This document shows positions 1 to 64,000 of a DNA stretch of 64,000 nucleotides, piece after piece. A model generated the notes under the pieces. That model did not search any database and had not been told where the DNA came from. It saw only the letters and a list, made by a program, of their open reading frames with translations. This DNA comes from Chiloscyllium plagiosum (lineage: Eukaryota), in assembly GCF_004010195.1 (NCBI RefSeq), contig NC_057751.1, positions 14,176,812 through 14,240,811 of the forward strand. The letters run 5' to 3'. Made by a program: the position numbers and the translations under genes. Numbering within the stretch: position 1 is the first letter of the stretch; each line of letters begins with the position of its first letter.

Positions 1-960
1 TATTGTTGACATGTTGTTGAAAAATTAGCCTTTTTTATGCTGCTACTTACCAGAAAAAGTACTTCATTCCAAGCACTCCTGCCCTCACCTTGACAAAATC
101 AGGTATGCACTTTTGTGCACACCAACAAATTACTAAAATCACCCTTTTGGGATTATAAATTAATTCAAAGGAAGTGCTTGCATCATTAGTGAAGTCGCTA
201 AGAATCAAGGAGCAATGTATTTGTAATATTCATTCAGATGGGAATGCTGTCTAAAACAGACTATCCGCCTGGGACCTGGCTGCAGTTGCTGCCTTTCCAG
301 CTTTTGTTTATTTTCCTCATTTGTGCTTCACAAGTAAATGAGGAATTTCAAAGCACCAATCCTTGAAGTGTTCCTATATGTTCATTGGACCATCTGGTAG
401 TGAAGCCCCACAGAGCATGAAATGAAACCCTCAGTTAATAAAAGTCACCTAGCTTTGAAACGTGTCAGGAGTTGATAGCTGCACAGATTATAGAAAAGAC
501 AGGTGGAAGATGTGTTCCTATACGCTTGTCATTGTGACCCTCCCCCTCTATTGACAGCAACTTGGTCAGTGAAACCGGTTTTGGTCAACTGGATTGTGTG
601 TGTGCGCGCGCGGGCTAGTGTGCTTTCTGTTTCTGCATTGCTCCTCATTGCCATGCAGATCATTCAACCTGCTTCCCTCTGGAACAATGTAAGCCATGAA
701 TTTGCAACATGAAAATTTCAAAGCAAATCATGTTTTGAACAGCACAAACAACTTGGGGATTGTATGTGATCCTTTTATTGAATGGCGTTGTGTTTAGTCA
801 TCTTATGTATTTCTTCAGATGTAAGTTTATTTAATATTGTCATTTGTACCTGGGTGAAGAGTAGTTAATGTTGCCACGTTCCGGCGCAATCTTGGTTAAC
901 AGAATAAATTACTGAATCATTTGCATGAATGGCATTATTTCAGAAAGGTGGTTTAAAAAA

Positions 961-2275
961 AAGGGAAATATCGATGGTGAGCCTGACGTCAGTGGTGGGT
1001 AAGTTGTTGGAGGGGATTAGGAGGGACGGGATTTACATGCAAGGACTTGGGCTCTTGTCAACATTGTACATGGGAAATTGTGTCTAATGAACTTCATTGA
1101 GGTTTTTGAAGAAGTAGCAAAGAATTAAGGAAGACTGAGCAGTGGATGTTGTTTATATGGACTTCAGCAAAATGCTGAACAGGGTTCCGCATTGTAGACT
1201 GGTGAGCAGGGTTAGATTCCACGGAATACAGGGAGAGCTCGCCTTTTAGGTACAGAAGTGGCTCAAAGGTAGGACACAGAGGTGATGGTGGAGGTTGCTT
1301 TTTAGACCGGATGCCAGTGACCAGTGGTGTGCCATAAGGATCGATGCTGGATTCATTCATATACATGATTTGAATGGGAATACCAGACGCATGGTTAGGT
1401 AAGTTTGCAGATGACACCGAGATTGATGATGTAGTGGACAGAGAAGAAGATTATCTCAGAGTACAACAGAATCTTGATCAGATGGGCCAGTAGGCCAATG
1501 ATAGGCAGATGGAGTTTAATTTTGATAAATGTGAGGTACTGACTTTTGGAAAGACAAATCAGGGCAGGACTTAACTGTTTAATGGTCTGGTCCCAGGGAG
1601 TGTTGCCAAACAGACCTTGTAGTGTTGGATTGTAGTCCATTGGTAGTCAAGAAGGCATTTAGTATGGTTTCCTTTATTGGGCAGTGCTTTAAGTATAGTA
1701 GTTGAGAGGTCATTTGGCTGTATAGGACATTTGGTTAGGCTAGATGTGGAATACTGCATTTGGTTCTGGTCTCCCTGCTATAGTAAGGATGTTGTAGAAC
1801 TTGAAAGGGTTCGAAAAGATTTGCAAGGATGTCCATTGGAGGGTTTGAACTTGTGGGAAGAGACTGAATAGGCTGCGACTGTATTCTCTAGAATGTTGAA
1901 GGCTGAGGGGTGACTTTGTAGAGGTTTATAACATCATGAGCGGTATTCATGGGGTGAATAGCTAAGGTCTTTTCCTCAGGGTAAGGGAGTCCAAAACTAG
2001 AGGACAGAGGTTGAAGTTGAGAAGGGAAAGATTTCACAGAGACCTGAGGGGCAGCTTTTTCACGCAGAAGGTGGCACGTGAATGGAATGAGGTGCCAGAG
2101 GAAACAGTGGAGGGAATACAATCACAAGGTCTCAAAAGGCAGCTGGGTGGCTATATGAATAGGAAGGATTTAGAGGGATCTGGGCCAAATGATGGCAAAT
2201 GGGGCAAGATTAATTTAAAATATCTGGTCGGCATGGGTGAGTTGGAACGGAGGGTCTGTTTCCATGCTGTGCGAA
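961..2275 (+). mobile_element. CR1 LINE, 5'-truncated, degenerate RT and 3' UTR
   Basis: AVDVVYMDFSK, SKFADDT, VEYCIWFWSP and FFTQKV..WN motifs in broken frames. Confidence 0.9.
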
Positions 2276-2849
2276 ATATGCCAGTGTAATCTCGCAAACT
2301 CCTGATGAGATGATGCATCTTTGGCTAAGTGTTAACTTCCATCCAGATGAAACAGAGGTTTTTATTTCCATTTATAAATCCTCATTTACTGTCATTTGGC
2401 TGTTACAATCATCACAGTTTTCACACACTGGATGACAAATTCAGTAGAGAGAAATAAAGGACTTTCATAGTCTCTAAAACTTTTTGATTTCTTCAGGGAT
2501 AATCCAACAAGAACGCAAAATTCAATACATTTGAGTTGGAACTCTGAATTCGACCATAATTCATTATCCCAGTTGCCCTACACTGTTAAGACTGGATCCA
2601 GTGTGTTCACCCCAACTCCATGATCCTTCTAAACTTTCCATCAGTTTGATTTCCCATCATAAAGGCAGTGAATATGAACCTGAAAAGCATGTCCAATCCT
2701 ATGTTGAGCTTCAGACCTGAGTTTTGCGTTACATGACCTGCCCTTGCTGGAACCAATTACTTTCATTTCCATAATATTGTGTTGCAAGCCATCTATTGTT
2801 AAAACACTCTGGCAGATGCTATCTTTGACCTTACACAAAATAATCCAAG

Positions 2850-3065
2850 ATTAGAGTGGTGCTGGAAAAGCACAGCAGGTCAGGCAGAATCCGAGGAGCA
2901 GGAAAATCAACACTTTGGGCAAAAGCCCTTGGGCTTCTGATGAAGGGCTTTTGCCCGAAACGTCGATTTTCCTGCTCCTCGGATGCTGCCTGACCTGCTG
3001 TGCTTTTTCAGCACCACTCGAATCTAGACTCTAATCTCCAGCATCTGCAGTACCCACCTCCGCCT
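2850..3065. mobile_element. Short palindromic Penelope-like (pLTR-derived) insertion with 15-bp TSD
   Basis: Inverted arms 2849-2930 / 2943-3024; acaaaataatccaag at 2835-2849 and 3066-3080; arm sequence matches the end of the GIY-YIG element at 57777. Confidence 0.85.
2937..2964 (+). ncRNA. Minimal hammerhead ribozyme core
   Basis: CTGATGA-A-GGGC(tttt)GCCC-GAAA-CG-TC: conserved boxes, 4-bp stem II, palindromic ACGT stem III. Confidence 0.65.
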
Positions 3066-4844
3066 ACAAAATAATCCAAGTTTACACAAAATCTTTTGAA
3101 TGACCTTCCCTGTTGTATTCACCCAAATGAATTCAGTCTTTCAGACAGGAAATGTAAGCATTTTAGCCTGTTCTTCAAATTTTATCGTGGCTTTTGCCTT
3201 CCTGTGAATCTTATCCAGTTTTAGAACACAATCTTGTTCATTCTTTATTGTGTCTTGGGCCTTTGTGCATCTCTTCACACTTGGTTCTGAACCTTCAAAT
3301 CTTCGCTGTATGCTCTGGAGTTTTGTCTTTTACAAAGCTTTAAGATCCCCCGTTTAGGCTGGACATTAATGTTTCTTGCAATACTAGGTCAAGTATGTTA
3401 TCTGGACACAAATTGTTGTTGTCCTTGCATTTGTGCCATTTACATTTTGAGCTCATTGGGACGCATTGAGGTACAAGCTGCACATGAAACAGAGATGGTA
3501 TTGGCCCAGGCAAGTATGTCAGTTATGGTCACTGACCATAGGTTGGTGAGAAAATGAACAGTGAAGCATGCAGGATAACAAACATGGCAAATGACGTAGG
3601 AGAGAGAAAGCAAAGTAACTTGCATTTGTGGGAAAGGGAAAGAAAATTGAAACAAACATGAGCTCTGCTTTGCAAGTATTACGCCAACTCCATCTCCTGA
3701 AATTTCCACGATGGAAAGTTTCTGAGAAGACCTCTTTGACTCCAGAGTGTCCAATCTCCCACAGCAGCTTGTCTCTCTCAGAAATCTGTTTAGATAGGTA
3801 TTCCAGCTGAACTGGTTTCAAATGACGGTTCACTGATTGGCCTGGCTTTCGGTTCAAATATTGCTCACAGCGCTGAGTAAAAGTCCTGCAACAATTCAGT
3901 CTTTAAGCTCTAAAACTAGCCCATTTATCCAGGGATAATTGATTCTGAAGCCATACAGTTTAAGTAGATTGTTATTGACATGAGTGAGAGAGCTCGAATC
4001 CCTGAGGCAATGAGGTCAGAATGTCAGTTTCCCATTGATCCATCCTGTCCTGTGTACATATGGCTGTATGCAGCTTCAAGGATTCTGCCTTGTAGCTGGA
4101 GGACAGTCAGTGTTTATTGCTGCTGAAGATATCAGTGTGTTCTTAATTCCTTTAAAACAATGTCACCCGTGTCATGTATGTACCGTGAAATACAGCTGAT
4201 CGGTCATTTTAAGCTGGCATTTTAGAGTTATTAGCTGAGAAGGAGGTAATATTACACAATCCTTACGTAGTGAAACCCAAAGCACTTTGAGCGATAACCA
4301 TGTTGACCTGTGCTGAGAAAAGGCAGCACGTCAGTATCAGCGCAATGTGTGACATAAATTGAAGAAATAGACTCAGTACCTTTTCTTTCTCGCCTAATTC
4401 ACAGTTTCATCAGTTGTAAACAGTGATTGAAGAACAGGTCTCTCAGTCCCAAGTTACATCACTTGATGGAGGTCATCCAAATGCATGTGCTTCAAGGTCA
4501 AACCACCACACCAAACCACGGCACAACGTCAGTCTGTAGCATATGCGTCTTGTTTTTGGGCTCAATCTGCTTGAAGTGGCTAATTGATTGGTAATGTTCG
4601 GAAATGCAGTAACCGATGTCCAACTTTGTATCTGTGGTCCTTGCTGAGGAAAAAATAAAGGACAGGCAAAGTAGGGCTCTTGTAGCACAGTGGTAGAGTC
4701 CCTACCTCTGGGCCAGGGAGCTCAGTTTGAAGTTCTGCCTGCCCCAGAGTTATATCATAACATCTGAACAGAGTGATTAGAAAATGCTGAAGGAACATGT
4801 GCATGTCAGATCTATCAGCTTATACTGAGTTGAGTTTGGATTGG

Positions 4845-5015
4845 ATTAAATTAGATTAGATTCCCTACAATGTGGAAACAGGCCCTTCGGCCCAATAAGT
4901 CCACACTGACCGTCCGAAGAATAACCAACCCAGACTCATTTCCCTCTGACTAATGCACTAACACTATGGGCAATTTAGAATGGCCAGTTCACCTAACCTG
5001 CATGTCTTTGGATTT
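4845..5015 (-). mobile_element. 5'-truncated HE1-like SINE
   Basis: (ttaga)n tail followed by the reverse complement of the 3' half of the SINE at 44572. Confidence 0.85.
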
Positions 5016-5529
5016 GTGCTCCACCAGAATTTCATGGCTTGACATGTCCTTCCCTTCGCAATCACAATCAAGCCAATGAACCTCTTTCGTCTTGTGAGTA
5101 TGAGAGCGCAGATGAGGAACATCACCAGACACACATACAAATTTGGTCAAAAACTAAATGAGGTTGCACCTTTTGAGGGCTGTGAACATACAAATCAATC
5201 TGTCAGTTGCTGTTGAACAGCAAAATAATCACCATTTGTCATATGTCAGGGACTGGTTCTTACGATGCTACAGTGGAAGAAGCTTGCTATTTGGAAAGGC
5301 TGTGAAAAGCGATTGAGTTCTGTTCAAGGTCTAAGGTTTAAGTAAGGTACATACCAGCAGGGCCTAGGACAGGAGATTGAAACAACTGGGGCCAGGGGTA
5401 GACTGCTGTGCTCTGGACAGGGTCAGGGTCAGGAGCAGATGAAGGAGATGTGATTCCTCTCATGGCCCAGGGTACCAGAAGTCAGGTTAATGAAATTTAT
5501 TTAAAAAAGGAAAACAAAATACTCGAGTT

Positions 5530-6385
5530 CACCCTTCAACACAGGATCTTCTGGTTTGGGAAGTTGGCAGAGACAGGTGAATGGTGACTGTAAGTGCGGC
5601 AGGTAAAGATATCCTGAGGGGAGAAGCCTCTTTGTTCCAACTCTTCAACAAATTTGGTGTACTTTCCACTTGTTTGGATGAGAGTGAAGGCTGGAGGGTG
5701 GATAAACTAATAGTATGGGATGTGAGAAGGCACTTAAGCGTGCAGTTGGTGGCATGGGAGGCAGGTTGTTGGTTTGGGATGCAAAAGGGAATGTGGTGGT
5801 TACAGAGCTGTGTCGTGAAGAGGATTGATGCCGTTCTCTGCATTGAAGATCAAGAGTTGAGGAAATTGTTTTATCTGCGCAAAGCCAGAGTTTTAAGCAT
5901 CCACTCAAGGCTGGAGAGGAACTTGCAGTGAGAGGTCAAGGATCCACTCACCTTCATCCGTGTTGGTATGGGTTACCGTGGCAGAACAAGATAAGAGGTT
6001 TTCGCATATGAGGAGCCAGGCGCCACATTAACAAGCAGAAACTGATTTGAAAATGTTTCAGAGTTGATGCAAGTCTGCAAAATCCTGAGGGGATGCCACA
6101 GGATAGTTGTGGAAAGGATGTTAACTTCTTCGGGATAATTGACAATTAGGCAAAAAAGTGAATTGTTTTTGAGGGTTGTGAGTCTTCGGAGCTCTGCTTC
6201 TGAAAAGGTAGTGCATGCAGAACCGTTGAATGTTTTAAAGGTGCAGTTCGATCCCTGATCAGCAAGAGGGTGCAGGGTTATCAGGGTAGGCAGGAAATTG
6301 GATTCAAGGTGTCAGATCGGCCGTGATCTGATTGAATGGCAGAGCAGGCCTGAGTGGCTGAATCGCCTATTGCTGTCTCTGATTT
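5530..6385 (+). mobile_element. Old CR1 fragments (ORF1 piece, then 3' end)
   Basis: 5620-5705 resembles 49100-49170; 6030-6385 resembles the CR1 3' ends at 13000-13340 and 52300-52690. Confidence 0.55.
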
Positions 6386-6594
6386 ATGTGTGCATTTAGT
6401 GCTACAAGCGTCATATTTGACCTATGCTCTTGTTCTGTCATGTAGCATTGGGAATAGTGGTGGACGATTAAAACAACTAACCTGGAAGAGAAGGCTGTAC
6501 TTGGGACTAAGACATGAGAATTCATGTTTCTGAACAAGTTCAAACTTTATTTGAATGTAAAAGAAGTGGATAAAATAGATGTCATACTATAAGC

Positions 6595-6890
6595 TTTTTT
6601 TATTCACTCCTGGGATGTGGGTGACTGTGGCGAAGCCAGTATTTATTGACCATCCGTAATGGTTAAGAGTCAACCACGTAACTGTGGGTCTGAAGTCACA
6701 TGTAGACCAGACCAGGTAAGGATAACAGATTTCCTTCCCGAAAGGGCATCGGTAAACCAGATGGGCTTTTCCGACAGTCGGCAATGGTTTCATGGTCATC
6801 GCGAGACACTTAATTCTAGAATCTTTATTGAATTCAAATTCCACCACCTGCCATGACTAGATTTGAACCCAGGTCCCCAGAATGCAAGTT
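6595..6890 (-). mobile_element. tRNA-derived SINE (second family)
   Basis: Reverse complement of the SINE at 13893 and 46105 (ctggggacctgggttcaaatc head region, gggaaggaaatctg body). Confidence 0.8.
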
Positions 6891-7829
6891 GAGTTGCCTG
6901 TTTAAAATGTCGTGCTAATATCAGGAGGCCATTTCCTGCCCTCTAAATTAGACTCTAAAGTTCATATCTGTTTTCACTTTTAACTTTTTGCCCCCTCAGC
7001 CAATATTTGCTTCTGAATGGACCCAAGTGTCACACAGTCCCCTACAGAACCTTTAATTTTCCTCAGGTCCAGTTATTCTTTGTGTAAATGAACTCTGGAA
7101 GCTTCAGTCCCTTGTTCTGCTTGCCTGCTCACTATTTCCATGTGAATCTGCAGGCTGCTTTCTATAGCCCTCAAAGGTTATGTAACAGTGTACATTATTC
7201 CACGGGTTTTAAATCTGGCAGCCTTCCAGTTTCTGTTCCCTCATAAAATTCAACCTGAAGTTAAGCCTCGGGCGTATTCCATCCTGTGACTGATGAAATG
7301 AATTCTTTTGCCCGGCTTACAGCATTGGTCCAGCTAGCTATCAGTGAGTTTGACTCTCCTTGGGTGGTCTGCAAACCACACCAGGTCCAAGCTGCAGCCC
7401 CTGAACTTCCATCACTCAGTATGTCCCTGAGTATCACCCGAATCAGTTTCCATCTGTTCAGAACCATTTGGTTTACAAATCTCAGCATCAGGTTCATTTC
7501 TTGAGAAACTGTTTCGACTTGACTTTCTTTACATTTCCAATTAGATGTGCATTGTTGAAGTTTCTCTCCTCCTGTTTTTACATCTGTTTTATTTTATTCT
7601 GACCTTGTAAGTGTGAGAACCTACCAGCTTGCTTGCAATGCAATCACATTAGATGTTTCCCAGTCATAAATTAGGTTCTACACTCTGCCCCCCACCCATT
7701 TTGCCAGTTCCAACTTGAATTTTCTGAAACTTGAAAGTTTTATTCCACAGCACATGAAGCATCAACTTGATATTTGCAACAAAGAGTGCAATTCAACTCA
7801 TTGATGCCAAGACTTGTAGTGGTTGCAGT

Positions 7830-8485
7830 CATTTTGAGATGGAAACACCAAGCAGATGATCTTTCTCAGCATCCTCCCTGAAGTCCCCAGAACCAAAGAT
7901 GTCAGTCTACAGTCAATTCAAGTCACTCGATGCCATGGCTGAAAACAGGTGGACACAGCAAGGGCAGTAAGACCTGATAATGTTTCAGCTCTAATGTTGA
8001 AGACCTGCAAAAGCGTTAGCTGTGCCCTTTGCCAAGCTAGTCCAGTGCCGCTTTAACACTGACTTCTTTTGTCACAATGAGAAATTGCCCAGATATTGCC
8101 TGTCTATAAACTAAATAGACAAATCCAATCAGTAAAATTCACCCTAAATCATCAGCAAAGTATGATCAAATTGTGCTGCTTTCAAATAACAGGGATTCTG
8201 CTATAACTTGCTTCCTGCTGGTCAGCTCAGCTTCTGTCAGGGATACTGAGCTGAGGTGTCATCTAGGCAGCTTTGGTCAAGTGAAGTACCAAGGGGCTGG
8301 ATTAAAATTGAAGCCAGTGGGAATTGAGGGCAAGTCTCCACTGACTGGGGTCATAGGCAGTGCAAAGTAAAATGGCTATGCTTGTTGGAGTCCACACAGT
8401 GTGGGCACTTAGTACATTTGTGTCCTTGACCAAGCAGCCAACTGTTGCATTAATGACTTTCCTTCCATTTCCAAGTCAGAACAGG
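7830..8485 (+). mobile_element. Degenerate fragment of the second LINE family
   Basis: Colinear similarity to 19620-20410. Confidence 0.65.
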
Positions 8486-8489
8486 GGAT

Positions 8490-10521
8490 TTGTGAAGTAA
8501 CAGGGTTACTTGTTATGGGATAATTTAACTTTCCTAATATTGACCAGAAACGCTATTGTTCAAGTACCTTAGATGAGCCTATTATTGTCCAATGTGTGCA
8601 GAAGGATGTCCTGACACAGTGTGTAGACAGGCCAACAAGGGCCGAGGCCACATTGGATTTGGTACTGGGTAATGACCCAGGCCAGGTGTTACATTTGTAG
8701 GTAGATGAGCACTTTGGTGGTAGTGTCCACAATTCGGTTATGTTTACTTTAGCAATGAAAAGGAACACGTACATACCACAGGGCAAGTGTTACAGCTGGG
8801 GGAAAACCAATTATTATACAATTAGGCAAGATTTAGGATGCATAAGATGGGAAAGGAAAGTGCAGGGGATGGGCACAATTGAAATGTGGAGCTTGTCAAG
8901 GAACAGCTACTGCATGTCCTTGATAAGTATGTACCTGTCAGGCAGGGAAGGTGTGGCCGCTTGAGGGAATCTTGGACAGTGTGACAATAGATAAGTCCCC
9001 TGAAATGGGTGGAATTTATCCTAGGATTCTCTGGGAAGCCAGGGAAGAGATTGCAGAGCCTTTGGCTTTGATCTTTATGACACCATTGTCTACAAGAATA
9101 GTGTCAGAAGACTGGAGGACAGCAAATGTTATCCCCTTGTTCAAGAAGGGGAATAGAGATAACTCTGGTAATTATAGATCAGTGAGCCTTACATCATTTA
9201 TGGGTAATGTGTTGGAAAGGATTATAAGAGATAGGATTTATAATCATCTAGAAAGGAATAATTTGATTAGGAATAGTCAACATGGTTTTGTGAAGGGTAG
9301 ATTGCACCTCACAAACATTATTGAGTTCTTTGAGAAGGTAACCAAACAGATGGATGAGGGTAAAGCAGTTGATGTGGTGTATATGGATTTCAGTAAGCTG
9401 TTTGATCAGGTTCCCCATGGTAGGCTATAGCAGAATAGGTGGAGGCAAGGGATTGAGAGTGGTTTAGCGATTTGGATCAGAAATTGACAAGCTGAAAGAA
9501 GACAGAGGGTAGTGATTGGTGGGAAATGTGTTGATGGGTTCATCCTGGAGTTCAGTGACTAGTAGTGTACTGCAAGGATCTGTTTTAGGGCCACTGCTGT
9601 TTGTCATTGTTAAAAACGACCTGGATGAATGCGTAAAAGGGCAGGTCAGCAAATGTGCGGATGACATGAAGGTCAGTGGAGCTGTGGACAGTGTGGAAGG
9701 ATGTTGCAGCTTACAGGGGGACATAGATTAGCTGCAAAGCTGGGCTGACAGATGGCAAATGGAGTTTAATGCAGAAAAGTGTGAGGTGACTCACTTTGCA
9801 AGGAGCAACAGGGATAAAGAGTATTGAGCTAATGGTAAGAAACTTGGCAGTGTGGATGAGTAGAGAAATCTCGGTTTCCATGTACGTAGATCCTTGAAAG
9901 TTGCCATCCAGGTTGATAGGGTTGTTAAAAAGGCGTACTGTGTGTTAGCTTTTATTAATAGAGGGATCCGGTTTTGGAACCATGAGGCCATGTTGCAGCT
10001 GTATAAAACTCTGGTGCAGCCGCACTTGGAGTAGTGCATACAGTTCTGGTCCGTGCATTATAGGAAGGATGTGGAAGCTTTGGAAAGGGTGCAGAGGAGA
10101 TTTACCAGGGTTTTACCTGGTATGGAGGGAAGGTCTTATGAGGAAAGGCTGATGGTCTTGAGGCTGTTTTCGTGAGAGAGAGGAAGGTTAACTTTTTAGA
10201 GACATACAAGATAATCAGGCTTAGATAGGGTGGAGAGTGAGAGCCTTTTTCCTCAGCTGGTGATGGCGAGCACGAGGGGCCGTAGCTTGAAACTGAGGAC
10301 TGATAGGTATAGGACAGATATCAGAGGTAGGTTCTTTACTCAGACAGTAGTAAAGCCCTGCCTGCAACAGTAGTGCATGTGGTAATTTCAAGAGCATTTG
10401 AATGGTCATTGGATAAACATATAGATGAAAATGCAATAGTGTAGGTTAGATGGGCTTCAGATTGGTTTCACAGGTCGGCGCAGCATTGAGAGCCTGTACT
10501 GCACTGTTTTGTTCTGTGTTC
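8490..10521 (+). mobile_element. CR1 LINE, internally deleted (endonuclease piece, RT, 3' UTR)
   Basis: ORFs 8951-9430 (DKSP..GIYPRIL...NYRSVSLTS...QHGF...YMDFSK) and 9516-9731 (QGSVLGPLLF...ADD). Confidence 0.92.
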
Positions 10522-10559
10522 GAACTGAAAGGTTTGAATTAAATTGCCTGATTGAACAT

Positions 10560-11285
10560 GGTTCAGTACCATTGACAATTCCTCAGACACTGAAGTGGTC
10601 CATGTTTGCTTGATGTGTGCAGTAATCAGGATTTGGCTGTTAAGTCGCAAGTAACATATGTGCCTTGCAAGTATCAGGCAACGACCATCTCCAAAACAAG
10701 AGGAAATGGAACCATCCACCTTTGCAGTAGTTTTCACAACACTCCGTCTCACTTCCATCAAGAAAACCTTAACTGGAATAGCCAAATGAATATTGTGCAA
10801 GAAGATTAAGTCAGAAGCTGCTAATTCTGTGGCAGATAACTCGCCTCTTGACCCTCCAAATCCTGAATACTATCTACAAGATACAAATCAGGAGTGCAGT
10901 GAGACACCATTCACTCGTCAACAAGGCACAACAAGCTTAACACCATTCAGTACAAAGCAACCCATCTATTAAGCATTCACCAGTAGCAGCAGTTTGTACC
11001 ATCTGCAAGATCTACTTCACCAATATTTTCTGAACCCATATCCTTTAGCACTGAGAGAAACAAGCACAGCAGATAAGTGGGAGCAAGTCTCTCACCATCC
11101 TTACTTGGAACTACTTCACTGTTCCTGGGTTAAAATCCATGAACTTCTTTTCCCCTCAGTACTGTGTGTGCACTTTGCAAAATGAAGAGCATTTGAAGAA
11201 GCCAGGTCATCACTACCTTCTCAAGAGCAGTTAGGAGTTAGGCATTAACTGGTTGCCTTCCGATGATACCCACACCCAGTGACTA
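10560..11285 (+). mobile_element. 3' fragment of the second LINE family
   Basis: Colinear similarity to 20430-21260, including the ccttctcaag..gca tail. Confidence 0.7.
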
Positions 11286-12440
11286 AGCCAAATGCACGAT
11301 TCCCCTTGTGTGTGCAGTGAGACGCACCTGAAATGCTGTGCTGTACTTTGAAGTTATTCAGCATTCTCTGTGACGGAATAAACCAAAGCTTCTGTTCAGA
11401 GCGATACAGCACTGAAAGCAAGTTAGGGTTCATTCTTTTGTCTTTGTTACAAGGGGTATCTTTCTTTCTGATCCTGAGCTGCACTTGAGTTTCACAATTA
11501 GAAGCTTCCTAATCAGGGTGAAGGTGAAGCAGACGATTTTTTTTCATTGTCTGTTTGCTAAGACTTTTTCAATTGTGTGTTGTTTTGTCTCTAATGGAGA
11601 TTCTCCATGATATTCTCGAACTAAGTAAGTGGTGTCTTGCTTGCTCGTTAACTTAACAAATATTCACATTTATGAAGTGCTGTGCTAGGTTAAAATGCTT
11701 GAAGGTGCTATCCATGAACATCTCCCATCGATTTCCTTGCTGTGATGTCGTAATTCAGAGACTGAATATCCTTCCTGAAGTAGAACTCATCCTCTCCCAT
11801 TTTTAAAACCTTTGCAGGGACTTGTGTTCAGCTACCCTTGTTGAAGCCTCTGCGCAAAAATGATTCTTGAATTTTCTGACGTTCGTTTAATTTAAATAGT
11901 GTTATCTCGAAATGCAGAAAGCTTCATGAACAAATTAAGATCTGTCCCGGATTTGCATACTCTTTACTGAGAAAAACTTCAGGTTTTGTTTCCATTTGCT
12001 CTACTCCAGAGGCTAAAGTCCAAGGATAGGCAACCTTTTAACGTAACTGAAATGAACTTAGCAGTCTCTGTGGATTCCTTCCAAGAACTCATTACATAAA
12101 GCAGCCCTAAACTTGATCCTCATTAAGGTTACATTCAACTTATCATATTCTTTGATCCGGAGGTCGTAAATTTGAAGTCATATCCTGATGTTTTTGCTGT
12201 TTTAAATTGCCTGCCAACACTGAATTCAAGGCTTGACATGCGATTCATCAAAGCTGGAAAATGGATTGTTTTGTTTCCTCATGTTACCTTGTAGTCCATA
12301 TTCTCAGATCGTGCACCACCTTCGATAAATTTACAAATGATCTAAGTTGCTGGGCTGTCACCCCACTGATCCAGACTGGAAAGTTAGTTTTCGAATCATG
12401 ACCCACTGCAGTCTATTTGATCTCATCACAAACCTGGACA

Positions 12441-13340
12441 ACATTTGACCTCTACATCATTGGTATTAAAAGTATTATTAGCAAATTTGCTGATGAGACA
12501 AAGCTGGGTGGCAGGGTGAAATGTGAGGAGGATGTTACGAGAATACAGGGTGACTTCGACAGGCTAGGTGAGTGGACGGCTGCATGGCAGATGCAGCTTA
12601 ATGTGAATAAATGTGTGGTTATCCACTTTGGTGGCAAGAACAGGAAGGCAGATTACTATCGAAGTGGAGTCAAGTTTGGTAAAGGGCAAGTACAATGAGA
12701 TGTAGGTGTTCATGCCGGTACAGCAGGCAGTGAAGAAAGCTAATGGCATGCTGGTCTTCATAACAAGAGGAATTGAGTATAGGAGAAAAGAGGTCCTTCT
12801 GCAGCTGTACAGGGCCCTGGTGAGACTGCAGCTGCAGTATTATGTGCAGTTTTGGTCTCCAAATTTGAGGAAGGACATTCTGGCTATTGAGGGAGTGCAG
12901 CGTAGGCTCACGAGGTCAATTCCCGGAATGGCACGACGATCATATGTTGTATACTCTTGAGTTGAGAAGGATGAGAGGGTATGTGATTGTATAACATTAT
13001 TAATGGATTGGACACTCTGGAGGCAGGAAGCATGTTTCCGCTGATGGGTGAGTCCAGAACCAGAGGACACAGTTTAAAAATTTACAGCAGAGTTGAGGAG
13101 AAACTTCTTCACCCAGAGAGCAGTGGACATATGGAAGGCTCTGTCCCTGAAGGCAGTGGAGGCCAAGTCTCTGGATACTTTCAAGAAAGAGATGGATAGA
13201 GCTCTTTGGGATAATGGAATCAAGGGTTATGGGGATAAGGCAGGAACAGGATACTGATTGTGGATGATCAACCATGAACTTAATGAATGGTGGTGCTGGC
13301 TCAAAGGGCCAAATGGCCTACTCCTGCACCTATTGTCTAT
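12441..13340 (+). mobile_element. CR1 LINE 3' fragment
   Basis: ISKFADETKLGG, LYRALVR..QYYVQFWSP, 3' UTR ending gggccaaatggcctactcctgcacctat. Confidence 0.9.
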
Positions 13341-13489
13341 TATCGTTGGTGACTCACTCCCAAAATTGCTGTCTTTACTGACATGCCTTCAGACCACGAG
13401 TCTTTGATTGGCACAAATACATTGTATCCATTCTGTCCAAGTAACGTTTGGTCATGAGAGGAATAACTCACTTTAAGTAGCAGCAAAAC

Positions 13490-13610
13490 TCTGACAAAGG
13501 GTCACCGGATCTGAAACAGTAACTCTTGATTTCTCTTCACAGATGCTGCCAGACCCGCTGAGCTTTTCCAGCAACTTCTGCTCTTGTTTCTGATTTACAG
13601 CATCCATAGT
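13490..13610 (+). mobile_element. Penelope-like pLTR fragment
   Basis: ctgacaaagggtca...tgaaac..taactct...cagatgctgccagacc.gctgagcttttccagc; same family as 47040-47132. Confidence 0.65.
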
Positions 13611-13892
13611 TGTTGTGGTTTTTCTTTTTTAGTCGTACTGATCGACACAAAAATGTTGATCAAATGTTGGCAGAAGCTCTACACCTGATGCGAAGAATTG
13701 AGGTGGAATCTTAAAAACGTCTGTGAGATGTCTTCAGCCAAGCCTTAATGTTCAAGGAGCTAACTAAATGAAGGTTTTGAACAAAACTGGAACAGGCACA
13801 AATTAATTCAACACAACTCACATTGAGCATTCATCTATTTTGCTTCTCGTCCTCCTCCAGCTGGTGTTTCCTTACAGACAGATTCAAAAGGG

Positions 13893-14270
13893 GAGTCAGT
13901 GGCCTTAGTGGTATTGTCTCTGGAATGTTAATCTTGAAACTCAGCTAATGTTCTGGGGACCTGGGTTCAAATCCCGCCACAACAGAATTTGAATTCAATA
14001 AGAAATATGCTGGAATTAAGAACCTACTGATGACTATGAAGCATTGTAGATTGTCAGGGAAACATATCTGGTGCACTAACGTTCTTCAGGCAAGGTAATC
14101 TGTTTTTTTTAGATTAGATTAGATTACTTATAGTGTGGAAACAGGCACTTCGGCCCAACAAGTCCACAATGTTCTTCAGGCAAGGTAATCCGTTCTCCTT
14201 ACCGGTACTGGCCTGTATTTGACTTCAGACCCATTCAATGTGGTTGACTCTCAGCTTCTCTCTGAACTGA
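13893..14270 (+). mobile_element. tRNA-derived SINE (second family) containing a nested 70-bp HE1/CR1 tail insertion
   Basis: A-box gtggccttagtgg, B-box ggttcaaatccc; insertion 14101-14170 flanked by a 20-bp duplication. Confidence 0.82.
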
Positions 14271-16944
14271 TAAATTACATTGGACAGCTGACCAAGCATC
14301 AACCGAGGCAGCAGAAAAAGACCACTGCAGAAACAAGTGTCAACCATGCAAAGTCCTCTTTACTAACGTTTCATGTCGTCCCGATCCCCCCTCAGTCGAA
14401 ACAAAACACTCAGAGACAGTGTAATTTTACCTCCTTCATCATTATGAGGGAGAGAGAACGATCGCCCATGCGCACAGGAACATGAATTCTCTGGCTTCTC
14501 TCGCGAACAGCAGATTCTCAATGAATTATATCGTCATTTTACAGGGAGGAGCTTCCAGATAAGGCAACATGAATATTAATTGGGTGACCGTTAAAATCAG
14601 CGAGTATTAGTAACAGAGGCCAAGCCCTTTACTGTTATGCAATGAATGTTCTTAACTTTGTTGACTTGATTCATACAATGGATACTTTTTCCCCTTGTTA
14701 GCTGACCTTGCATACTGAATGCTTCCAATATTGTAAAATAGCTCTACGTAATGACTGTTTTTCCACCTTGTTAACCCATTACCCTTGCCTCCAGCACCCC
14801 ATTGTTAATTGCAAGTTCTTATCTGATCTGAATCATGCTCAGCTGAACTGCTTGTTTAACAAAACTCAGAACTTAACTCTTTCCCTGCCTGCTTCTACCC
14901 TGCACACATTCTCATTCCCTCCTTTTATCATTTCATGATACCATGATAACCAATGGCATTTCCAGCTTTCAAAAGACTCTGATAGCCAGTATTTAAGCAA
15001 GTTATTGGTACACAACATGCAGTGATTATAACAACAAAAATTACTAGTTCGTTACAGTAATTAAAATTTGAAGAATCCTTCCATATGGAAAAAAGTTCAC
15101 CATAAAGTTCTTAACTACTCAGTCCTTAGTGACCACTCCATCCCCTCCAAGTCCAGTGGAAATGAACCAGTTCTCCAAGATCTCCTTCAGTAAAGTCCAG
15201 CCTGAAAACAAAATTCAGTCTGTTCTTGCATCACTCCTCTGAAAAATCTGATTTCTTTGATAAGGGCAGTTAAATGGTCCACAAAACTGACGAGACTTCC
15301 ATCCTTGCAGAGATGCTTCAGATGGAGGATACCAGTGCGTCTGAGTGTGCAGTGCTGCAGCAGCAGGCGAGGTGAATGCAGCATTCTTTGCTGCTTCTGC
15401 TCCTGCTCTGCTGTTAAATGTAACAAAGCCTGTTGTGATGTTAGCTTAATCAGTGAACCGTCATATCCCTTAAATGATCAAAAGACAGGGTAAAGCTCAC
15501 ATGGTCTAATGTCCATAGGAAGGCAACTGACCAAAAGTGTATAGACCTCCTCTTCACTGTTGTTAATTTCTTAACTTTTCATACTCATGACTGGGGAGCT
15601 AATTGAATCTGTTGGATCAGGTTGTAGAGGGGTGGGTGGTGGTTTGAAGGCATGCTTTACCTGTGAATGGAGAAACTCTATGGAAGATGTTAACTGCTGA
15701 AAGTATCTTTACATTTCCTCTCCGATTCCTTCCTTGCCAAGGTGGTTATCAGTATGAAGATAGTCACACATTTAACGACACTAAATTGTGTCTGCCTATT
15801 TCAACATTCTTTGAATTCTTGAAGTGTATTACTATATTCACTATTTATGGCATTATCAAGTTTTACACAATCCATAAACTTCTAAATTGTACTGCCGAAA
15901 CAATTCAGTCAATTATAAACAACAATCAATGGTCGTAAAATCAAACCCTTGGGTGCCTCTATGCAGGTTATTCAAAAATTATTTTCTTTTAACAACTTGA
16001 TACTTGGCTAATGTGAAAGCTGTCAGGAAAAGTATTTCAAAAATCTGGAATTGCAAGAAAACAACAAAATGTTTCCTGTGCTTTAGCAATTCAAGAGGCA
16101 GTTTCAGTTCAGATTTAAATTTCAAGTATTTGTGAGCAATAAATGCTGAATATTTTAAAATATGTTCTCCAAATGAAATTTCCCTCATAAGACAGTCGGA
16201 CTTACAGTGGCAACTTTGGTAGAGATGAACATTGTTTGAATTTGCAATATGAAGGGGCCAATGAAGTCTGAACAATAATTAGCAGAATTTAAACAGCTCA
16301 GCCTCAAGTTCTGATATTCTCTCAAATCTTAACCAGACATCAAACTAAAAATGCACTCCTCTTTTTGTGAATTCTCTGCATTAAAAACACAGCAGCAAAG
16401 ATATTTTAATACAATACTCTCATCTGGTTAAAGCATGACCACTGACCCAACCTTTTTTTTGAACAGGCATTGCAGACTTTCAAACACATCAGGGGCTCAA
16501 GGCTCTCAATCAATTTGTTTTAAGATTACAAGTTTGATCATTTTAAGAAGGACATAATGTTGTACAATTTCAATGTAAAAACAAAATCTGTCCCACTACA
16601 CAGCCCACAAAACACATTGCGTTAAGATCCTGATTCAAACAAGGCAAAACAGTTACGTAAAGGGATTTTCTGAACCGGTATTTTAACAAACCAAAACATT
16701 TAAACATCAAACACTCTCAGCATGGCGCAATTTACATTGAAACTTCCCTCCTTCAACCTAAGTACCAGTACAACCTTAATTTTAGCGTTTTTTGTTTTTT
16801 TTGCATCCTTTCAGTGAAGTTACACTGATAAAAAGAGAAAGCCCTCACAGCGGACCACATCGCACCACAATCCAAGCCACTCTCTTCCCCAGAACAAAAT
16901 TTCACCACGCGGCGTCTTTAACCCCTTTCTCACTTTACTCCTCA

Positions 16945-17240
16945 TGGGGGCTTGAACCCACTGAAACGCCGAGACCCCGAATCCCACTGAAACACCGAGA
17001 CCCCGAATCCCAGTGCATCGTGGAGGACTTGTAACTCAACCCACCCAGTAGACTCGAACCGCAGTACCGCGCAGAGGACATGAATCTCAACCAAACCAAC
17101 CCCAGGACACTTGAACTCCAGTATCATGCAGAGGATTCGAACCTCAATCACACCCACCCAGGGGAGTTGAACCTCAGTACCGTGCACAGGACTCGAACCT
17201 CAATCAAATTCATCCCCACCCCCCCCCCCCCCCCCCCCCC
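16945..17240. repeat. Degenerate tandem repeat array ending in a poly-C run
   Basis: 26-nt unit twice (16957-17008), then ~56-nt units built on a ggactcgaacc-like core, then 22 C (17219-17240). Confidence 0.75.
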
Positions 17241-18397
17241 TCGAATGCAGTGCAGCGGACTCTCATCTCTGTCTGCCAGTGCGCTTGCGAAACTGTGTCT
17301 CTCGACTGAACAAATTACCATCCAAAGAATCCGTAGAATAGAGAGTGATCAAGTGGGGACTGACTCCGGCACGCAGGACTATCAAGAGGGACCAAGGCTT
17401 AAAATCTTACCTTGTGGGCCCGTCCTTCTCGAGACATCAATGTTCTGGGCGGCCACTGACACTGTCCAAACATAACTATTCATTTGGATCCTGCTGACTT
17501 CGCCAATATTGTTGTCCTGTTCCCCCTTCAGTCGAAGCAAAATGCTCAGTGCCAAAGCTGGGAGAGCTGCCTTACAGACTGTTTTCATAGAATCGTATCT
17601 TACAATGTCCCAAAGATCACCATTGCCATCCGTGGATATGTCGTGTCCCATTGATAGGACAAATCCATTCGAGGTGGTGGGAAAGTGGTATACAACTTGA
17701 GAGGGACTTGCCGTGGGAGTCCTCAATATTGATAGACCTCAAAGTTTTGTTTCAAATTAGGTTTGGGAAAGGAAACTTAATGTCTTCCCTTGACTCCTCC
17801 ATGTTGCGAGGTTGCAAAATGTACTTTTGGTTGGGGGATTTCCATGTCCACCGCCAAGAGTAGCTTGGTAGCAGCACTACTGATTATGCTGGTTAGGTCC
17901 AAGCAGATGTAGCTGTGAAAACCAACAAGGAAAACAACGAGGCCGCATCCCTCAGAATTTGCTGGCTGCAGCTGCAACTGTCCATGACAAAGTCTGTCAG
18001 GGTGACCACCACACGGTCCTGCCTTTACAGTGAGAATACCCTCCCATCATGTTGTCTGGCGCTATCACTTTATTAAAACAGATTGACTTCGAACAGATCT
18101 AGCAATTCGCGACTGGGCGTCCAGGAGGTGCTGTGGGCCATCAACAGCAGCAGAATGGTGCTCCAGCACAACGTGCAATCTCATAGTCATTACCATCAAG
18201 CCAGGGGCTCAACCCTGATTCAGTAGAGAGAACGGGAGGGCATGCCAGGAACAGCACCAGGCACAGGTAAAAATGAGATGGCAAAGTGGTGAAGTTACCA
18301 GACAGGACTACTTGTATGACAAACATAAATGATAGGCAGTGCTAAGCAATCCCACAACCAACGGATCAGATCAAAACTCTGCAGTCCTGCCACAACT

Positions 18398-19500
18398 AGT
18401 AACTATAGGCCGGTGAGTCTCACTTCTGTTGTGGGCAAAGTCTTAGAATTGTAAGGGATAGGATTTATGCACATCTGGATAGGAATAATGTGACCAAGGA
18501 TAGTCAGCATGGTTTTGTGAAGGGCAGGTCATGCCTCACAAACCTTATTGAATTCTTTGAAAAGATGACGAAGGAGGTTGATGAGGGGAAAGCAGTAGAT
18601 GTGGTATATATGGATTTTAGTAAGGCGTTTGATAAGGTTCCCCATGGTAGGCTACTGCAGAAAATACGGAGATATGGCATTGAGGGTGAGTTGGAGGTTT
18701 GGATTAGGAATTGGCGGGATGGAAGAAGACAGAGGGTAGTAGTTGATGGCAAAGTTTCTTCATGGAGTGCCGTCACTAGCGGTGTTCCGCAAGGATCTGT
18801 TTTGGGACCATTGCTGTTTGTCATTTTTATAAATGACCTGGAAGAGGAGTTAGAAGGTTGGGTGAGCAAGTTTGCGGATGACACAAAAGTCGGAGGAGTT
18901 GTTGACAGTGAGGAAGCATGTAGCAGGTTACAGCAGGATATAGAGAAGCTGCAGAGCTGGGCAGAAAGGTGGCAGATGGAATACAATGTAGCTAAGTGCG
19001 AGGTGATTCACTTTGGGAAGAATAACAAAAAGATGGGGTACTGGGCTAATGGTCGGATACTTGGTAGTGTGGATGAGCAGAGGGATCTTGGTGTCCATGT
19101 ACACAGATCTCTGAAAGTTGCCACCCAGGTAAATAGTGCGGTGAGGAAGGCATATGGCGTACTGGCTTTTATTGGTAGAGGAATTGAGTTCCGGAGTCCT
19201 GAGGTCATGATGCAGTTGTATAAGACTCTGGTACGACCGCATCTGGAATATTGTGTGCAGTTTTGGTCGCCATGATATAGGACTGAAGTTAGGGGTAGGT
19301 TCTTCACTCAGCGAGTCGTAAGTTCATGGAATGCCCTGCCAGTAGCAGTGGTGGACTCTCCCTCTTTATGGGCATTTAAGCGGGCATTGGATAGGTATAT
19401 GGAGGATAGTGGGTTAGTATAGGTTAGGTGGGCTTGGATCGGCGCAACATCGAGGGCCAAAGGGCCTGTACTGCGCTGTATTCTTCTATGTTCTATGTTC
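18398..19500 (+). mobile_element. Relatively young 5'-truncated CR1 LINE nested in the older LINE
   Basis: Uninterrupted 261-aa RT ORF (18490-19275: QHGF, YMDFSKAFDKV, GVPQGSVLGP, FADDTK); ends in (ttctatg)n. Confidence 0.95.
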
Positions 19501-19840
19501 TAACTCACTGGTCGAAGAGGCTCCACAAATATCCCCGTCCTCAGTGATGGCAGAGCCCAACATATCAGTGCAAAAGATAAGGCTGGAGTATTTGCAGCAA
19601 CCTTCAGCCAGAAATGCCTTGACGTTCCACACTGATCCCCACCTTGACAGATGCCAGTCTTCAGCCAACTCAATTCACTCCACCTAATATCAAAACAGTT
19701 GGAGGCACTGGATACCACAAAGGCAATGGGCCCTATCAACATTCCACCAATAAGACTGAAGACACGCACTCCAGAACTTGGTGCTCCCTTAGCCAGGCTC
19801 TTTCAGTGCAGTTACAATCCTGGCAATTACCTGACAACAT

Positions 19841-19940
19841 GACGTTTCCTGATGAAGGGCTAATGCTTGAAAAGTCGATTCTTCTGCTCCCTGGATGCTG
19901 CCTGACCTGCTGTACTTTACCAGCACCACACTCTCGAACG
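19841..19940 (+). mobile_element. Penelope-like pLTR fragment nested in the LINE
   Basis: cctgatgaagggc...gaaaagtcgatt...ggatgctgcctgacctgctg matches 2937-3024. Confidence 0.8.
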
Positions 19941-22900
19941 TGGAAATGTACTCAAAAAGCAGGACAAATCCAACCTGGCTGCTTAGCGACCCATCAGCCT
20001 ACTATTGACCATCAGTAAGGTAACAGAAGGTGTCATCGACAGTGCTGACAAGCAGCAGCGGGTCATTGTTGCCCGTGTGTTCTGCCAGGGCCAGTCAGAT
20101 CCTGTCCTATTTGAGCCTTGATTCACACATGAACAAAAGAGCTGAATACTAGAGGTGATGCGAGAGTGGCAGAACTTAACTTGAAGGCTGCATTCGACTG
20201 AATGTGGCATCAGGGAGCTCTGAGTGAAACTGGCATCAGTTGGAATTGGGGAGTTGGACCTGGCACATTGGATGATGATTCTGGTTGTTGGAGGTCAGTC
20301 ATCTCAGCTCAAGGATATCTCTGTGGGAGTTCCTCAGGGTAGTGTTGTAGGCCCAACCATTTTCAGGTAATTCATCAATGACTTTCCATCCATCATAAAC
20401 TCAAAAGTGGGTATGTTAGCTGCTTGGGCAATGTTTAGTGCCATCATAAATCCTAAGCTGCTGAAGCAGTCCATGTTCAAATGCAGCAATGCAAGTTTGG
20501 GCTGACAGGTGGCAAGTAACATTGGCACCACCCAAATGCAGGAAATGGCCATCTCCAGTAAGAGACGATAGAAACACCCCCTGGACGTTCATTGATGTTA
20601 CCATCACTGAATCCCCCACTGTCAACGTCCTGAGGGTTAGCATCGACCAGAAGCTCAACTGGACTTGCCATATAACGACAGTGGCTGCAAGAGTACCTGT
20701 ACGAGACACCAAATACCGCGGTGAGTAGCTTACTTCCTGACTCTGCAAATCCCACTATCTACATGGCACCCCTCAGGAGCATGATGGGATAGTTCCCACT
20801 TGTCTGGATGGGATCAGCTTCAACACTACTGAAGAAGCTTGACGCCATCCAGGACAAAGCTGCCCACTTGATTGGCCCTACATCCATGAGTGTCCACTCC
20901 CACCCCCCACAACCCACCCACCACCATCACCACCGATGCCCTGCAGAAATCTGCCCAAGATACTGAACAGCATCTTCAAAACCCCAAAGCTACTTCCATC
21001 TGGAAGGTTAAGGGGCAGCATATACGTGGGAATGCCATCTCCTGCAAGTTCCCCTCCAAACCACTCACCATCCTGACCGGGAAATATATCAACTGTTCCT
21101 TTGGTGTCACTGGGTTTCAAAATCCTGGAACTCCCGACCAAACAGGACTGAGGGTGTCCGTACACCACATGGACTGCAGCGATTTAAGAAAGTAGCTCAC
21201 CACCACCTTCTGAAGGGCAACTAGGCACAGTCAATAAATGCTGGGCAAGCAGCAACACCCTGACATCAGCGTCATCTTAGCCATGTTGAAATCTTTTGAA
21301 AATGATGATTTTAATAACTTGCCTCTGCTACAGGGTGCTTTGCTTCCACAATCATTAAAAGCAGTTTGTATTTATTTCTTACCCTATGCTTAAGTGCTCA
21401 TTGTTTGATCATTATTACATCTGGGTTAAGATAGGAGAATGAACTGCCAGTACCCAGAAACCTCGATGGTTCCTCAGGCTGTTTATTTGAAAAACACTGA
21501 ATCAACAAATGTTTGCTTTTAGTTTATAATTAATATTTTTGATATATTTGTAGTTGCTTTGCTCAACATGCTAGAGAGTCACAAATATGAGTTGGATAAT
21601 GCCTTTTGCTGCTATCATTAATCCTTGTGAAATGCCCTTGAGCACAAGTAAAACGACTGAAGAAAATGTCTGACGGTTCTGTGAAAAATTAGTTTCTTAT
21701 GACAAAGATATGTGCGGTACAGCTGTTCTGTGTATTTGCAGAAGACTGGTGTCTGCCTGAGCTCTACCCTACTGCATGAAATTAATTGATAGCGTAATAT
21801 ACTACTGAGCATGATTGCTCTTTCAAAGAACCAGCATAAATTTAATTGAATGGTTGCATTCTGTGCTTTACGTTTGTGAGATTCCATCATGGAAAATAAC
21901 AACATTTATGCTGCAAATGACAGCACTGGCAAACTGTCTTCACTGCAGTCGATGGCCTCTAGTGGTGGAAGTTAAGAACAATATGCAGCATCAAAGCAGC
22001 TCCCTTCTGCAAATTTAAAAGGGGTAGAAAACCCACAGTAGATGTTTTGAAAAATAATCAAAACACACCCCTGATCATGTGAACGAAAATGATGGAGATT
22101 ACTGTCGGTGTATCTGACATGTTTTGAAGGCAACTGATTTACGACTGACACAGAAGTCCTTTTGGTTCGTGTCACAGATCATGTCCCCCTTCTTGTTCAG
22201 CTGCTTGTCAGTCCAGACAGTCCACAGGTTGTGAACTGGTTCCCTCTGAGCGTTTTGGCTCATCTACATCTGGTTCCTGGAATTATTTGAAAGTTGGAAG
22301 TTAGGGCGGATTGGACTTGGTTTTGAGTGTTGTGCGTTGCCTTATTTAGAATGTTGTGGATTTTAGCAGCTAGTGTCCCACATTTTGTTGCAGCTGTCAA
22401 ACTGTGAGCAGGGCTTTCAGTGCAGATTGTTGGTTGTGGTTTGCTTTGAAGGCCCCTAAATGAGATGGAAGCTCTTAGGATTTGTCTTCTCACTTATTTA
22501 TTCACAGAACATCAACGAAACTGGGAAAAACTTAATGCGGAGCTGTGTAATTGTGAAAATGATGTGTTAACCTAGTGTGGCAGCAATGGTGTACAGTGCT
22601 GACTGTTCTCTTTCCTTGGTAAATTCGGGTCTCTGTTCAGTCATTGAACCTCAGAGATTGCGCACACTTTTTGGAATGTACTTCCCTTTGGTCTTGCGCA
22701 CATGAAGAGTTGCCGTGAGGCTGGTTAGTTTGATAAGTTTGAAGCTGTCCCATCTGCTGTTGATAATGGGCCATGCCTGTTACCAATGTCGCAGCATTAA
22801 GAGAGATTGTAATTATTTCTCAAAACCATCTGGCAAGCTAGTCACTGGTTTTACCAGTAAGTTTCCTTCTTCTTGAAAGACAGTGCAAAATAATCAATCT

Positions 22901-25256
22901 TCCAGTGGGTGGGTGGATGGGTGGGTGTATGTGTGGGGGTGAGTGAGTGGGTGGGTATGTGTGTGTGTGTGTGCGTGCGCGCGCCGTGCATAGTTAGGGC
23001 TCACTGTGAATTATCAGCGCATGATATAAAGATCTGGAAATGTATAGAAATGGCAAATTATCTAAGCTCGGTAGGCATTGCCACACTCTGTATGTTGGTG
23101 TGTCAGTCTGTCATTGTGTAGTTGGTGTTTTCATCTGTTCTTCCTGCTTTAAGACAAGTTAATCTAAATCTTTTTCTTCACTTGAAGATCAGATGACTGA
23201 CAGCTTATTGCCCTTGATTTGGGCTATTAGCATGTGTGAAGGCCAGTGTTTATGCCACCAGTCTGAAGAGATTGAAAGGTTGGATGAAAGGCTGTGCCCA
23301 GTAGGCAGGTGAGGAACCTGGCTGTGTGGGTGTGTGTGTGAACCCAGCTGGGAGGAGGTCTACCTACTGAGCAGGCAGATGGACTTGGAGAGGCAGAACA
23401 GCAGGTGGTGTACAGAACAGTGAAAGATGTACTAAAATGCTGTGAATGGAGTAAGAGTGCAAATGTCCTTGTGAACCCAACCTCGACTACAGGATGACTG
23501 TACCAGTCATGTACTGTTGGAGTGAAGATGTCAACTTTGGCTCAAAGGTTGAGATACAGTCTCTTAGCACAAAATCAAAGCTGATGCTCTAATACAGTGC
23601 CAGTGAGCCTTCTGTTTGAGGTTTGATTTTCATCTCCCTTATTTGTCCTTTATGGGTGGATGTAAAATATCCCATTGCAATCATTACAAGAAGAGCAAGT
23701 GAATTCGGTTGGTATCTTAGTCAGTGTGTAACCCTCAAGCTTTTTGGTTACTTATATTATGTAGAAACTCAGGGCTATGTATTAAGCACTGGTAGGGCAG
23801 TCTCATGGCTGGACCAACAGCAGAATTGTTCAAGGAGAACCAATCCTATCATATGCTCGGTGAGCTGTTAATTTGCTCTGGGATGCTGTAAATACCATCT
23901 GTACACGGAGAGGTACACGGAGAGGAGTGCCTCATTGTCTGGTCAGTGATGGTCCAGGTGACGTCCAAAATGTTCTCACCAGTTTACACCTTTCTGGAGG
24001 TCTGCCTTGCAGAATTGCATGCTTGGTTCTTATACTTCCAAGGCACAGTCATAGAGTCGTCAAATGCAAAGTTCTGAGCTCAGATATATTTAATCACATT
24101 GACAAATTGATGAAACTGCTGGAAAATTAACATGATATTCAAAAACAAAAGGAAGTCGACTCAATCCGTAAGATTTGATTTATTGTTGTCACATTCACCC
24201 AAGTACAGTGAAAGGTTTGGTTTTGCAAGCAGTTAAGGTACATCATAACATACACATCATAGGGTGTTCAGACAGAGCAAGGCAGTCTACATAATTGTAT
24301 TGATTCAGATTGAGATCAGACAGGGTCTAATGGCACAAAGATTGTGTCCCTGCCTCTGGGATCGAATATCCTTGGTTTAAATCCCACCTCAGGATGTATG
24401 TTGAAAGAGGTGTGTCATAACATGTCCAGACAGTTTACTTCTTTGAAGCAAAAGAGACTGAGGTGAATATTGAGAAAAAGCCAAACTATTTGGAATAAGT
24501 CTCATGCCGTCAGATAATCTTACAATGAAGAACCAAATTGGCATTTTATATGTAATATTGTTAGGGTTTGGATTGTGCAGACATTGTGTTAAAATATACC
24601 ACAACTTCATGAATTGGGAAAGCCAACATAAAAATGTAGCCTGTTTTAAATCTAAAGTTCATTCAGGAAAACTCCCAATCTTCATGAACAGTTAAGCAGT
24701 ATTACTGTTGTTTGAGGATTGGTGTGGGTCCATGATCTGATTACCAAGTCAACAGTTCGTTTTATGCGGGTAAAAAACAATTTTCACAAATGATGACCTG
24801 GAGTTCGTGACATGACTTTTGAAGTAAAATGCAGAAGTCTCCAAAGTTAAACATTATGAAATGAAAAGGTGGCTTGTAGTTGGATTATTGATTGCAGTAT
24901 TATTGTCACAATGATCTTTTTGGTTCATGCTCCATTTGGGACTTGATTGAATAAGTAAAACTGTGGACTACTCAGGAGGATTGGTACCTAAGCTTTCTGT
25001 TTCCAGTGTCAGTTTATTTTCCTCACTTGGTGAACCATCCATATCCCATGCCAGGTGACATTTAAGAGCAGGGGTTTCCCCGGGGCTGTTATGCAAACAT
25101 TAACTTGGACTTGAGTTGTTAGGTGAGAGGATGATATTTATCTCTTGCTAGCCACCAGGTTTAAGCTCCATTTCACCATCGTGATGTGTGTGAGAACTGT
25201 GCAGAGATGCAGCAAGCCAGCTCTTGAGATTAAATTTTACTTTCTTCTGTCAACAG

Positions 25257-25365
25257 CCCCGTGCAGAACCAATTCCAATCTGTGGGTTTTGCCTGGGAAC
25301 AAAAGAGCAGAACCGTGAGAAGAAACGTGAGGAACTCATTTCATGTGCAGATTGCGGTAATAGCG
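25257..25365 (+). CDS. KAT6A: KAT6A internal coding exon (109 nt), start of PHD finger 1
   Basis: Acceptor tttcttctgtcaacag, donor G|gtacgt. Translates [36 protein letters not shown](G), matching recalled KAT6A PHD1; EQNREKK and [12 protein letters not shown] are KAT6A-type rather than KAT6B-type. Confidence 0.95.
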
Positions 25366-27224
25366 GTACGTACTCTGCTCAACTTTGGCGAACGTTTCAT
25401 TATTTTAACTGAACGCAGTTGCATTTTGACGGAGTGAGCCCAGGTTCATAGTTAAGGGATCATTTGGATCTGAATACTCTGCTTCCAGACCTGTCTAGTT
25501 CTATGCCATAATCAGCTTTATTCATATTAGGAAGCCAGAAAGGTTATGGTGTATGTAATTTCTTTGAGCAACAAATTGACCTGTCTACTGGTGCCAGGAG
25601 TCTTTAGCAGGGATGTCAAATGATCGAGTCAACCATCCTACAACTTGAATTAATAATGGAGTGTCTCACACAACTTAAAAGCGAGCAAAATAAATCATGT
25701 TTTTTTTTATGCCCTGTCTTTATTGGTGGCAATTCACATTCTCATGGGGCCAAAGGAATATTACAGGGAAGAGTTTTGAAATTTAGCTCATCTCTGGGAC
25801 TTGTGGCGTGCTTTGTTTCCCACTGTTTATATGCCACTTGCTTTCCCTTGAATGATTTCTTGTTTTCTCTGACTCCTTTCATTGTTTCTACCTTCACCTC
25901 CACATTCTCTGCCACTGTTGCGTCTCATTGTTCCCACAATTCTGGAAGTTTGATGCCATGAGAAAGTATGTGCAGAAGAACGTAATGAATCACATTTGTA
26001 TTTCTCTCTCCTGTTGATTTCCCTGTCTGTTACTCACCCACCCACCTTCTTTCTAAATCCCTTTGCTGCTTTCTTTATCCCTTCCTCGGTCCATCTTTGT
26101 TTCCTTACTACTTTTCTCATTTGTATCTCTGTTTCATTTGATACATGTTTCATTATCTCGTTCTCCGTCCCTTAGATAATTCTTCACTGAGATTCATGAT
26201 TTCAGCCCCTCTCACCTCACTCTGTTACAGTCTCCCTTTCATTTTCCCCTCTTGTAGCTTCTCTGTCATCCCTTGCCCACTGTCTCCCTGGCTCACAGCT
26301 TCGATGTCTTTCACACCTTAAAACCAGAAAACCTCCCCATGCATTTTAACAAGCAAGTCCCAATTTCATGGACAATTTTGTGCTCCCCATCCCGTGAACT
26401 CTTTCCGATGACTCCTACACCTGCAGGTCACCGCTCTATAACTATAACAAGGCTATCTCCCACTATTTTAACCTGTCTGTAAGTTAAGTGGAGAATATTT
26501 ACTGTTCGCTTTCTTTACATTTTGATCTTGGAAAAGGCAAGTCGAATATTTGATCTGAGTCGAAGTTTAATCGTTATCACAATTAACATTTTAGTTGAAA
26601 TCTAGTCGCAAACACGTAAATCAAAACTTGATATTGCACTCTCTTTGCACTTGGTCTAAGAAAATTCATCTCAGTTATTCTACATCCTTGGCCCTGATAA
26701 GACATGAATTAGTTTAAAACATGTCAACTGATGCACCGAGGAAAGCCTAAGAACATCCACATTCTGTCTTGCATCGAGCAGAAATCTGTCACACTTCACT
26801 TCAGTGGTAAACCAACCATAAAATGTGTAGAACCAGGCCAGTCGTTAACTGCGAAGCATGTACAATCGTCCACTGACCTCAGCAGTTTGCTAGCAGTCAG
26901 GATTATTTGGATTTGTCCATTTTTATTGTTTCAATAAAAGGCAGACTTGAGCAATTCCCTTCAAGGAACAAGCTGCATCAATAGTTGAACATTACAACTC
27001 CACTGTAGGTCTGAGATTAATCCTGAGCTACACAGTGGGAGTTCTACTAGCATTGATGTTAGTATGATTGGGTCTCTTCTAAGTTCGTGTGCAATTCCAC
27101 TTCAAAAATTGAGCCTTACCTTCTCACTTAGCCAATTGTTTTACGAGTTTTCCTCCTGATCTTCATGGTCACATTATGAAACAGCACGTACAGCCCATCC
27201 ATGAAATTCAGATAATTTGTGTGA

Positions 27225-29105
27225 TCTTAGAGTTAGACAGCACAGAATTACATCCTTTGGTCCATGCGTCCGTGCTGACCAAGTTTCCTGAACTGAACGA
27301 ATCCCTTTTGCCTGCATTTGGTCCATTTCCCTTTCTGCTTCATGCACCTGTCCAAATGTCTTTCCAGTGTTGTAACTGGACCTGCATCTATCACTTCCTC
27401 TGGCAGTTCATTCCACATGCAAACGGCACTGAGTGTGAAAATGATGCCCCTTAACCTTTTAAATCTCACTTTTCACCTTAAAAGTATGCCCCCACGTTTT
27501 GAACTCCCCCACCCTATGGGAAAAGACCTTTTAATATTCACTTGATCCATACCCCTCATGATTTTATAAACCTTTATAAGGCCACCCCTCAACCTCCCAT
27601 GCTCCAGAGTAAAAAGTCCCAGCTTAACCAAGCCCTCCAGTCCTGGTAACATACTTGGAAATCCTTTGTGCATCCTCTCCAAATTCATCTTATCCTTCTT
27701 CGAGTAAGGTGACCAGAACTGAACACAGTACTGAAGAAGAGGCCTCACCAACATCCTGTACAACCTCAACAAGACAACCCAACTCCTACACTCAAAGTTT
27801 TGAACAGTGAAGACTAACATATGAAACAGCTTCTTAACCACCCCATTTACATGTCATGCAAATTTCAAAGGATTATATACCTGAACCCTTGCGTCTGTGT
27901 ACGACAACACTCCCCACATCCCTATCATTAGCTGTATAAGTCCTGCTCTTGTTTAATTCACAAATGCAATACCTCGTTTTTATACAAATGAAATTCCATC
28001 TGTCATTCCTCAGCCCATTGGCCAAATTGGTCAAGATCCCTTTTAAATCTTGGAACATAGAACAGTACAGCATAGTACAGGCCCTTCGGCCCTCAGTGTT
28101 GTGCTGGCCTTTAATCCTGCTCTAAGATCAGACTAACCTACACACCCTTCACTGTGCTATCATCCAGGTGCCTATCCAAGATCTGCTTAAATGTCCCTGA
28201 TGTATCTGAGTCTACTACCACTGCTGGCAGTGCATTCCACACACCGACCACTCTCTGTGTAAAAGACCTACCTGTGACATCTCCCCTAAACCTTTGGTGA
28301 CTACATTTCAAAAGTAGTTCAATGGCTGGTGAAGTGCTTGTATGTACTCTATCCGTGAAAGTTATTTTATGAATGGAAGTTACTTCTTTCTTATATTACA
28401 GTAACTCTCCGTAATCTGAGGTTAAGAAGGAAGTATTTGACTAAAAATATTTAGACAGAATCTTTGTCAGCTCTCCAGATATTAATAATTTTTTAAAATC
28501 TCACAGCACCAGGTCACAATCCAACAGGTTCAACCTTCTTCACTGTTGATTATACCGCCAATTTTGGTGTCATCTGCGAACTGCAAAACCCTGCTTCCTA
28601 AATTCTCATCCAAATCATTTATAAAAATTACAAACAAAATTGGACCCACAGTCCTGATTCCAACAGAACACTGCGAGTCTCCAGTCGAAAAAAACAACCC
28701 TCTGCCCTCCTCGACCTTTTTGATTACATCCTAGAAAGATTCTAACCAGGTTTGTGAGAGACACTTTCCGATATACAACGCCGTGCTGCCTATCCCTAAT
28801 CTGGACCTGCCTATCCAAATGCATATAACTTCTATCTCTGAGAATTCCTTCCAACAATTCACCCACCACTGATGTCAGACTCACTGGTCTGTAGTTCCCA
28901 GGCTCCTCCTTACAACCTTTCTGAAGTAAAGGCACAACATTACCCACCCTCCAGGCTCCTGGCACAGATATCTCTATTTGGAGTCCTGCAATTTTTTTCC
29001 CCTACATTTCCACAACTTCCTGGAATACACTTGATGAGGTCCTGGAAATTTCTCCACCTTTATGTTCTGTTTAAGACCTCCAGCACCATCAGCTCTGTAA
29101 GATGA
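27225..29105 (-). mobile_element. Cluster of CR1 LINE fragments on the minus strand
   Basis: Minus-strand ORFs LYRMLVRPLLQYCVQFWSP (27473-27841) and PGNYRPVSLTSVVG (28615-28965); a separate CR1 3' end at about 28052-28292. Confidence 0.88.
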
Positions 29106-29173
29106 CTGGTTTCAAGAACTGCAATGAAGAATATTTAACCTGAGTGACACTTGTGTGGATGCACGATGAATAA

Positions 29174-29647
<474 letters not shown>

Positions 29648-31670
29648 TAGATGTGTGGTGATTGATTGGTTAATGTATTTCCTCAATATTATTTGAGAGA
29701 AGAATACAGGACAGGATATGAGAGGAACCCTCGTTGTACTTGACATTAATTCCATGAGAAGTGTATTATCCATGTGAGAAGGTAGTTCATTTCAATAAGT
29801 GAAAAACAATGTCATTGAGATTACGGTCCCAGACCAGGCTGCCCAATTTGCGTTGCAGTCTGACAAGGGAGCAATAACTTTTTTGTTTTAGGTTGACGAA
29901 GTGAGATATTCCAGGTACTTGATAAGAGAATAAAGTCAGTATTCCAATATTTGGAAAGAACTACACAAAGTTGGAATGGTAATAGAACCTACCATATATA
30001 TTTCTGTGTATTAACTTATTTTTGAACTTCTGAAATTAACCTGAGGTCAACATAGGTAACATGAACTGTGGTTGAATGCCCCACAGAGCATGACACATGT
30101 GGTCAAGACAGATCCCACAGATTTCTAAGTAAACACCACTCCCAACATTAGTAACTACAGATCAATCAATTTAATCAAAATGTTGCATGTGATTCCTGTT
30201 GTTCTGTTCAGCAGATCTAGCTTCAGAATTTCTTCAAACAACACTCTGTCAAGTAATGGCTCAATGACTACTCACTCCCTGGTAGTTCATCTTCCTTTCC
30301 CAGTTCTGTACTCCCCTGGATTCTTAAAAATGCACTCCAGTACTGAGAGGCACAACCATACTTTTTCACAGACAACTAGCTTCACCAAGCCAGGACTGCT
30401 CCTGATCTGTTACTGCACAGAATGATCCAACCACTCTGGGTCTTCTCTTTGCACTCCAACTAGACAGCAGCAGTGTTAATTTTGCGCATCAGTCTCCTTG
30501 GTGGAACTTTGTCAAAAACATCTGAAAACCATACAATCCACATCCACTGGCTCCCCGATCATCTCTTTTTGTTACATTCCCTAAGAATTCCAGTAGATTG
30601 CTCAAACGTGCTTCCCTTTTGTAAATCCATACTGACTGTGTCTGATTCTACCACTGTTTTCAAAGTACTCTACTATAAAATCCTTGATGATAAACCTTTG
30701 CATCTTCACCACTATGGGTAGCTGACTCACACTCGTTATAATTGGTTCAGCGGTTTATTACCAACAAATTTACATTACAAAAGATTGAAACAAAGTAAGC
30801 GTAAAACATTACCTGAGGTAACCACTAAAATTTTAAAGCCAGAATCAACATAGTTTAAACGATGGGTAAACAGCATTATGCAGTGAGTTATAAACTGTGC
30901 ATTATACATTGGCAGCCCACTCAGTGCCGGTCATCAATTTCAGTCACATTTTCAAAATGCTGCATTGCTAATGAAGAATTGTAGCTCCTTTCCAATGGAC
31001 GTAGTATGATGTTCAGGCAACAGCAGCACGCAATCAATCTGAGTTCCACAAAAAAGTCAGGTCAGCAGAATCTGTTGCAAACCTCCCCAACGATGCCCAC
31101 AATGATCTAGCTGGTGTCGCTCCATTAGTGTTACCTTCAAGTTACGGGACCAGTTGCACCAGGTGTATGTTTGCTTATTTTCAGCTTCTGGATCTGAGCT
31201 CCATCTAGAGTCATCGTCTGGGATTTGATGGTTGTGTCTTTTTTTATATAGTTCCAGTCTTCCCAAAGTTTGTGTGCGTAATGAGTTTCAGTCTGAGATC
31301 ATTCCAGTTCCTAAGGAAACTGATTACTTTCTCTCCCTCCCTTTTCACTCAGTTTGTTTTTTTTAAACTGACCCAATAAAACCACAAAGTCCACTGCACT
31401 TGTTTGGCATTAGCCTGTAATTGAGAGGCTGTTTAGTTCTTTTAATGAAAATTAGAACTTGCGTATCATTGCAGAGGAGTGGAGGACAGTGGCATTGCCT
31501 GACAACAGCTAGTTTTGAGATGGATAGTGTATAAGCCTTTGCTGTGAAGAGACTCCAAGGTTTTAGTGAGATTGCAAGTTATTATGTATTCTAACTGGCA
31601 CTGAGCCGTGCTCACCCATCACCCTCAATCCAAATCCGACACTCAGGCTGTCAGTGCCCCAGTCTTTTTA

Positions 31671-31995
31671 AATTACATTACATTTCCTACAGTGCGGAAA
31701 CGGGCCCTTCAGTCCAAAAAGTCCACATCAACCCTCCGAAGAGTAACCCACCTTGGCTCATTTCCCAACATTTACCGCTCTCTAATGCCACCTAACATGA
31801 TGGAAATTTGGCATGGCCAGTTCACCTGACCTGCACATCTTTTGGAATGTGGGAGGAAACCGGAGCATCCGGAAGAAGCCCACGCAGACACGGGGAGAAT
31901 GTGCAATCTCCACACAGACAGTCGCCCAAAGTGGGAATCGAGCCCGGCTCCCTGGTGCTGTGAGACAGCAGTGCTAACCACTGAGCCACCGTGCT
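31671..31995 (-). mobile_element. HE1-like V-SINE, full length
   Basis: Reverse complement of 44572-44890: tRNA head, V-domain ttctccccgtgtctgcgtggg, CR1-like tail. Confidence 0.9.
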
Positions 31996-32519
31996 GATTT
32001 AAAATCTCTTGTCTTGTCTGTGGACCCTTGTGTAGCCTAACCTTTTTCTAAAGAACATGAGTGAATCAGAAGGCTTTTTATGATAGTTGATGACAGTTGT
32101 TATAGTCACCATCATTGAGACAAGGTTACTGTTCAAGATATCCTTCATGGAAAAGTGGCGTAGTGGGATTTTAAGCGATGTCCACAAAGCTGGACACCGA
32201 GACCAGTTGCTCACTGACTGATGTTTTACACCACCATCTCACCCTACGTTGCTCTCATGCCCACATAGTTGTCTTTGGTATGAATTCTGAAAGTTCCTGC
32301 TTGCAAGAAGTTGCCCAAATCCCTTGTCCACTTATTACATGCAAATAACCTGCCTCAGCTTTGCAAAAAGAGCATTTTGGATTCCAAGTCAGTGAAAATT
32401 TGTTTTATTAACCTCACTTTCGATTAGTTGCTTACGATCTTAAAAGTAGGGTTCCCAGCTATTGGCTCACTCACCAGTGAGAACAGTATTTCTCTGGGAA
32501 CTTTGTAGAGCAGAACTAC

Positions 32520-32875
32520 AAGTAAATTCGTGATCTCAATTCATGATCTAGAGTCAGAAGTTCAAATTTCACTATAGCTGCTGCACAATTCAATTCAAAT
32601 TTAATATTTGTAATAACAAGATATTATTGGTGACGGTGGCCATGAAACTACAGGGTTGTCATAAACCCATCTGGTTCATTCCTGACCTCCAAGATAGGAT
32701 ACTCAGTCCGGCATATATTGGACTCCAAACATACAGCAATGTGGATTACTTGAAAGTGCCCTCTGAAGTAGTCTAGCAAATCCGTCAGTTGTTTTTACCT
32801 TCTCAAAAGCAGTGAGGGGTAGTCAGTAAATGCTGGCCTTGTCAGCGATACCCACATTCTGTGAATTAAAAATAA
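32520..32875 (+). mobile_element. tRNA-derived SINE (second family), degenerate
   Basis: Similar to 46105-46475; tail resembles the 3' end of the second LINE family. Confidence 0.65.
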
Positions 32876-33514
32876 AATTGAAAAAACCTTCATTGGTTCA
32901 TCTTTTAACCTTCTCTGTTCAAGATGATTAATCGAACTGTTGCCGAAAACTGAATTTTGTCATCCCCGAGAGCACATACGTTTTGTATCTATCCTTCATT
33001 TGATAGCCAGAATGGTCCACATAACTTCAACTGAGGTTAACCAGAGATTAAGAAAGTTTAAAATTATCACTTTGTTTTTATATTCTGTTCCATTGCGAGT
33101 TAAATGAACATCAGTTTGCTCAGCCTTTGCAAATGAAAGCAAGCTGTTTGTCAAAGACAAATAGTATCGAGTGAACTTCATTGAATTATTTGAAGAGGCC
33201 TGGAGCAGGCTGTTTAAGGTAGTTCCATTAATGTATCTTTGGACTTCAGGAAGAAATTCCATAAATAAGACCATAGACATAGGAGGAACTGTTCAACCCA
33301 TTAAGTCTGCTCTGCCGTTTAGTGAGATCACGGCTGATGAAAAATCCTTAACTCTAAAAGGACTTAGCTCAAGTGTCACCAGCCTTCATTTTCAGCAGCG
33401 GCAGGGGCAAGGACCAGGGGACTGCCAGGAAGGTAAGTTTCCCTGTAAAAGGACTTAGTTGGGTCATCACCAGCCTTCATTTTCCAAGGATTTAGCTTTT
33501 CCAAGTAATGACAG

Positions 33515-34790
33515 ACGGGGTGAGCCTGATGTCAGTGGTAGGGAAGCTGCTGATGAAGATACTGAGGGATAGGATCAGTCAATTCATGTGGATGAAAATG
33601 GTCTTATCAGTGATAGGCAGTATGATTTTATGCAGGGGAGGTCATGTCTTACCAAAATAATAGAATTCTTTGAGGAAGTGACAAGGTTGATTGATGAGGG
33701 AAGGGCTGTAGATGTCGTATACAGGTCATATACATGGACTTCAGTAAGGCATTTGATAAGGTTCCCCATGGTAGACTGATGGAGAAAGTGAAGTTGCATG
33801 TGGTTCCAGGATCTGCTTGCTAGATGGATAGAGAACTGGCTGGGCAACAGGAGACAGTAGTAGTGGAAGGGAGTTTCTCAAAATGGAGACCGGGTGACCA
33901 GTGGTGTTCCACGGGGATCTGTGCTGGGACCACTGTTGTTTGTGATATACATAAATGATCTGGAAAAAGGTATAAGTGGTCTGATTAGCAAGTTTGCACA
34001 TGACATGAAGATTGGTGGAGTAGCAGATAGTGAAGGGGACTTTCCGAGAATGCAGCCAAATATAGATTGGAGACTTTGGGCAGAGAAATGGCAGATGGAG
34101 TTCAATCTGGACAAAGGTGAGGTGATGCATTTGGGAAGATCCAATTCATGAGCGAACAATGCGGTAAATGGAAAAGCCCTGGGGAAAATTGATGTACTGA
34201 GAGACCGAGGTATTCAGGTCCATCGTACCTTGAAGGTTGGAACGCAGGTTGACAAAGTGGTCAAGGAGGCATATGGCATGCTTTCCTTCATCGGATGGGG
34301 TATTGAGTGCAAGAGTTGGCAGGTCATGTTGCAGTTGTATAGGACGTTAATTTGGCCAGATTTGGAATACTGTGTACAGTCCTGGTCACCACATTACCAA
34401 AAGGATATGGGTGCTTTGGAGAGGGAGAGGTTGAAATTAGGATTATTTTCATTAGAAAGTTGGAGGTTGAGGGCGGTCCTGATTGAGGTCCACAAAATCA
34501 TGAGAGGTATAGACAGGGTGGATAGCAAGAAGCTTTTTCCCTGAGTAGGGGACTCTATTACTTGGGGTCAGAAAAGTTTAAGGGAGGTATGCGTGGAAAA
34601 TTCTTTACACAGAGGGTGGGTGCCAGAGACGTGTTGCCAGTGGAGGTGGTAGAGGTGGGCATGATAGTGCCATTTAAGATATATCTAGAAAGATACATGA
34701 ATGGGCAGGGGGCAGAGGGATCAGATCAGTACAAAATAGATGACAGGTTTAGATAGATGATCTGGATCGGCGCAGGCTGTAATTTTCTTT
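33515..34790 (+). mobile_element. CR1 LINE 3' fragment
   Basis: GRSCLTKIIEFFEEVT, TSGVPRGSVLGPLLF, LEYCVQSWSP. Confidence 0.92.
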
Positions 34791-34877
34791 GTTCCGCTTT
34801 ACTGTGTTTTCCTATAATCCTTGATTCCCTTATTACTTATAAAATCTGTCTATCGCAGTCTTGACAATCCTTCATAA

Positions 34878-35581
34878 TGTTATGAAGATGTGTGTTTACC
34901 TTTGAGAGTTAAAAGCAGCAGAACTACCGGACACAGCACCAAGTGCTTTCAATAAGGCAGCAATGTAACACTGAGTCGAACAACTCGATTAGTTCATTAC
35001 GTGGAGAGAAAAACAAATTCGAATTCAGCCAATCATTTTAAAATTATACCCTGAAAATATACCAATTTCCAATCAAGTTTGAGTTGAGTATGTTGACAAT
35101 CTTAAAAGCCAGTGACACAATTGGATGCTGCGGTGTATAAAACCAGGGGAAAAGTGAACAGTTGAGAGGAGAACTGCATCGTCCTAGCATGTAACAGACT
35201 GCTTGATAAAAATCTCTCTCTTAAAAGTACCTTTTTAATCAGTAACCTGTCACGCAGAAGTTCCTAATAAGGAGAAAAGAAGGCACAGGAAGATCCAAAG
35301 ACAAGAACCTACAGCTGCCTGGTTTTGAGATAAGTGTTGTTTTGTAAATCTTACTTGGGAGTTTTATCAGACTAGTGTTATTGAAGGGAAGGTAAAAGAT
35401 AGGTTAGAGTAAGGACTTGTACATAGTTGTTAGCTAATTATTCTCTGTTATACTTTAAGAAATAAAGTTGTTAATTTTTACTACTTGGCCACTCGAATTT
35501 TTACAGATTACTGTACGGGATAAATCTTTACTGAGTTGCTAGTTTAAAATTAAGCAAGAGAGTTTACTCCGTGTCGTAACA
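34878..35581 (+). repeat. Left LTR (704 bp)
   Basis: Begins tgttatga, ends tgtcgtaaca; TATAAAA at 35136-35142, AATAAA at 35461-35466; followed by PBS. Confidence 0.93.
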
Positions 35582-35584
35582 GTT

Positions 35585-35604
35585 TGGGGGCTCGGGTCTG
35601 TGAT
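35585..35604 (+). promoter_or_regulatory. Primer binding site, tRNA-Pro type (degenerate)
   Basis: tgggggctcg-gg-tctgtgat, 3 nt after the LTR; the tRNA-Pro PBS is TGGGGGCTCGTCCGGGAT. Confidence 0.85.
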
Positions 35605-35763
35605 TTGAACTGTTCAGACAAACTTGAATAGATTTGGGGTATGAAAAATTCCAGCAGATTTAAACACTTGCAGGTTAGTGTTCGAGATCTTCAAATAAAA
35701 CACAGGTGAGACAATTTGTTTAATTTTGGTGACTTGTGGTTGATTAAATTAAAAGTGAGGGAA

Positions 35764-36900
35764 ATGGCTCTTAAAATTGCAGAAGAGGTTCTGGGATTTG
35801 AAGATGATTATCAAATTTGCCAAGAAAGTTTAGAAGGAAAGAAAAAGACCATATTTTTAGAAATGGACAAGTGCAGTAGAGGTAGAACAACTGAAATGAC
35901 AATTGAGGAAAATGGAGTTAGAAGGTAAACTTAGAGGGAGAGAGAAAGGGAAAGAGAGAAAAGAAAGACAGAGAGAGGAAAAAGAGAGGGAAGGTTCTTG
36001 ACTGACCAGAGAGAGAGAGAGAGAGAGAATGTGAACTTGAGAAGTTGCGACTTTGTCAAGCAAAGTCAAGTTAACAGGATGGAGATTAAAAGAGAAGATA
36101 GTGATACCTGTAAATATGTCAAAACACAGGCACATTTTGATGAGGAAGATGTTGAAGTTTTCTTTATTTCACTTGAAAAATTGCCGAGGCCAATGGAGTG
36201 GTCCAAGGATTTATAGGTAATGTTATTTCAGACTAAATTGGTAGGCAGAGCTAGTGAGGTATTTACTGCGCTGTCAGATGAGGGTTCAAGAGATTATGAA
36301 GAGGTTAAACAAGCTATTTTAAGTGCTTATGAATTGGTACCAGAAGCATATAGACAGTGGTTCAGAAACACAAAGAAGGAATCAGGTCAGACTTATGTTG
36401 AGTTCGAAAGAATTAAACATGGTCATTTTGATCAGTGCGTGTGTACTTTGAAAATCGATAGGACATTTGAGGCTCTCGGAGAGATTATTCTGCTGGAGGT
36501 GTTTAAAAACTCACTTCCAGAGATGGTAAGAATTCACATGGAGGAACTGAAAGTTCAGAAGTGAGAAGGGCATCAGAATTAGCAGATGAGGACGTGCTGG
36601 TGCATAAGACAAGCTTCTGGCCAGAATTTCGTCCTCTGAAGATTAGAAGGGCAGATCCTACACTACTAAACCAAGAATCGAGCACACTGGTAAGATGTCA
36701 CCACAGGTTAAAGGAGCCCAAGACAGTGGACAGGAGGTGAAAGGCCTCAGGTGTTTTCACTACATTGGAGTGGGACACAGAAAATTACAGTGCTGGTGGT
36801 TCAAGAAGAGCACTGGGAAAAGGTGTCTTCACTGCCAGAAGGTGGGACACGTGAAGACACACGTTGCTGGTCTTTAAAGAAAGGCATTGTGGGAAAAGAC
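35764..36900 (+). pseudogene. gag remnant with SCAN-like capsid domain and two zinc knuckles
   Basis: YEEVKQAILSAYELVPEAYRQWFR...EIILLEVFKNSLPEMVRIH (ORF 36220-36564); CFHYIGVGHRKLQC and CLHCQKVGHVKTH (ORF 36695-36877). Confidence 0.85.
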
Positions 36901-37084
36901 TTGGTAAAAGAAGCGACGCCGGTGGCATTAGTGAAGGTAGTAAAGGCGACCCTAGGAAGAGCTGAGGATCTGCAGGAGAGTGCACAGCTTAAGCAGAGTC
37001 TGGGAAGGGAGTTAGTCCCTGATCTTCAAAAAATTTGCCTCCGTGGGTAAATTTTACTCAAACAACAGGGGGAGAAGGGCAAGA

Positions 37085-39017
37085 AGTTATAATTTTCAGA
37101 GATGCAGGATCGAACTACTTGCTGTGATAGGAAGGGATGAGTGAATATTCACAATTTCTAATCTGTTATCTGAGAGTGTGGTAATTTGTGGGACAGATGG
37201 ATAGAAATTTAGCGTTACCCGATGTAAGGTCAGGTTGGAGTGCCAACTTGAGGCTGGGGAAATTACAGTGGGAGTGATTGACTGAGTTTCAATTCCAGGA
37301 TTTAGTAAGATCCAAGATGGGAGTGACACCCCCTTTTGTGGAGAAGCCCAAGGAAAACCAAGAAACTGAGGAGTTAAAACAGAAATATCCTGACATTTTC
37401 CCAGACTGTGTCGTAACCAGATCCCACTATCGTAAGTCACAGCATGAAGTGAAAACTAAAGAGGAAGATGAAGGGGTTGAGGTTCAATTAGCGGATACCC
37501 TGTTTGACGTAATGGTGCAGGAAAAACCTGAACAGACAGAGGTGTTTAGTCCTGAAAGGGTAAGAGACTCGCAACAGTAAGACAAGATGATAAAAGATAT
37601 ATATATATGTGTGGATGTGTACTCTGAAAAGGAGGCAGAGAATATTCTGGAGGGTTGTTATCTGAAAGGTAGAATCCTCAGACAGGAATGGAGACCACGG
37701 CAGGTTAGTGCAGAGGAGAAATGGGCCGAAGTGCACTAGATTGTATTGCTGGTAGTGTCCAGACAGGAAGTGTTGCAGGTACCACATGAACTACCTGGAG
37801 GAGGTCACTGAGAGGTACGAAAGATTCTGGCAAAAGTACAAAAACATTTCTATTGGCCTGGAATGCTCAAGGATGTGTTTAACTTGTGCCGGATGTGTCA
37901 TACATGCAAAATGGGAGGTAAGCCACAGGCAGTAATAAAACCAGCACGTTTGTTGCCAATTCCCATATTTGAAGAACCTTTCACGTGGGTTATAATTGAT
38001 TGTGTAGGTCCCCTCCCAAGAATTAAAAGTGGGAACCAGTACTTGTTAACCATCATGGATGTGTCTACCAGATTTCCCATGGCAATTCCATTATGCAGTA
38101 TCAAGGCAAATAAGGTGGTAGAGGAGTTGGTAGCCTTCTTCACACAGTATGGGCTACTCAGATTCAGTCGGACCAAGGGTGAAATTTTCCTGCTAGGCTG
38201 TTTAAGGAAATTATGGATAGCTTCGGTGTAAAGCACTTTTCATCCTGAATCCCAGGGAGCTTTGGAAAGGTGGCATCAGACCTTGAAGACCATGTTAAGA
38301 GCATACTGTCAGGATTACTCGAATGATTGGGATAAAGGTATCCCATTCGTATTGTTTGCCATTAGAGATGCCCCAAATGAATCTACTCAGTTCACTCCTT
38401 TTGAGTTCATAATTGGTCATGAAATGAGAGGCTGTGTGAAATTAATTAAAGAAACTTTGACAGGATCAAAGTCGGAGATCTTACAATTAGATTATGTGTC
38501 GAAGGTGAAGGAGAGATTAACTCGAGGAGGTGAGTTAGCTAAACAGCACCTAAAAAGGGCACAGTGGAAAATGAAGCAGGTGGCAGATAAAAACTCTGAG
38601 GCTCGGTCGTTTCCCCAAAGGGATAACGTGTTCGTACTGTTACCAATGATAGGAGATCCCTTCAAAGCTAAGTTTAGTGGTCCATATCAAATTGAGAAAA
38701 AGTTGTGTCAGGTGAAGTATTTGGTAAAGATGCCAGAGGAGTGGGATGGATTAGTAAGCTATCTGTCTCAGGAGCATAGAACAGAGTTGAAAGGTTTATT
38801 ACTACAGTATAAGGACATATGTAAGAATCAGGTGGGGAGGACTAATACTATTGTACGTGAAGCAGGCATAGGGAATACTACTCCGATAAAACAATATTCC
38901 TATTGGCTTAATCCTCTCAAAGCCAGACAGGTCCAGGTGGAGGTGGAGGTCATGCTTGACGAGAACATCATGAAACCAAACCAGAACCAATGGAGTTTGT
39001 CAATCGTCTTAGTTCCC
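37085..39017 (+). pseudogene. pol remnant: aspartic protease, integrase (zinc finger, DDE core, GPY motif), then the first residues of RT
   Basis: IIFRDAGS near 37089-37112; FYWPG..CRMCHTC, IIDCVGPLP, LTIMDVSTRFP, HPESQGALERWHQTLK, FSGPYQI; then PIKQYSYWLNP...MLDENIM...WSLSIVLVP, where it breaks off. Confidence 0.9.
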
Positions 39018-39035
39018 ATCCTGGACGAGCCCTCA
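39018..39035 (-). promoter_or_regulatory. Second tRNA-Pro PBS attached to the inverted LTR
   Basis: Reverse complement tgagggctcgtccaggat matches TGGGGGCTCGTCCGGGAT at 16/18, with the same gtt spacer as the left copy. Confidence 0.88.
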
Positions 39036-39038
39036 AAC

Positions 39039-39750
39039 TGTTATGACATTGAGTAAACTCTCCTGCTTAATTTTAAATCAGCTGCACAGAAAAGATTTTT
39101 CCCATGCAGTAATCTGTAGAAATTTGAGTGGCCAAGAAATATATAAAGGAAAAACTAACAACTTTATTTCTTAAAGTATAACAGAAAATAATTAGCTAGC
39201 AACTATGTACAAGTCCTTACTCTAACCTATCTTTTATCTTCCCTCCTATAACACTAGTCTGATAAAACTCCCAATTAAGATTTACCAAACAACACTTCTT
39301 ATCTCAAACCCGGGCAGCTGTAGGTTCTTGTCTTTGGATCTTCCTATATCATCTTTTCTCCTTGTTACGAATTTCTGCATGACAGGTTACTGATCAAAAA
39401 GGTACTTTTAAGAGAGAGATTTTTATCAAGCAGTCTGTTACCTGCTAGGACGATGCAGTTCTCCTCTCAACTGTTCTATTTTCTCCTGGTCTTATACCTC
39501 AGAGCATCCAATTATGTCATTGGCTTTTAAGATTGTCAGTATACTCAATTCAAACATGATTGAAAATTGGTATCTTTTCAGGGTATAATTTTAAACTGAT
39601 TGGCCAAATTCAAATTTGTTTTTGTCTCCAGGCAAAAAACTAATCGAGTTCGACCTGGTGTTACATTGTTGCCTTATTGAGAGCACTTGGTGCTGTGTCT
39701 GGTAGTTCTGCTTTTAACTCTCTTAAAGGTAAACACACATCCTCATAACA
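39039..39750 (-). repeat. Right LTR (712 bp), inverted relative to the left LTR
   Basis: Reverse complement reads tgttatgaggatgtgtgtttaccttt...tgtcataaca, colinear with 34878-35581; by eye roughly 85-90% identical. Confidence 0.93.
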
Positions 39751-41225
39751 ATAACGAGGCCTCAACAACCTTCTGTGATAACGAATTCCTCAGATTTTCT
39801 GTCCTCTGAGAGAATTCCTTCTCGTCGCTGTCTTAAATTTGTGACTCCTTGTTCTGAGATTTTGCCCTTTGGTCCTGGACTACCCTCCAAGGGGGAGCCA
39901 TCTTTCCAAATATCAAGTCCTTTAAGAGCTTTGAATGTTTCAATAAGGTTGCTTCTAATTCTTCCAAACTCCACCAAGTGGCAATCCCAATCTATTCAAC
40001 TGTTCCTCAAGACAGTACTCATAACTAGTCTCAACTGAGTGAAACATTCTCTGGACTGTTTCCAATACCAGTACATCTTTTCTTAGGTGAGGGGTCTGTT
40101 GATCCTAGCCCAGCTGTGGTTTGATGATTGCCTTGTATAGCTTTAGTAAGACTTCCCTAATAGTTTAATTAAGACCTCGCTACATTTATATTCCATTTCC
40201 TTTCGAATTAAAGGCCAGTGCTCCAGTTGTCCATTACCTGCTGAACCTGGATGCTAGCTCACTGTGATTCACAGAGGAGGACTCCCAAATCCTTCTGTTC
40301 CAAAGTTTCTGCAGTCTTTCTCACCAAAGCACACACCCTCACATTATATTCCATCCATCACGTTTTTGCCCATTCACTGAATCAGTCTGTACCCTAGTGC
40401 AGCCTGTTTGCCATTGTTACCACTTGCCTTCCCGTCTTTCTCATGTCATCCACAAACTTGTTTATTAGACATTGTCTTCCCTCTTTCAAGTCATTGATTT
40501 TTTTTGTTGTTCCATGTGGCCCCAGAGCAGATTCTTACGGCACTCCCTCGTGACAGATTGTCATCCTGAAAATACCCACTTTAGCCCAACTCTTTGTTTT
40601 GTCTTGATAGCTCATTCTCGATCCGTGCTGATATACAACTCATACACCCGGGACTCTTACTTTTTTATTAAGTAGCCTAATGTGTATTAACTTGGCAAAA
40701 TGAAGTACCCCTCAGGAACGTTTTACAGTGGCAGCCTTTGGAAGTGACAGTGTTAGTTTGTTTTGAAAACACTCTTGTGAAGTGCATTGTGATGTATTAT
40801 CGTACTAAAATGCTTCATAACTTCACATTGTCATTTTTGAGAAACAAGAACTTGCGTTAAGCCTTTAATGTTGTAAGCCATTTGAAATGAATTGAAATAC
40901 ACCAAGGTTTTGGACTGGCGTGAATCGCATTCAAGAGTGCAGAGTTGTGGTAATTGTGGGAACTAGTTCTTGATTGATAGCTATGAGACAGTTGTATATC
41001 TTACTAATTGCTCCTTATGAAAAGCTCTGTTTTACGTGCTGTTGACATGATTACTTGGTGGTTGCAAAATGGACTTTGGCTCAGGCTGCTGTAAAATTTT
41101 CATAAGCTGACAATTGGCAACTGAATTGAATGTTAAACCTAAGTGGACCAGCCAAATAGCACAGAGGACATGGGTCATTGGTCCCTCTTTACTTGGCCAA
41201 TTTTGGGAGGCAGTATGTAGATGGT

Positions 41226-41445
41226 TGAAACTTTATTGCTGGAACAGCACAGCAGGTCAGGCAGCATCCAGGGAACAGGAGATTCGACGTTTCGGGCACA
41301 GGCCCTTCTTCAGCCTGTGATGTATTCGGCCTGTGCCCGAAACGTCGAATCTCCTGTTCCCTGGATGCTGCCTGACCTGCTGTGCTGTTTCAGCAATAAA
41401 GTTTCAACTTTGATCTCCAGCATCTGCAGACCTCACTTTCTCCTC
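41226..41445. mobile_element. Short palindromic Penelope-like insertion with 15-bp TSD
   Basis: Arms 41224-41304 / 41328-41408 with one mismatch; cagtatgtagatggt at 41211-41225 and 41446-41460. Confidence 0.88.
41286..41313 (-). ncRNA. Minimal hammerhead ribozyme core
   Basis: Minus strand CTGAAGA-A-GGGC(ctgt)GCCC-GAAA-CG-TC. Confidence 0.65.
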
Positions 41446-41606
41446 CAGTATGTAGATGGTGCCTAGTGAAACTGTTGGAGATGGGCTGCCTCCATTGAGA
41501 AGGGTGGATGTCGCACGTAGTACAGTTGGACCTCTGTGGCTGAAAAAAGCCAATGTTTTGCAAAATGCTATATATTTACAAGTGGCAAAATCATAAAGAT
41601 GAATAA

Positions 41607-41807
<201 letters not shown>

Positions 41808-43419
41808 TAATCATGGGCCAAGTTTTTCCAGCAATTCTCTGCAGCTGTTCTTTCCTTAAAATCATTTTCTGCAAAAACATATTTTGGTGAATGTAAGGTA
41901 ATGATTCACTGTTCACAAACTGCTCAAATAATGATATTGTTGACAACTGAAAAAAGTGTTGAGAAAGGAAAAATGTTTCCCATCATTCCGGCTCATACAG
42001 AACCCATTTTAAGTATTTCTTAAACAAGTTAAACATTGCATTGAAAACAGAGTGAAACTTGACGTAGTTGACAAGAACAAAGAAAGCAATGTTTGAGAGG
42101 AATTTAAGACAGAACACATTCATGAACAGGCAGGGGATGTAGGGATATGTGCAGGAAGATGGGATGAATTGAAAATGGTCTTGTGGTCAGTACTGTCATG
42201 GCAGACTGAAGGCCTTGTACCTGTACTGTACTGTTCTGTGTTCGACGAAATTGCATGTTTTCGGCTATGGCTATGAAACCATAGTAATCCAGAAATCGGA
42301 ACGAATCATCTGAGGATGTGTTCAAATTCCATAATGGTGGCTTGGAAATGTTTTGTTTGTTGCACAAGTCCTCTGGCTCATGAGTGTTCTTTGGGGAAGT
42401 AAATTAGTCTTGCATCTGGTTCTGGACCACAGGTGGACTACTTCAGTTGACTTTTCAAAATAGTATAGCAAATCGTTTAGTTGAATTCAAGAAAGTAAAT
42501 CAGCACCACTTTCTCCAGTACAATTAGGGATGGGAGTAAATGTTCACCTTGCCAGTGAAATGCACATACCCTGAATAAATTGCAAAAATTCTGTCAAGGA
42601 GTTCTGATTGAATTTGGGAATGTGGTCTTAGATACATTGTACTTTTGGTCGCACTTCTTTTCAGTCCTCCTGAAATTTAATTTGGTTAGTATGAGATGCC
42701 AGTAACTTTTGCTTTTCATGTGACGCTTGAGAAATGGGGTGCAACGTTTAGATTTCTTAGAGTTCATGATGGTAGTTTTTTTTTACCAAACTCTCTGATG
42801 TAAAACCTATGGGATCAAGTAGATTGGTCGTGCACCTCATCATCTCCTTGTACCAATAGACAAGTGAGACCAGAAGACCATTTGCAAGTTAGATGAAAGA
42901 GAACTCTCCTGCGTCACGACAAAGTCAATCGACAATGTGACAATTGTAGACTTTTTCACCAATCAGCAGTATGGAGCACAGTGATTACTGGGAGCTGGCA
43001 CAAGAAGACAAAAATGGGTGTCCAAAAAGGTTTTAACAAGCTGGATCCGATTTAGCCTCTCTGTTCTGACAGGAATTTAATCACCAGGGAGCATGTTGAC
43101 AGACTGAGACAAAAGAAGTAAATGAGAAACACAAAAGTGACTGATTTAACAGAGGTTGGGTGAGAATGTGGAGCAGATTACCAGCGGGGATGGTGGAACA
43201 AGAATCAGTGGCTTCAGGCTGGGAATCGACACCCTGCCATGTCAGTGCTGACCATGATACCATTATGAATTAATACCCCATGGTCCATGTCCCTCTACTC
43301 CCTGCCTGTACATGTGTCTGTCTAAATCCTTCATAAGCATTGCTTTGTTCTTGCTAGCAATGTAAAGCTTCACTCTGCTGAGGATAATGTCAGGGATTCA
43401 GGGCCATACTTTTCCTGTC

Positions 43420-44400
43420 GATATTACTCTGTCATTAGTAGAATCCCGGACAAAACAACTGATTTGATTGACACTTCATCCAGCAACATGATCACTTGCT
43501 CCCTCCCCCCGTCACCAATGCACAGAGGCAGCAGTGTGCTGCATCATCAAGATGCTCTGTAGCAATTCATCAAAACTTCTTCAACTCTAGATTTCAAATC
43601 CATGACTTGTATCCCCTAAAATGACTAAGGCAGCAAATACATTCGACCACCTAACCCTGCAGCGTTCTCACCAAACCACACACTATCCTGATGTAGAAAC
43701 ATGTTGCAGATCAAAATCCTGGGCCTCCTTTTCTGCTTGCATTGTTGAAGGAATGTGGTTAGATTCTCTCTCATGGGAGATGGTCATTTCCTGGTACTTG
43801 TGTGGTGTGAATGTTAAGTTGTCACTTGTCATCCCAAGCCTGGATATCATCCAGGTCTTGTTGCATTTGGATGTAGGCTGTTTAAGAATCTGAGAACTCA
43901 TGAATTATGCGAACCGCTGAGCAATTGTTAACCAGCATCTCCACGTCTGATCTGCGGATGGAGCCAAGGTAATGGATGAAGTAGTTGAACATGTTTGGAC
44001 CTACGACACTACACTGAGGAACTGTAGCAGTGATGTTGTGGAATCCCCAGCAACCACTTGTATCTTTCTTTGTAGTATGACAGCAACAAGAGTTTTTCCT
44101 GTGATGACAGTCGATTCCACTTGTGCTCAAATTCCTTGATAATACACTCTCTGGGATTTACTGCAAGGGCCACCATGAAGCTGTCAAGGATCACTGGAGT
44201 TCACTCTTCAGTCCATGTTTGTGTCGATATCCAATATCTTCATCCATTTCTTAATGTCACATGGAGTAAATCAAATCAGTTGATGACTGGAATCTGTGGT
44301 GCCAGAGACTTCAAGAAGAGACCAAGGTGGATCCTCCACTCTGTATTTCTGACTGAAGATTTTCATTTGAAATCAAGATGGTTAGTGACTGAAAACAGAC
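43420..44400. mobile_element. Degenerate fragments of the second LINE family in both orientations
   Basis: 43440-43750 resembles 20840-21150; 43760-44090 is reverse complementary to 20310-20570. Confidence 0.6.
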
Positions 44401-44571
44401 TAGAGAATGCATTCTAGCTCTGTTTCTGTGTGATCCAAAGTCACATAGTGACATCACCTTGAATTGAATGCCAGGGATCAATGACACGTGTCAGCAAGAA
44501 AAATGAAGCTTTTGGAACAACCGTCCTGCAAAAGAAAGCTGCTCTTAAGATTGTACCTCATCTAGTTTTGT

Positions 44572-44890
44572 GGGCGGCACGGTGCCACAGTGGTTAGCAC
44601 TACTGCCTCTCAGCGCCAGAGACCTGGGTTCAATTCCCACCTCAGGCGACTGTCCGTGTGGAGTTTGCACATTCTCCCCGTGTCTGCATGGGATTCCTCC
44701 GGGTGCTCCGGTTTCCTCCCACAGTCCAAAGATGTGCAGGTCAGGTGAATTGGCCATGCTAAATTGCCCATAGTGTTAGGTGAAGGGGTAAATGTAGGAG
44801 TATGGGTCTGAGTGGTATACGCTTCTGCGGGTCGGTGTGGACCTGTTGGGCCGAAGGGCCTGTTTCCACACTGTAAGTAATCCAATCTAA
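44572..44890 (+). mobile_element. HE1-like V-SINE, full length
   Basis: gggcggcacggtg..cagtggttagcac A-box, ggttcaattccc B-box, V-domain, tail gggccgaagggcctgtttccacactgt(aatct)n; possible TSD atctagttt. Confidence 0.92.
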
Positions 44891-45188
44891 TCTAGTTTGA
44901 GTTGTATGATTCTGTGACTCAAGGGCTTATTTTTTGAGGAGCAGTTGAGTACTCTCTGTACGTGATGGAGTTTAGTAGGATTGGTGGTGGGGGGGAGATC
45001 TTGTCGAAACTTCTGGAATACTGAGAGGCCGAGGAATACAATGCATGGTAGAAGAATGTAAGGAGTCATTTTATAGACTAAACAGGCAGTTAATTTTGTT
45101 AGCTTTAAACATGAATTTCTTTGGTTGACACAACACAAACTTCCAACCGGACAGATATTCATTATTTTGTTTATTGCTTCCATCACAG

Positions 45189-45321
45189 GCATGTGGGTGT
45201 GTCAGATTTGTCGGCCACGGAAGAAGGGAAGAAAACTGTTACACAAGAAAGCGGTACAGATTAAACGGCGCTACGCAACAGCAATAGGGCATTCGAAAAA
45301 TAGATTAAAGAATAAGACAGT
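45189..45321 (+). CDS. KAT6A: KAT6A internal coding exon (133 nt), PHD2 end and basic region
   Basis: Acceptor ttccatcacag, donor GT|gtaagt. (G)[43 protein letters not shown](V). Confidence 0.95.
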
Positions 45322-45619
45322 GTAAGTATTTCATAAGATGAATTCTTGTCTGGCATTGTTTTGCAATTGACCTCTGAACTTGTGCCAAGGATAAACAATA
45401 TGCAAAGGATGATGTGTTAATAGAGCAAGTAATGAAGGTTCAAAGGGAAGCAGCTGGTGGCTGTTGATTAGTTGACTGGAACTGGGTATTTGAGATACAG
45501 TTGATAGACTCCTTGCACAGGGGAAGTTTATGTCTCTCACATCTGTTTTGAACACATGAACACAATGGACTTAATCACAATGGCAGGAACGTACTTATTG
45601 GAGTTAAAGCTATGAATAA

Positions 45620-45970
45620 GGTGGCTGCACGGTGGCTCGTTGGTAAGCACTGCTGCCTCGTAGCACCAGAGACCCGAGTTCAATTCCAGTGTTGGGCAAC
45701 TGTCTGTGTGGAGTTTGAACGTTCTCCGTGTCTGTGTGGGTTTTCACCGGGTGTTCTGGTTTCCTCCCACAGTCCAATGATGTGCAGGTTGGGTGGATTG
45801 GTAATGCTAAATTACCCCATCATGTCCAGGGATTGGTTAGGTGGATTAGCCATGGTGGTTTTCAGGGATAAGGTAAGGGGATAAGTCTGGGTGGGATGCT
45901 CCTCAGAGAGTTGGTGTGGACTTATTGGGCCAAATGGCCTGTTTCCACACTAGGGATGCTATGATTCTGA
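45620..45970 (+). mobile_element. HE1-like V-SINE, diverged
   Basis: Colinear with 44572-44890. Confidence 0.85.
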
Positions 45971-46104
45971 GGTACAATTGGTGGTTTCTTTGATCTGAGA
46001 CTGCGAACTTTGATTGAGTGTAATTCTGTAGATTGAGAGATGGATCATGTAGTCTTTCAACATTGGTACCTCTGCTGTAATGATGCACTGTTATAAATTA
46101 GTGA

Positions 46105-46475
46105 GGGTGGCATAGTGGTACTGCCATTGATCAAGTAATCCTGAAATTTAGGATAAATATTTGGGGAGATGGATTTACATCCCACCATGGCAGCTGATGA
46201 AATTTATGTTCACTTCATGAAAAATCTGAAAGCCAGTGTTAGTAATGGTGGCATGAAACTCATGGAATGTTGTTTAAAAACTCACTGGTTTACTCCTGTG
46301 CTTTGGGGAAGGAAATCTGCAATCCTTATGTGGTCTGACCTCCAGACGTAGAATATGGTTGCCTTGAAACTTCTGTCTGAAATGGACTCCCAAATCACTC
46401 TGTTCAGGGACAAGGAGGGTGGCACAAACTGCTGGCTTTGCTGGCAACACCCACGTCCAATGAAGGAATAAGGAA
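46105..46475 (+). mobile_element. tRNA-derived SINE (second family)
   Basis: gggtggcatagtggta head; body shared with 13893 and 6595. Confidence 0.75.
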
Positions 46476-46642
46476 AACAAGTCGTCACTTGTTGCTTAGA
46501 ATGTAATGACTTTTGATCTTTGTTTCGGTGTTTTAATGTCATAACATTAGCTCCAAGGATATTTTCTTAGTGCATCCCATTTTTCATTTAAATCCATGGT
46601 GACATGATTTGAAAGTGAGCTGTGCACAAACTTAGAAACTAA

Positions 46643-46925
46643 GGGCGGCATGGTGGTTTAGTGGTAACCACTTCAGCCTCACTGAGCCAGGAACCTGGGT
46701 TCGATTCCAGCCTTGGGTGACTGTCTCTGTGGAGTGTTCAAGTTCTCCCTGTATCTGTTTGTTTCTTCCAGCTGTCCAAAGACGCACAGGTTGGGTGCAT
46801 TGGCAAAGGGAAATGCAGGGATAGTGGAGGGCCAGTAGGTCTGGGTGGGATGCTCTTTGGCGGGTCAGTGTGGACTCAATAGGCTGAATGGCCTGAATCC
46901 ACACTGTAGGGATTCTGTGATTCAA
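46643..46925 (+). mobile_element. HE1-like V-SINE, diverged
   Basis: gggcggcatggtgg head, ggttcgattcc B-box, ccacactgtagggattct tail. Confidence 0.85.
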
Positions 46926-47094
46926 ATGCTGTGATAAGAGCAGAAGTGGACTATTCAGTACTATGAACTTGGCCCACCATTCATTTGGATCATAGTTGAT
47001 CCTCTTATTGAGATACCAATCTCTAACTTCATATGCAAGACAAACAAAAGCTGCTGGAAAAGCTCAGCACGTCTGATAGTATCTGTGAAATCAG

Positions 47095-47132
47095 AGTTAA
47101 CATTTCGAATCTGGTGACCCTTCCTCAGAACT
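47095..47132 (-). ncRNA. Minimal type-I hammerhead-like motif in a Penelope pLTR fragment (47040-47132)
   Basis: Minus strand AGTT-CTGAGGA-A-GGGTC(acca)GATTC-GAAA-TG-TT-AACT; AGTT/AACT can form stem I. Confidence 0.55.
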
Positions 47133-47149
47133 TTATGTGTCACTTTCTT

Positions 47150-47680
47150 GAATATATTTACAGTGTTTTGTGGTTGAAAATTTCACAGATTCACTGTGCC
47201 CGCTGAGTGATGAAGTGGTTCTTCATCTCAGTCCTAAATGGTCTCCTCATTATCCTGAAACTCTGACCCCTGGTTCTAGACTCACGAACCGGGGAAACAT
47301 CCTCCCTACATCTCGTCTGTCCAACCCTGTTAGCATTTTGTACGTTTCAATCAGATTCCCTCTCATCCTTTTGAACTGCCCAGCTGAACCAACTCAGGAC
47401 AGTCCTGCCATTCTGGCTATCAGTCTGACGAATCTCTGCTTTACACCCTCCTTGCCAAATATATCCTTTCTCAGATGAGATCAAAACTGCATGCAGTACT
47501 CCTGGTGTGGTATCACCAAGGCCCTCTTCTGAATGCTAAATCTGCTGCAGTGAAGACTATTATACGATTTGATTTGCCACTTCCTTGCTGCACATACCTG
47601 TCTCCTTTCATGGACTGGTGTATGAGGTCACCAAGATTGTTTTATACATGCACACATCTCAACATATCACTGTTTAAATA
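47150..47680 (-). mobile_element. Old CR1 3' fragment
   Basis: Reverse complement resembles 12700-13200 (tctagaaccaggggtcagagt, ggagtactgcatgcagttttg). Confidence 0.7.
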
Positions 47681-48559
47681 AAACTGTTCAAGTAATTATT
47701 ATCAGGAAGAAAATTTTCATACCTAAGCCATCACAACCCTGAACTGTGTGTACATTATCAGACCGCTGGCTTCGCTTTGAACAATGTTTCGTTCACGTTC
47801 AGTATTGTGAAGAGCAAAGCTATTGTCTGTGATCCACACGACAAACCACATGCCCTTGACACTGGCTCAACCCCTGGCAGTCATCCAAATCAGAAGCAGA
47901 ATTTTCTTGACCTTGATGAAATATTTGTCCCTGAGAAGACCTTCCTCCCACTTCTCCATGCCATGACTTGAAATACTTATTTCCACCAGCTCAACATCTC
48001 CTGAGTGCACCATTGCCTCAGCTTATCTGCTGATGGTAATGGAGTTCTCTTGTGTTCAGTATTCGGATCTTTGCTCTTCCTAATCGACATGAATGAGCTC
48101 GATCTTGAGGCACATATCCTTCCTCGGCCAGCTCTGGCATTGTGAGAATTCATGATTTTGATTACTGTACTGTTGGCAGATGTGCCTTCAGCAGTCAAGG
48201 TGCTTTCAGCTTTAGTTGCTTTGACACTGAAGGTGCTGCTTTTTGACCAAGCATATCACTATTTGGTCTGATGGCTTGCTTTGTGATGGTGTCAGGTTTT
48301 TTTAATGTATCATTGTGATGCACCTTGTGACATGTTGTGAAGTTAAAGAGACTGCATAGATGCAAGTTGTTGGTGAACCACTTCTGCGAGCAACATCGTA
48401 CAAAATGCACAGGTTGGACCTTGAAGTTCAACGGTATGGAAATGAAGTAATTTTTGTGCTGTACTTGGTCTTGCATAGATTCTGTTCGAAAGTATAGGGA
48501 GGCATGGAGTCATATACATAGCTTTTTTCCTGTTTAACCTATTTTTCTATTCAATCTGT

Positions 48560-48767
48560 TGAGAGATGTTAGTACACCCCTCTGGAGCAGGTAGGACTTG
48601 AGTCCAGGGGCAGGGACACTCCCACTGCACCACAAGAGTGCCCTTAAACAATTTTTAATGGGCCTGTTCAGAACGCTAACGACACACCTCAAGAGCAGGT
48701 AGCACCTGAACTAGAGCCTCATGACTCAGAGGAGAAGATGCTGCCACTGCACCACAAGAGGGCTCCC
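48560..48767 (-). repeat. Two tRNA-like SINE units directly downstream of the 5S sequence
   Basis: Both contain ccactgcaccacaagag (48622-48638, 48744-48760) and gagcaggtag; related units at 4673-4790 and 24325-24440. Confidence 0.65.
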
Positions 48768-48885
48768 AAAGCCAACGGCCGCTGGTTTTCCCAGGTGGTT
48801 CTCCCATCCAAGTACTAACTAGGCCTGGGTCTGCTGAGCTTCGGAGATCAGACGAGATCAGGGGTTTTCAGTCTAGTCTGGCCAT
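48768..48885 (-). pseudogene. 5S rRNA-derived sequence (pseudogene or SINE head)
   Basis: Reverse complement contains ctgatctcgtctgatctccgaagctcagcag and ttagtacttggatgggagaaccacctgggaa, a near full-length diverged 5S. Confidence 0.85.
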
Positions 48886-48989
48886 TTTCCGTATATTCAT
48901 CGCCTGTGTGGTGATGACTTGCAGCTGTTTCCACTGGGACTAGCTAATTCCTAATTGGAGGCTTATCCAAATTCCAACATGTTTTGCTA

Positions 48990-51900
48990 AAGCAAATTTG
49001 TTTCAGGAGGCGGTCACACTTGGTCGATTAAGTACTTCAAATGCAGGCACTGATCAGAGATAGGGTGTGAGGCAGGTAGGGGGATCCTGAGTTCAGGAAT
49101 GAAGGAGCTTCAGCTCTTGACCTTGCCAACAGATATGCTTTCTGTGTGGATGAGGAAAAGGGCTACTGACCATGGCACCAGGATGCAGGAGGCCATTCAA
49201 GAGGGAGGGAGTGAAAAGACACGTGATAGTTGTCGGGGACTCCATATTTAGGGTGATTGATAGCATCGTTAGTAAGCAGGATTGAGAGTCGTGCATGGTG
49301 TTTTGCCTGCCCATTGCCAGGGTGCAAGACATCTCTGACCAGTTTGAAAGGATATTGGAGTGGGAGGGCGAAGATCCAGTTGTTGTGGTCCACGTTGGGG
49401 CAAACAACAGACACAAGGCTAGGTCGGAGGACCTGTTTGGGGGTTATCAAGCACGAGGAACAAAATTAAGGAATAGGTCCTCTAGGGTTATAACCTCCAG
49501 ATTACTATCCAAGCCATGTGCAAATTGCCTTAGGGATAAGAAAATCATGGAAGTGCACACGTGGCTAAAGGAGTGATGTGGGAAAGAGGGGTTTCATTTC
49601 ATGGAGCATTAGCCTTGGTTTTGGAACAGGAGGGATCTGTACCGGTGGGATGGTTTCTATCTGAACGGATGTGGAGCCAATGTTCTTGCGAAAAGGTTAA
49701 ATAGGGTGGTCACTCTGACTTTAACCGACTGAATCCGGGGAGAAGGGAAGGGGAAAATGACAGGAAGTAGGATGGTAAATGGATAGGTAAGCAGCAGGTG
49801 TGAGGAACTGTTTAACTGCATGGCAGACTATGAAGGAAGTGAAAAGGAAGGATTACTCGGGGATATTATTGATGGAGATATTGGAATTCATAAAGAGGGT
49901 ACAAAAGTTAACATAAGGGCACTTTCTCTGAATGCTCGTAGCATCCGTAACAGTTAACGGCACAAATCATCGTGAATGAATGTGATTTAGCCATTGCGGA
50001 GACATGGTTACAGGAAGGTCATGACTGGGAGTTAAATATCCAGGGGTATCAGACTGTTCAGAAGGACAGGCAGGAAGTTAAGTTAAGGGAGGTGTTGGAG
50101 CTGTGATATTTCAGGACGACATTAGAGCGGTGGTGAGAGATGATTTAGGTTCTATGGAGAATAAAGTTGAATCCATGAGGGTGGAAATGATAAATTCCGA
50201 GAAGAAAAAGTCACTGATAGGTGTAGTCTATACGTCACCAAATAATAACATCACGTTGGGGCAGACACTCAACAAAGGAATAACTAATACCTGTTAAAAA
50301 TTGTACAGCAATTATCATGGGAGATTTTAATCGACATGTCCATTGGTCAAATCAACTCGGTAGCGGTTGAGGAGGAGTTCATTGAGTGTATCAGCGTTAG
50401 TTTTCTTGAACAGTATGCAATGGAACCTTCAAGGGAGCCAGCGGTCCGAGATGTGGTCCAGTGTAAGGAGACAGGAATAATTAATGATGTCATAGTTGGA
50501 GATCCCCTTGGAAGGAGTGATCACAGTATGGTCAAATTTAGAATACAGATGAAAGTGCGAAGATAATACAATGCCGGAGTCCTGTGCTTACACAAAAGAG
50601 ACCACAATAGGATAAGGGAGGAGTTGGCTAAAGTAGACTGGGAAGCAAAGGCTTTGTGGTGGGACCGTTGACAAACAGTGGAGGACTTTGAAAGCAAAGT
50701 TTCAAAGTGCTCCGCAAATGTAAATACCAGTAACAAGGAAGGACTGGAGGAGTAGGGGTAATCTGCCATGGGTGTCCAAGGAAATAGGGGGGGCTATCAA
50801 ATTGAAAGGGAAGGCATACAAAGTGCCAAGATCAGTGGGAAACTAGAAGATTGGGAAGGCTTTAAAGGTCAACAGAAAGCCATGGAAAAAAAAGCTATAA
50901 GTAAAAGTAAGATGGATTAGGAGAATAAGCTAGCTGAGAATACGAAGACAGATTGCAAATGTTTCTATGAATATATAAAGTGAAAAAGAGTGGCTAAAGC
51001 AAACATTGGTCCGTTAAAGGATGAGATAGGGAATTTAGTAATGGACTATAAGGAAATAGCAGAAGCATTGAGCGGGTATTTTGTGTCGGTCTTCATAGTG
51101 GAAGACACGACTAACGTGAGGACCTGGAAACAATCATCACCAAAGAGGTAGTGTTCGCTAAGGTAATGGAGCTAAGGGTCTGCAATCCATCCCAAGGTGC
51201 GAAAAGAGATGGCAGGAGAAATAGCAAATGCACTTGTAATTTTCCAAACTTCACTGGATTCTGGCACAGTTCCAGCAGCTGGGAAAGCAGCAGATGTGAT
51301 GCCAATGTTTAAAAAAGGTGGTGGACAAAAGATGGGGAATTATAGACTGGTTCGCTTAACGTCTGTAGTAGGGAAAATGCGTGAGTCTGTTAGCAAGGAA
51401 GAAATAGTGAGGCATCTCGTTAGAAATTGTCCCCTTGGGCAGACACAGCATGGGTTCATGAAGAGCAGGTCATGCTTAACAAATGTACTGGGATTCTATG
51501 AAGAAATTATGAGCACCTTGAACAACAGGGGTCCAGTAGATGTGGTGTATCTAGATTTCCAAAAGGCATTTGACAAGGTGCTGCACAAAAGGCTGCTGCA
51601 TAAGATGGATGCATAACATTACAAGCAATGTATTAGCATGGATAGAGGATTGGCTAACAGGAATCAAAGAATGGGAATAAACATGTGCTATTCTGTTGAC
51701 ATTCAGTGACTAATGGTGTGCCTCAGGGATCAGTGTGAGGAACACAATTATTCACAACTTACACAGATGATTTGGAGTCGAGGACCACGTGTAGTGTGTC
51801 AAAGTTTGTGCATGACGCTAAGATGAGTGGTACAGCAAAGTGTACAGAGGACTGTGAAACTTCACAAAGGGACATGGTTTGTGAGTGGGCAAAGGTCTGA

Positions 51901-52695
51901 CCGATGGAGTACAATGTTAATAAATGTGCAGTCATCCATTTCGGGAGGAATGACCGTAAAAAGGATCTGATTGGTTTCAAAAAATGTTCATGCTGCTATG
52001 CAGAGGGACCTGGGTGTCCTTGTGCATGAATCGCGCAAGGTTGGTCTGCAAATGGAACAGGTAATTAAGAAGACAAATGGAATTTTGTCCTTCATTGCTC
52101 AAGGGATTGAGTTTAAAAGCAGGGAGGTTATGTTGCACCTGTACAAGGTGCTGGTGAGGCCACACCTGGAGTACTGTGTGCAAGTTTGGTCTCCTTACCT
52201 GTGCAAGGATGGACAGGCACTGAAGGGGCTGCAGAGGAGGTTCACTCGGTAGGTTCAGGAGGTTGGCTTATGAGGCGGGGCTGAGTAGATTGGGGTTATA
52301 TTCATTGGAATTCAGAAGAATGAGTGCTATTTTACAGAGACACACAAAGCTTTGAAGAGAATAGACAGAATAGAAGGAGAGAGGATGTTTGCACTGGCAG
52401 GCGAAACGAGGACATAGCCTCAAAATTAGGGGGAGGATAGATTTCAGACTGAATTGAGAAGGAACTTCTTCACCCAGAGGGTTGTGAATCTGTGGAATTC
52501 CCTGCCCAGTGAAGGAGTTGAGGCTTCCTCAGTAGGTGTCTTTAAAGCTAAGATAATCTTTTGAACAGTAAAGGGATTAAAGGTTGTGGTGAGTATGCGG
52601 GTAAGTGGAGCTGAGGCCACAAAAAGATCAGCCATGATCTTAGTGAATGGCAGAACACACTCGAAGGGCCAAATGGCCTACTCCTCCCAGTTATT
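48990..52695 (+). mobile_element. Near full-length degenerate CR1 LINE with ORF1 SGNH/GDSL esterase, APE and RT
   Basis: ORF1 VIVVGDS...CLPIARVQDI...VVVHVGAN; APE LNARSIRN, AETWL, MGDFN, SDH; RT NYRLVRLTSVVGK, YLDFQKAFDKV, LVRPHLEYCVQ; 3' UTR gggccaaatggcctactcct. Confidence 0.92.
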
Positions 52696-54051
52696 GTATA
52701 AAGTAAACAAGAAATGTTGGCTTTACAGAAACATGGTATTGTACAGAGTGTTGCTGCAGTATTTACTTACAGTCAGCAATTTATCCTCGCCAGGAGAGAC
52801 TAAATCCTGATTGTGCAACTGGTGAGCATTGGTAGAGACCTAATCAACATTTTGGATGCTTCTGTTTCAGTTCTAGTTTTGCTTGTATCCATTTCCATTC
52901 TCGGGCACACTCCAAGATACGAGGACTTCTTCCGGGGTCCTCTGTCCTTGCCTTGGATCCTGGTTCCATAGCTTGTTGCACTCAGTACTCATTTTTACTG
53001 ACGCTCCAAGCCCCTTATCCAATTCTGTTCAGGGGCACCATTAATAAATGCCATTACTATGAATCTGTGCATCTGGGAAAAATCTTCCCAATCTCATCCC
53101 TTCACCTTAGTTAACAGTTTTCAGAGGCATTACTCAATTCCTTGTACTTCTTACGTGAGCTTCGATATTCCAAATCAATTCTGATTAAGCAGGTAAGCAA
53201 CAGGCTCAGTGATGGAGTGCTTTGTTCGTCGTGCACTGACCTGCTCACGAGTCTTGCCATTGTTGTGGGATTAGCAACTCGTGATGGCTTCACATAAGAA
53301 TCTTTTGCTTCAGCATGCAGCTGGAATGTGCAAACCTGAATGGAAAACGCATCACACATTCCATGGAAAAATGGGAAGAATGAAAAGTCCAATCATAGAA
53401 TCTGTCCTAATTGCATAGCAGTTCTGTTTGTTGAGGTGTGTTTTATATTTCTCAATTTACAATATATGTGTTTGTGACATATACCCAGCACCATATTGTT
53501 GACTTAATGCACCTGGTCCTTCCAGTACAGAACAACCCTTCAGTGTTGATTGCATCCCACTTAATGTGGACCATGTTACAAAATTGGAATGTTCTTTTTC
53601 CAGAATACTGCCGCCACCCAAGAGTGGGGCAGTGTTTTCCATGATTCAAACCAGCAACTCTCAAATTGTATTAATGCCTCAAATAAAAAGCTATGTCTTG
53701 AATATTTTCCAGCAAGAAAAAAACAAATTCATTTGTCAGAAAAGGTAATGAGCCAAGCACCATCAGCTTTTCACTTGCTCCATAAGAGTCATGTCTTCTT
53801 GAATGTTCTGGTATATTCGTGTAAAAGGGTAGCTTTATAAACATTCACCGAACATAAGATGCCTCTTTTCCAGCAGGTGGTGTACTATACCTTTCATTTT
53901 TGTGCCACTATTTGTGAATTATAAATTGATTCCTTGTTTTGTAACACTGATTTCTTAATGGCAAAATAAGTTGCGTTTTAGAAGCGGTTGGTTCAGTCTA
54001 CGAAAGTGCTTTTTGAATCATCAAACCTGAATACTTTGTCTCCTTCCACAG

Positions 54052-54368
54052 ATCAAAAGGTTCTCAGCCGTTTGACAAGGAGAGGCAAGGTCCTGGTCGG
54101 GGTCGTAAGCGCAAAATCTCAGCAGTCCCTTCGAAGCCGGGACGATTGGATGGACTGAGCTCCTTGAATTCGCGAACCACCAAATCCTCCCGCCTGAAAA
54201 TGAACAAGAAAACCAAAGGGCTCATTGATGGCCTTAGCAAATTCTTCACCCCTTCGCCCGATGGCCGCAAGCCACGGGGTGAACTCCTGGACTTAGCTGA
54301 GCAATACAGGCTTAAACGAAAGGGCCCACGAAAATCAAGCACTTCTGACAACAGCACATGGCCCACAG
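54052..54368 (+). CDS. KAT6A: KAT6A internal coding exon, short form (317 nt)
   Basis: Acceptor ttgtctccttccacag, proximal donor CAG|gtactg. SKG...[10 protein letters not shown]...[23 protein letters not shown]...[12 protein letters not shown]; joining to 60428 gives WPT-DNQD as in recalled KAT6A. Confidence 0.92.
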
Positions 54369-54911
54369 GTACTGCACTGACCTCATTAACCCCTGCATGC
54401 CCAGTATCACCTGACATGTCTGTACCAGCACGAAGGTGCCATTTAAGCAGCATCAAATCATCTCCCTGTACTAGCCGTTTTGATAACGTCAGTAAGCAGG
54501 CATTCACTGGCCATTTAAATGTATGCAGAATGCCCAGGTTAAGAAAGGAGCCAACTGACATTGCTTCCTCTCTGTATACTCCCAAACCCTCTGATGAAGC
54601 AGACACTGAATTAACTCCTCCTTGTCTTACACCTTGTGAACCTTGCCCTACTTCCATTGATAAATCTGCTCTCCCAAGCGATTGGGACAGTAGCAAGAAA
54701 AACAATTCCACTTTGCAAATCTCACCATACCTACGACTGAGTACATCCGTAGACACGGCTGCTAAACTGCACTCTCATTATTTCCTGCCATTTTCTGTGA
54801 GAGAGAAAGCAATAAGGGGCAGCCGGTGTAAAATGAGACATGGAAAGACGATCCTTTGGCACGGGAAAGGGAACGTGGAATTAGGAAGGAATAAAAGTGC
54901 CGAGGACAAGG
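54369..54911 (+). CDS. KAT6A: Putative alternative in-frame extension of the preceding KAT6A exon (543 nt, 181 aa, Ser/Pro/Thr-rich) via a distal 5' splice site
   Basis: Frame stays open past the proximal donor to AAGG|gtaaga (GT at 54912-54913), same phase 1 as the proximal donor; the first stop comes just after it (54920-54922). Confidence 0.7.
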
Positions 54912-57776
54912 GTAAGAAGTAAATGCCATGCCATCATGCATCGCTAGCACTAGAAGTTGGCTTTTTATTGCGCTTTTTTTGGGATGCTTCAGTCAGTTGC
55001 TGTTGACTTTTGGGAGGGAGGGTTGGACTTATGCCATGAAAGTAGCTCTGCACATTCTCATTTCGTGAAAAAGCACAGTAGGTCCAGTAGAATCTCAAAA
55101 GCGAAAAGGCAGATTGATATTTTTGGTAGAGACGTTTATTCACAATATTTTACTTGTCAAATGCTCAAATGTAATCTGCTCTTTATTTTCTATTTTCCTG
55201 ACTTAATTCCAAATCTCTCATCTTCATGTAATGATTAAAGTTAATGAATTGGCCAGAATATGGATGTCTTGGAAAAGAGGTGGAATTGCAACCCAGAGCG
55301 GCTGACTTGCATTGCTTTTCTCCGGCTAGATTGGAAATAAGCGGCGGCACACAAATGTTGCAAGTGAACAAGTGCAGTGTCACCGCTGTTGGGCATATCT
55401 TTCATGGCATGAGAGGAACATCCATTTGAAATGGAAAATATTCCTCAAGGTCGAGTTGGCTGAGAAAATCTTGTCACGTGCAGATTGATACGGCCAGATC
55501 ACTTGCAGAGTATTTTCCTAATTGTGTAGAATTGCATCGTGTTGCCTGTTGCTTTTTATTATTCAAAGCATTTCCACTCACTAGGATTTGTAGGGCTAGA
55601 ATAAAGCTGGAACTCTTTATTGTGTTAGAGACACACAAGCGCTCTTGTAACTTAAAGATGAGAAATTGGACCTTCTGATGTTCACTCTGCTATTCACTCA
55701 GCTCATGACCAGTCTCCTGCCTCATCTCTATCTTTTCTGTACTTACATCAATGTAATTTTATCCATTTCATTTTCTAAAGTTCCAATCTCTGATTTGAAC
55801 ATACACAGTGACCAAATGTCAACAGCTCTCAAGGATAGATCTCTCTTTTCCCCTCTTCACTACCCACATCCTCCTCTTCTCCCTTTTGTGAAAAAAAAAC
55901 TCCTTTTCATAATAGAATCTTCTGCCAAACTCCTTTTTCTGAAAAAAAACAATGTTAGTGAGATTTCCCCTCTCCTCTGAACTCGCAGGAATGTAGATTT
56001 ATTCTGAAAATGAAAATATTGGAACTCCCTTCCTACCTGCATGAAGCAGTGTTGAACCCATTAGGCCAACACTGAGCGCATGGCAGTTGTAACTTCGCTC
56101 CGACCCTAAGCAATTGCAGCAAGATTTCTTTCCTTGTATAAGCTAGGCACTTAGCAAGAAAGGTTCATGTCGTATTTACTTAGCAAATTGCTTGCTGTGT
56201 CTCCAGACGATTTTTCTTGAATTCATATACAAGGACACCTAGATGTCTCTAAGTACCAGCATTGATTTCCCAATCTGTCAACAGTATTCTGCGTTTCTAT
56301 TTTTTTTCTCTATCAAAGTGGCGAACTTCAGATTTCTTCAAGTTAGATGCCAGCTGCCACAATCTTGCCCATTGACTTTCATTGACCTGAATTCCTCTAC
56401 AGGTTCTTTTGCGTTCTCCTCAAGCTTGCTTTCCCACTGAAATTTGTATCGTCTGCCATCTTCAGAAGGTTACTCTGTCTCCTCTACTAAGTCTTGTTGT
56501 CACCACTAACTAGCTGAGGCTGAAGTGTTGATGCTTATGGCAGCCTGTCAATCCCAATATGACCCAGTTATTCTGGCTGTTGTTTTCTGTCCATTAGCTA
56601 CTCCTCAATCCATGATTAATATTATACTTGTAAATCTGATTGACCCAAATACCACCATGTACCACCTTGTTGAAGAGTTATTCAAAGTCCTACTTTATGA
56701 CTCTAGATTCATTCTATTCCCATTTACTGTTAATTCCTACCCATTTTGTAATGCTCATCCTCAAGAGGCATGTTCCATCCTTGATTTGAGGCACTGATGT
56801 AGAAAACCATCTTGATTGCATTCTGTGATCAGCACGTCCATACTCTCGTTGGAAATGTTGTTTGGCGGAATTATTCAAGTCTGACAGAGTGTGTTTATCC
56901 TTGCGACAGATACCTGTGACTTTCTGACCATTACCTTGCTCAACACTGCAACAGTTGTTTTGGGGCCCACAATTATTTATTGCCTTTTAGTGATTTCTCC
57001 TGCTATCCCAATTCATTGTACTACTTGATTTTCTGAACTAAGTTTCTTTCTGTTGACGATCTTTATCCTATTTATGTCCATTTAGCACGTCTTTTAAAAA
57101 TCCAATGACCTGAAGTATTTAATGCTTGTTCTTGGTCATTCAGCACCCATATTTCTGTGATGGTTGATGGATCAAATCAATTTGTTTTTCTCTATGCTAT
57201 TCATCTGTTTTGGAAGCTTTTGTGCCCATGAATGTAATGCCTTAACTAGCATTTATTTCTGTTTTTCCATGGTGCCATCCTAGTCATGAGCACCCCTGTT
57301 TCTTTCCTCATCTTTTCGTCCACATGTAACGCATTTTGTGTACCTTTACCCAAATAGCTGTCTTATTGTTCTTATGCTGTTGGAATTACCCACAAGCCCA
57401 TTCAATACTTTCAAGTCCTAGTTCATTTGTTGCCAGGATACGAATCCCAGCTGGGTTAAGAAAGTCTTTCACAACAGAACAGCTCCCTTTTTCTTGCCTA
57501 CTGATGTCATTACCCCCAAATCAAAGTCCCTGCCTACCACACCATTTCTTCAGCGTTACATTTAACCTTGTCATCTGGTTGACCAAATGTCCGTTCTCAC
57601 ATGGATCAGAGATTATTGCCATCATGTTTCTGAATGTTAATCTTAGCCCTGGCTCTTCAACTTGTTCAGGAGAATCTCCTCCTTAGCCTTTTATTCTTAA
57701 TTTCTCAACGGATTGCAATAACTGGATCATTGGACTTGTCAAAGTTACACTCCAGCCGTGCGAGATGTACTTAAGT

Positions 57777-58369
57777 TTAGATTAGAGTGGTGCTGGAAAA
57801 GCACAGCAGTTCAGACAGCATCCGAGGAGCAGTAAAATCGACGTTTCGGGCAAAAGTCCTTCATCAGGAATACGGGCAGAGTGCCTGAAGGGTGGAAGAT
57901 ACATGAGAGGAGGGTAGGGGTGGGGAAAAAGTAGCATAGAGTACAATAGGTGAGTGGGGGAGGGGATGAAGGTGTTAGGTCAGGGGGGACGGTGGAGTGG
58001 TTAGGTGGAAAAGGAAGATAGGCAGGTAGGACAAGTCATGGAGCTGGAAGGCTGGAGCTGGGGTGAGGTTGGGGAAGGGGAAATGAGGAAACTATTGAAG
58101 TCCACATTCATGCCCTGGGGTTGAAGTGTTCCGAGGCGGAAGATGAGGCGTTCTTCCTCCAGGCGTCGGGTGGTGAGGGAGCGGCGGTGAAGGAGGCCCA
58201 GGACCTCTATGTCCTTGGCTGAGTGGGAGGGGGAGTTGGAATGTTGGGCCACGGGGCGGTGTGGTTGATTGGTGTGGGTGTCCCGGAGATGTCCCCTAAA
58301 GCGCTCTGCTAGGAGGCATCCAGTCTCCCCAATATAGAGGAGACCGCATCGGGAGCAATGGATGCAATA
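57777..58369 (-). mobile_element. Penelope-like element 3' fragment: GIY-YIG endonuclease plus pLTR
   Basis: YCIHCSRCGLLYIGETG..LAERFRGH...PVAQH...RRLEEERLIFRLGTLQPQGMN (ORF 58001-58411); hammerhead core on the minus strand at 57840-57867. Confidence 0.9.
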
Positions 58370-60427
58370 AGCCTTGGGCCAAGGAAGCTGCACTGCCTTT
58401 GGAATTTCCAATCATGGCTATTGACTGTTTAATTGTCCTGTCCCACATGATGACGATATCCCTTTTGACTCAACCATCTTTCAAGTCCTCCCATACCATG
58501 GCATGATGATCCCTTATCAGAGTATCTAAGTAACACTTTGTCTGCCTATGCCAGTTTTACAGCTGTGCGCTGACATTTCTGAAAAAGCGTATAACGCAGG
58601 TGTGCCTATCTGGGAATGTAATGCTCTCCACAACTTCCAGTTTCAATTGTAACATATCACCTCAGTTGCTTCCCACTTGTTTTTATTTGTTCATTTGGTC
58701 ACTGTATATGTATCTCATTCTTTTATTTGATGCTTTAGTTCTTAGTTTTTAAAACTCATTTCTTGATCATTTCTTTATCCATAAGCATACTTCCTTGATT
58801 TCTGCCTTCTGATATGATGTCGCTTAGTGTTATTTTCTCCCGATGCAGTTTGTATCTCTCGCCTTCTGTTGCATATATGTTTCAATATTTGGGACTGCTG
58901 TTAGTGGCCCCCACACTCCCTAGTTCTACTACTTTTCTGTTGCTTCTTTGTAAATACCCGGCATTGTTTGGATTGCTCCTCATTCTGTCATGCCGAAATA
59001 CTTGGGGTCACTCTGGGTGCACCTGACTGTTCTGCTGTGTTTCCCATGAAATACGTGGGGGTTTCTCCCTCATTTATTGTTGCCTCACCTTTATGTTGCT
59101 GCTTTACCATCCGTCACTTGAGCTTCTCAGTTACTTGTCCGTGCTTTCTCTTAAACTAGAAAGAGCAGCTTTTCGAGAAGAAGATTTTTTTTTCTAAACT
59201 ATTGCTGTCCTCTCCCCATTTCCTCTTCCGATACAGAACTACTTCAGTGCTCAGATGATCTGAGTTAGCCCTTATCAGAAGGATTGGTCTGTGGAGTTTA
59301 AATATCCTTTTACCTACCTTGGGTAGTGGAGAAGTGAGGGTACTGAGTTTCCTGTCCAAAAATTAAAGATTTGTCACTTTGTTGAGTAGTATGCTGCCAT
59401 ACCACATTATGCGATGCTGCAAGCCTCGTTTGCTCATATAAAAATTTTGATTTGGTATTTTGCTTTGGTTAAGTGTAGAAGTGATTACGAAGTTGCATCC
59501 ATTTTCAAACAGCAAGTTCTGAACTGTGCAAGAGGACCACGATTCTCACAACTAAATTAGTATTTCGTTGTAACTTTTGTCCTTGGTTATGTACCCATGA
59601 GCATATTTAATTGAAGCTGCTACTGCCTTCTGCTTTGTCTGGTGTGTAATATTTGCTGCCCTGTTTGTTTATATTGTTTTTATTTTCTAGTCTACATCGA
59701 CTGTATTCGGCCATTCTTTTTTTGTTCCCCCCCCCCCCGTACCAGTGATACCGGCTTGTGTCTTTTCAGTGATTATACTTTGCCATCCTTGTTAGTGGTG
59801 AGTTCCTGATCTTAGCTGTGCAGATGCAGGGTGCTCCAAACAGAGTTGAGGTACTTCCCCACTGAAAGAAACCGGTAAATGAAAGTGCTCCTGTTCTACC
59901 TGCAAGAGTCAGAGCACTCACTGGCAGAGTCTTGAGGTTAGTTTGCCTCACCCTGTTGTTTGGGAAGTGGAGGAAATCCACCTCAGCAAGCTGACCGTTA
60001 GCACTTGAACTCTGAAACTTATTTGGTGTTTGGAGTTGAATCTTCAACTGCACAAACAGCACTTGAATATAGGATATTGTTGCACCCTCTTCGGGCTGTG
60101 GAGTTTTCAGTTGGAGCTGACTTGCTGCTGTAATGGAAAAGAAAACATGAACCTCCAAGTGGAGCAACAGAAAAAAAGAGAATTTCTGAATCGAAAGTAA
60201 TCAGCAACCAGGACAGTGTAACGAATAGTTATCCCTTAAATGGCTTGCTATGTTTTTTTAGATTTGTAGACATCAATGCTGCTGCTTTGCTCCATACACA
60301 TTTTGCAGCTGTCCAAATACAGGTTTTCAGTTGTCTAAGACTGCTTCCCCACAAGCCAAGGATTCTTGTAGGTGGGTATACCAGAGTAAATTCCTTCCAC
60401 TAATATCAGGTTTTTCTAAATCTGCAG

Positions 60428-60546
60428 ACAATCAGGACTCGTGGAGCTGCAAACGTGAAATTGAGGATGACCAATCGCTGAACAAGGACATTGTGACTGA
60501 GAAAGACTTGGACCTTTTTCAACACGTTCAGGAGCTTGCATTGGAG
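60428..60546 (+). CDS. KAT6A: KAT6A internal coding exon (119 nt), linker before the MYST domain
   Basis: Acceptor tttttctaaatctgcag, donor GAG|gtaaga. (D)NQDSWSCKREIEDDQSLNKDIVTEKDLDLFQHVQELALE. Confidence 0.92.
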
Positions 60547-62027
60547 GTAAGATGAAGCACAGCAATATTTTGGTGAACATTGGCTTGAAATTTACTGACT
60601 CGAGGATCAGAGATAAGGTAGATATTTTTGAGATTTGCAGGAAATAAAAATGTGATAAGCTGATAAGAGTGAAGACACTTGGACTGAAATTTTCTTTCGC
60701 AGTTTTGTAAAATAAAATCATTGGGGTTATTTGCAAAATGTGAGAGAATAAATTGGCATCAGATGTATTAGAATATTCTCCATGATAGAATGTCGAAGTA
60801 TGAAGGACTTGAATCCAAAGCTCCAAGTGCAACACACAATTGGATGTGGAGAGAAAATGTGTGCGGCCAGCTGACTGTATCACAAAGTACCATGTTGGTT
60901 GGTCACTGGCTATTAAATGGTTGAGAAAACAGAGTTACTACACTGCAAGCAGTGGGAATTTTGAGCTGAACAGTGCAATTCCAGGTCCAGCTACATTATA
61001 TTGGTAACCCAAATGTAGTTTTGTATAGACAAGAAGAAATCTCAGCAATAGTGAGTTGGCTAAAAAATGTACATGAGGATGTGACTTAAACACTGCTTGC
61101 CTGAATGTGGTGGTTTGTTTGCTAATGTGCATCATTCATTGCAGCCAAAGTGTTAACATGCCCCACTTCTTCCTGTTGATTATCCAAATAGATTATACAG
61201 AGGGTGTTATAAGCTCTGAGTTCTGAATTATTCTGAAATTCTTTTGTACTTGTTAATGTCCATCAGTAAAGAAGTATGAGCAGATTTTTCGAGGCAAAAT
61301 TTGAGTTTCCTTGTAACCTTCAAAGGAGATGTCGTGTTGAGTAAAAGGTATCTCTGTGCTGGTGTGACTGACCTGATTGTAGTCGAAAGTTCAGGTTGTT
61401 ATTGGGTTCCTATTCACATGCAAGTTTAGAAGTGGATAGCAAGGGGCAGATCGTGTACAACATAGGTCAGAAACCACAGAATCTTCTTTCACTGTTCCCT
61501 TGGTTCCGCAAATCAGGACAAAACTGAGAACTTCTTTCTGAAAGGTGGTTCTTTGTAACTCATCCAGTTGTGGCTTTTTCAGAATTTGTTGTTCACTGTT
61601 CAGATCCTTTCTTGAGTTACTGTTTCAGCTTTAGCTGTTTTGTCTTGCCCCGTTTTTCAACTACCACGGGTCTCATTGTGTGGAAGTGTTCAAGTGAAGG
61701 AGAGGAGCAGTTCATTTTTTTTTTGAGAAAGCTGTCAAGTATGATTATCTGTCAAACTCAGTTTGCAGTTATTGACTGTGAATTGCTTGACCCAAATGCA
61801 ATGATCTTTGTGCTAGAGAATAAACAAAACAGCTGGATCGGTGAAGTGAATACACCTTCACATTCAGTTGTACTTGTTCTCTGTATAGTTGGAGCTGATA
61901 ATGATGAGAGAGCGCATATTTCTACATTTGCCAAGTGTCGTTTCGCTGATGTTTTACCCAATGAACATTGGACGAGATGCACTTACATTGAACCTTCAAT
62001 GTAAATCATGAAAGCAAATCATGATTC

Positions 62028-62232
62028 GGGCGGCATGGTGGCACAGTGGTTAGCACTGCTGCTTCACAGCGCCAGAGACCCGGGTTCAATTCCCGACTCA
62101 GGCGACTGACTGTGTGGAGTTTGCATGTTCTCCCCGTGTCTGCGTGGGTTTCCTCCGGGTGCTCCGGTTTCCTCCCAAAGTGTGGACTTGTTGGGCCGAA
62201 GGGCCTGTTTCCACACTGTAAGTAATCTAATC
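62028..62232 (+). mobile_element. HE1-like V-SINE with internal deletion
   Basis: Head and V-domain fused directly to the tail (ctcccaaa|gtgtggac); about 110 nt missing relative to 44572-44890. Confidence 0.88.
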
Positions 62233-64000
62233 GCAGGATTGTAATCAGACAAAATAATGGATTGCAAACTAAAAATAAGAGGCTGTTTAAACCAAAAGTA
62301 TGGGTAAAGAGGTGGGCTTTGGTGGGGTGGGTGTGTGCGCTGTACCAAAATAAGATCCGAGCTTAAGGGCCTACACACTTGAAGGTATGATTGTTGTTTG
62401 GAGTGAAGAAAGGAGAAGATGCAGAAGAACTTGCAACAACAACTTTAACATAATCAGATGTCCCAAGGTACTTCAGTTCATGACACCCAGCCATACAAGG
62501 ATGTGTTGGATCAGCCAAGTAGGTGAATGTTAAGAAATATTGGAAATCTGGAAGGAGAGGCAGAAAGTTGTAGGGGGTGTATTCCAGAGTGTATGTTCCA
62601 GGCATTTTAATGACCACTGGTCGAATGATCAATTTTAGGACGAATATCCCTTGTGGGCTAATGTTCTGCCAAGGCAACCTCCCAAGATCTGCGCAGACAG
62701 CTACTTCTGCAAGTGGAAGCCAATGCATTGTCACCCCAATTGGCATGTGCAGAACATGGCAGCATCAATGTAATGGAAGGAACATTGTTTGGGGCTGCAC
62801 AACAGGTCAGGATTAGAGAATGCTGCAACGTTTCTTCTGTGCTGAACTACCACACACCGATTGGCATCTGGATGCTGATGCTGCACGTCTGTCTCAGAAT
62901 TCTGAGCACCGAAGACAAGTTAGAGGGAGTATTGTTGTGTTTACGGATCACGGGAGGGCCAAGCTCATGGAGGGATTTGGAAACATCTGAGAGAGCATGG
63001 ATTACAATTTTAAAATGAAAACCTTACTTGACTGTGAGCCAATGTCGATTAACTCTTGTCTGTGGCATTGGGGTATGGGAATTGGTACAAGGTAAGGCAT
63101 AGGCAGCAGCTCCATTGCCCACTTCATATCAATGCCCTAACCCTGTCTTCAACGAGTTGTTCTGTTCAACTATATTAGGCACAGACGTGCATGAGTGCAC
63201 GCACACGCACGCACACACCTCCCTCCCACCCTCCTCCCCCCACCCCCCCCATGTAAATGTACTTTCTTTGTTGACCTCTTTCCTTTTGTCTGCAGCTCTC
63301 TTTTATCTCTGGTCTTGCAGCTCCCATATGTTCACTTCATTCCTGTTACTGCTACTTTCAGATTGAGGGGCAGCAGGCCACATAGATCAGTATTTCTTCT
63401 TAGCCATGAAGAAAGAGACTCATTCCCTTTACCATTGACAGAGACTCTTGAACGTCATCTTGAAACATGCTGAAAACGTACAAGAGATTCTCGAGACGTG
63501 AATGATATTATGAACATTGCTTAATATGCTACGTCTGGTTTAAGTTCACCGCAATTAGATTTGTCAAGTCTCAGGGAAACAAAGGCTATGTGAGGATTTC
63601 ATGGCAGATGAGTTGAAACTAGTGAGGTTGGCCTATGTTATGGAAGTTGAAATAAGCCATGGTAGTGATAGGATGAACATGAACAAGGAAGCTCATCTCA
63701 GTGTCCATTTTGATAAAGTACTTGTGAAGGGATTGGCTTCATATCAGGTGATTGTAGGGAGAGGAATGGGGTCAGCAGTTGGAGGTCGAATTTAGAAAAT
63801 GGCGAGTGAAAATAATAGCTCCAGAATTCTCAATAATGTACTGGAATGAAATTGCTACTCATCTAGTCCTGAATGTCACAGAAGCAGTCTGTTAATGAAA
63901 CAACAACGGATGGGTCTCGAGAGCTGTTGGCAAGGTAGAGTTGGGTGTCAGCAATGTAAATGTGAAAGCTAATGCTGTGCCTTTTAGATGATGCCACCAA

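What the first reader, a model, noticed from the sequence alone, without database searches (positions are those of the whole stretch)
34874..39754. Gypsy element with inverted LTRs that appears to have integrated as one unit
Seen: two ~700-bp LTRs face each other (34878-35581 on +, 39039-39750 on -), so both outer ends are the same U3 end. ATAA flanks both sides, and the flanks rejoin into one continuous minus-strand CR1 3' end. Established: LTR retrotransposons have direct LTRs and integrase makes short TSDs. Inference: this was one integrase-mediated insertion of a DNA with two U3 ends, not two insertions or a later inversion. It may be a one-off or a founder of a non-autonomous inverted-LTR family.
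Basis: partly seen in the sequence, partly recalled or inferred. Interest (0 to 1): 0.85.

Follow-up and report, generated by a model that had tools for sequence, protein, structure and literature searches.

The report
Inverted-LTR Gypsy insertion retaining integrase
An old, dead retrotransposon copy in a KAT6A intron breaks off early in its reverse transcriptase and is capped by a back-to-front copy of its own front end; it is likely a copying error that the element's integrase likely inserted in one piece, and it leaves an integrase gene between inverted repeats, the shape once proposed as a step from retrotransposon to DNA transposon.

Summary
Observation confirmed. Two LTRs (34878-35581 +, 39039-39750 -; 90% identical) face each other, ATAA flanks both ends, and the flanks rejoin as one LINE 3' end. 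First, the element is Gmr1-like (gag-protease-integrase-RT) and breaks off in RT at V-P|K-P-D-G. Second, the right LTR is a second 5' LTR with exactly 18 nt of primer binding site, the end expected of plus-strand strong-stop DNA. A single-copy-depth contig spans that junction without differences. The right end sits at the same site in two related species, so this is an old insertion, not a misassembly. Best explanation (0.7): a strong-stop DNA paired 3' end to 3' end with another plus strand at a PBS-like RT codon stretch, giving DNA with two U3 ends that integrase inserted. Later repair of a normal copy is not excluded (0.13), because the U3 start and U5 end share 8 bp. No inverted-LTR family is shown. 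The family's TSD length and its bases at the break were not obtained. The scan has noted this class about ten times on other DNA, once in this genome. My paper searches found no description.

The parts
34874..34877 (.). target-site duplication ATAA, left copy
   Evidence: chance about 0.005
34878..35581 (+). 5' LTR (U3-R-U5), TG...CA; TATAAA at 35136, AATAAA at 35461
35585..35604 (+). decayed primer binding site after a 3-nt spacer (2-nt insertion); tRNA-Pro identity is recalled, and the same PBS is present in Gmr1-like relatives
35995..36561 (+). gag remnant with SCAN-like capsid domain, broken by stops and frameshifts
   Evidence: (SCAN E 5e-4, below the curated cutoff)
37065..37300 (+). protease-region remnant (weak, by alignment to relatives)
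37296..38738 (+). linker plus integrase region (H2C2, rve core, GPY/SH3), full span but broken (4 stops in the main alignment, plus a small deletion near 38240)
38736..38737 (+). deletion of about 70 codons between integrase and RT; family reads diverge on both sides of it
   Evidence: P0003 residue 1013 to 1084; loose ends (217 and 182 reads in X22)
38736..39017 (+). start of reverse transcriptase, ending at V-P just before K-P-D-G; about 370 codons (RT core, RNase H), the PPT and the 3' LTR are missing
39018..39035 (-). second PBS, exactly 18 nt (16 of 18 identical to the PBS of relative L151), joined directly to RT sequence
   Evidence: junction spanned by an X1 contig
39039..39750 (-). inverted second 5'-type LTR; its U3 start forms the right terminus
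   Evidence: the end at this site is shared with organisms B and C
39751..39754 (.). target-site duplication ATAA, right copy
39755..40300 (-). target LINE 3' end, proximal part, contiguous with the distal part
29330..41631 (+). host intron of KAT6A between two consecutive double-PHD exons (about 29214-29329 and 41632-41713)
   Evidence: PDB 2ln0 residues 35-77 and 75-106

Best explanation
This is a dead Gmr1-like Gypsy copy that runs from its 5' LTR through gag, protease and integrase into the start of RT and then continues into an inverted LTR plus 18-nt primer site, likely made by a reverse-transcription error and likely inserted in one step by the family's integrase. Shown: the anatomy, the 18-nt junction, the 4-bp duplication, contiguous target sequence, presence in reads, and sharing of the right end with two other species. 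Inferred steps follow. (1) Plus-strand strong-stop DNA (U3-R-U5 plus 18 nt copied from the tRNA primer) was present in excess in the particle. (2) Instead of pairing with the minus-strand PBS, its 3' end paired with a plus-sense strand (a nascent plus DNA that had reached RT, or genomic RNA) at the K-P-D-G codons, which partly mimic the PBS complement. (3) Extension in both directions gave a linear duplex with a U3 end at each side. (4) Integrase accepted both ends, whose last 8 bp equal those of a normal U5 end, and made the ATAA duplication in a LINE 3' end inside a KAT6A intron. (5) The copy has since decayed neutrally. It cannot retrotranspose by its own means (no RT core, RNase H or PPT).
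For: The junction lies at PBS position 18, and agreement among 12 relative PBSs drops at position 19 (the 12 were picked by an 18-nt match, so part of this is by construction). A random break lands within 1 nt of that point with chance about 0.0006 (assuming 5.3 kb of internal sequence). If the family codon is AAR for the K that is invariant in 15 of 15 aligned relatives, the crossover falls in a 1-nt island between mismatches. That fits a physical strand end better than a switch inside the longest microhomology. In 17 relatives the K-P-D-G site is in the top 1.1% (median) of positions for matching the 3'-terminal 10 nt of the PBS. Neither LTR has a PPT. The TSD and contiguous flanks are shown. 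Both LTRs align throughout U3, where only a minority of family reads match (X22 depth 135-210 against about 970), so they likely come from one subfamily. LTR divergence of 0.105 exceeds flank divergence to organisms B (0.025-0.033) and C (0.05), as expected if the structure predates those splits. Strong-stop DNAs are abundant in plant LTR-retrotransposon particles (PMC7197481, passages). RTs, including Tf1, join strands on very short 3' overlaps (PMC3035444, abstract and passages).
Against: The family's own bases at the break were not obtained; the complementarity is inferred from relatives about 64% identical in DNA, hand-picked (17 of 40 motif rows). It weakens with longer windows (top 3.7% for 12 nt, 8.1% for 18 nt). 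The 2nd and 3rd bases from the strong-stop 3' end would be mispaired. The published clamp needs 2 nt with a C or G, while this junction offers 1 nt. Both 3-bp indels between the LTRs are common variants among family reads (70 of 187 and 24 of 117), which may mean two different parents. Only 1 of 9 checked positions shows a rare letter shared by both LTRs, so 'identical at insertion' is not shown. The 8-bp terminal inverted repeat lets post-insertion repair mimic the same ends. The family TSD length was not tested. Integration through two U3 ends is recalled from in-vitro work; the passages read show only oligonucleotide ends of unstated type.
Confidence: 0.7

Rival explanations
1. A normal direct-LTR copy inserted first. 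Later its 3' half (RT to 3' LTR) was replaced by an inverted LTR-PBS, through a replication template switch or a break patched with strong-stop cDNA, using the RT/PBS similarity at one side and the 8-bp LTR terminal repeat at the other. The original TSD survives.
For: The U3 start and U5 end match over 8 bp. There is further similarity just upstream of the junction (5 of 7 nt with the bases after the left PBS). Indel states may point to a different donor for the right LTR.
Against: It needs two precise joints instead of one. The crossover sits exactly at the 18-nt strong-stop end, not in the longer matching tracts. The inverted end is already present in organisms B and C.
Confidence: 0.13
2. 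A truncated cDNA and a double-stranded strong-stop fragment were joined before integration by host end-joining rather than by RT, then integrated by two U3 ends.
For: It gives the same final structure, TSD and 18-nt end, and allows two different parent RNAs (indels).
Against: It does not explain why the break coincides in register with a PBS-like site. No filler bases are seen.
Confidence: 0.1
3. Two independent insertions in opposite orientation, one nested in the other, were trimmed by deletions to the present shape (the route Bao et al. 2010 suggested for Ginger1 TIRs).
For: The family is high-copy (X22 depth in the hundreds against 0-2 at unique flank positions), and the LTRs differ by 10%.
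Against: It needs one deletion ending exactly at PBS position 18 and another ending exactly at the TSD, with no loss of target sequence.
Confidence: 0.04
4. The copy belongs to a family that spreads in inverted-LTR form, as a TIR-like element mobilised by integrase.
For: It has the architecture of TIR plus DDE integrase. Unchecked scan notes report many two-U3 copies per genome elsewhere.
Against: The junction contig has single-copy depth (22.7 against 20.8), and the junction bin has the lowest X22 depth among the element's bins laid. No excision mechanism is known, and a transcript would fold back on 700-bp inverted repeats (inference). Diverged sister copies could be hidden among the 48,768 pieces not shown.
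Confidence: 0.03
5. Assembly artefact.
For: High-copy repeat region; X1 may be the source sample.
Against: A de Bruijn contig spans the inner junction with 0 differences, the outer right junction is present in three organisms, and the two LTRs are 10% diverged, not copies of each other.
Confidence: 0.01

Closest known systems
Gmr1-like Ty3/Gypsy LTR retrotransposons (PMC8220671 passages; PMC11117352 passages)
   Same: Integrase lies upstream of RT (78 of 79 relatives with both motifs). It has a SCAN-type gag, TG...CA LTRs, the same 18-nt PBS as relatives, and up to 60% protein identity to relatives.
   Different: The LTRs are inverted, there are two PBSs and no PPT, the RT core and RNase H are absent, and all frames are broken.
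Aberrant second-strand-transfer products of retroviruses and LTR retrotransposons (older virology literature, recalled, not found in the library; strong-stop accumulation in PMC7197481)
   Same: A junction at the 18-nt PBS end of plus-strand strong-stop DNA.
   Different: Here the product has two U3 ends, was integrated with a TSD and became fixed in a vertebrate germ line.
Autointegration inversion circles (Ty1, Arabidopsis SISYPHUS; PMC7197481 passages)
   Same: An inverted segment with LTRs no longer in direct orientation.
   Different: Autointegration joins processed LTR ends to internal DNA. Here the inner U5 end is followed by its own PBS, so the inner junction is not an integrase joint.
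Ginger1 DNA transposons (Bao et al. 2010, PMC2836005; passages and Discussion)
   Same: A Gypsy-type integrase region between terminal inverted repeats starting TGT, a 4-bp TSD and no working RT. The paper proposes opposite LTRs around the integrase as a possible origin.
   Different: The repeats are 700-bp whole LTRs, not 40-270 bp. The TSD is not CCGG/CCGT. gag and an RT stub are retained, there is no sign of excision or multiplication, and the origin is likely one RT error, not two insertions.
DIRS-type elements with inverted terminal repeats (recalled)
   Same: Inverted long terminal repeats.
   Different: DIRS use a tyrosine recombinase. This element has a DDE integrase region, a tRNA PBS and a TSD.

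Membership tests
Gmr1-like Ty3/Gypsy | integrase upstream of reverse transcriptase | tested here: met
   definition from PMC8220671
Gmr1-like Ty3/Gypsy | protein similarity to IN-before-RT gag-pol relatives | tested here: met
   E 1.6e-81, 60%; 78 of 79 with both motifs, of 120 proteins
Gmr1-like Ty3/Gypsy | placement in the Gmr1 clade by RT phylogeny with named references | not tested
   RT core is absent from this copy; no named Gmr1 reference was fetched
Gmr1-like Ty3/Gypsy | PBS shared with relatives (tRNA-Pro by recall) | tested here: met
   16 of 18 identical to L151; the tRNA identity itself comes from no call (one search gave no tRNA match)
Intact LTR retrotransposon | two LTRs in direct orientation, PPT before the 3' LTR, complete RT-RNase H | tested here: not met
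Integrase-made insertion of this family | TSD of the family's length at both ends | tested here: inconclusive
   4-bp TSD present; family length unknown (76 loci examined gave no flanked copy; one search listed 2 papers, not read for this)
Ginger1 DNA transposon | 40-270 bp TIRs and CCGG/CCGT TSD | tested here: not met
   700-bp LTRs and ATAA against PMC2836005
Ginger1 DNA transposon | multiple copies spread by cut-and-paste | tested here: inconclusive
   single-copy depth of the junction contig; diverged copies could not be listed
Autointegration inversion product | processed LTR end joined directly to internal element DNA | tested here: not met
   the inner U5 end is followed by spacer and PBS
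DIRS | tyrosine recombinase in place of DDE integrase | tested here: not met
   Integrase_H2C2 (E 7.6e-10) and weak rve hits

The most novel reading that the evidence does not exclude
The RT K-P-D-G codons are a built-in decoy for the tRNA-Pro PBS. Gmr1-like elements would then repeatedly make RT-less copies with the whole integrase gene between inverted LTRs, inserted with a TSD. Because integrase precedes RT in this clade, one copying error yields, in a single step, the intermediate that Bao et al. hypothesised for the origin of Ginger1 DNA transposons, and some such copies may have been moved again by integrase.
Probability: 0.2. Interest if true: 0.75.

Novelty: new variant of a known kind. 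Interest (0 to 1): 0.45.

Why it matters
It is a dated, natural germ-line record of a plus-strand transfer error that integrase still accepted. LTR finders that require direct repeats would likely miss such copies. Bao et al. 2010 call the chain of events from LTR retrotransposon to DNA transposon unclear. This copy shows a one-step route to 'integrase between inverted repeats' and gives a sharp test: other inverted Gmr1 copies should break at PBS-complementary sites, above all at K-P-D-G. The copy itself is dead, looks single and has no shown effect on KAT6A. The class recurs in this scan, so its value is as one well-resolved example, not as a unique object.

Tried and rejected
No genome is held, so copy counts, family TSDs and the empty site could not be searched. 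Read support was obtained only for 37700-40400; the left half and the left junction are unchecked in reads. An LTR-end/PBS motif found 0 matches in metagenome contigs. P0003 found nothing in viral contigs. The right LTR found no look-alike among scan windows. Alignment A1 fetched 152 loci. I examined 76 of them (L001-L074, L151, L152) and left out L075-L150 (short or bacterial integrase-core matches). None was a close family member (best long matches about 64% DNA identity), none had usable flanked LTR pairs, and none had inverted LTRs (one 144-bp inverted match in L065, not at LTR ends). No tRNA gene in the window; Rfam gave only a chance match over the junction. Paper searches: 0 hits; one search gave 2 listings (one read as passages, irrelevant); some searches gave listings, of which three were read as passages with no description of integrated two-U3 elements. 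Older subscription virology papers are not in the library, so absence from print is not established. No supplements were read. Rejected: DIRS (DDE integrase), autointegration (PBS retained at the inner end), plain inversion between two separate elements (flanks contiguous with one TSD), misassembly, and a pure 2-nt clamp jump (only 1 nt available). The shared-rare-letter test for a common parent was inconclusive (1 of 9 listed positions; 882 further rows were not shown).
Full report
Observation. They are 90.3% identical over 698 ungapped columns, K2P 0.105. Both begin TGTTATGA and end TAACA on their own strands, so both outer termini are U3 starts. ATAA lies at 34874-34877 and 39751-39754; the chance of such a match is about 0.005. 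With one ATAA kept, the flanks align across the site to 2 of 6 candidate LINE 3' ends in the window. Scores were 113 and 119 against a shuffle maximum of 43, with 1-3 nt of gap; one further candidate matched the right flank only and three were at background. The site is in the 12.3-kb intron between two consecutive KAT6A double-PHD exons.

What the element is. The interior reads gag (SCAN-like), protease remnant, integrase (H2C2, core, GPY) and then the start of RT. Of 120 related proteins, 79 carry both motifs tested, and 78 of these have integrase before RT, the defining order of Gmr1 elements (PMC8220671, passages). The frames are broken, and about 70 codons are deleted at 38736/7, where family reads diverge on both sides. 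RT ends at V-P, just before the K-P-D-G motif (K at residue 1178 of 1549 in P0003). The RT core, RNase H, PPT and 3' LTR are absent.

The junction. The right LTR is a second 5' LTR. On its own strand it is followed by the same 3-nt spacer as the left LTR and by a PBS at 39035-39018, 16 of 18 identical to the PBS of relative L151, and then directly by RT sequence. Agreement among 12 relative PBSs falls from 8-12 of 12 at positions 1-18 to 4-7 of 12 beyond (they were selected on the 18-mer). By established knowledge (recalled), plus-strand strong-stop DNA is U3-R-U5 plus 18 nt copied from the tRNA primer, so the right arm is exactly that molecule, inverted. Neither LTR has a PPT. The break is also in register with a PBS-like stretch of RT. 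In 17 of 40 motif rows, hand-picked as closest relatives, the K-P-D-G codons match 4-7 of the terminal 10 nt of the PBS complement. The median rank is the top 1.1% of positions, falling to 3.7% for 12 nt and 8.1% for 18 nt. PKPDG occurs in 45 of the 70 proteins where the motif was found. The family's own bases there are unknown, so this step is inferred.

Reality and age. Laying four runs on 37700-40400 gave an X1 contig across the inner junction (38934-39114, no differences, depth 22.7 against 20.8 for the flank contig). Contigs of organism B (39701-40093) and organism C (39692-40400) cross the right LTR end into the same flank. X1 may be the source sample, and the inner junction was not seen among the listed pieces of B or C. 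Flank divergence is 2.5-3.3% to B and 5% to C, less than the 10.5% between the LTRs, consistent with an event older than those splits. The parent family is abundant (X22 depth 100-970 over the element against 0-2 at unique flank positions), but the junction itself looks single-copy. The left half could not be checked in reads.

Mechanism. Most likely (0.7), a surplus strong-stop DNA paired by its 3' end with another plus-sense strand at the RT decoy site. Extension both ways gave a duplex with two U3 ends, and integrase inserted it. The U3 start and U5 end are an 8-bp inverted repeat, so integrase would see nearly normal ends. Strong-stop DNAs accumulate in plant retrotransposon particles (PMC7197481, passages). 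RTs, including Tf1, bridge very short 3' overlaps, though the reported clamp needs 2 nt with a C or G and only 1 nt is offered here (PMC3035444, abstract and passages).

Against, and rivals. The same 8-bp repeat allows later replacement of the 3' half of a normal insertion with the TSD preserved (0.13). Host end-joining of two cDNA pieces before integration gives the same product (0.10). A common parent for both LTRs is not shown. At 8 of 9 listed positions the left LTR has the family majority letter and the right differs, and 1 of 9 is a shared rare letter. Both 3-bp indels between the LTRs are common family variants (70 of 187 and 24 of 117 reads). The 10.5% is therefore an upper bound on age. 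Two insertions plus two exact deletions (0.04), a spreading family (0.03) and misassembly (0.01) are unlikely. The family TSD length remains untested.

Comparison and novelty. The copy derives from a Gmr1-like element but fails the test for an intact LTR retrotransposon. It is not DIRS, not an autointegration product and not a Ginger1 member. It does have the shape that Bao et al. 2010 proposed as an intermediate from Gypsy to Ginger1, two opposite LTRs around the integrase, which they imagined arising from two insertions and called unclear (PMC2836005, Discussion). Here one error suffices, and the Gmr1 gene order keeps the whole integrase region. My paper searches found no description of integrated two-U3 elements, but the older virology literature is outside the library. 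The scan's own unchecked notes list about ten such structures on other DNA, one of them in this genome. I had written down the strong-stop reading before seeing them; the link to DNA transposons was prompted by one of them.

Verdict: real, old, dead, probably single; new variant of a known kind; interest 0.45.

Noticed in passing
window 29214-29329, 41632-41713, 54017-54922 (+): KAT6A exons: two consecutive double-PHD exons flank the element, and a long downstream exon was noted separately by the scan. The left LTR is in sense with the gene and the right LTR in antisense.
   Followed up: partly
window 33500-34877: A plus-strand LINE RT/3' piece abuts, tail to tail, the minus-strand LINE 3' end that received the Gypsy insertion about 100 nt from the join.
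   Followed up: partly
window 41224-41408: Near-perfect hairpin (81-bp arms, 99%, 23-nt loop) about 220 nt upstream of a KAT6A exon, with related palindromic copies at 2848-3025, 19846-19932 and 57774-57870; MITE-like.
   Followed up: no
window 35605-35610: The bases after the left PBS are complementary to the tRNA T-loop motif GTTCAA (motif recalled), so this family's PBS may pair with 24 nt of the primer tRNA; the 12 relatives do not share this.
   Followed up: partly
window 39590-39635: A short U3 box is shared by far more family reads than its surroundings (loose ends of 724 and 318 reads), suggesting a conserved promoter element across LTR subfamilies; it holds CCAAT on the LTR strand.
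   Followed up: no
L003 1-16090: Tandem array of Gmr1-like units, period about 5.8 kb, 99% identical over 4.6 kb; could be an assembly repeat.
   Followed up: no
L073, L074: Gmr1-like animal-type retrotransposon sequence inside bacterial genome bins, probably host contamination.
   Followed up: no

Follow-up and report, generated by a model that had tools for sequence, protein, structure and literature searches.

An exon with two splice donors in a shark KAT6A gene and its likely relation to the long-isoform segment of KAT6B

An exon of the KAT6A gene of the bamboo shark Chiloscyllium plagiosum has two 5' splice donors, both of them used, that are separated by 181 in-frame codons, and these codons are by sequence comparison homologous to the segment that distinguishes long isoforms of KAT6B. 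The stretch of DNA that we analysed, hereafter the window, comprises 64,000 nt (contig NC_057751.1, positions 14,176,812 to 14,240,811). We think that the extension is probably an ancestral and largely vestigial minor isoform, whose donor pair was inherited from the single KAT6 gene that preceded the KAT6A/KAT6B duplication and which is decaying in shark KAT6A. The features of the locus are as follows (window coordinates; a slash marks the splice boundary).

25254..45313, + strand: four upstream KAT6A exons (about 25254-25367, 29213-29329, 41631-41726 and 45188-45313; borders approximate) which cover the double PHD finger and the beginning of the linker, found by tblastn with axolotl KAT6A (P0014) at 76-95% identity.
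54052..54368, + strand: constitutive portion of the KAT6A exon, located after the double PHD finger and before the MYST domain, with the acceptor CCACAG/A at 54052 and the frame taken from the sequence.
54369..54374, + strand: proximal 5' splice donor CAG/GTACTG of the major form, intron from 54369; GT..AG joint to 60428 in a contig of depth 51.9 (run X1).
54369..54911, + strand: alternative in-frame exon extension of 543 nt (181 codons), stop-free, in a 602-nt contig with 0 mismatches that is spliced to 60428.
54792..54911, + strand: last 120 nt of the extension, where similarity to KAT6B is best kept and runs without gaps to the donor (identity at 65/120 nt overall and at 32/48 nt next to the donor).
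54912..54917, + strand: distal 5' splice donor AGG/GTAAGA of the minor form, intron from 54912; GT..AG joint to 60428 in a contig of depth 8.12 (run X1).
60428..60546, + strand: next exon, with an acceptor (CTGCAG/A) common to both donors, from the sequence, the joints and a 2475-nt contig that begins there.

An earlier note on this DNA had described 181 stop-free codons running from the proximal donor to a G/GTAAGA donor of the same phase, with a stop just beyond it, and all of these coordinates hold. The extension has no in-frame stop (there are 12 and 16 in the two alternative frames), and an in-frame TAA lies at 54920-54922, just past the distal donor. Both donors are in phase 1 and each joins 60428 in frame, which the note had also claimed and which the two joints of run X1 bear out. 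Scored with a rough donor matrix, the distal donor is the highest-scoring GT between 54053 and 55300 (8.7 bits versus 4.7 for the proximal one). On the + strand, no open frame in the window exceeds the resulting one of 301 codons. A chance open frame was rejected, both because only 2 of 20,000 base shuffles of the extension were stop-free and because the transcripts carry the joints. The dual-donor observation is confirmed. The constitutive part of the exon carries a conserved 13-letter protein motif, and its 82 compared residues are identical to those of the KAT6A-like database protein P0178.

The transcript evidence comes from four public runs (X1, X4, X11 and X22), none of which is listed as RNA on its record, and the joints were found in one of the four. 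Run X1 has both GT..AG joints to 60428, in one contig each, and the long joint, in a contig without mismatch, amounts to about 14% by a literal reading of depth, contig depth being a poor measure of level. The 54912 donor, whose disuse had been named beforehand as counting against the exon, is thus used and joined to 60428. This run has no depth in unique bins of the intron, which matches the expectation for spliced RNA, its RNA type being a guess. In run X4 the intron is covered too and no joint is seen, X11 has nothing on the exon, and X22 has an exon depth of at most 0.5 (about one or two reads) and no joint. Coverage of the extension by itself was rejected as proof of expression, because X4 also covers the intron and has no joint. 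Roughly, then, the long form is a minor branch in X1, the one informative run. The same intron contains a very high-copy repeat (window 57774-58370), in which contig and read depth is thousands of times that of the flanks, and a minus-strand frame of this repeat resembles what we take to be a Penelope-type endonuclease.

In a tree of the MYST domain (17 proteins, midpoint root, without an outgroup), the database protein that matches the window groups with KAT6A, and KAT6A and KAT6B are split at 100/100. The Pfam families PHD, zf-MYST and MOZ_SAS are found on P0178, which matches the window exon; the PHD exons are found upstream within the window, and the exons for the MYST domain and the C-terminus of KAT6A within the 70 kb that follow it. 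Judged from these data, the gene is the shark orthologue of KAT6A (MOZ). A search of the shark's own genome with the exon gave two matches only, this KAT6A and a KAT6B locus (L002) on another contig (the contig pair C42/C38), so that no retrocopy was found in the assembly; a retrocopy as the origin of the splice joints was rejected, since a third genomic match is absent.

KAT6B (MORF/MYST4) produces the isoforms MORF along with MORF-alpha and MORF-beta from alternative 5' donors in the equivalent exon, as shark KAT6A does. The acceptor (TTCCACAG/ATC), the donor phase and the donor position are equal in shark KAT6A and in L002. The distance from the FFTPS motif to the start of the MYST domain is 100 (short form) or 281 (long form) in shark KAT6A and 100 or 277-284 in KAT6B; the extension itself has 181 aa in shark KAT6A versus 177-184 aa in KAT6B, and the isoform pairs of KAT6B differ by 183 aa in the ostrich and 182 aa in a caecilian. 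The available text of PMC2190771 describes three KAT6B variants, their function uncharacterised as of 2007, with variants 292 and 109 aa shorter than the longest form; 292 minus 109 is 183.

The ungapped identities between L002 and the end of the extension (65 within the final 120 nt and 32 within the final 48) give a score that was reached in 0 of 20,000 shuffles. This donor-anchored DNA score is 32.0; the best codon shuffles, with 20,000 in each of two sets, scored 17.0 and 18.2, and the best of 198 slid registers scored 6.4. The global DNA comparison gives a z of 6.8 (4.1 without the last 50 nt), and BLASTN of the end of the extension against L002 aligns 55 nt at 74.5% identity (pairwise E 7e-4). 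In protein, the summed global score against five KAT6B pieces has a z of 4.4-4.8 (0 of 400 shuffles as high), single pairwise tests against the window being non-significant for two of the five teleost or shark pieces, and the last 16 residues match KAT6B of the same genome with a p of 0.0002. BLASTP against KAT6B found no match inside the extension, HMMER scores of the extension against KAT6B were below 0, and HHalign gave a probability of 0.6%, with 11 of 150 shuffles as high; the best HHalign alignment is that of the last 40 residues, exactly in register. The earlier note had made its case depend on a significant alignment to the KAT6B extension: one is obtained when the comparison is global or donor-anchored, and the unanchored protein searches miss it.

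These comparisons indicate that the extension is homologous to the segment of the long KAT6B isoform, common descent being the plain reading. By parsimony, from jawed-vertebrate sequences, its origin likely predates the KAT6A/KAT6B duplication; among the matches listed, none was from a single-KAT6 outgroup or a jawless vertebrate. The proposal of the earlier note that the dual-donor exon predates the duplication and survives in KAT6A is supported through this homology, with its age given by parsimony; it does not imply that a KAT6B function was kept, the residues being near neutral.

The extension is present in predicted KAT6A or KAT6A-like proteins of five carpet sharks: Chiloscyllium plagiosum (P0178, in which 181 of 181 residues are identical to the window), C. 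punctatum, Hemiscyllium ocellatum, Rhincodon typus and Stegostoma tigrinum, whose record starts inside it. For three of these, C. punctatum, H. ocellatum and S. tigrinum, a short form is on record too. Among these carpet-shark records are the predicted proteins named KAT6A-like isoform X1/X2 (XP_043537474.1, identical at 181/181, XP_072410284.1, XP_060712673.1, XP_060712677.1, XP_020386712.1 and XP_048378701.1), which are automated models that carry no comment on KAT6B homology, on loss in bony vertebrates or on selection. Since these predicted carpet-shark isoforms already contain it, the exon is not new. A 180-aa version that ends at the same donor, with 59% identity, is found in the Logan protein P0003, which we take, by its sequence alone, to come from a more distant cartilaginous fish. 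When the orthologues were checked for stops and frameshifts, as the earlier note had suggested, the frame was open in the five carpet sharks and in P0003, and the extension has 180-181 aa in all six shark-type sequences in which it is complete or nearly complete.

Human KAT6A (P0091) is without the extension, as had been claimed. The comparison covered 81 non-shark KAT6A-type proteins of at least 1200 aa, 75 of them measurable, a set that includes human, coelacanth, sturgeon and eel, leaves out gar, bichir, lungfish, rays and chimaera, and samples bony vertebrates mainly through tetrapods and teleost-type frames. The linker is short in 73 of the 75, the other two have unrelated inserts, and the extension occurs in none (0/75). 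When genomic frames are read through the proximal donor, all 39 non-shark KAT6A-type frames end within 94 codons of it (36 of them within 40), many of these being near-duplicates and some possibly cut short; four of the six KAT6B-type frames run for about 186-208 codons. Two candidates were rejected. The 177-aa insert at the same junction of bushbaby KAT6A (P0087) is an unrelated tandem repeat that a second bushbaby record lacks, and this gene model is probably an artefact there; the extra residues of sturgeon P0012 lie after the next exon. A search for homologues of the extension among proteins of 318-2000 aa gave none, and since it missed P0178 and P0176, which are in this range as cluster members, this blank does not speak for absence. 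In the Atlas no usable match turned up, and in a metagenome scan 0 of 202 pattern matches were confirmed.

The residues of the extension are less well kept than those of the constitutive part of the exon. Between the window and P0003, 105 of 179 residues of the extension are identical (59%) versus 72 of 82 in the constitutive part (88%; Fisher p 2e-6). The intron past the distal donor, translated along the read-through of P0003 for 42 codons, has 24 of 42 identical (57%) and two stops in the window, and it does not differ from the extension (Fisher p 0.86); this near-neutral reading relies on one distant protein and on a short intron control that is itself possibly constrained. Compared with neutral simulations, the substitutions are not clearly more conservative (170 of 1500 simulations as high for P0003, 999 of 1500 for the whale shark). 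The last 40 codons match KAT6B at 25, 17 and 23 of the first, second and third codon positions, versus 27, 33 and 18 in the constitutive block, which has a coding pattern. The frame, on the other hand, is preserved: in neutral two-lineage simulations at the divergence of P0003, both lineages remained stop-free in 11-25 of 1500 cases (about 1%, with indels uncounted), and the three gaps between the extension and P0003 are all of whole residues. This test of frame retention is biased, since P0003 could be found only as an open frame. The KAT6B extension has 61-68% identity between chimaera and seven tetrapod records and keeps its motifs, whereas that of shark KAT6A, with 59% between two shark-type sequences, has lost them. 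The picture suggested by these data is one of selection on the frame and the donor and of little selection on the residues. The near-neutral behaviour of the residues appears to be new and would argue against a strong function.

If the extension is indeed an ancestral isoform in decay, the two donors would compete, the spliceosome mostly picking the proximal and sometimes the distal one, and this would yield a short transcript as the major product and a long one as the minor product. The latter would lengthen the linker between the PHD reader and the MYST catalytic domain by a segment of 181 aa that is predicted to be disordered. Since a fraction of the transcripts includes the extension, stops or frameshifts would do away with these transcripts or cut the enzyme short ahead of its catalytic domain, so that the frame would be selected to stay open while most residues drift. 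KAT6B would have retained the segment under selection on the protein, including a second copy of an L-x-D-G-L-S motif, and in bony vertebrates the KAT6A extension would have vanished altogether.

It is possible, although we think it rather unlikely, that the extension has the same ancient origin and that the long isoform does have a function in sharks, serving as a disordered spacer or as an insert under regulation that tunes the coupling between the PHD reader and the MYST acetyltransferase and in which length, charge and disorder count and the exact residues do not. The length is constant among the six shark-type sequences and close to that of KAT6B, both ends are well kept, and the strong distal donor was retained. 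The identity of the extension with the whale shark (92%) is above that of an acidic stretch of the same protein (80%, residues 1201-1300). Residues 96-286, a range that takes in the whole extension, have a predicted pLDDT below 50, which is weak evidence of disorder as it comes from a single-sequence model. No Pfam family was found on the exon, and solved structures gave only chance matches (E 0.18 and 0.32). In MORF, according to the available part of PMC6797804, the PHD fingers are coupled to the MYST domain, and the paired fingers, on binding histones, promote acetylation of H3K23. Against such a function are the equality between the identities of the extension and of the intron control, the neutral look of the substitutions, the erosion of the KAT6B motifs in shark KAT6A, the minor share of the long form in the single informative run, and the fact that KAT6A of bony vertebrates manages without the extension.

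We regard as improbable the idea that what is conserved is an RNA element around the distal donor that regulates splicing or transcript level, the open frame being a by-product. This would account for a similarity to KAT6B that is stronger in DNA than in protein and independent of codon positions, and for the alignment of 126 nt of intron past the distal donor to P0003 with the frame unchanged. A TGCATG hexamer is also cited in its favour; the probability of meeting one by chance in 543 nt is about one in eight. Substitution rates are slow in sharks and could yield the same picture, and the frame is open beyond neutral expectation. Considered by itself, the intron alignment (window 54912-55037) could reflect slow drift or a conserved splicing element. 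The hexamer (window 54394), which lies 25 nt into the extension and which we take by its consensus to be an RBFOX-type site, may be a chance occurrence.

An independent rise of the extension in shark KAT6A, or its copying from KAT6B by an ancient exchange between paralogues, is very improbable: the lack of similarity in unanchored protein searches, the presence of the extension in shark-type KAT6A only and a comparison made without an outgroup would be in keeping with it, but an independent origin fails to explain the ungapped identities that end at the donor together with the equal length and phase, and exchange would take one more event, involving genes that lie on separate contigs (C42 and C38), the low similarity of the two extensions ruling out a recent one.

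The long segment of KAT6B contains a second copy of the L-x-D-G-L-S motif of the constitutive part (11 of 27 identical, pairwise E 0.011), which is kept from chimaera to teleosts and birds (L002; KAT6B records P0114-P0121 and P0028-P0032) and which no Pfam family or solved structure covers. This second copy and the basic block before the donor are eroded in shark KAT6A, where in-register remnants are left (K..D..S.YT and GKG....GR.K); since only remnants of the motifs persist, the homology is one of descent and need not mean that the two segments work alike. In L002 the site that matches the proximal donor (position 1499, minus strand) reads CAA/GTTTTG and scores -1.9, and the same-phase donors are at 1793 (6.8), 1592 (7.1) and 968 (8.9). 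The bamboo shark KAT6B may have lost or moved the matching short form. L002 also has a third donor further upstream (CTG/GTAGGG), whose counterpart in shark KAT6A scores low. A more speculative reading, which we hold to be unlikely, is that the splice repertoire of the ancestral KAT6 was parted in opposite ways in sharks, KAT6A keeping a low-level long form that loses its motifs and KAT6B losing the short form, and that L-x-D-G-L-S is a binding motif, hitherto unrecognised, whose number of copies depends on splicing and makes KAT6A and KAT6B truly differ in function in bony vertebrates.

Within the literature covered, which excludes most subscription journals, we found no publication that deals with a long isoform of shark KAT6A or with its relation to KAT6B, and the available parts of PMC12678635, PMC9454415, PMC1949830, PMC10297931 and PMC11786378 contain nothing on this exon. 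The exon is already in automated gene models; its evolutionary reading, which is of a familiar kind, appears to be unpublished. The loss or partition of splice isoforms between paralogues after gene duplication is a general concept. Here, likewise, an ancestral alternative segment stays under selection in one paralogue and is lost from the other, with the difference that shark KAT6A is a visible intermediate, spliced and in frame while its residues drift. Both KAT6A and KAT6B count as disease genes and as drug targets, according to the accessible part of PMC12678635, and the long segment of KAT6B has no described function in the papers covered. The shark exon would be a clean case of a splice isoform midway through its loss, one that opens no new mechanism. 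If our reading is true, the long segment of KAT6B is ancestral, lost from KAT6A instead of gained by KAT6B, and the shark copy marks the residues that decayed under relaxed selection, which would point to the duplicated L-x-D-G-L-S motif.
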